Assembly (NCBI GenBank): GCA_964617525.1
Contig: CAZTWG010000010.1
Location: forward strand, 1-12,259
Direction of reading: 5' to 3'
DNA: 12,259 nt
From: an uncultured Gammaproteobacteria bacterium
Lineage (GTDB): Bacteria > Patescibacteriota > Patescibacteriia > UBA2591 > UBA6264
In this document: in pieces, positions 1 through 12,259 of the stretch
Position numbering within the stretch: position 1 is the first letter of the stretch
Layout of the letters: the number at the start of each line of letters is the position of its first letter
Translations under genes and position numbers: made by a program
The notes under the pieces: generated by a model
Told to the model about the DNA's origin: nothing
The model's input: the letters and a program-made list of their open reading frames with translations, nothing else
Database searches by the model: none

Positions 1-2
1 AA

Positions 3-1109
3 ATAGCGGTTAAGCCAAAAAGAGCATCGCGCTTTAAATGGTCAGAAGAAGCTTCTCAGAAATTGATAAGAAAGGGTAAACAAAGGGGCTTTATAACCCA
101 AAATGAAATACTTTATGCTTTCCCTAGAGTTGAAAAATTTTTGGTAGAGTACGAAGAGTTTTTGGAGTCTCTTGAAAAGATGGGAATTCAAATAGTTGAA
201 TCTACCAAAAACTTATTAGGCTCTGAAGGAGAAAAGAAAGAAAAGGGGGGAGAGTTATTCTTTGATTTAACTAAACTTTCAGCCGATTCTATCCAAATGT
301 ATCTTAAAGAAATTGGACATATTCCTTTAATTAACTCAGAAGAAGAGGTGGTTTTGGCTAAAAAAAAGGACGAAGGAGACAAACAATCAGCAATGAGGCT
401 AATAGAAGCCAATTTACGTTTAGTGGTTAGTATTGCTAAAAAATTTGTTGGTTATGGTTTAACTTTTTTAGATTTGATCCAAGAGGGTAATATTGGTTTG
501 TTTAGGGCAGTAGAAAAATATGATTGGAAAAGGGGATATAAGTTTTCTACTTATGCTACTTGGTGGATTAGACAGGCAATTATTAGGTCTTTGGCAGACC
601 AATCTCGTACTATTCGCATTCCAGTTCATGTGGTTGAAATTTTGGGTAAATTCCACGGAGCGGATCGTTATTTATTGCAACAATTGGGACGTCGCCCCAC
701 TCCAGAAGAAATAGCTGCCGAATTAGAGGTTAAAGCTGATGAAGCTAGATATTTGATGAAAATATCACAGGATGTTATTTCTCTTGAAACCACAATTGGA
801 GGGGATGATGATGGCAAAGAATCAGAATTGGTTGATTTTATAGAAGATGTTAAAACAATGGCTCCAGATAGAGCTGCGGCCTTAATGTTGTTGCGCAGAT
901 ATATCAAGGAAATTATAGTTGACCTTTCTCCACGAGAGCAAAAGATCTTGGATATTAGGTTTGGATTATCAGATGGAGTAGCTCATACATTAGAAGAGGT
1001 CGGTAGAGTTTTTAATGTTACTAGAGAAAGGATCAGACAGATTGAGGCTAGGGCACTAGAAAGAATTAGACAATTAAAAGGAATTAAAAAAATTGAAGAT
1101 TATTACTAA
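3..1109 (+). CDS. rpoD: RNA polymerase primary sigma factor (sigma-70/RpoD family), 5' end outside the window
   Basis: The frame of ORF 63..1109 stays open back to nt 3 (..[17 protein letters not shown]..), so the TTG at 63 is an ORF-caller artefact. Region 1.2-like [11 protein letters not shown] and [16 protein letters not shown]. Region 2: [47 protein letters not shown]. Region 3: [12 protein letters not shown]. Region 4.2 HTH: [28 protein letters not shown]. Confidence 0.93.
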
Positions 1110-1166
1110 AAAGGAATTTTACTTTTTACGGTTTTTGTGTTAATATAATTTTTAGTTAGAATACAA

Positions 1167-1242
1167 TCCGGAGTAGCTCAGGGGTCAGAGCAATTGGCTG
1201 TTAACCAATTTGTCGGCGGTTCGAATCCGCCCTCCGGAGCCA
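1167..1242 (+). tRNA. tRNA-Asn (anticodon GTT), CCA encoded
   Basis: Acceptor stem TCCGGAG (1167-1173) pairs with CTCCGGA (1232-1238). D-arm GCTCAGGGGTCAGAGC. Anticodon stem ATTGG/CCAAT with loop CTGTTAA (GTT). T-arm GGCGGTTCGAATCCGCC. Discriminator G followed by CCA. Confidence 0.92.
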
Positions 1243-1252
1243 ACGTGAACGA

Positions 1253-1276
1253 ACAGAGGTTAATGCCTCTGTTTTG
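1253..1276 (+). terminator. Intrinsic terminator after tRNA-Asn
   Basis: Stem ACAGAGG (1253-1259) / CCTCTGT (1266-1272), loop TTAATG, followed by a T-run. Confidence 0.6.
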
Positions 1277-1295
1277 CCTTATTTAGGGGGATAAC

Positions 1296-1453
1296 GGTGT
1301 CAGGTCCCTTTTATTTTTTTCTTTTTCCGAAGAGATATAAGGTTTTATATTGTGTCTCTTTATTGAATTTTGTTTTATTTATTTTTAAAACATGCTATGC
1401 TGAAAGTGGGTTAGTGCCTTGGAATGACCCAGAAAATATACCTGACACCTTTT
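1296..1453 (+). mobile_element. MITE-like, internally deleted relic of the RAYT/REP unit seen at 3008..3298
   Basis: Left end 1298-1317 (TGTCAGGTCCCTTTTATTTT) is identical to 3009-3028. Right end 1439-1453 (TACCTGACACCTTTT) is identical to 3284-3298. The ends are inverted (GGTGTCAGGT / ACCTGACACC). The interior 3' part (..TGGGTTAG..CCTTGGAATGACCCAGAAAATA) aligns with the transposase C-terminal coding DNA at 3237-3283. ORF 1297..1503 is read-through of this relic. Confidence 0.6.
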
Positions 1454-1475
1454 CTACTGAAAGCATATTTTTTCT

Positions 1476-1504
1476 TTGCGGGGAGTTGTATTATGTCGTA
1501 TAAT
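1476..1504 (+). promoter_or_regulatory. Sigma-70-type promoter candidate for the 1544 gene
   Basis: TTGCGG (1476-1481), 17-nt spacer, TATAAT (1499-1504), about 40 nt upstream of the ATG at 1544. Confidence 0.4.
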
Positions 1505-1543
1505 AAAGCATAATATAACTAGTTCTCGTTTTAATATAACTTT

Positions 1544-2329
1544 ATGTTTAAGTTAAATTTTAAAATTAATAAGATTTATCTTTATGCCCAGATTATCAAG
1601 CAGGCTAAATTTTTAGGCAAACAGGGCGAAACCTTAGAAAATCGTTTATGGGAAAAGTCTAAAATCGTTTACTCTATGATTTCAGGGATTTGTTATGATA
1701 GGGTTGCATCAAATATCACCGTAAAAAATTCAACAATTAAGAGTTTTTCGAAAAATTTGAGCAAAAATATTGAGTTAATCAGAGAAATATTGGATCAAGA
1801 ATTGAATTCCATAGAGTTTATAGAGATATATAAAGAGACAGAAAATTACAAGAAAGAGACAAAAAAACAATGGGAAAAAAATAGAGAACTGAGTTTAAAA
1901 CACTTAAGAGACATCACTGGATTAAAATTGTTAAATGCAACGTTGTCTGTCTATTTGGTTCATCCTTCATTGCATGATGGAAGATATTGGGGGGACAACA
2001 TTATCACATGGGGGCATAGAGAGAATTGGAAAAATTATACTACCGTATATCTATGCCATGAAATAATGCATTTTTTGACTAAAGATTATACCGGCGATAA
2101 AAAGTCGCTTCACGCATTAATTGAACTTGCATGTGATAATGAATTACGCATTAGACTGAATCAAAGTGGCAAGTACTTTCGAGAAGGTAAATTTAGAATT
2201 GGACATGAATCTTTGCAAAAACTAGAAAAGAAGATTTTACCACAATGGCGTCAATATCTTCAGGATAGAAAGAGAGGAAAATTAGATATTCTTGATTTAA
2301 GCAAAGAATTAGATAGCATGACTAGTTGA
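1544..2329 (+). CDS. Hypothetical protein with HExxH motif (putative gluzincin-like Zn-metallopeptidase fold)
   Basis: 261-aa ORF with VYLCHEIMHF (HExxH) and a Glu 22 residues after the first His (SLHALIELACDNE), a spacing typical of a third zinc ligand in gluzincins. No signal peptide or TM helix. I do not recognise a family. Confidence 0.55.
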   Translation: MFKLNFKINKIYLYAQIIKQAKFLGKQGETLENRLWEKSKIVYSMISGICYDRVASNITVKNSTIKSFSKNLSKNIELIREILDQELNSIEFIEIYKETENYKKETKKQWEKNRELSLKHLRDITGLKLLNATLSVYLVHPSLHDGRYWGDNIITWGHRENWKNYTTVYLCHEIMHFLTKDYTGDKKSLHALIELACDNELRIRLNQSGKYFREGKFRIGHESLQKLEKKILPQWRQYLQDRKRGKLDILDLSKELDSMTS

Positions 2330-2472
2330 GAAAATGCACAGAAAATGTCTTGGGACCTTTTTATAGTGTTTCATCCCATAATTATGCTCAAGTATTTGTT
2401 TATCCAATTTTTGTATATTTATTATTTTTTGAACAGGTTTCAGGGTCATGCCACATAGAGAGCTAACACAAG

Positions 2473-2498
2473 AATCGCTTATAGAGCGGTTGTTTTTT
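2473..2498 (+). terminator. Orphan intrinsic terminator, about 145 nt downstream of the 1544..2329 stop
   Basis: Stem AATCGCT (2473-2479) / AGCGGTT (2485-2491), 7 bp including one G-U pair, loop TATAG, then GTTTTTT. Confidence 0.5.
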
Positions 2499-2757
2499 AT
2501 CTCAAGACGAATATTCTAACCTTTTATAATAATTTTGTTGTGGTATGATGTAAGATACATTAATTTGGTTATATCTATGAATTTTTAATTTCAAGCTTTG
2601 CTTCTAATAAAAATATGAAGGTTTTGTCACCGATAACTTAAAGGAGAAATTTTGATGTAATGATTAAATATGAAAATGTTGGAAACTCAGTCGAACTAAC
2701 TTAAATCTTTATTTAATAAATGGAATATTAGTTAATAAAATAATTTTTGCTATTTTT

Positions 2758-2958
2758 ATGGATGAGGAAATAAAAAAACGTTTTGATTTACAAGACGAGT
2801 TATTGAGAAAAATTTATATTTCAGTTGAAAAAACACGTAAATATTTTTTAACTAGCACAATTATTACAATCGTGACAATTGTTTTGCCTTTAATTATTTT
2901 AGCTTTTATACTGCCTTGGTTCATAAAGACTTATATGTCATCTTTTGGGGTTCTTTAA
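2758..2958 (+). CDS. Small hypothetical membrane protein (one C-terminal TM helix)
   Basis: 66-aa ORF with a charged N-terminal half and a hydrophobic stretch FLTSTIITIVTIVLPLIILAFILPWFI. No recognisable family, so coding status is uncertain. Confidence 0.35.
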   Translation: MDEEIKKRFDLQDELLRKIYISVEKTRKYFLTSTIITIVTIVLPLIILAFILPWFIKTYMSSFGVL

Positions 2959-3007
2959 TAGAAACTTTCAAAGTGGTATAATAATTATGAAGAATAATGG
3001 TGGAAAA

Positions 3008-3298
3008 ATGTCAGGTCCCTTTTATTTTAAATTAGGTATATAATAAATATATGGGTCGAGTAGCAAGAATTGATATCGCTAATGAAATATATCATGTTTT
3101 AAATCGTGCCAATGTGCACATGACTGTTTTTAACAAAAATAAAGATTTTAGAGAGTTTGAGGAAATAATAGAAGAATCAATTATTAAAAGCAAACCCTTA
3201 GGAGATAGTAGTTTGGCCAAAAAAGTTGTTGACAAATTTGGGCTAGAGATGACAATGAGAAACCCTGGTAGACCCCAAGAAGGTACCTGACACCTTTT
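3008..3298 (+). mobile_element. Decayed RAYT-type unit: remnant transposase gene flanked by inverted REP-like ends
   Basis: Left end AATGTCAGGTCCC (3007-3019) and right end GGTACCTGACACC (3282-3294) are inverted copies of one motif (core TGTCAGGT / ACCTGACA). The right end also folds locally (AAGGT-ACCTGAC-ACCTT). Confidence 0.6.
3051..3290 (+). pseudogene. Internally deleted IS200-like/REP-associated tyrosine transposase (Y1/HUH family) remnant
   Basis: The N-terminus MGRVARIDIANEIYHVLNRANVHMTVFNKNKDFREFEEII matches the conserved start of COG1943-type transposases (..G.IYHV.NRGN...IF.dd.D...F..). The C-terminus PLGDSSLAKKVVDKFGLEMTMRNPGRPQEG matches their ..GS.EFv.kv....G......r.GRPkk tail. 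The catalytic middle (HUH motif, Tyr helix; roughly 100+ aa) is absent. Confidence 0.6.
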
Positions 3299-3310
3299 TA
3301 TCACATCACT

Positions 3311-4042
3311 ATGAATATGAAAAAGATCATTATTGCTGTATGCTTATTATTTTTATTAATATCGTCCGAGATTGCTTTTGCGGCCGACGCTCTTTATAGA
3401 ATGTTGCATGCAGATGAAATTCAATCGTTCAAGAAAGACCAAGATGCCATGATTGTTGGACAGTTGATTGATAAACAGAGAGATAAGTTCACTGTAAAAG
3501 TTCTAAAGGTAATCAGCGGAAAAGTGAAGTCAGACACAATATTAGTTCCTGATGATTTTAATTATGGTTGGGGTCAAACAGAGTTAACGCCTGCAGTAAA
3601 TGATTTTTGTGTTATGTCCCTCAAGAGGTTTGGCAATTATTATAAAAAAGCATGGGGGATATTTAAGGCCGATAGTGGAGATTACAAGACCTTAAAACTA
3701 ACTACAAAAAATGTTCCATCTTCAGGACTAATGGGAGACTTTGCTTGTATAGAATGGTATGTAAACTCAGGAGGTGCTGAAAACGATTTTTTCTTTAATA
3801 GTGGGACTGCTTATGCAATACGTCCAAACGGTCAGAGCACCCAAATCTATCCTAAATCAACAACGGATGCAGATACTACAACGACAAGTGGTGCAACCCA
3901 AGCTCAGGAGATAACGATAGCAAAAGATAAAATCAGTGATGTAGATTCAAGTTCAAAACTATCTAGCTTTTTGATAGTTGTTATTATTATGATTGGCATA
4001 ATAGCTGTAGTTTATTTGAAACCACGGGAAAAAGTTAAATAG
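3311..4042 (+). CDS. Secreted, C-terminally membrane-anchored hypothetical protein
   Basis: Signal peptide MNMKKIIIAVCLLFLLISSEIAFA-AD, a Thr/Ser-rich linker (TTDADTTTTSGATQAQ), and a C-terminal TM helix FLIVVIIMIGIIAVVYL followed by KPREKVK. No LPxTG motif. Confidence 0.7.
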   Translation: MNMKKIIIAVCLLFLLISSEIAFAADALYRMLHADEIQSFKKDQDAMIVGQLIDKQRDKFTVKVLKVISGKVKSDTILVPDDFNYGWGQTELTPAVNDFCVMSLKRFGNYYKKAWGIFKADSGDYKTLKLTTKNVPSSGLMGDFACIEWYVNSGGAENDFFFNSGTAYAIRPNGQSTQIYPKSTTDADTTTTSGATQAQEITIAKDKISDVDSSSKLSSFLIVVIIMIGIIAVVYLKPREKVK

Positions 4043-4090
4043 ATAAAAACTTCGCCTAACAGCGGACATATGGCTCCATTATGCCTCCCG

Positions 4091-4309
4091 CGAATTCCCT
4101 CACTTTGTCCGTCGAGAACTTTGAAATTAAATATTATATTATAAATATTAATGTAATTTAATTAGAAGAACCTGCTCACTGCGTTCGCAGAACCTTGTAA
4201 TTAAATTTATCTTATAAATATTAATGTAATTTAATTAGAAGAACCTGCTCACTGCGTTCGCAGAACCTTGTAATTAAATTTATCTTATAAATATTAATGT
4301 AATTTAATT
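4091..4309 (+). repeat. Three tandem 73-bp units (4091-4163 diverged; 4164-4236 and 4237-4309 identical) ending at the rbr start codon
   Basis: Unit: AGAAGAACC + core TGCTCACTGCGTTCGCAG + AACCTTGTAATTAAATTTATCTTATAAATATTAATGTAATTTAATT. Period is 73 bp by direct counting. The last unit abuts the ATG at 4310. It contains TTGTAA plus an A/T-rich -10-like block. Confidence 0.9.
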
Positions 4310-4882
4310 ATGGAAAAAACAATAAAAAATTTAACAAAAGCATTTATTGGCGAAAGCCAAGCAAGAAACCGTTATACAATGTATGCTAAAATTGCCAAGA
4401 AAGAAGGTTATGAAGAAATATCAGCTAATTTTGCGTTAACAGCTGACCAAGAAACAGAGCATGCCAAATGGTTAATGAGAATGATTAATCAATTAAAGAA
4501 TGACAATTCAGAGTATGACGAAATTATTGTTGAGGCAGGCGCCCCAACAATATTGAAAGATACGAAAGCAAATTTAAAAGCAGCAATTGCAGGAGAAAAT
4601 TATGAACATACAATTATGTATCCGGAGTTTGCCAACACAGCAGAAGAAGAAGGTTTCTCAGATATTGCGAATAGACTAAGGGCTATTGCTAAAGCAGAAG
4701 TTAATCACGAAGATAGATACAAGAGATTTCTAGAAGCATTAGAAAGTAGTTCAGTGTTTGAAAAGGAAGAAGAAGTGATTTGGGTTTGTCGAAAATGTGG
4801 ATATATTCACAAGGGAAGGCAAGCTCCTGGTAAATGTCCTTCTTGTGGGCATCCTCAGGCATATTTTGAAGTTAAAAAATAA
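4310..4882 (+). CDS. rbr: Rubrerythrin (ferritin-like diiron domain plus C-terminal rubredoxin-like domain)
   Basis: AFIGESQARNRYTMYAKIAKKEGY, ETEHAKW, GENYEHT and AEVNHEDRY (E/ExxH diiron ligands). C-terminal CRKCGYIH..x..CPSCGHP (CxxC-x12-CxxC). Confidence 0.93.
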   Translation: MEKTIKNLTKAFIGESQARNRYTMYAKIAKKEGYEEISANFALTADQETEHAKWLMRMINQLKNDNSEYDEIIVEAGAPTILKDTKANLKAAIAGENYEHTIMYPEFANTAEEEGFSDIANRLRAIAKAEVNHEDRYKRFLEALESSSVFEKEEEVIWVCRKCGYIHKGRQAPGKCPSCGHPQAYFEVKK

Positions 4883-4894
4883 TAATAAGTAAAT

Positions 4895-5347
4895 ATGACC
4901 TACCAACACACCCAAACTGGTCGTTTGATGATATTTGTTTCACTTGCTGTAGTATTATTGTTCGGTAATATTTTATTAAACACAAAAATTAATACTTTTA
5001 TTTTTGTTGAAATGTTTGTAATTCTAGGTATTTTGGTCTCCTTTTGCTCTCTTAATGTAATGATTGATGAAGAATATTTACGAATTAAATTTGGATATGG
5101 TATATTTAAAAAACGTTTCGCCATTAAAGAAATAATTTCAGCAAAAATAGTAAAAAATCATTGGTACTATGGATGGGGAATAAGATATTGTTTAGCGCCT
5201 CCTATGTGGATTTACAATGTTTCTGGTCTTGATGCAGTTGAAATAAAGACACAAGATGGCGAAATATACAGAATAGGCACAGATAAGCCAGAAAATTTAG
5301 AATATGCTATTATTCAGGCAATTAAAGAGTCTAGTAAAAATAAATAA
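4895..5347 (+). CDS. Hypothetical membrane protein (two N-terminal TM helices plus a soluble C-terminal domain)
   Basis: 150-aa ORF starting 12 nt after the rbr stop, so probably co-transcribed. TM helices LMIFVSLAVVLLFGNILL and IFVEMFVILGILVSFCSL. The C-terminal beta-rich domain (EYLRIKFGYGIFKKRFAIKEI..VEIKTQDGEIYRIG) could be bacterial-PH-like; that is tentative. Confidence 0.6.
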   Translation: MTYQHTQTGRLMIFVSLAVVLLFGNILLNTKINTFIFVEMFVILGILVSFCSLNVMIDEEYLRIKFGYGIFKKRFAIKEIISAKIVKNHWYYGWGIRYCLAPPMWIYNVSGLDAVEIKTQDGEIYRIGTDKPENLEYAIIQAIKESSKNK

Positions 5348-5354
5348 CAAAATT

Positions 5355-5426
5355 AGAAGAACCCTTCGCTTCGCTCAGGAACCTTGTAATTAAATTTTAT
5401 CTTATAAATATTAATGTAATTTAATT
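5355..5426 (+). repeat. Fourth, dispersed copy of the 73-bp cassette with a different GC-rich core, ending at the start codon of the 5427 gene
   Basis: AGAAGAACC + core CTTCGCTTCGCTCAGG + AACCTTGTAATTAAATTTTATCTTATAAATATTAATGTAATTTAATT, then ATG at 5427. The flanks are near-identical to 4164-4309 (one extra T); the core is replaced. Confidence 0.88.
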
Positions 5427-6005
5427 ATGAAAAAATTAGATCTTGAAACTGCCATTGAATACCCATTCAATAGAGCAAAAGGTATGTGGAATATTTTGTG
5501 GATATTTTTACCAATCATTGGTTGGTTTGCTTTGGGGGGATATAGCGTTAGGATTGTTAAAGAATTTATTAAAGGGAAATTCAAGCAATTACCTACTTTT
5601 AAATTTAAAAATGATCTAGAATTAGGGTTCATGATGTCTATGAAATTTATTCCTTTTCTAGTGGTATACTTATTACTTCTCTCGGGCGTGGAGAATATTG
5701 CAGATTTTCTGAGCATCAAAAATCAAAAATTGTTAGTAAACTTGGTTGAGGCATTTTTAGGATTATTTATAGTTCCAACTTTAGCTATAAATTTTTTTAA
5801 TAAAGAAACAATAAGTTCTTTGTTTGAGATAGAAATATTGAAGTCTGTTTTTAATAATTTTGATGATTATGTCGTGGCTTTATTAAAGAGTATTTTGTTG
5901 AGTATAATATTTTTGGTTATGTGGATGGTCTTGGTCGGCATACCAGCTGGAACTTTCACGAAAAATATGTTTTTAGCAGATTTTTATAGAAGAAAAGTGA
6001 AATGA
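5427..6005 (+). CDS. DUF4013-like integral membrane protein
   Basis: The N-terminal pattern AIEYPF..(x)..GGYSVRIVKEFIKGKFKQLPTFKF..LELGFMMSMKF resembles the DUF4013 signature (..YP[FM]....GY.VRvi.....g....LP.F.....lf.dGlK). Followed by several TM helices. Confidence 0.55.
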   Translation: MKKLDLETAIEYPFNRAKGMWNILWIFLPIIGWFALGGYSVRIVKEFIKGKFKQLPTFKFKNDLELGFMMSMKFIPFLVVYLLLLSGVENIADFLSIKNQKLLVNLVEAFLGLFIVPTLAINFFNKETISSLFEIEILKSVFNNFDDYVVALLKSILLSIIFLVMWMVLVGIPAGTFTKNMFLADFYRRKVK

Positions 6006-6028
6006 GGGATTTTAATAATTAATATATC

Positions 6029-6652
6029 ATGAAATCAATAACAGTTTTAAGAATCGTAGAAAATATACTGAGAGGTACTTTGGTATTGGCTATTATATTA
6101 TCTATCATTGGGCATAATTGGATAGTAGTATTAGTATCATTGTTAACCTTAATATTGACTTATTTACCTTTTTGGATAAAAAGCAAGTATAAAATAAATA
6201 TACCATTAGATTTTGAATTTGCTATAATTTTATTTGTATATTTTAGTTTATTTTTAGGGGAAATAAAAGAATTTTACGAATTATTTTGGTGGTGGGACAT
6301 TATGCTTCATACGAGCTCTGCAATTGCTTTGGGGTGCATAGGTTTTATAGTAATGTTTGTTCTTAATAAGACTAATAAAGTTCGCACAAAACCTATATGG
6401 ATTGCAGTGTTTGCATTTTGTTTCGCGCTTTCAATCGGTGCAATTTGGGAAATATGTGAATTTGGTATGGACCAAATTTTTAATATTAATATGCAGAAAT
6501 CTGGATTAACTGATACAATGTGGGATTTAATTATTGATAGCATAGGAGCATTAATCGCTGCGTTAGTCGGTTATGCTTTTATGAAAGGTAAACAAATATC
6601 TTATATTGGCAAATTTATAAAATTATTTATTGAAGATAATCCTGATTTATAG
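6029..6652 (+). CDS. Polytopic membrane protein, YjdF/DUF2238-like (tentative)
   Basis: About 6 TM helices. Motif order WWDIMLH.., WEICEF.., DTMWDLIIDSIGALIAAL parallels YjdF-type D..xH / YELIEW / DTQWDM..AL.GA. Assignment is from memory of motifs only. Confidence 0.45.
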   Translation: MKSITVLRIVENILRGTLVLAIILSIIGHNWIVVLVSLLTLILTYLPFWIKSKYKINIPLDFEFAIILFVYFSLFLGEIKEFYELFWWWDIMLHTSSAIALGCIGFIVMFVLNKTNKVRTKPIWIAVFAFCFALSIGAIWEICEFGMDQIFNINMQKSGLTDTMWDLIIDSIGALIAALVGYAFMKGKQISYIGKFIKLFIEDNPDL

Positions 6653-6734
6653 TGATAAATATAGTCTAAAGAAAATACAGGTTAAATCCTTAGAAATAAA
6701 AAGTGAAATAATTTATGGATAACTTATAGATAAC

Positions 6735-6766
6735 AAAAAACCACCGTTTGAGGTGGTTTTTTGTTT
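6735..6766. terminator. Bidirectional intrinsic terminator between convergent genes
   Basis: AAAAAACCACC-GTTTGA-GGTGGTTTTTTGTTTT: a GC stem CCACC/GGTGG with an A-run on one side and a T-run on the other. It lies 16 nt beyond the csp stop and about 85 nt beyond the 6652 stop. Confidence 0.8.
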
Positions 6767-6781
6767 TATTTGAAAGTGTAA

Positions 6782-6979
6782 TTAAGCTTTTTTGACTTGT
6801 GTTGCGGCTGGTCCTTTTGGGCTATCATTAACCTCAAAAGTTACCTCATCACCTTCTCTTAATTCACTGAAGTCGACATCCACTAATTCACTAGCGTGAA
6901 AGAATAAATCTTTTTCGCTACCTTCTTGTGTGATAAAACCGAAGTTTTTATCAGTCAACTTTTTAATAGTTCCTTGCAT
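6782..6979 (-). CDS. csp: Cold-shock domain protein (CspA family)
   Basis: MQGTIKKLTDKNFGFITQEGSEKDLFFHASEL..GDEVTFEV..SPKGPAATQV: RNP1-like (K)NFGFI and RNP2-like DLFFH motifs, 65 aa. Confidence 0.9.
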   Translation of the reverse strand: MQGTIKKLTDKNFGFITQEGSEKDLFFHASELVDVDFSELREGDEVTFEVNDSPKGPAATQVKKA

Positions 6980-7092
6980 AAGTTGAAATTATTATAATTT
7001 AATCTGTAGTAATAGATAGAAATTCGACTCTATTCCTACACTTACTAATCAGTGCTAGACTTTTAATTAAAGTTAAAACATCTAACAAAATA

Positions 7093-7120
7093 AGTATAGC
7101 AGATGGTGATTTTTTGTCAA
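7093..7120 (-). promoter_or_regulatory. Strong sigma-70 promoter for csp (minus strand)
   Basis: Minus-strand reading is TTGACA (7120-7115), 16-nt spacer, TATACT (7098-7093). The predicted TSS near 7086 gives a leader of about 105 nt before the ATG at 6979. Confidence 0.6.
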
Positions 7121-7149
7121 TTAAGTTATGTGGGTAATTTGATTTTTTC

Positions 7150-7178
7150 TTTTCATAATAATTTAATTGTGATATAAT
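7150..7178 (+). promoter_or_regulatory. Extended -10 promoter for the patatin-like gene
   Basis: TGaTATAAT at 7170-7178 (TGnTATAAT consensus), with a weak -35 TTTTCA at 7150-7155. The ATG is at 7209. Confidence 0.5.
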
Positions 7179-7208
7179 ATAAAATAAGTAAATTTTTAAC
7201 ATTAAATT

Positions 7209-8012
7209 ATGATTAGATTTAGAAAACCTAAAATTGGTTTAGCCTTAGGAAGTGGTGGGGCTAAAGGTTTAGCTCACATCGGCGTTATTAAAGTTTTAGA
7301 AAAGAATAATATCCCAATTGATTTTATCTCTGGCTCAAGTATTGGAGCATTGGTTGGGGGGATGTATGCTACTTTTAAGGATATAGATAAAATAGAAAAG
7401 ATTGCGCTCTCAACCAGCTGGCGTCAGGCTTTATCTTTATTAGATCCTGCAATGAGTTTGGGATTGCTTAGTGGCAGAAGGATGAAGACGTTTTTTGAGA
7501 AATGTATTGGTGATGTAGAATTCTCTGATTTAAAAATTCCCTTTACTGCCGTAGCTACTGATATTGAAAATGGAAAAACTATTTATTTCAACAAAGGCCA
7601 AGTAGCACTTGCAATCCGCGCGAGTGTTTCGGTCCCATTAGTTTTTAGACCAGTAGAGCATCAGGGGAAATTATTGGCTGATGGTGGTTTAACTCTCCCT
7701 ATCCCAGTAGATATACTTAAGAGTATGGGCGCTGATTTTAGTATTGCAGTAAATATAGAGGCAAATTATTTTCGTGATTGTGGAAAACAAAAAAATGCTA
7801 AAATTAGTTTTTTTAAAATAGCTAATAATTCTTTAAATATTTTACGTCATCAATTAGCTGCTTATAGTTGCGAGAAAGCAGATGTGATTATTCAACCAGA
7901 ATTAGGCAAAAATATATATTGGGATAAATTTTTGAAAGCAAAAAAAATTATTAAGATAGGTGAAGATGCGGCTACCGAGTCATTGCCAGAGATAAAGAAA
8001 CTAATAAAATAA
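7209..8012 (+). CDS. Patatin-like phospholipase (RssA-like)
   Basis: Oxyanion GSGGAKG, nucleophile elbow GSSIG (GxSxG, Ser44), catalytic Asp in ADGGL, PF01734-type order, 267 aa. Confidence 0.88.
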   Translation: MIRFRKPKIGLALGSGGAKGLAHIGVIKVLEKNNIPIDFISGSSIGALVGGMYATFKDIDKIEKIALSTSWRQALSLLDPAMSLGLLSGRRMKTFFEKCIGDVEFSDLKIPFTAVATDIENGKTIYFNKGQVALAIRASVSVPLVFRPVEHQGKLLADGGLTLPIPVDILKSMGADFSIAVNIEANYFRDCGKQKNAKISFFKIANNSLNILRHQLAAYSCEKADVIIQPELGKNIYWDKFLKAKKIIKIGEDAATESLPEIKKLIK

Positions 8013-8133
8013 TCTTATTATCAAGAGTCATTAGTTGTATTAGTTTTTGTTGATGCTTGCAATGATATATTTTCTTGTTATGCTAAATATATATAAAAAT
8101 AATTTGTATTTAATTTTTTTAACTAATTTATTT

Positions 8134-8976
8134 ATGAAGAACTTAAAATTCATTTTAATTGTATTTATGGCTTTAACACTTTTGCCCGTTAGTTCGGTCC
8201 AGGCCAGGGGATCAGAAAAACATGTGAAAAATTACGAACAAGACCCTACGGGGATTGCAGGGCAAAAGCAAGGGGAACAAAAGCAGAAAGAAAAAGCGTT
8301 ATTGTTAGAGAGTGTGCAAGTAGAAACCCTTGGTACAGATGACGAATTAGATGTAGCCCCAGAAACTTTTAAAACAGAACAAAGTAATCAAGGAGTTAAA
8401 CCGGGACGCGGGGAGGGAAAAGAAATATTATTAGACCTAAAAGAAGGGGGCAAAGATTTGGTGCATGAAGCTCAAGGAGTCGGTCAAGAAGTTGACAAAG
8501 GGAAAGCACGAAAAGCTAAATTTAGCGATGAAAAAACAGGCAAAAATAAAGAGACAATTGATAGACGGAGTAAAACAGCTAACGCTGTTCAAAAAATGCT
8601 ACGAGTCGCTGAAAGAAATGAAGGTATTGGGTCCCAAGTTAGGGAGATCGCTAGGGTCCAAAATCAAGTTCAAGAAGAAGCAGATGTTGCGTTGGGTCAA
8701 GCTAGGGGAAGAAAGAATTTTGTTAAATTTTTAATTGGAGCAAATAATTCTAGTTTAGATGTAGCCGAAAAAAAACTTATTGAACATCGGAAGAAAATAA
8801 AAGAGCTAGAGGTTGTTAAAAACCAACTAGAAGACGAGTCAGATAAAGAAATATTAACTCAACAAATTCAAGTTATGGAACAAGTAGGTTCTGAAATAGA
8901 AAAAGAAATTACAGACGAAAGGCAAGTCTTTAGTTTATTTGGTTGGTTCTCAAAATTATTCTCTAAACGGAATTAA
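8134..8976 (+). CDS. Secreted, highly charged (K/E/Q-rich) hypothetical protein
   Basis: The ORF-track start at 8047 gives an implausible hydrophobic, low-complexity N-terminus inside A/T-rich intergenic DNA. The in-frame ATG at 8134 gives a textbook signal peptide MKNLKFILIVFMALTLLPVSSVQA-RG. The rest is charged and probably helical, with an amphipathic tail FSLFGWFSKLFSKRN. Confidence 0.65.
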   Translation: MKNLKFILIVFMALTLLPVSSVQARGSEKHVKNYEQDPTGIAGQKQGEQKQKEKALLLESVQVETLGTDDELDVAPETFKTEQSNQGVKPGRGEGKEILLDLKEGGKDLVHEAQGVGQEVDKGKARKAKFSDEKTGKNKETIDRRSKTANAVQKMLRVAERNEGIGSQVREIARVQNQVQEEADVALGQARGRKNFVKFLIGANNSSLDVAEKKLIEHRKKIKELEVVKNQLEDESDKEILTQQIQVMEQVGSEIEKEITDERQVFSLFGWFSKLFSKRN

Positions 8977-8997
8977 AAAAATTGTTATTTAATAGAA

Positions 8998-9029
8998 TAA
9001 AAAACCGCCATTTATATGGTGGTTTTTTT
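8998..9029 (+). terminator. Intrinsic terminator after the 8134..8976 gene
   Basis: ACCGCCAT (9004-9011) / ATGGTGGT (9016-9023) with one G-U pair, loop TTAT, then TTTTTT. Preceded by an A-run. Confidence 0.75.
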
Positions 9030-9087
9030 ATGTTTCTTGATTGTTATTTTTTTAGAAATATGAGATAATAAAAATATAAATTAAGAT

Positions 9088-10080
9088 ATGATTATCCCAA
9101 ATAAATTAGAACTAGGTGATGAAGTAAGAATTATAGCTCCGGCTCGGAGTATGTCTTTGTTGTCCAAAGAAATCATTGCTTTGGCTAAAGAAAAAATAGA
9201 AGCGCAGGGATTCCAAGTTAGTTTTTCAGAACATTGCAATGAGTCGGACATGTTTATGTCTTCATCCATAAAATCAAGAACTGAGGATATCCATCAGGCA
9301 TTTCAAGACAAGAATGTAAAAGCAATCCTAACTGTAATTGGTGGATTTAATTCTAATCAAATTCTTTCCTATTTAGACTACAACTTGATTAAAAATAATC
9401 CTAAGATTTTATGTGGTTATTCGGACATAACAGCACTTTTGAACGCCATAACCGCTAAAACGGAGCTAATTACATATCATGGTCCTCATTTCTCAACATG
9501 GGCGATGGAAAAAGAATTTGAATATAATTTGGAATATTTTCAAAAATGTTTAATAGAAGAAGAAGGATTTGAGATAAAACCATCACTAACCTGGAGTGAT
9601 GATGCTTGGTATATAAACCAGGAAAAAAGAAATTTAATTGAGAACAAAGAAGGATTTATTGTCATCAGTGAAGGGAGGGGAGAGGGGAGAGTTTTGGGCG
9701 GTAATTTATGTACTTTTAATTTATTGCAAGGTACAGAATTTATGCCAAGCCTGACTAATTCAATTTTGTTTATAGAGGACGACAATACAGCTGGAGATTT
9801 ATTTAGCATAGAATTTGATAGAAATCTACAATCACTTATTCATCAACCGAATTTTAATAAAGTAAAGGGCATTGTTATTGGTAAGTTTCAAAAGAAGACT
9901 GACATAAATATTGATAAGCTAAGATATATTATTGATTCAAAGAAAGAATTAAAAGGAATCCCAATCGTCGCAAATGTAAATTTTGGGCACACCAACCCAA
10001 TGATTACTTTTCCTGTTGGGGGCAGGGGAATATTAAATATTGAGAATAATCAAATAGAATTAAAAATTTTAGAGCATTAA
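9088..10080 (+). CDS. LD-carboxypeptidase, peptidase S66 family (MccF/LdcA-like)
   Basis: GDEVRIIAPA.., GGFNSNQIL, nucleophile motif CGYSDITALL (Ser112, nt 9421-9423), acidic LFIEDDN, and FGHTNPMITFPVG (His). This is the Ser-His-Glu triad layout of S66. Confidence 0.85.
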   Translation: MIIPNKLELGDEVRIIAPARSMSLLSKEIIALAKEKIEAQGFQVSFSEHCNESDMFMSSSIKSRTEDIHQAFQDKNVKAILTVIGGFNSNQILSYLDYNLIKNNPKILCGYSDITALLNAITAKTELITYHGPHFSTWAMEKEFEYNLEYFQKCLIEEEGFEIKPSLTWSDDAWYINQEKRNLIENKEGFIVISEGRGEGRVLGGNLCTFNLLQGTEFMPSLTNSILFIEDDNTAGDLFSIEFDRNLQSLIHQPNFNKVKGIVIGKFQKKTDINIDKLRYIIDSKKELKGIPIVANVNFGHTNPMITFPVGGRGILNIENNQIELKILEH

Positions 10081-10093
10081 TAATTAATCTAAT

Positions 10094-11002
10094 ATGAGTA
10101 TTTTTGAGAATAATATTTGCAAAAAATCAGAGGATAGCAGTAGAAAGGAACAGCAAGAATCTGGCTCCTTGCAATCATTCATTGATGTTGTTAGAAAAGA
10201 AACAGCGGAAGTTTTGAGATTATTTAAAACAAAGTTTTTAAGCAAGAATGAAGGAATGATTTCTATAACCTCTGATGCTTTAGAGAAAAAAATATTTGAT
10301 ATAGTTGACGTAATTCGTAATGTTAAAATTAAGTCATTGGCAAAAAATAAAGATTCTCAAAAAGAAAATTCTTTACAAATAATTCTTTCCATATCCCGCC
10401 ACGATACAATAAACAAATTAGTATCTTTAATTTCTGCTATCCATCTTTTAAAAGAACATGATAATGAAGGTAACAAAGCTATCTCTGAAGAGGTTCAAAC
10501 AAATATTGCTGGGATAGAAAAAATACTTGAAAAAACAGAAGAAACAGCGCATACCATAATATCTGGAGAATCGCTTATACATAATGTGCGACAGGTGGCA
10601 GAAGACATAAAAGAAACCTATGATAACTTAAAGGTTAAAATAAATTATGATTGTCATGATAAGTGCTTAATCAAAACTAATGGTTCTTTGTATTCAGTTT
10701 TTGATAATATTTTAGCTAATGCTATCCGACACGGTCATGCGACAGAAGCTGAGATAAATATCATAGAAAAAAATAATAAAGATCTTTTAATAAAGATTAA
10801 AAATAATGGGGAAAAACTCAAAAGGGGAAGCGAAGAAAAGATATTCGAGAAAGGCTTTAAATCTAAAGAAACGGGGAACACAGGATTAGGACTTGCATTA
10901 ATAAGGGACGACATTGAAATAAGCCATGGAGAAATTAACGCCGAAAATACAAAAGATGGTGTAGAGTTTATTATTAAGTTTCCATTACTACAGAGTAAAT
11001 AA
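10094..11002 (+). CDS. Cytoplasmic histidine kinase lacking a recognisable sensor or TM domain
   Basis: H-box SISRHDTINKL (His103, nt 10400-10402). N-box LYSVFDNILANAIRHG. G1 IKNNGEKL. F-box IFEKGF. G2 GNTGLGLALI. No hydrophobic helices. It starts 13 nt after the S66 gene stop. No response regulator in the window. Confidence 0.8.
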   Translation: MSIFENNICKKSEDSSRKEQQESGSLQSFIDVVRKETAEVLRLFKTKFLSKNEGMISITSDALEKKIFDIVDVIRNVKIKSLAKNKDSQKENSLQIILSISRHDTINKLVSLISAIHLLKEHDNEGNKAISEEVQTNIAGIEKILEKTEETAHTIISGESLIHNVRQVAEDIKETYDNLKVKINYDCHDKCLIKTNGSLYSVFDNILANAIRHGHATEAEINIIEKNNKDLLIKIKNNGEKLKRGSEEKIFEKGFKSKETGNTGLGLALIRDDIEISHGEINAENTKDGVEFIIKFPLLQSK

Positions 11003-11023
11003 ACTTTCAAGAATTTGACAAAG

Positions 11024-11050
11024 TTGAGGAACTAGTTTTCTCAATTTTTT
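11024..11050 (+). terminator. Intrinsic terminator after the kinase gene
   Basis: TTGAGGAA (11024-11031) / TTTTCTCAA (11037-11044): 8 bp with one G-U pair, loop CTAGT, then TTTTTT. Confidence 0.6.
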
Positions 11051-11068
11051 AATTGTGGATAACTCTTC

Positions 11069-11097
11069 TTGACCAAAAATAGTTATGGGTATATAAT
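11069..11097 (+). promoter_or_regulatory. Near-consensus sigma-70 promoter of the DUF5320 operon
   Basis: TTGACC (11069-11074), 17-nt spacer, TATAAT (11092-11097). The predicted TSS near 11104 gives a leader of about 115 nt. Confidence 0.7.
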
Positions 11098-11116
11098 CAT
11101 AATTAATACACCTAAA

Positions 11117-11165
11117 CTTATTATGTTGTAGAGTCTTAATCCCAAGATTCTACAAGCATAATGAG
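11117..11165 (+). promoter_or_regulatory. Long imperfect hairpin or inverted repeat in the operon leader
   Basis: CTTATTATGTTGTAGAGTCTT (11117-11137) pairs with AAGATTCTACAAGCATAATGAG (11144-11165): 21 bp, 2 G-U pairs, one bulged G (11156), loop AATCCC. No U-tract follows. Confidence 0.55.
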
Positions 11166-11220
11166 CGGGCTATTGTAATTAAGTCGATACATTTTTAATT
11201 AACCTTTAACTAATAAATAT

Positions 11221-11451
11221 ATGCCAAGATATGATGGAACAGGTCCTACGGGAATGGGTGCCGGTACAGGCTGGGGCAGAGGCCCTTGTGGTGCTGGTCG
11301 TGGATCTTGTAGGGGATTTGGTGGCAGATTCGGTTTCCGCCGATTTTGGACCAAGTCAGAAGAAAAAGAATCTTTACAAGAAGAGAAAGAAATGTTGGAG
11401 AATGAAATGAAAGCAATCAAAGAGCGCTTGGACGAATTAAAAGAGAAATAG
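11221..11451 (+). CDS. DUF5320 family protein (Gly/Arg-rich N-terminus plus C-terminal coiled coil)
   Basis: MPRYDGTGPTGMGAGTGWGRGPCGAGRG..GFGGRFGFRR matches the DUF5320 hallmark MPRgDGTGP.G.GP.TGrG.G.C.G. The C-terminus is SLQEEKEMLENEMKAIKERLDELKEK. Confidence 0.8.
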   Translation: MPRYDGTGPTGMGAGTGWGRGPCGAGRGSCRGFGGRFGFRRFWTKSEEKESLQEEKEMLENEMKAIKERLDELKEK

Positions 11452-11460
11452 GAAAGATAT

Positions 11461-11501
11461 AAATATTGCTCTATTCATCCATTGATATAGAGCAATATTT
11501 T
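11461..11501 (+). terminator. Perfect 14-bp inverted repeat between cistrons (partial terminator or attenuator candidate)
   Basis: AAATATTGCTCTAT (11461-11474) / ATAGAGCAATATTT (11487-11500), 12-nt loop, with the 3' arm running into TTTTAT. The stem is A/T-rich, so it is weak. Confidence 0.45.
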
Positions 11502-11569
11502 ATCTAGACGGAATTAATAAATAAAAAATAATTTAAGAAATAGAAAGGTCATATTAAGCAAATAAACTA

Positions 11570-11776
11570 ATGTTAAATTTTATGTTTAATAGCCAAAGAT
11601 TAGGTTCTGGGATGGGTAGAGGAGGTGGTCGAGGTCGTCAGAATAAAGGGTTTAGATTAGGTCCCGGCGGGGAATGTCTATGTCCAAAGTGTGGGGCAAG
11701 GGCTCCTCACCAGACAGGAATCCCTTGTTACGAGCAAAAGTGTTCTAAATGTGGCAGTCTTATGACTAGGCCATAG
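11570..11776 (+). CDS. Small Gly/Arg-rich protein with a 6-Cys metal-binding ribbon
   Basis: [17 protein letters not shown], then [36 protein letters not shown] (CxCxxC...Cx5CxxC). The start is uncertain (ATG at 11570, 11582 or 11612). I recall similar ..CxCPKCG..xPH..G.PC....CPkCG..M.R proteins in NifX/MinD-like neighbourhoods. Confidence 0.6.
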
Positions 11777-11798
11777 TAATTTCTAAATTATAAATAAA

Positions 11799-12185
11799 AT
11801 GAAAATTTGTATTTCATCAATCGGGAAAAATCTTTCTTCTAGTGTTGATCCAAGGTTTGGAAGATGTCCCTATTTTCTAATTGTGGATTCTGAGAAAGCG
11901 AAAAAGTTTAAAGTTATTGAAAATACAGGAACCCAGGCTCAGCATGGGGCTGGTGTTACAGCTGCTCAAATTATAGCTAACCAAAAGATAGATATTGCTA
12001 TTTCTGGGAATTTTGGGCCGAATGCTTATATCGTTCTATCTCAGGCAAGGATTAAGTGTTATACCGTTTCTGGTTCTATTTCTGTAAAAGAAGCGTTGCA
12101 ACTTTTAGACCAAGGAAAGCTTCAACAAATAATAAAAGCTTCTTCAGGACACCCCGATAATGGTTTTGTCGCAGAAAAAAAATAA
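11799..12185 (+). CDS. NifX/NifB-like protein (dinitrogenase iron-molybdenum cofactor biosynthesis domain, PF02579-type)
   Basis: MKICISSIGKNLSSSVDPRFGRCPYFLIVDSE...VIENTG...GAGVTAAQIIANQKIDIAISGNFGPNAYIVLSQARIKCY...SVKEALQLLDQGKL matches the family pattern (..hFGrapyFlivD.., GaG..aa..L...gvd.vi....GP.A...L..aGI.vy). Confidence 0.85.
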   Translation: MKICISSIGKNLSSSVDPRFGRCPYFLIVDSEKAKKFKVIENTGTQAQHGAGVTAAQIIANQKIDIAISGNFGPNAYIVLSQARIKCYTVSGSISVKEALQLLDQGKLQQIIKASSGHPDNGFVAEKK

Positions 12186-12206
12186 TGTAGTAAATGTAAA
12201 AACCTA

Positions 12207-12259
12207 ATGAAAAAGGGGAAAATCCGAAAAATTGCTATCAGCGGGGGGAAGGGAGGGAC
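12207..12259 (+). CDS. Start of a MinD/Mrp/ParA-type P-loop ATPase, 3' end outside the window
   Basis: MKKGKIRKIAISGGKGGT.. is the beginning of a deviant Walker A (GKGGxGK[ST]). Only 17 codons are visible. Confidence 0.55.
   Translation, partial: MKKGKIRKIAISGGKGG

Follow-up and report, generated by a model that had tools for sequence, protein, structure and literature searches.

The window, i.e., the whole stretch of 12,259 nucleotides analysed here, contains a rubrerythrin gene (rbr) whose upstream region is filled by three head-to-tail repeat units (u1, u2, and u3), and a further unit of the same kind is situated in front of a gene for a DUF4013 membrane protein. The features of this region are as follows (positions are those of the window):

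4043-4090, plus strand: constant spacer of 48 nt, 3' of the stop codon of the upstream gene (243 aa), outside the variable array
4091-4163, plus strand: u1, with the hairpin-type module CCCTCACTTTGTCCGTCGAG, TTGAAA (4121-4126), an AT-rich block, and the 16-mer TTAATGTAATTTAATT (4148-4163)
4155-4207, no strand assigned: imperfect palindrome of 53 nt spanning a unit junction (AATTTAATTA, GC hairpin, TAATTAAATT); it recurs at 4228-4280
4164-4236, plus strand: u2 (type F), AGAAGAAC, with the hairpin core CTGCTCACTGCGTTCGCAG (4172-4190), TTGTAA (4195-4200), and the 16-mer (4221-4236)
4237-4309, plus strand: u3, the same as u2, with the hairpin core (4245-4263), TTGTAA (4268-4273), and the 16-mer (4294-4309)
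4310-4882, plus strand: rubrerythrin gene rbr, 190 aa (Pfam Rubrerythrin 3.8e-33, RUBY_RBDX 1.3e-13)
5355-5426, plus strand: dispersed fourth unit (type D), with the hairpin core CCTTCGCTTCGCTCAGG (5363-5379), TTGTAA (5384-5389), and the 16-mer (5411-5426); duplicated in L025 and L044
5427-6005, plus strand: DUF4013 membrane protein gene, 192 aa (Pfam DUF4013 2.2e-09), the second gene of the window with an ATG abutting a cassette

Tandem Repeats Finder places a single strong array at 4115-4310 of the window (period 73, 2.7 copies, 96% matches, score 362), and direct reading of 4091-4309, split at the unit boundaries, resolves the three units that an earlier note on this DNA had described. Its statements that the two proximal units are identical (u2 and u3 are the same 73-mer) and that the final unit stops one base before the rbr start codon (last base of the array 4309, ATG at 4310) are likewise correct. 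The distal unit, which had been called diverged, does match u2 and u3 well only over its 3' 45 nt; however, it is not simply a decayed u2, as its hairpin type (CCCTCACTTTGTCCGTCGAG) is a different one that resembles the hairpin of L018, another metagenome contig. TTGTAA had been ascribed to every unit; it is found in u2 and u3, whereas u1 possesses TTGAAA. Four exact copies of the 17-mer ATTAATGTAATTTAATT are present in the window, and with up to three mismatches there are five matches as opposed to 0.99 expected, a number equalled in one of 200 shuffles. The fourth unit ends at 5426 and passes directly into the DUF4013 start codon at 5427. The intergenic regions of both rbr and DUF4013 consist essentially of cassette and hold no other promoter candidate; in the 10 kb to the left of the window, no cassettes were found.

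Concerning the spacer in front of the array, a GC-rich fragment had been located at 4049-4068 and considered as a possible older, eroded unit. The string in question is actually situated at 4050-4067, and the idea of an eroded unit is unsupported: only CTTCGC is common to this string and a hairpin core, the unit profile gives no match within 4043-4090, and the spacer is identical in all same-species alleles while the units vary. The RNA fold of the spacer is not significant (z = -0.75 on the plus and +0.45 on the minus strand).

The repeat belongs to a family with a common layout, consisting of (A/T)TAAGAAC, a GC-rich core of 11-31 nt, AACCTTG(A/T)AATTAAAT, 13-17 AT-rich nucleotides that usually end with TATAAA, TATATA, or TATAGA, and the terminal TTAATGTAATTTAATT; the units are between 56 and 77 nt long. 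In 'empty' units (L001, L009, L021, L028, L029), AAGCAAAGCTT replaces the hairpin module and the remainder of the cassette is intact. Exact-pattern scans yielded 13 loci in species-representative genomes and 15 in metagenome contigs, and the family is counted by exact pattern in 8 and 15 loci, respectively; after removal of chance matches, about 20 loci exhibit the same layout. The dispersal ahead of other genes that the earlier note had implied is borne out, with matches in at least 20 loci of other low-GC metagenome genomes, several of them deposited as Patescibacteria (records titled Patescibacteria group bacterium). A search with the unit profile added more diverged units as well as longer arrays, with four units in L016 and five in L019. 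The exact 16-mer is shared by genomes of 30-38% GC. All arrays run head-to-tail on one strand, with no alternating orientation within clusters, and all copies of the cassette are intergenic.

Several origins and affiliations were considered for this family. Rfam, searched at gathering thresholds with the window and eight related loci, returned only tRNA and LSU rRNA and no family for the unit. A phage origin was rejected, as the full pattern has no match in viral contigs and the two matches to the -35 module found there are coincidences within coding sequences. No transposase was found linked to the cassette. The ends of the element (ATAAGAAC at the beginning, AATTTAATT at the end) are not inverted copies of each other, i.e., they do not form terminal inverted repeats; the inverted repeats AATTTAATT and AATTAAATT are internal and flank the hairpin and the -10 region. 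ATA or TTA is often found at both borders of the element, yet it is also part of the unit junction. The direct-repeat pair AGAACC, as a candidate target-site duplication of an inserted hairpin, was discarded, since the 'empty' alleles read AAGCAAAGCTT and not a single AGAACC. Among the strains compared, no completely empty site was found; the differences consist of gain, loss, and swap of units within existing arrays.

The GC-rich core, noted before as such but not recognised in its nature, is a conserved, covarying hairpin. Among 34 distinct cores, the closing stem has a mean length of 3.44 bp, as compared to 0.64 bp in shuffled cores (maximum 1.18 in 500 shuffles), and stems are maintained by compensatory changes (CTGC/GCAG, CTGAC/GTCAG, CTGGC/GCCAG, CTTGCC/GGCGAG, CCT/AGG, CTT/AAG, CTTCC/GGAAG, CCCGCC/GGCGGG). 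Many cores have the inner motif GCTTCGC or TCGCTTCGCTC in common, and the hairpin is flanked by AAGAAC and AAC. Where two units meet, AT-rich arms on either side (AATTTAATTA and TAATTAAATT) lengthen it into the imperfect palindrome of 53 nt, the RNA fold of which has an energy of -13.4 kcal/mol (z = -3.6) for the plus strand and of -17.1 kcal/mol (z = -4.3) for the minus strand. G-U wobbles are distributed between the strands at seven versus five cores and are uninformative for a strand assignment, such that the data tell neither the strand of the structure nor whether it is formed by RNA or by DNA. Apart from the cassette, trmD of L026 contains two in-frame GC-rich palindromes (around 11251-11285 and 11554-11610; e.g., ccccgt...acgggg and ggcccagcc-acgag-ggctgggc), which are absent from the L030 orthologue; insertions of hairpins thus do occur in these genomes, and those in trmD recall the Rickettsia palindromic elements, which insert into coding genes.

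Independent assemblies of the window's species were obtained via exact-protein look-ups in NCBI, ENA, JGI, and Logan. All of them are short-read assemblies, such that copy numbers above two could be collapsed. The upstream region of rbr exists in the window's species in five alleles with two to four units in total:

u1+E (E being a 56-nt unit of the empty type): three assemblies
u1+F (F being the 73-nt unit of the window): ERZ27248110
u1+F+F: the window
u1+F'+F (F' has the AT-rich block of u1, such that the middle unit is distinguishable): Ga0190304, JGI
u1+F+F+E: ERZ27248307

The unit u1 is present in every same-species allele, with one SNP as its sole change, and u2 was counted in the allele comparison as absent from four other alleles. 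At the DUF4013 locus three alleles are found: most assemblies contain one unit, Ga0190304 contains two (D+D), and Ga0190303, a recombinant allele, contains two, of which the second has the rbr-type hairpin, which shows exchange between the rbr and DUF4013 loci, located 1.1 kb apart. A third polymorphic locus precedes the gene of a 2659-aa surface protein, where one MAG has two units more than another assembly (L034, 17600-17860; L031, 19770-19870). The surface protein contains T4SS_pilin and Big_5 domains; in the shorter allele of this locus, what follows a hairpin module is a different sequence, which contains TATAAT. In another lineage, trmD is preceded by one unit in L030 and by four in L026, and the arrays of L024 and L027 are cut by contig ends. 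Further contigs end inside the cassette (L002, L043, L045, and the end of L035); being a repeat, it breaks assemblies and so explains why those of these genomes are interrupted at such sites. The polymorphism in copy number that the earlier note had predicted is thus real and recurrent.

Each unit exhibits a promoter-like layout, also as previously described. TTGAAA, found in u1 and in most members of the family, agrees with the -35 consensus TTGACA at five of six positions, and TTGTAA, found in u2, u3, and the DUF4013 unit, at four of six. This -35-like hexamer is conserved over about 30 distinct units and is situated in a block of 13 nt that is nearly invariant across genomes. A promoter scan paired TTGAAA with AATATT at a distance of 17 nt in u1 (4121-4149), with TAAATT at 18 nt in L026, and with AAAAAT at 16 nt in L023; the simple scan flagged no promoter in u2 and u3. 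The assignment of a -10 element is ambiguous: the clearest TATAAA block keeps a fixed position with respect to the 16-mer and is only 12-16 nt away from the -35 hexamer, the interval between this hexamer and the 16-mer differs by about 5 nt among profile units, and no clean -10 element exists at a fixed spacing of 17 nt. If transcription of rbr started without a leader at the A of its ATG, the hexamer from -12 to -7 would be TGTAAT, without an A at -11, a position at which A is near-invariant in -10 elements, and TAATTT (-10 to -5) would be too close. Furthermore, the cassette lacks the extended -10 (TGnTAnnnT) that characterizes other promoter-like sites of the window, namely TGTTAATAT around 20 nt before tRNA-Asn (1167-1239), TGGTATAAT, and TGTGATATAAT before a patatin gene. 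Extended -10-like sequences (TTGTGGTATGAT and TTGTGATATAAT) are also found in a pair of 54-nt direct repeats with 74% identity (2513-2566 and 7142-7195), which may represent a second, different type of shared promoter.

Start codons lie ahead of the 3' end of the unit at about 13 loci, with gaps of 0-35 nt:

0 nt: rbr, DUF4013, and SfLAP (same genome); pgk (L017); the L028 gene
5 nt: gene of a Wzy_C-domain membrane protein (O-antigen ligase family; L010)
13 nt: trmD and secG
14 nt: miaA
24 nt: GH57
35 nt: rpmH

The copy fused to the ATG of the SfLAP-family membrane protein gene (L031, 17062-17132) is a diverged cassette with the 16-mer variant TTAAAATAATTTAATT, and brings the number of ATG-fused copies in the window's genome to three. 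In the orthologous trmD loci of L026 and L030, a stretch of 64 nt that runs from AGAACCTTG to the ATG shows no difference, as opposed to 87.4% identity (582/666) in the trmD coding sequence and 94.8% in the upstream ORF, which points to constraint on, or recent conversion of, the AT-rich part. In L011, the cassette and a tRNA gene are divergent, and a one-directional terminator-like hairpin lies around 40 nt downstream of the cassette, which for this reason is the only visible source of a transcript there. In both L011 (220-300) and L012 (377-445), no ORF comes after the cassette, but a strong terminator-like hairpin at a distance of about 40-60 nt; these stretches could be small RNAs, and the hairpin of L012 may also terminate a convergent ORF of 78 aa.

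Concerning the leader of rbr, the description as very short and devoid of a Shine-Dalgarno sequence holds in so far as the latter is missing, but this is nothing specific to rbr. The window has a GC content of 26-40% (in 400-nt windows), and almost every gene in it has an AT-rich sequence without Shine-Dalgarno motif before its ATG (e.g., at 1534-1543, 4885-4894, 6019-6028, and 7199-7208), such that initiation independent of this motif looks like the norm in this genome. A complete sigma-70 is encoded in the window, with DnaG just upstream of it in related contigs, which marks the source as a bacterium; an archaeal-style TATA box with leaderless mRNA was dismissed on these grounds. A start-stop mini-ORF (ATGTAA in the 16-mer) acting as a ribosome-loading device was dismissed as well, as variants of the 16-mer read AAGGTAA and the SfLAP copy of the same genome reads AAAATAA. 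Between the upstream gene and rbr no forward terminator was found, and rbr could thus be co-transcribed with that gene; since the hairpins possess no T-run in the orientation of rbr, the distal units could also read through to it.

Not all copies face a start codon, however. About nine of roughly 22 arrays (around 40%) sit between two genes transcribed in the same direction and face backwards, into the 3' end of the first of them. Such backward arrays are found between rpsD and rpoA (L021), between ftsA and ftsZ (L016, four units), between rpsB and tsf (L022), between fba and a small membrane protein gene (L019, five units), and between a reverse transcriptase gene and a glutaredoxin-like gene (L014, two units), as well as, among others, in L003, L005, L029, and L012. 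The reverse-transcriptase-like ORF that adjoins the two-unit array of L014 (6792-7838, minus strand) comprises 348 aa and contains YGDDFVIL. An ordinary promoter would not be expected at backward-facing arrays inside operons, which weakens a reading of the cassette as a promoter, and the ratio of orientations (about 13:9) is that expected of an orientation-blind repeat. On the minus strand, GTTCTTAT comes after the hairpin, and in L023 the scan classified this combination as terminator-like; on the plus strand at the rbr array (3900-5600 scanned), no terminator was called, the hairpin being followed by AACCTTG and not by a T-run. Canonical terminators with T-runs are found elsewhere in cassette-bearing genomes. 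Read leftward, the hairpin with GTTCTTAT looks like an intrinsic terminator, and termination may be a role of the backward copies.

Taken together, the rbr array is explained best as a local tandem amplification of one member of a dispersed, mosaic family of intergenic repeats in Patescibacteria-like genomes, the units of which are most likely portable promoters of the sigma-70 type and are gained, lost, and swapped between strains; a probability of roughly 0.55 is assigned to this interpretation. The conserved hexamer (TTGAAA or TTGTAA), the AT-rich -10 region, and the gaps of 0-35 nt to start codons are in keeping with such a promoter. Each unit is composed of a covarying hairpin or its empty counterpart AAGCAAAGCTT, a -35-like element within CTTG(A/T)AATTAAAT, an AT-rich block with a TATAAA-like end, and the near-invariant TTAATGTAATTTAATT. 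Judged from the sequence, rightward transcription would begin within or just after the 16-mer and leave rbr with a leader of about 0-11 nt that lacks a Shine-Dalgarno sequence. The long stretches shared by the units, together with the palindrome at their junctions, would allow units to be gained, lost, and exchanged via slippage or unequal recombination, and this turnover would give rise to the two to four units present before rbr depending on the strain, with a putative effect of copy number on expression.

The same data might be produced by a selfish or neutral palindromic repeat, similar to REP/BIME or MITE elements, which has no dedicated promoter role, builds up wherever there is room for it between genes, and lies next to start codons only because intergenic regions are short. 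The nearly balanced orientation relative to the flanking genes (about 13 to 9) fits this explanation, and so do the mosaic architecture with hairpin types common to different loci and to assemblies from different samples, the gain, loss, and swap of units among strains, and the in-frame GC-rich palindromes in trmD of L026 relative to L030. It is nevertheless unlikely, considering that the AT-rich promoter-like part, and not the palindrome alone, is most conserved (identical where the coding sequence has diverged by 12.6%), that the 16-mer is exact in genomes of 30-38% GC, that five independent genes start exactly at the last base of the element, and that neither terminal inverted repeats with clear target duplications nor a link to a transposase nor copies in viral contigs were found. 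Alternatively, the hairpin itself might be the functional core, acting on RNA as terminator, attenuator, or stabiliser of the 3' end, with the AT-rich flanks as mere context. The covariation of the stem, the minus-strand tail GTTCTTAT with the terminator-like call in L023, the backward arrays at rpsB-tsf, ftsA-ftsZ, and rpsD-rpoA, and the stability of the junction fold on the minus strand (-17.1 kcal/mol, z = -4.3) are all in agreement with such a function. This possibility appears still less probable, however: 'empty' units with AAGCAAAGCTT keep an otherwise intact cassette (L001, L009, L021, L028, L029), AACCTTG rather than a T-run follows the hairpin in the orientation of the window, the wobbles (7 versus 5 cores) favour neither RNA strand, these genomes have canonical T-run terminators elsewhere, and both the conserved 16-mer and the fusions to ATG would be left without explanation.

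A device of an oxidative-stress gene, as assumed by the earlier note, or more precisely an rbr-specific region with, e.g., repeated operators of the PerR/Fur type duplicated for tuning, is suggested by the position ahead of rubrerythrin and by the AT-rich inverted repeats on both sides of the -10 region (AATTAAATT and AATTTAATT). Such an operator is contradicted by the occurrence of the cassette before many unrelated genes: in other genomes it precedes pgk, trmD, miaA, rpmH, secG, GH57, and the Wzy_C-domain gene, several of which are housekeeping genes, and in the same genome it precedes DUF4013, SfLAP, and the giant surface protein gene, while around 40% of the arrays face away from any start codon and the spacing of the inverted-repeat arms varies by about 5 nt; the chances of this reading are very slim. 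Equally improbable is that the identity of u2 and u3 is an artefact of assembly. All data are indeed short-read and several contigs break inside the cassette; against this, independent NCBI MAG, ENA, and JGI assemblies share the units in differing numbers, the independent ERZ27248307 also has F+F, followed by E, the JGI assembly has F'+F with its distinguishable middle unit, and all arrays have the same unit boundaries.

Building on the interpretation as portable promoters, one might further imagine that such modular cassettes of promoter plus hairpin serve as expression rheostats at the level of the population, with whole units added, removed, and swapped between loci via recombination such that the number of promoters and the type of hairpin ahead of stress, surface, and housekeeping genes would change, and that backward copies terminate transcription in operons, which would make the cassette a dual-direction punctuation element as yet undescribed in bacteria; this scenario is speculative and, on the whole, doubtful.

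Similarities to known systems exist, but none of them matches the cassette in all respects. The Correia elements of Neisseria are small dispersed intergenic repeats that provide adjacent genes with promoter elements, form a hairpin when transcribed, and are present or absent depending on the strain; they are MITEs of 100-155 bp with terminal inverted repeats and TA target duplication and are not typically arranged in tandem or fused to ATG. The cassette is likewise small, dispersed, intergenic, promoter-like, hairpin-bearing, and strain-variable, whereas it has no terminal inverted repeats, no clear target duplication was seen, and its tandem arrays are fused to start codons. Classical tandem promoters (e.g., rrn P1/P2) are distinct, fixed sequences in series; several promoter-like modules precede one gene also here, but as identical repeats with a number that varies by strain. 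Bidirectional promoters arising from the symmetry of the -10 element were reportedly described by Warman et al. in 2021, and the TTGTATA(T)A region, being symmetric, might in principle initiate transcription from either strand; copies that face both ways would then be explained. The copy number of REP/BIME clusters can be strain-dependent, and such clusters may have a role at the 3' end of RNA or as terminators.

REP and BIME sequences of enterobacteria and pseudomonads consist of extragenic GC-rich imperfect palindromes and short motifs in mosaic clusters (PMC2817692). The cassette shares with REPs a repeated GC-rich imperfect palindrome in extragenic DNA, here with 34 distinct cores and compensatory stems; in contrast to BIMEs, in which REPs alternate in orientation (PMC2817692), its units are strictly head-to-tail. 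Furthermore, conservation in REP/BIME is centred on the palindrome, whereas in the cassette the AT-rich promoter-like flank is most conserved, and the hairpins of the cassette are much smaller (11-31 nt). Putative mobile promoters, as described by Nijveen, Matus-Garcia, and van Passel, are near-identical upstream regions before unrelated genes within and across genomes (PMC3575422). In both cases a promoter-like sequence propagates separately from the gene; however, the cassette is short (56-77 nt) and mosaic, has a covarying hairpin, forms strain-variable tandem arrays, is found in both orientations, and shows no link to transposable elements. These putative mobile promoters, the mosaic clusters of REP/BIME (PMC2817692), and Correia-type MITEs are the closest known concepts.

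In searches of the literature on promoters, leaderless mRNAs, and intergenic repeats of Patescibacteria/CPR, no description of the cassette was found, and the family, the covariation of its hairpin, and the turnover of units within populations at several loci appear to be undescribed. Patescibacteria encode few transcription factors, and to our knowledge almost nothing is known of the organization of transcription in the Candidate Phyla Radiation. A cassette recurring before unrelated CPR genes constitutes a concrete candidate promoter with a standard leader free of Shine-Dalgarno motifs, and possibly a tool for expression; natural variation in the copy number of a promoter region is present in one population at three or more loci, and the covarying mini-hairpin is a further object of interest. 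Both the generality and the dynamics of the element exceed what the earlier note held, and it is not an rbr-specific device; the upstream region of rbr is generic and not stress-specific.

Two minor observations concern the records themselves. Four MAGs that carry the same cassette as the Patescibacteria-titled records (L009, L010, L012, L014; GC 33-38%) are deposited as uncultured Gammaproteobacteria, and these co-assembly bins may have been mislabelled taxonomically. In L017 (83-1220, minus strand), the pgk gene behind the ATG-fused cassette appears to be split, with an ORF of 203 aa corresponding to positions 1-198 of the 379 of the PGK profile, followed by a separate ORF of 172 aa.

Follow-up and report, generated by a model that had tools for sequence, protein, structure and literature searches.

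Positions 5353–5426 of the window (the whole stretch of 12,259 nucleotides that was analysed) are rather likely to be a single unit of a hairpin-plus-promoter repeat of Patescibacteria (Parcubacteria/Minisyncoccales-type) that is dispersed, frequently amplified in tandem, and recombines from copy to copy. Our analysis reveals a repeat family, covariation within its hairpin, a mosaic structure of individual copies, strain polymorphisms, and a shuffling of gene order.

The cassette lies upstream of a DUF4013 membrane-protein gene (5427–6005, + strand), an accessory gene whose start codon directly abuts it, with the ATG at 5427. The 5′ arm TTAGAAGAACC (5353–5363, + strand; family consensus ATAAGAACC) forms the foot of a hairpin and is identical to the copies at 4162–4172 and 4235–4245, while position 5355, where the first-pass annotation had begun the element, is an A within AGAAGAACC. 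In the conservation profile of the family, positions −3 to +5 stand at 85–100%, and ATAA is found at both cassette ends. The 5′ arm is followed by the GC-rich core CTTCGCTTCGCTCAGG (5364–5379) and the 3′ arm AACCTTGTAATTAAATTTTATCTTATAAATATTAATGTAATTTAATT (5380–5426). An invariant box, GAACCTTGTAATTAAAT (5379–5395, + strand), contains the −35-like hexamer TTGTAA (5384–5389, + strand; TTGAAA in the family consensus). In addition, the segment from 5388 to 5426 is occupied by an AT-rich inverted repeat, IR2, with the arms AATTAAAT (5388–5395) and ATTTAATT (5419–5426) enclosing a TATA-rich insert of 23 nt (5396–5418). No Rfam family matched the cassette site.

Two identical 73-nt sister units (4162–4309, + strand) are located before rbr and are flush with its ATG at 4310. 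Position 4161 is the last base of a third, diverged unit; placed by hand, its hairpin lies at about 4096–4116 and its box at 4116–4132, and its 3′ arm extends to 4161. The first-pass annotation had described arms shared with the rbr units and a cassette flush with the ATG at both loci (5427 and 4310). Both descriptions hold, as the 5′ arm is identical and the 3′ arm differs by a single T indel (97.9% over 48 nt). The cores it quoted for the rbr units (TGCTCACTGCGTTCGCAG) and the diverged unit (CTCACTTTGTCCGTCGAG) are likewise those found in the sequence. Upstream of the cassette, the stop codon of ORF150 (4895–5347, + strand) is 5 nt away; downstream, ORF207 (6029–6652, + strand) is the second gene, and a canonical intrinsic terminator follows it at 6732–6765. 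No ortholog of DUF4013 was found among 40 relatives, and relatives of the gene were found only in metagenome contigs. G001, a genome of the same genus, lacks DUF4013, and its ORF207 ortholog follows a HIT-family gene.

Comparison of the copies makes clear that the cores are alleles of one small covarying hairpin, HP1. In the cassette before DUF4013, class alignment A2 and family statistics define HP1 as the 17-nt hairpin CCT-TC-GC-TTC-GC-TC-AGG (5363–5379), with base pairs at 5363–5379, 5364–5378, 5365–5377, 5368–5374, and 5369–5373, a TC/TC internal loop, and a triloop at 5370–5372. The same arrangement of outer stem, TC/TC internal loop, 2-bp inner stem, and triloop recurs across alleles, including the 19-nt allele CTGC-TC-AC-TGC-GT-TC-GCAG of the rbr units (4172–4190 and 4245–4263; alignment A3). 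The cores had initially been regarded as completely different and unconstrained, but they share the scheme stem / TC / RC-NNN-GY / TC / stem, and the stem covaries. Whether they fall into discrete classes was a check proposed in the first-pass annotation: there are a few recurrent hairpin classes, and each of three gapless class alignments was 91–98% paired with two to three pairs changed on both sides (0/500 shuffles). In alignment A2, 98.5% of cells were paired (0/500 shuffles), with compensatory pairs at 7–21 (UA 7, CG 6) and 11–17 (GC 10, AU 2). The mean outer stem of HP1 was 3.45 bp compared with 0.61 in shuffles, and 43 internal loops were TC/TC. The earlier judgment that the core forms no convincing hairpin agrees with single-copy folding energies, which were not significant (z −0.5 to −2), but not with the comparative data, in which the hairpin covaries. 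Such covariation indicates base pairing rather than a sequence read by a protein.

On the antisense strand, HP1 reads CCTGA-GCGAAGC-GAAGG over 5363–5379. The antisense of 5368–5374 (GCTTCGC) is GCGAAGC and matches the GNA mini-hairpin motif, with tandem G.A pairs beside it. Across the family, antisense triloops were purine-N-A in 71 of 81 cases, 48 of them GNA (GAA 29, GTA 9, GGA 6, GCA 4), and the closing pair was C-G in 65/81. With RNA parameters, the antisense strand folded more stably in 116 of 125 copies (−8.0 versus −4.3 kcal/mol), a gain to which G.U pairs in GUU/GUU and the tandem G.A pairs contribute. DNA nearest-neighbour energies were nearly equal for the two strands (−2.44 versus −2.08 kcal/mol), and for the two window copies folded individually the antisense was no better than the sense. 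It has been noted that nearest-neighbour energy models miss the stability of GNA hairpins (PMC13037366). A wobble-asymmetry test of the structured strand gave 16 versus 20, with no strand bias. In an extended fold, AAG of the 5′ arm pairs with CTT at 5383–5385. HP1 may have a biological role.

The second inverted repeat also varies in a paired manner. The 8-nt arms of IR2 had at most one mismatch in 141 of 154 copies, and the innermost pair covaries (T:A 62, C:G 17, A:T 14). Its loop measures 23–24 nt in long-type copies or 4 nt in short-type copies, and in some copies the IR2 slot is filled by a GC stem-loop flanked by T-rich sequence (e.g., C2:13929). A promoter alone leaves the covariation in HP1 and IR2 unexplained, which counts against reading the unit simply as a promoter cassette.

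The family displays a promoter-like architecture, TTGAAA-N16-18-TAnAAT, framed by the AT-rich inverted repeat, and this promoter-likeness is directional. The best sigma-70 score of short-type copies was 9.2/12 in the sense direction, versus 6.6 in antisense and 6.6 in shuffled sequence, with TTGAAA-17-TATAAN as the usual solution. Among long-type copies, 83 of 119 scored at least 9/12, versus 24 in antisense and 29 when shuffled. For the cassette before DUF4013, the family geometry predicts a −10 hexamer AATATT (5407–5412, + strand) 17 nt after TTGTAA; an alternative TATAAA box (5403–5408) has a spacer of only 13 nt. The consensus promoter scan, with a threshold of 9/12, did not flag this cassette, which scores 8/12 by hand count, nor the two identical rbr units, and promoter-like matches in the region equaled shuffle expectation. 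The geometry of the family suggests that the cassette may have promoter activity, with transcription predicted to start at about 5418–5420 and to produce an approximately 8-nt leader lacking a Shine–Dalgarno sequence. Transcription of DUF4013, and probably of ORF207 as well, would be driven by this unit, because it reaches exactly to the start codon.

The source genome (G000; 597 kb) belongs to a sigma-70 bacterium, with rpoD, tRNA, and housekeeping genes marking the host of the repeat as a bacterial chromosome. A Shine–Dalgarno core precedes only 3.2% of its 377 long ORFs; the absence of one upstream of DUF4013 is normal in this organism. We rejected a Shine–Dalgarno role for AAGG/AATG in the 3′ arm, since the distance to the ATG ranges from 10 to >20 nt in the related genome G004 and the genome does not use such sequences. 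An archaeal BRE/TATA reading was likewise discarded, because the genome has sigma-70 genes but no TBP.

Copies occur elsewhere in the genome, a point that the first-pass annotation had proposed to check: at least 28 cassette modules were identified in 23 arrays, many of them at contig ends. The 17-mer GAACCTTGnAATTAAAT (at most one mismatch) had 22 matches in the source genome, 23, 40, 49, and 19 in four relatives, and was present in 18 of 41 relatives; the reversed control pattern gave 0 in all 41 genomes, so the repeat is not due to chance. Copy numbers in related genera are thus in the range of 20–50, and the full cassette pattern was found on at least 115 public Patescibacteria contigs. 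The arrays run head to tail, with flanks forming direct repeats (AGAAC...AGAAC), and modules consisting of the hairpin only form tandem runs of 28–34 nt at contig ends. The variable parts are self-complementary and fall into a few recurrent classes that different genera share. In the source genome, about 14 of the 19 arrays for which the context could be read are directed towards a gene, and an ATG follows 10 copies without a gap. Genes headed by flush copies include thrS, tsf, a UMP-kinase-like gene, a 5′–3′ exonuclease gene, an rfbB-like gene, RNase J, and others. Between co-directional genes, 31 units are oriented (+,+) and 31 (−,−) among 83 units, so it does not in every case serve as promoter of the right-hand gene. 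Reversed copies often adjoin the stop codon of a gene on the antisense strand.

The cassette at 5353–5426 is itself a mosaic of cassette copies. Its left part (arm and hairpin) is one base from copies on contigs C11 and C24 by hand count (a script value of 3/29 includes two padded end positions), versus nine differences in 29 positions from the rbr units. Conversely, a single T indel separates the right part from the rbr units, against 9–12 differences from C24/C11. In a near-identical strain, whose neighbouring proteins are 99–100% identical, the DUF4013 unit is duplicated and one rbr unit is chimeric. Between rbr and the same DUF4013 ATG, relatives carry a site that is either empty (17 nt) or filled (87 nt); no clear target duplication was seen in this one empty/filled pair. 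The preference of the first-pass annotation for a modular or mobile promoter element over simple drift is supported by this mosaic copy, by the difference in unit number, and by the empty and filled sites. Moreover, related metagenome contigs keep rbr, DUF4013, and ORF150 as neighbours, in five gene orders and with one duplication of rbr, and one 3′ arm is found before rbr in some contigs and before DUF4013 in another. The rbr array of the same-genus genome G002 carries the hairpin class of the cassette at 5353–5426, and no cassette precedes rbr in G001, G003, G004, and G012, one of which is in the same genus.

On the reading we favor, the stem letters of HP1 would be free to vary as long as they pair, while the TC/TC loop and the T-N-C triloop persist; their antisense counterpart would be tandem G.A pairs and a GNA triloop (the GCGAAGC mini-hairpin). 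The invariant box GAACCTTGAAATTAAAT would supply the −35-like TTGAAA, and the AT-rich inverted repeat would frame a TATA-rich segment with a −10 element 16–18 nt downstream. DUF4013, and probably ORF207 too, would then be transcribed from a sigma-70-type promoter in the unit at 5353–5426, yielding a very short leader. The swapped core of this unit beside an rbr-type 3′ arm would have arisen by recombination or gene conversion, the exchange occurring in or near the shared GAACCTTG box. Such recombination between copies, which we infer to be homologous, may also duplicate units and insert or delete cassettes at gene starts, and it may permute cassette-headed rbr, DUF4013, and ORF150 among related strains.

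A less likely explanation, to which we assign a modest probability, is that the repeat is a selfish, nonautonomous mobile element of the REP, MITE, or Correia kind. An enzyme acting in trans would move its folded single-stranded hairpin, the promoter part would be a passenger or incidental, and copies would persist where they are harmless or helpful to expression. Both orientations relative to neighbours, the precise insertion at an empty versus filled site, the patchy distribution among genera (40 copies in G004 and 0 in the same-genus G001), and the tandem runs of hairpin-only modules are consistent with this explanation, and the end motifs ATAA...ATAA could be a target duplication. In addition, HP1 keeps structure over sequence and has strand-specific irregularities, as do IS200/IS605 ends, REPs, and attC sites. 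However, terminal inverted repeats are absent, as ATAAGAACC... and ...TTTAATTATAA at the cassette ends do not form an inverted pair like that of a MITE, and no candidate enzyme covaries with the repeat. A RAYT/REP link was rejected because G004 has 0 Y1_Tnp genes with its 40 copies and G001 has 4 with none, and the Y1 (RAYT-like) gene on contig C13 of the source genome is flanked by its own, different hairpin, CTGACCCGTCGGGTCAG. The arrays aimed at genes and the 10 copies flush at an ATG also speak against a selfish element, and the mosaic units and the identical arms found at different genes are as expected from recombination between copies.

A doubtful, more far-reaching proposal is that HP1 could be a strand-specific signal in single-stranded DNA (GNA mini-hairpin, sheared G.A pairs, and GGTTC on both sides) read by a putative recombinase, primase, or repair machinery of Patescibacteria. 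It would permit an integrase-less, integron-like movement of promoters and promoter-plus-gene units, such as the cassette with DUF4013, within and between ultra-small genomes. The d(GCGNAGC) mini-hairpins are found at the priming sites of phage G4/ssiA and within promoters of the phage N4 virion RNA polymerase (PMC13037366). Antisense HP1 has GCGAAGC or a GNA variant, mostly closed by C-G, in AT-rich DNA beside a promoter-like signal. However, HP1 lies upstream of a sigma-70-type −35 rather than at −11 of a single-stranded promoter.

It is improbable, though somewhat less so than the readings below, that HP1 acts in antisense RNA as a stop or a stabilizing 3′ hairpin followed by GUUCUUAU, so that the unit would promote transcription one way and act as terminator or insulator the other way. 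Its targets would be divergent transcripts from a symmetric AT-rich promoter or opposite-strand genes in reversed copies. The stronger antisense RNA folds in 116/125 copies, the extended antisense fold of the cassette at 5353–5426 (−10 kcal/mol), the half of the family located just past the stop codon of an antisense-strand gene, and the GC stem-loop with T-rich flanks that sometimes fills the IR2 slot favor this role, and the stem-loops of phage PeSL cassettes are proven terminators (PMC2839356). However, the stems are short (4–6 bp with mismatches), their energies do not differ significantly from shuffles (z −1.4 to −1.95), the U-tract is interrupted, and the wobble test gave no strand bias. 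A scan for intrinsic terminators (a GC-rich stem of at least 5 bp, then a T-run) found none at 5353–5426 on either strand while recovering the one at 6732–6765, an example of the ordinary strong terminators that this organism possesses.

The first-pass annotation had suggested that this copy links rbr with the membrane-protein genes in one small regulon. A shared operator or promoter tying rbr and DUF4013/ORF207 to oxidative stress, in which the variable core would confer specificity, is very improbable. The near-identical arms at both genes and the conserved neighbourhood of rbr, DUF4013, and ORF150 would agree with it, as would an AT-rich part that may loosely resemble boxes of the Fur/PerR type. 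However, the same cassette heads thrS, tsf, RNase J, 5′–3′ exonuclease, sugar dehydratase, and other genes, including housekeeping genes, and four relatives have no copy in front of rbr. Either core class can stand at the rbr locus, as G000 and G002 show, and core covariation reflects base pairing rather than recognition by a protein.

A guide-RNA array unit of the TIGR-Tas or CRISPR-like kind has a negligible probability. TIGR-Tas arrays alternate conserved repeats with variable spacers of 8–12 nt, and the conserved arms around 9–24 nt variable cores and the tandem 28–34 nt hairpin runs resemble them superficially. We rejected this reading because no Nop-domain (Tas) gene was matched in five cassette-rich genomes (G000, G002, G004, G014, and G019), the variable parts are self-complementary and recur in a few classes across genera, the sequence between hairpins is conserved rather than variable, and copies are scattered before genes. 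This stands even though TIGR systems with arrays of variable palindromes are known in parasitic bacteria (PMC12045711).

Returning to the recombining hairpin-plus-promoter repeat, the closest analogy appears to come from T4-type phages, whose promoter-early stem-loop (PeSL) elements are mobile regulatory cassettes (Arbiol et al. 2010, PMC2839356; Comeau et al. 2014, PMC4122927); the repeat described here resides in a cellular genome. Both are short repeats that combine a stem-loop with a sigma-70-like promoter (predicted here) and reach the start codons of many unrelated, often accessory genes. In both, genes are inserted, deleted, replaced, and reordered at cassettes between close relatives, and recombination between copies produces chimeras. 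However, the host is a Patescibacteria chromosome rather than a phage hyperplastic region, and the cassette has no Shine–Dalgarno part. Its hairpin lies upstream of the −35 rather than between or over the boxes and is small, with TC/TC mismatches and antisense GNA-type loops, and not terminator-like. A second AT-rich inverted repeat surrounds the −10 region, and the units form tandem arrays with copies in both orientations. Promoter and terminator activity and circular excision products (mini-circles) characterize PeSL; for the Patescibacteria cassette, promoter activity is predicted. A catalogue of putative mobile promoters (Matus-Garcia, Nijveen & van Passel 2012, PMC3575422) also lists highly similar sequences upstream of unrelated genes in one genome and common to several genera. 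However, it offers no mechanism and includes no Patescibacteria genomes of this kind, and the two covarying inverted repeats, alleles, and strain polymorphisms resolved here go beyond it.

REP/BIME, REPIN-RAYT, and Correia (CREE) elements are similarly small palindromic intergenic repeats with conserved imperfections, dispersed or sometimes clustered. Correia elements can supply promoters, and REPs can form 3′ hairpins of RNAs. However, the Patescibacteria cassette lacks the GTAG head, the inverted REPIN pairs, and the terminal inverted repeats of these elements. It also differs from attC sites, which have inverted core sites (RYYYAAC...GTTRRRY) and extrahelical bases: the cassette flanks, as read from the sequence, are direct rather than inverted repeats, and its size is far below that of attC.

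Patescibacteria account for much of bacterial diversity and cannot be cultured by themselves, and to our knowledge their transcription signals are essentially unmapped. A recognizable portable promoter cassette would help to annotate gene starts, many start codons being fixed by the cassette edge, and would aid the prediction of highly expressed genes and the design of expression tools. The repeats also explain intergenic breaks in assemblies of these genomes. Our results show that tiny, streamlined genomes can have their genes rearranged at recurring regulatory modules, a process so far documented mainly in T4-type phages. Independently of the cassette, a functional link among rbr, DUF4013, and ORF150 is plausible because the three genes stay together in related contigs from metagenomes.

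The sequence preceding the DUF4013 gene holds a cassette composed of a 5' arm (TTAGAAGAACC, 5353-5363), a core (CTTCGCTTCGCTCAGG, 5364-5379) and a 47-nt 3' arm that runs up to 5426, flush with the ATG at 5427. Two identical 73-nt units and one diverged unit precede the ATG of rubrerythrin (rbr) at 4310, and a single T is the sole difference between the 3' arms of the DUF4013 copy and the rbr units. The arms, core and flush ATG described in the first-pass annotation at 5353-5426 were confirmed by reading the sequence. Downstream of the flush ATGs, the conserved YPF motif (DUF4013) and a AFIGESQARNRY motif (rubrerythrin) follow with no other start in between, as judged by reading, and both ATGs are real starts. 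A GC-rich stretch, cttcgcctaacagcggacatatggctccattatgcctcccgcgaattcc (4050-4115), separates the stop of the ORF at 3311-4042 from the first, diverged rbr unit; it is present with the same sequence in a sister strain (L181) and has no match in Rfam.

Cores were compared first from three relatives and then among 154 copies with 100 distinct cores, and in both sets their self-complementarity extends as far as the arms. The short forms are CTGC-TTC-GCAG, CTGAC-TTC-GTCAG, CTGGC-TTC-GCCAG, CTACC-TTC-GGTAG and CTCGCC-TTC-GGCGAG, and the long forms have, in addition, an inner stem of 2 bp and a TC/TC internal loop that is conserved. Both the rbr-unit core (CTGC-TC-AC-TGC-GT-TC-GCAG) and the DUF4013-copy core (CCT-TC-GC-TTC-GC-TC-AGG) are of the long form, for which the compensated variants CTAC...GTAG, CTGT...ACAG and CTT...AAG were found. 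The outer stem, which closes where core and arms meet, has a mean of 3.45 bp versus 0.61 bp in shuffled cores (maximum of 1000 shuffles, 1.05). Covariation was tested in three gapless alignments, one per length class, with 500 shuffles and slid controls. The paired cells amounted to 91.1%, 98.5% and 92.8%, and two to three pairs per length class were altered on both sides (e.g., UA 7 / CG 6 and GC 12 / AU 11). The observed pairing or covariation score was reached by 0 of 500 shuffles, and pairing collapsed in the slid alignments. Because the stems covary and the cores are self-complementary, the rbr and DUF4013 cores are two alleles of one hairpin structure and not unrelated sequences, and the earlier view that the core is unconstrained is refuted by the same pairing and covariation. 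The accompanying remark that the cores form no convincing hairpin holds for single copies, whose energies are weak and not significant, but not for the three alignments, in which the hairpin covaries.

The conserved irregularities of this hairpin are one-sided: TC/TC occupies 43 internal loops, and among 81 regular hairpins, 71 have a T-N-C or T-N-T triloop and 65 a C-G closing pair. Read on the antisense strand, they become tandem G.A/A.G mismatches and GNA or ANA triloops, and the inner part of the DUF4013-copy hairpin becomes GCGAAGC. The d(GCGNAGC) sequence is a DNA mini-hairpin documented as extraordinarily stable, in which a sheared G.A pair forms; it occurs at priming sites (phage G4, ssiA) and in the hairpin promoters of phage N4, and its stability escapes conventional thermodynamic models (PMC13037366). 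The arms also pair better in antisense (AAG-GUU-[stem]-GUU-CUU, with two G.U pairs). The antisense fold was more stable in 116 of 125 copies with RNA parameters (-8.0 versus -4.3 kcal/mol) and, by a small difference, in 104 of 125 with DNA parameters. Since the wobble-asymmetry test was neutral and DNA parameters did not favour the antisense strand in the two window copies, antisense is taken as the probable, though not settled, structured strand.

In the host genome, the box GAACCTTGnAATTAAAT, an invariant segment 3' of the core, has 24 copies, and 28 arm-core-arm modules are grouped as 23 arrays, many of which lie at contig ends, so that the repeat breaks the assembly. Ten copies are flush at the ATG of a long ORF; besides rubrerythrin and DUF4013, the genes identified by reading are ThrRS, EF-Ts, UMP-kinase-like, 5'-3' exonuclease, dTDP-glucose-dehydratase-like, RNase J and DUF3160-like. 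A cassette 17-mer was present in 18 of 41 related genomes, with counts of 23 and 0 in the two same-genus genomes and of 40, 49 and 19 in genomes from two other genera, and its reversed control pattern gave 0 matches in the 41. The full arm-core-box pattern has exact matches in at least 115 public contigs, and the public contigs with the repeat bear the labels Patescibacteria, Parcubacteria or Minisyncoccales. This genome- and lineage-wide spread, with the cassette heading ThrRS, EF-Ts, RNase J and others, rules out the dedicated rbr/DUF4013 regulon that had been proposed. Hairpin-only modules (ATAAGAACC-stem-loop-GAACCTTGG) without the promoter part are also arrayed head to tail, one every 28-34 nt, at the contig ends C17:9756-9806, C36, C16:1-185, C48 and C54:35-125.

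A second inverted repeat, AATTAAAW with a downstream partner WTTTAATT, is present in 141 of the 154 copies, and its innermost pair covaries (T:A 62, C:G 17, A:T 14). Loop length separates a short type (4 nt) from a long type (23-24 nt), to which the DUF4013 copy belongs with its loop at 5396-5418, and a GC stem-loop now and then sits inside the slot (contig C2:13929). The short-type cassette is a textbook TTGAAA-N17-TATAAN, with a mean best sigma-70 score of 9.2/12 in sense and 6.6 in antisense and shuffles. Among the 119 long-type copies, whose -10 falls within the insert, 83 score at least 9/12 in sense, 24 in antisense and 29 when shuffled. The best solution in the DUF4013 copy is TTGTAA (5384-5389), a 17-nt spacer and AATATT (5407-5412). 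As its hand-counted 8/12 lies under the threshold of the consensus promoter scan, which did not flag this copy, we only infer the start of the DUF4013 transcript, predicted at about 5418-5420 with a leader of ~8 nt. Two cassette variants were noted: an AT-rich inverted repeat around a terminator-like GC stem-loop, AATTAAATACTCG-TTA-CGAGTATTTAATT (C2:13929-13975), and a "hairpin-less" head with AAGC-AAA-GCTT instead of AGAACC-hairpin-GAACCTT; their loci also include C50:3252 and, in another relative (G004), L027.

By hand count, a single loop base separates the arm and hairpin of the DUF4013 copy from those on contigs C11 and C24 (the script score of 3/29 includes two padded end positions), against 9/29 positions for the rbr units. 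The 3' arm reverses this, with one indel versus the rbr units and 9-12 differences versus C24/C11. From these comparisons the DUF4013 copy is a mosaic, probably a recombinant with its exchange near the shared GAACCTTG. A metagenome contig from a near-identical strain (six neighbour proteins 99-100% identical) has the DUF4013 unit duplicated and the second rbr unit chimeric. G002, a genome of the same genus, also has its rbr array flush with the ATG, and the proximal hairpin of that array is of the DUF4013-copy class. No cassette precedes rbr in G001, G003, G004 and G012; in G004 a terminator and a promoter of the ordinary kind are found at that position. DUF4013 is absent among 40 relatives, and the genes in the interval after rbr differ among the host genome, G001 and G002. 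In G002 (L175, oriented 3075-3534), rbr/ORF145 is followed by a slot with two small ORFs of 71 and 79 aa, which we guess from size and arrangement to be a toxin-antitoxin pair.

Most metagenome DUF4013 relatives (61-71% identity) have the cassette flush with the ATG; its hairpin belongs to one of several classes, or the variant AAGC-AGA-GCTT, which is hairpin-less, stands there. In one contig the site is empty, with 17 nt separating the rbr stop from the ATG, and in a second contig the same flank is followed by an 87-nt intergenic stretch, filled by the cassette, before the ATG. One 3' arm sequence stands before rbr in some contigs and before DUF4013 in another. Collectively, the mosaic copy and the strain turnover support the idea of a mobile or modular element that would act as a promoter. 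The genes rbr, DUF4013 and ORF150 are neighbours throughout related metagenome contigs, in five orders and with rbr duplicated once, and ORF207 is often beside them (window 4310-6652, loci L182-L189). In L182, L188 and L189, the 384-nt spacer between DUF4013 and ORF150 contains an open stretch with the look of a small membrane protein.

The host genome comprises 597 kb in 77 contigs (95% complete, 33% G+C), of which the window is the entire contig C10. No TBP gene was found in the genome and two sigma-70 region-2 genes were, one being the rpoD-like ORF at 3-1109 of the window, and the host is therefore a small-genome bacterium. This sigma factor ORF runs open into the start of the contig, and a tRNA follows at 1167-1239 (Rfam, 70 bits; anticodon loop CUGUUAA, read as GUU, Asn). 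Just 3.2% of 377 long ORFs, below shuffled expectation, have a Shine-Dalgarno core between -20 and -5, T is at -1 in 76% of long ORFs, and upstream regions are 85-90% A+T. The organism appears to start translation without Shine-Dalgarno pairing, and its absence before cassette-headed ATGs is nothing special. Canonical intrinsic terminators at 6732-6765 and 8995-9026 (AAAAAACCACC...GGTGGTTTTTT) indicate that ordinary hairpin-plus-U terminators are in use, which the cassette hairpin does not resemble.

Orientation speaks against a plain promoter. Among 83 units of the wider family, 31 are antisense and 31 sense to co-directional neighbours; about 14 arrays of the host genome are aimed at a gene and 4-5 are reversed, and reversed cassettes often adjoin the stop codon of an other-strand gene. 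Moreover, two covarying inverted repeats are more than a promoter needs. On one reading the opposite strand gives the cassette a second role, as a stop or an insulator; on the other, its hairpins help it to spread.

By analogy, the PeSL cassette of T4-type phages is the closest described system: a sigma-70-like promoter with a stem-loop reaches the start codon of accessory genes, and recombination between copies leads to insertion, deletion and replacement (PMC2839356). The present family has a different host, a hairpin that is of another nature and placed elsewhere, a second inverted repeat, tandem arrays and bidirectional occurrence, and it lacks a Shine-Dalgarno sequence. It can also be counted among the loosely defined "putative mobile promoters" (PMC3575422), and no Rfam family matches it. 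REP/RAYT was excluded, since the cassette-rich G004 is without a Y1 transposase, the cassette-free G001 has four, and the RAYT-like gene of the host genome has its own, different REP; TIGR-Tas was excluded because five cassette-rich genomes gave no match to a Nop-domain gene and the architecture is different. The RAYT-like gene, a 246-codon Y1 transposase on contig C13 (~9690-10590), lies between three copies of a REP-like hairpin, AAAACTGACCCG(T/A)CGGGTCAGTTATAG, a family separate from the cassette.

Follow-up and report, generated by a model that had tools for sequence, protein, structure and literature searches.

An operon of a Patescibacteria bacterium related to the orange-protein complex and the iron-sulfur store IssA, with a proposed role in iron or iron-sulfur homeostasis

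Genes for NifX-fold proteins and MinD-ferredoxin ATPases are among the most widely conserved anaerobe-specific sets lacking a known function. They are also found in the orange-protein (ORP) complex, reportedly described from Desulfovibrio vulgaris by Fievet in 2011, whose operon is said to encode a small [2Fe-2S] protein, Orp5 (Maiti, 2016); the complex has been studied since 2011 and a firm role is still missing. Orp3, Orp4 and Orp8 of Desulfovibrio co-purify as an Fe-S-containing complex (PMC6345978). IssA, the thioferrate store of Pyrococcus furiosus, consists of the NifX fold and a cationic Gly/aromatic/Arg tail that binds thioferrate; Vaccaro et al. placed MTH1175 in the IssA clade and modelled IssA on it (PMC5524996). 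NifX/NifB domains also occur, together with magnetochrome and PDZ domains, in the FmpB/MamP-like magnetosome proteins, and the N-terminal redox module of FmpB from D. magneticus RS-1 is a magnetochrome (PMC4287615).

A seven-gene operon and its relatives

The operon presented here belongs to a Patescibacteria (CPR) bacterium and includes seven genes, in the order DUF5320, 6-Cys mini-protein, NifX-fold protein, MinD-ferredoxin ATPase A, MinD-ferredoxin ATPase B, CDF exporter with a 6-Cys tail, and DUF134. The window, that is, the whole 12,259-nucleotide stretch of DNA that was analysed, carries the promoter-proximal half, with the following features.

11024..11050, + strand: terminator-like hairpin and T-run, read from the sequence
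11069..11097, + strand: sigma-70-type promoter TTGACC-17-TATAAT, 11 of 12 consensus positions
11083..11102, no strand assigned: 20-bp palindromic operator TTATGGGTATATAATCATAA, covering the −10 box; proposed DUF134 binding site
11107..11176, + strand: leader insertion of 70 nt with a 12-bp-arm inverted repeat (11126-11155)
11221..11451, + strand: DUF5320 gene, 76 aa; PF17253, 38.5 bits against a cut-off of 27, full-length match 1-73
11455..11505, + strand: stable hairpin with perfect 14-bp arms, just 3′ of the DUF5320 stop codon
11582..11776, + strand: 6-Cys mini-protein, 64 aa; Gly/Arg-rich head followed by the knuckle C-x-C-P-x-C-x5-H-x5-C-x4-C-P-x-C
11799..12185, + strand: NifX-fold protein, 128 aa; PF02579 (IPR003731), 74.8 bits against 26.3
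12207..12259, + strand: 5′ end of MinD-type ATPase A, ATG at 12207-12209, starting with MKKGKIRKIAISGGKGG and running off the window

The contig (C10) extends past position 12259 into a 10-N gap, which is followed by 230 bases of the same ATPase gene reaching into its 4Fe-4S ferredoxin insert. The start of ATPase A corresponds to residues 1-17 of the 293-aa homologue in L019, residues 23-98 come after the gap, and residues 189-292 are found at the start of contig C53. ATPase B (C53:303-1178) has CbiA/ParA and Fer4 matches and also includes an inserted 4Fe-4S ferredoxin; a genome-wide CbiA search returned these two MinD-ferredoxin genes, ParA/Soj, one weak match and nothing else. C53 also carries the CDF gene (PF01545, 155.4 bits; TIGR01297, 220 bits; both above cut-off) and the last gene of the operon, DUF134 (UPF0251; PF02001, 69.8 bits against 27). 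The ferredoxin-domain MinD paralogues and DUF134 that a sequence-only reading of the window had predicted downstream were found in this way. That reading had also placed the promoter driving four co-oriented genes correctly, and its DUF5320 and NifX-like calls exceed the Pfam cut-offs as listed above; its gene placements hold, with corrections to the start of the 6-Cys gene and to the ATG of the ATPase. In the close relatives L019 and L020 all seven genes lie on one contig.

The NifX-fold gene is present in a single copy in the genome. The best solved relatives of its product are MTH1175 (1eo1, 7e-23), TM1290 (1rdu) and the orange protein (2wfb, 5.6e-14, residues 2-107), and its C-terminus, ...SSGHPDNGFVAEKK, is without a Gly/Arg tail; the NifX-like proteins of two sister operons, L050 and L054, have tails of the Gly/Arg type. 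The gene set had been described as without assigned function, a statement that is too strong, as the NifX-fold protein and the MinD-ferredoxin pair represent the core of the partly characterised ORP complex (PMC6345978), and MTH1175, the best solved relative, was placed in the IssA clade by Vaccaro et al.

The operon can be considered a relative of both systems, and the system as known but unsolved; the module described here differs in added genes and in regulation. The ORP complex (D. vulgaris and O. alaskensis; Orp3, Orp4, Orp5, Orp8 and Orp9, the latter being MrpORP) is likewise a system of anaerobes, and the operon encodes an Orp8-type homologue, by its match to 2wfb, and an Orp3/Orp4-type pair of paralogous MinD ATPases that both carry a 2x[4Fe-4S] ferredoxin as an insert. 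In contrast, MrpORP was not found in this genome, where the NCBIfam model for the Mrp-NifX carrier, with its cut-off of 450 bits, gave scores of 24 and 52.6, and the divergent ORP operons controlled by sigma-54, OrpR and IHF are replaced by one co-oriented, sigma-70-type operon with a proposed DUF134 operator. DUF5320, the 6-Cys protein, the CDF exporter and DUF134 are extra with respect to the ORP complex. IssA shares the PF02579/IPR003731 fold with the NifX-fold protein of the window, but carries its tail on the same polypeptide, whereas the cationic segments are found here on the separate DUF5320 and 6-Cys proteins. Furthermore, IssA, which forms thioferrate-protein nanoparticles, has no known link to MinD-ferredoxin ATPases, CDF or DUF134. 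As in the operon, a NifX-like domain and a Cys-rich module of the FmpB/MamP-like proteins are found near a MamB/MamM-like CDF; unlike FmpB, the proteins of the window are small and soluble, have no PDZ domain, and include the 6-Cys knuckle instead of magnetochrome. MamI, MamQ and MamK of the magnetosome systems were not seen near the operon.

The gene set recurs in anaerobic bacteria and archaea, as had been proposed: in 74 of 80 loci from named genomes, selected by the 6-Cys motif alone, a NifX-like or MinD-ferredoxin gene lies within 7 kb, a synteny far above chance. The proposal referred to organisms that do not fix nitrogen, and homologues of nitrogenase D/K/E/N (PF00148) gave no match in the 95%-complete genome. 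The window encodes a rubrerythrin, which fits an anaerobe. A NifS-like/IscU-like/MnmA cluster is located on contig C56, and the operon was rejected as the sole Fe-S assembly system on this ground, although SufB/D, also sought in the genome, are absent.

The promoter, the palindrome and DUF134

In a consensus scan the promoter was the sole site of the region scoring above 9/12, and it is kept in L019, L020, L013 and L021. RpoD is encoded within the window at 3-1109. The upstream terminator-like hairpin appears, from its sequence, to end a histidine-kinase-like gene and to part it from the operon promoter; a consensus terminator scan left it uncalled, its G-C pairs being too few, and the equivalent spot in L019 and L020 has stronger stems of other sequence, followed by a T-run. 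The leader insertion is missing from L019 and L020, the two closest relatives, and is lineage-specific. Its inverted repeat has no second copy in the genome, and for both reasons the repeat was rejected as the operator. Rfam (E ≤ 1) gave no match to a known RNA or riboswitch in 11000-12259. An AAAGGTCR element is present in several leaders, with no genome-wide enrichment.

The palindrome over the −10 box occurs once in the 597-kb genome. Among 401 genomes of the phylum, 12 have exact matches to its core, at 13 sites in total (none for the reversed control), and eight of the 12 foreign core sites are in the promoter immediately 5′ of DUF5320-DUF134. A generalised motif lies upstream of 55 of 80 loci picked by the DUF134 HMM alone, against 14 of 2000 shuffles, at positions −204 to −550 when it precedes DUF5320 and −23 to −39 when it is directly before DUF134 fusions. 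The motif is also present in 27 of the 80 6-Cys-anchored loci, against 2 of 400 shuffles, including loci from Deltaproteobacteria, Pacearchaeota, Woesearchaeota and Methanosarcinales. The palindrome covaries with the recognition helix of DUF134, where the two columns most informative about operator type (GGG or GAA half-site) are found, the statistic being uncorrected for phylogeny. These results suggest that DUF134 binds the palindrome and represses the operon. A published description of this DNA switch was not found in the literature searched.

DUF134 likely resembles a sigma factor domain. In an AlphaFold2 (AF2) model of a family member, the core fits onto ECF sigma region 4 with a deviation of about 1 Å over 50 residues (0.6-1.0 Å over 43-51 residues for region 4 of sigma-E, SigR and SigC; Foldseek E weak, 0.07), and recognition of a palindrome would imply a dimer. 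The literature searched included neither a solved structure nor a relevant study of DUF134. Its pairing with a Cys-rich partner would be analogous to that of ECF sigma factors with a zinc-binding anti-sigma (SigR/RsrA), but DUF134 is without regions 2 and 3. SmtB/SmtA and CzrA/CzcD are known circuits that combine a metal-sensing repressor, a sequestering protein and an exporter. The same logic may apply here, with a small autorepressor on a promoter palindrome, a Cys-rich protein and a CDF. There is no homology to these circuits, however: DUF134 has a sigma-region-4-like HTH rather than that of ArsR/SmtB, and the sensing 6-Cys knuckle would be separate or fused.

The two small proteins and their fusions

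DUF5320 and the 6-Cys mini-protein had been described as disordered small proteins of unknown role, but both are tied to DUF134 by near-obligate adjacency and gene fusion. A six-frame genome search for DUF5320 led to the same place, 11221..11451. The protein consists of an MPxxDGTGP head, a Gly/Arg/aromatic-rich segment with a conserved GPCG cysteine, and a coiled coil; in an alignment of 40 homologues this cysteine is the single conserved one, and the first 45 residues include 32% Gly, 12.5% Arg and 9% aromatic residues. Among the 401 genomes of the phylum DUF134 is present in 81, DUF5320 in 68 and both in 65, and in 62 of these 65 the two genes are on one strand at most 3 kb apart (statistic uncorrected for phylogeny). 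Most of these pairs stand alone, and NifX-like genes are present in just 16 of the 401 genomes (4%); the pair can thus do without the carriers, which counts against the function proposed below, and the role of DUF5320 may be purely regulatory. A literature search for DUF5320, DUF134, UPF0251, COG1149, COG1342 and COG1433 returned nothing on function. The hairpin that follows DUF5320 has a folding energy of −22.3 kcal/mol (z = −6.2), and its stem is preserved in relatives by compensatory change (GCTCTAT/ATAGAGC to GCCCTAT/ATAGGGC). It is likely a partial terminator or an mRNA stabiliser by which DUF5320 is separated from the genes that follow; L019 has two additional genes inserted downstream of the equivalent hairpin.

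For the 6-Cys gene, 11582 is the most likely start, giving 64 aa, rather than 11570 as first read: the first ATG is replaced by ATA in the two closest relatives, and protein P0001 is catalogued in the 64-aa form. No Pfam family matched the product above cut-off, the zinc-ribbon models remaining below it. The family is large, with 2062 representative proteins matching at E ≤ 1e-3. Its six cysteines are invariant in alignments A3 and A4, and its histidine is invariant in A4 and nearly so in A3. The module includes two CPxCG-type knuckles and is modelled by AF2 with pLDDT of about 80-87. A fold search was non-significant (best Foldseek E 0.89), and the nearest neighbours, rubredoxin B, Rpb12 and ribosomal ribbons, all non-significant, are of the zinc-ribbon/rubredoxin type. 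With a deltaproteobacterial member of the family as query, no Desulfovibrio-named protein was returned.

This module of 35 residues is naturally fused to a regulator, a metal exporter, NifX-like carriers, a sulfurtransferase and magnetosome proteins. It is the C-terminal domain of DUF134 proteins, of the CDF of this genome (E 2e-13 to the 6-Cys protein) and of PDZ/NifX proteins of magnetosome clusters. The DUF134-6-Cys fusion family has 161 matches at E ≤ 1e-5, all six cysteines being kept in 57 aligned members, and is represented in Patescibacteria, DPANN and Methanofastidiosia. At five loci the place of DUF5320 before DUF134 is taken by a 6-Cys gene. An AF2 model of a natural fusion gave no confident docking (linker disordered, pLDDT < 50; pTM 0.50). 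A fusion of rhodanese, three 6-Cys modules and a NifX-like domain was found as well, and proteins that combine PDZ, 6-Cys and NifX-like domains are present within all four magnetosome-type clusters inspected. CDF-NifX fusions are found in L013 and L021. Fur is present at 8 of the 80 6-Cys-anchored loci, and in a spirochaete Fur adjoins DUF5320 near a putative Fur box.

Proposed function and alternatives

The operon probably represents a self-regulated module that senses, holds and exports iron or iron-sulfur species. A DUF134 dimer on the 20-bp palindrome over the −10 box would repress the operon and with it its own gene. The DUF134 of this operon is without a conserved cysteine. Sensing would fall to its partners with the MPxxDGTGP head, namely the 6-Cys knuckle, which is free-standing here and joined to DUF134 in many other genomes, and/or DUF5320. 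The NifX-fold protein, of the ORP/MTH1175/IssA type, together with the MinD-ferredoxin ATPases, of the Orp3/Orp4 type, would store anionic iron-sulfur species or transfer them, and DUF5320 and the 6-Cys protein could, through their cationic Gly/Arg/aromatic segments, act as the IssA tail in trans. Surplus metal would be cleared by the CDF pump, whose 6-Cys tail may be a cytoplasmic domain for sensing or handing over metal or clusters. What was observed here comprises the genes present, their homologies and synteny, the conservation of the operator, the fusions and the covariation between protein and DNA; binding and repression by DUF134, iron or iron-sulfur as the ligand, the direction of the response, and storage as opposed to transfer are inferred.

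The cluster assembly or delivery system that had been suggested for these genes corresponds to a dedicated maturation role, in which the NifX-fold protein and the ATPases would build an Fe-S or complex metallocluster or insert it into one or a few client enzymes, with the small proteins as chaperones. NifX, NafY and NifB domains do carry cofactor precursors (PMC5524996), MrpORP passes clusters to Orp3 and Orp4 in vitro (PMC6345978), extra carriers could be needed as SufB/D are missing, and the Fe-S clients of the genome include both MinD-ferredoxin ATPases. We nevertheless consider maturation unlikely: pure assembly, one half of the earlier suggestion, loses ground because a NifS-like/IscU-like pair is already encoded in the genome, none of the loci read shows a candidate client next to the cluster, the restriction of NifX-like genes to 4% of the genomes of the phylum implies a dispensable function, and homeostasis is the better fit because the operon includes a metal exporter and a dedicated regulator. 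Which metal is handled is a related question. The CDF has HxxxD motifs in TM2 and in TM5, and such sites are no less characteristic of Zn-type CDFs than of Fe-type ones. Together with the isolation of the orange protein with a Mo-Cu-sulfide, [S2MoS2CuS2MoS2], and not with an Fe-S cluster (PMC6345978), these sites count against iron. They are consistent with a module for Zn, Co, Ni, Cu, Mo or W, with a Zn or Cu thiolate site in the 6-Cys protein, whose non-significant structural neighbours are zinc ribbons, a thiometallate in the NifX-fold protein, and export by the CDF. In O. alaskensis G20, the genes Dde_3197-3199, of which Dde_3198 is annotated as NifX-type and which are numbered near mrpORP (Dde_3202), responded to copper exposure, but in that experiment they co-varied with feoA and flavodoxin (PMC10533852, Table 2). 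The contexts with Fur, FeoAB and magnetosome clusters also point to iron, six invariant cysteines exceed the need of a structural Zn ribbon, and the CDF ranks best against the MamM, MntE, MamB and FieF models (Fe/Mn types), none of these equivalog cut-offs being reached; another metal is therefore improbable.

Iron homeostasis leaves the cell-shape phenotype of ORP-deficient Desulfovibrio unexplained, which counts against it. The morphology defect of OrpR-deficient D. vulgaris has been attributed to lowered levels of Orp proteins, MrpORP is polar, Orp3 and Orp4 have a MinD-like amphipathic helix (PMC6345978), and C53 carries a ParA/Soj gene four genes further downstream. A spatial or cell-division role, in which the MinD-like ATPases would position cargo at the membrane or pole while the metal centres would do no more than sense redox state, is nonetheless very unlikely here: the cell-division idea is a hypothesis according to its own authors, in none of the loci read does a division gene accompany the cluster, and the 6-Cys and NifX modules are fused to transporters, rhodanese and biomineralisation proteins. 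It is just as hard to accept that the heads of DUF5320 and the 6-Cys protein are of RGG type and make these proteins co-repressors or binders of nucleoid or RNA instead of metal or Fe-S. DUF5320 almost always has a DNA-binding protein as its partner, and in a survey one DUF134 and one DUF5320 protein of Methanosarcina mazei are among four proteins listed with a G-quadruplex-binding RG motif (PMC7565180), but the cysteines are invariant, the 6-Cys module also occurs in fusions with CDF, NifX-like and rhodanese domains, none with a nucleic-acid role, and NifX-fold proteins also bear Gly/Arg tails, as IssA does. A further point against the preferred reading, homeostasis of iron or iron-sulfur species, comes from iron uptake and regulation genes: in this genome tblastn with seeds from other loci found neither Fur nor ZIP, and a Pfam search found no true FeoB, the FeoB_N matches being other GTPases such as a 450-aa two-domain frame. 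The AF2 result on the DUF134-6-Cys fusion and the non-significant fold search on the 6-Cys domain count against it as well.

The 20-bp operator, the candidate repressor DUF134 and the six-cysteine module, taken from this locus and its relatives, offer experimental handles. We tentatively raise the possibility that DUF134 and its MPxxDGTGP partners define an undescribed class of iron or Fe-S sensing switches, acting through a single operator family over the −10 box in Bacteria and over a TATA-like core in Archaea, and that the set of 6-Cys, NifX-fold, CDF and Gly/Arg-rich proteins is a widespread toolkit for intracellular iron sulfide of the thioferrate or greigite kind, common to magnetosome clusters and to non-magnetotactic anaerobes including CPR and DPANN, with the orange-protein complex as its Desulfovibrio version. 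If the ligand is iron or iron-sulfur, DUF134 would be a new family of metal-sensing regulators common to Bacteria and Archaea, the module would explain iron control in ultra-small symbionts without Fur, ferritin-type stores or SUF, and iron-sulfur storage of the IssA type would be joined to magnetosome biomineralisation.

Gene content and continuation of the operon

The source genome comprises 597 kb in 77 contigs, with a completeness estimate of 95%; the window covers positions 1-12259 of its contig C10. The sequence-only reading had described, at the right end of the window, a near-consensus promoter followed by four co-oriented genes, and this was borne out by the promoter match and by the reading of the genes, while profile comparison supported the DUF5320 and NifX-like assignments. 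It had also proposed that the operon runs past the window, as indeed it does: the tail of contig C10 and a second contig of the same genome, C53, supply ferredoxin-type MinD ATPases and a DUF134 protein.

Features of the operon in the window and, in gene order, on contig C53
11069-11097, + strand, promoter TTGACC-17-TATAAT (11 of 12 consensus positions; no other site in the region above 9 of 12)
11221-11451, + strand, DUF5320 gene (PF17253, 38.5 bits; cut-off 27)
start at 11582, + strand, 6-Cys gene (Gly/Arg-rich product of 64 amino acids with six cysteines)
11799-12185, + strand, NifX-fold gene (PF02579, 74.8 bits)
ATG at 12207, + strand, 5′ end of the gene for MinD-type ATPase A, opening with MKKGKIRKIAISGGKGG
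C53, after the remainder of ATPase A, second MinD-type ATPase (B) with two Fer4 motifs
C53, next gene, CDF transporter (PF01545, 155 bits)
C53, next gene, DUF134 protein (69.8 bits)
C53, past DUF134, diacylglycerol kinase, ParA/Soj and DUF192 genes

Pfam comparison of the 6-Cys protein returned no family. Its start was set at 11582 because the first ATG of the gene is ATA in the closest relatives and the catalogued protein is the 64-amino acid form. Beyond the window, C10 continues with a 10-N gap and 230 bases that extend ATPase A into its 4Fe-4S ferredoxin insert, and C53 starts with a truncated MinD-like ATPase, of which the 95 C-terminal residues are present. When the 293-amino acid homolog from L019, one of the two closest related loci, was mapped, the window accounted for residues 1-17, the C10 tail for 23-98 and the first part of C53 for 189-292, so that the gap between both contigs within ATPase A is only about 90 codons. 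In L019 and in L020, the other close relative, all seven genes are found on one contig, beside the same LD-carboxypeptidase gene; L019 includes thioredoxin and glutamate dehydrogenase genes inserted after DUF5320.

The kinase-like gene upstream of the operon ends in a hairpin. A second, very stable hairpin (−22.3 kcal/mol, z = −6.2) lies directly 3′ of the stop codon of DUF5320 and has been kept in relatives through a compensatory change; therefore DUF5320 is probably made in excess over the products of the downstream genes. The upstream gene itself (10094-11002) encodes a histidine-kinase-type ATPase domain alone, with no HisKA, other sensor or membrane domain detected by Pfam, and adjoins the operon also in L019 but not in L020. 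Elsewhere the window encodes the primary sigma factor RpoD (3-1109), a tRNA (1167-1239) and a rubrerythrin with a rubredoxin-like domain (4310-4882), rubrerythrin being an iron protein that protects anaerobes against peroxide. In the 110-nt intergenic region 6694-6803, several Rfam matches, all weak and spread over both strands (rimP leader, rnk leader, IS128 and RefA9), overlap one another, a stacking that suggests a strong symmetric hairpin.

Gene neighborhood and characterized relatives

A scan of one genome per species, anchored on the 6-Cys motif alone, yielded at least 173 relatives. Among the best 80 of these loci, analyzed by tblastn over 7 kb on either side, NifX-like genes were neighbors in 67, MinD-ferredoxin genes in 65, and one or the other in 74; DUF5320 was present in 44, DUF134 in 38, CDF in 26 and Fur in 8. 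The hosts are anaerobic lineages of both domains, including Patescibacteria, Deltaproteobacteria/Syntrophorhabdus, Bacillota, Halanaerobiales, Atribacterota and Sphaerochaeta among the bacteria, and Pacearchaeota, Woesearchaeota, Nanoarchaeota, Thermoplasmatales, Methanosarcinales and Hadarchaeota among the archaea. No homolog of nitrogenase D, K, E or N was found in the window's genome. The earlier claim that these genes are syntenic in other anaerobic bacteria and archaea thus holds.

In a sample of 401 genomes of the phylum, DUF134 was found in 81, DUF5320 in 68 and both in 65; the two genes lie less than 3 kb apart on one strand in 62 genomes, and 61 of 64 pairs are separated by less than 250 nt. 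Since NifX-like genes occur in only 16 of the 401 genomes, the constant unit in the phylum consists of an operator (described below), DUF5320 and DUF134, and the window's operon is a rarer, extended form of it. Control searches also detected family members in Methanosarcina acetivorans and Thermotoga maritima.

Among solved structures, the best matches to the NifX-fold protein are MTH1175 (7e-23), TM1290 and 2wfb, the orange protein from Desulfovibrio gigas (5.6e-14). The D. vulgaris orange protein, Orp8, purifies together with Orp3 and Orp4, MinD-like proteins with two [4Fe-4S] motifs each, which the Mrp-NifX protein MrpORP loads with clusters in vitro; this ORP complex is specific to anaerobes, and its link to cell division is a hypothesis only (PMC6345978, PMC8359166). 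MTH1175 served as the model for IssA, an iron-sulfur store of Pyrococcus furiosus (PMC5524996). As the ORP complex and IssA have already been described, and these relatives are partly characterized, the earlier statement that the combination has no assigned function was too strong. The locus is a variant of the known but unsolved ORP-type system. It differs from that system in that the window's genome lacks MrpORP, the locus lacks sigma-54/OrpR control, and DUF5320, the 6-Cys protein, the CDF exporter and DUF134 are added. Work by Maiti from 2016 reportedly concerns a small [2Fe-2S] protein of the ORP operon.

Candidate operator, DUF134 and the two small proteins

Alignment of the promoter regions of relatives identified as the conserved element a 20-bp palindrome that overlaps the −10 box, TTATGGGTATATAATCATAA (11083-11102), which occurs only once in the genome. 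An inverted repeat in the leader, with 12-bp arms (TTGTAGAGTCTT-N6-AAGATTCTACAA), was rejected as the conserved element as it sits in a 70-nt insertion (11107-11176) private to this genome and missing from the two closest relatives; the insertion occurs nowhere else in the genome and matches nothing in Rfam. The operator core ATGGGTATATAMTCA was found at 13 exact sites in 12 of the 401 genomes, compared with none for the reversed control, and 8 of the 12 foreign core sites lie within a TTGACA-17 promoter, with a DUF5320 gene and then a DUF134 gene immediately downstream. In a non-circular test, 80 loci were picked by the DUF134 HMM alone, and the generalized motif ATGRRTATATAYYCAT, with up to 2 mismatches and within 700 nt upstream, was present at 55 of them versus 14 of 2000 shuffles. 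Its positions form two groups: at −204 to −550 it lies ahead of a DUF5320 gene that precedes DUF134, and at −23 to −39 immediately ahead of DUF134 itself. An A-type variant, TTATGAATATATATTCATAA, precedes clusters of Deltaproteobacteria, Pacearchaeota, Woesearchaeota and Methanosarcinales, and operator sites occur in 27 of the 80 6-Cys-anchored loci versus 2 of 400 shuffles.

No solved structure was found for the DUF134 family. The AF2 model of one member has a confident core (pLDDT above 90) that matches region 4 of ECF sigma factors, in its −35 DNA-bound form, to about 1 Å when superposed over 50 residues. The two columns most informative on operator type are in the recognition helix SQSTFQR: in counts that ignore phylogeny, Gln at F-Q-R is found in 34/36 loci with GGG-type half-sites versus 4/19 with GAA-type half-sites, and Ser at Q-S-T in 34/36 versus 8/19. 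This covariation, with phylogeny ignored, is suggestive of direct reading of the operator by DUF134. A location over the −10 box implies that the site serves repression; the candidate repressor is encoded by the operon itself. A search for papers on the function of DUF134, UPF0251 or DUF5320, in literature thin in subscription journals, found none.

Other elements were observed at or near such promoters. A perfect-core operator copy, TAATGGGTATATACTCATTA, is located at about 1527 of L036 (G098:C14), about 50 nt before a 397-amino acid ORF that by eye we guess to be glutamate-synthase-like; the DUF5320-DUF134 pair of that genome is distant, on a different contig, so this copy may mark a second regulon member. 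Just upstream of the −35 hexamer, at 11054-11062, there is a perfect DnaA-box 9-mer, TGTGGATAA (reverse complement of TTATCCACA), kept in L019 and L020 and present in 22 genome copies versus roughly 8 expected from base composition by our own estimate. The element AAAGGTCRTA is found 30-45 nt upstream of start codons in the window (11540-11581) and in the leaders of two other loci, L013 and L021; genome-wide enrichment was looked for and not found.

DUF5320 proteins have in common the head MPxxDGTGPxGxGPxTGRGxGPCG, with one conserved Cys, followed by a Gly/Arg/aromatic-rich stretch and a coiled coil; their first 45 residues are 32% Gly, 12.5% Arg and 9% aromatic. The 6-Cys family usually shares the MPxxDGTGP head, lost in the window's lineage, and continues with a Gly/Arg run and C-x-C-P-x-C-x5-H-x5-C-x4-C-P-x-C. 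In many genomes, belonging to Patescibacteria, DPANN archaea and Methanofastidiosia, a whole 6-Cys unit makes up the C-terminal half of DUF134 itself (161 matches at E ≤ 1e-5), all six Cys being invariant in a 57-member alignment of these fusions, and in five loci a 6-Cys gene substitutes for DUF5320 before DUF134. Fusion, substitution and adjacency thus tie both small proteins to the DUF134 regulator. Because the DUF134 protein of this genome has a single cysteine, at a column that is mostly Ala in aligned homologs, DUF5320 and the 6-Cys protein are the natural candidates for its sensing parts. No docking was seen in the AF2 model of a natural DUF134-6-Cys fusion, and a fold search with the 6-Cys domain gave nothing significant.

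Links to iron and sulfur and proposed function

The CDF of this genome, for which the best-scoring models are MamM, MntE, MamB and FieF, ends in a tail of 70 residues, to which the 6-Cys protein is homologous over its full length (E 2e-13); the CDFs of L013 and L021 carry a fused NifX-like domain instead. In a spirochaete locus, Fur precedes DUF5320 together with a sequence that by eye is putatively Fur-box-like, and in front of the 6-Cys gene lies one for a CoA-disulfide-reductase/rhodanese. When 1.84 billion representatives were searched with a profile, the 6-Cys module was found in 2062 proteins, including architectures with rhodanese, three 6-Cys copies and a NifX-like domain, or with PDZ, three to five 6-Cys copies and one to three NifX-like domains. 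All four long proteins inspected (P0155, P0141, P0143 and P0157, on contigs L222, L223, L224 and L225) have PDZ domains and 2-5 6-Cys copies, with NifX-like domains in the last three, and lie in magnetosome-type clusters with MamI, LemA/MamQ, two CDFs, MamE/O-like proteases, MamK-like actin and FeoAB. One of these clusters is from Candidatus Riflebacteria, and its protein, a 4-Cys variant, has neither Cys1 nor Cys4; this suggests a ribbon made of Cys2, 3, 5 and 6, and a second site made of Cys1, Cys4 and the His. The D. magneticus protein FmpB has NifX and PDZ domains in addition to an N-terminal magnetochrome domain (PMC4287615). The shifts of Dde_3197-3199 in O. alaskensis G20, by 6-7 log2 units, go together with those of feoA and flavodoxin; Dde_3198 has a NifX-type annotation, and by number these Dde genes adjoin mrpORP, Dde_3202 (PMC10533852). 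In the window's genome, the sole recognizable Fe-S assembly genes, encoding a NifS-like desulfurase, an IscU/NifU-like scaffold and MnmA, are in a row on another contig (C56:911-3581), and SufB/D, Fur, ZIP and a true FeoB were not found.

We consider it reasonably probable that the operon is a self-repressed module that senses, holds or passes on, and exports iron or iron-sulfur species. A caveat is that the DUF5320-DUF134 pair mostly occurs without any carrier gene. Dedicated cluster maturation is an unlikely alternative. The handling of another metal would fit the HxxxD site motifs in TM2 and TM5 of the CDF, which are compatible with zinc, and the orange protein, which carries a Mo-Cu-sulfide cluster and differs in this from the iron or iron-sulfur ligand proposed here; we regard it as quite unlikely. 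We give very little weight to a spatial role of the ORP type, and RGG-type nucleic-acid binding (PMC7565180) seems equally improbable.

In the self-repressed iron or iron-sulfur module, DUF134 would be the repressor, with the 6-Cys knuckle, DUF5320 or both as its sensor parts, and the cationic segments of the 6-Cys protein and DUF5320 would also act in trans, in a manner similar to the tail of IssA. Holding or carrying would fall to the NifX-fold protein and the two MinD-ferredoxin ATPases, and the CDF would be the outlet.
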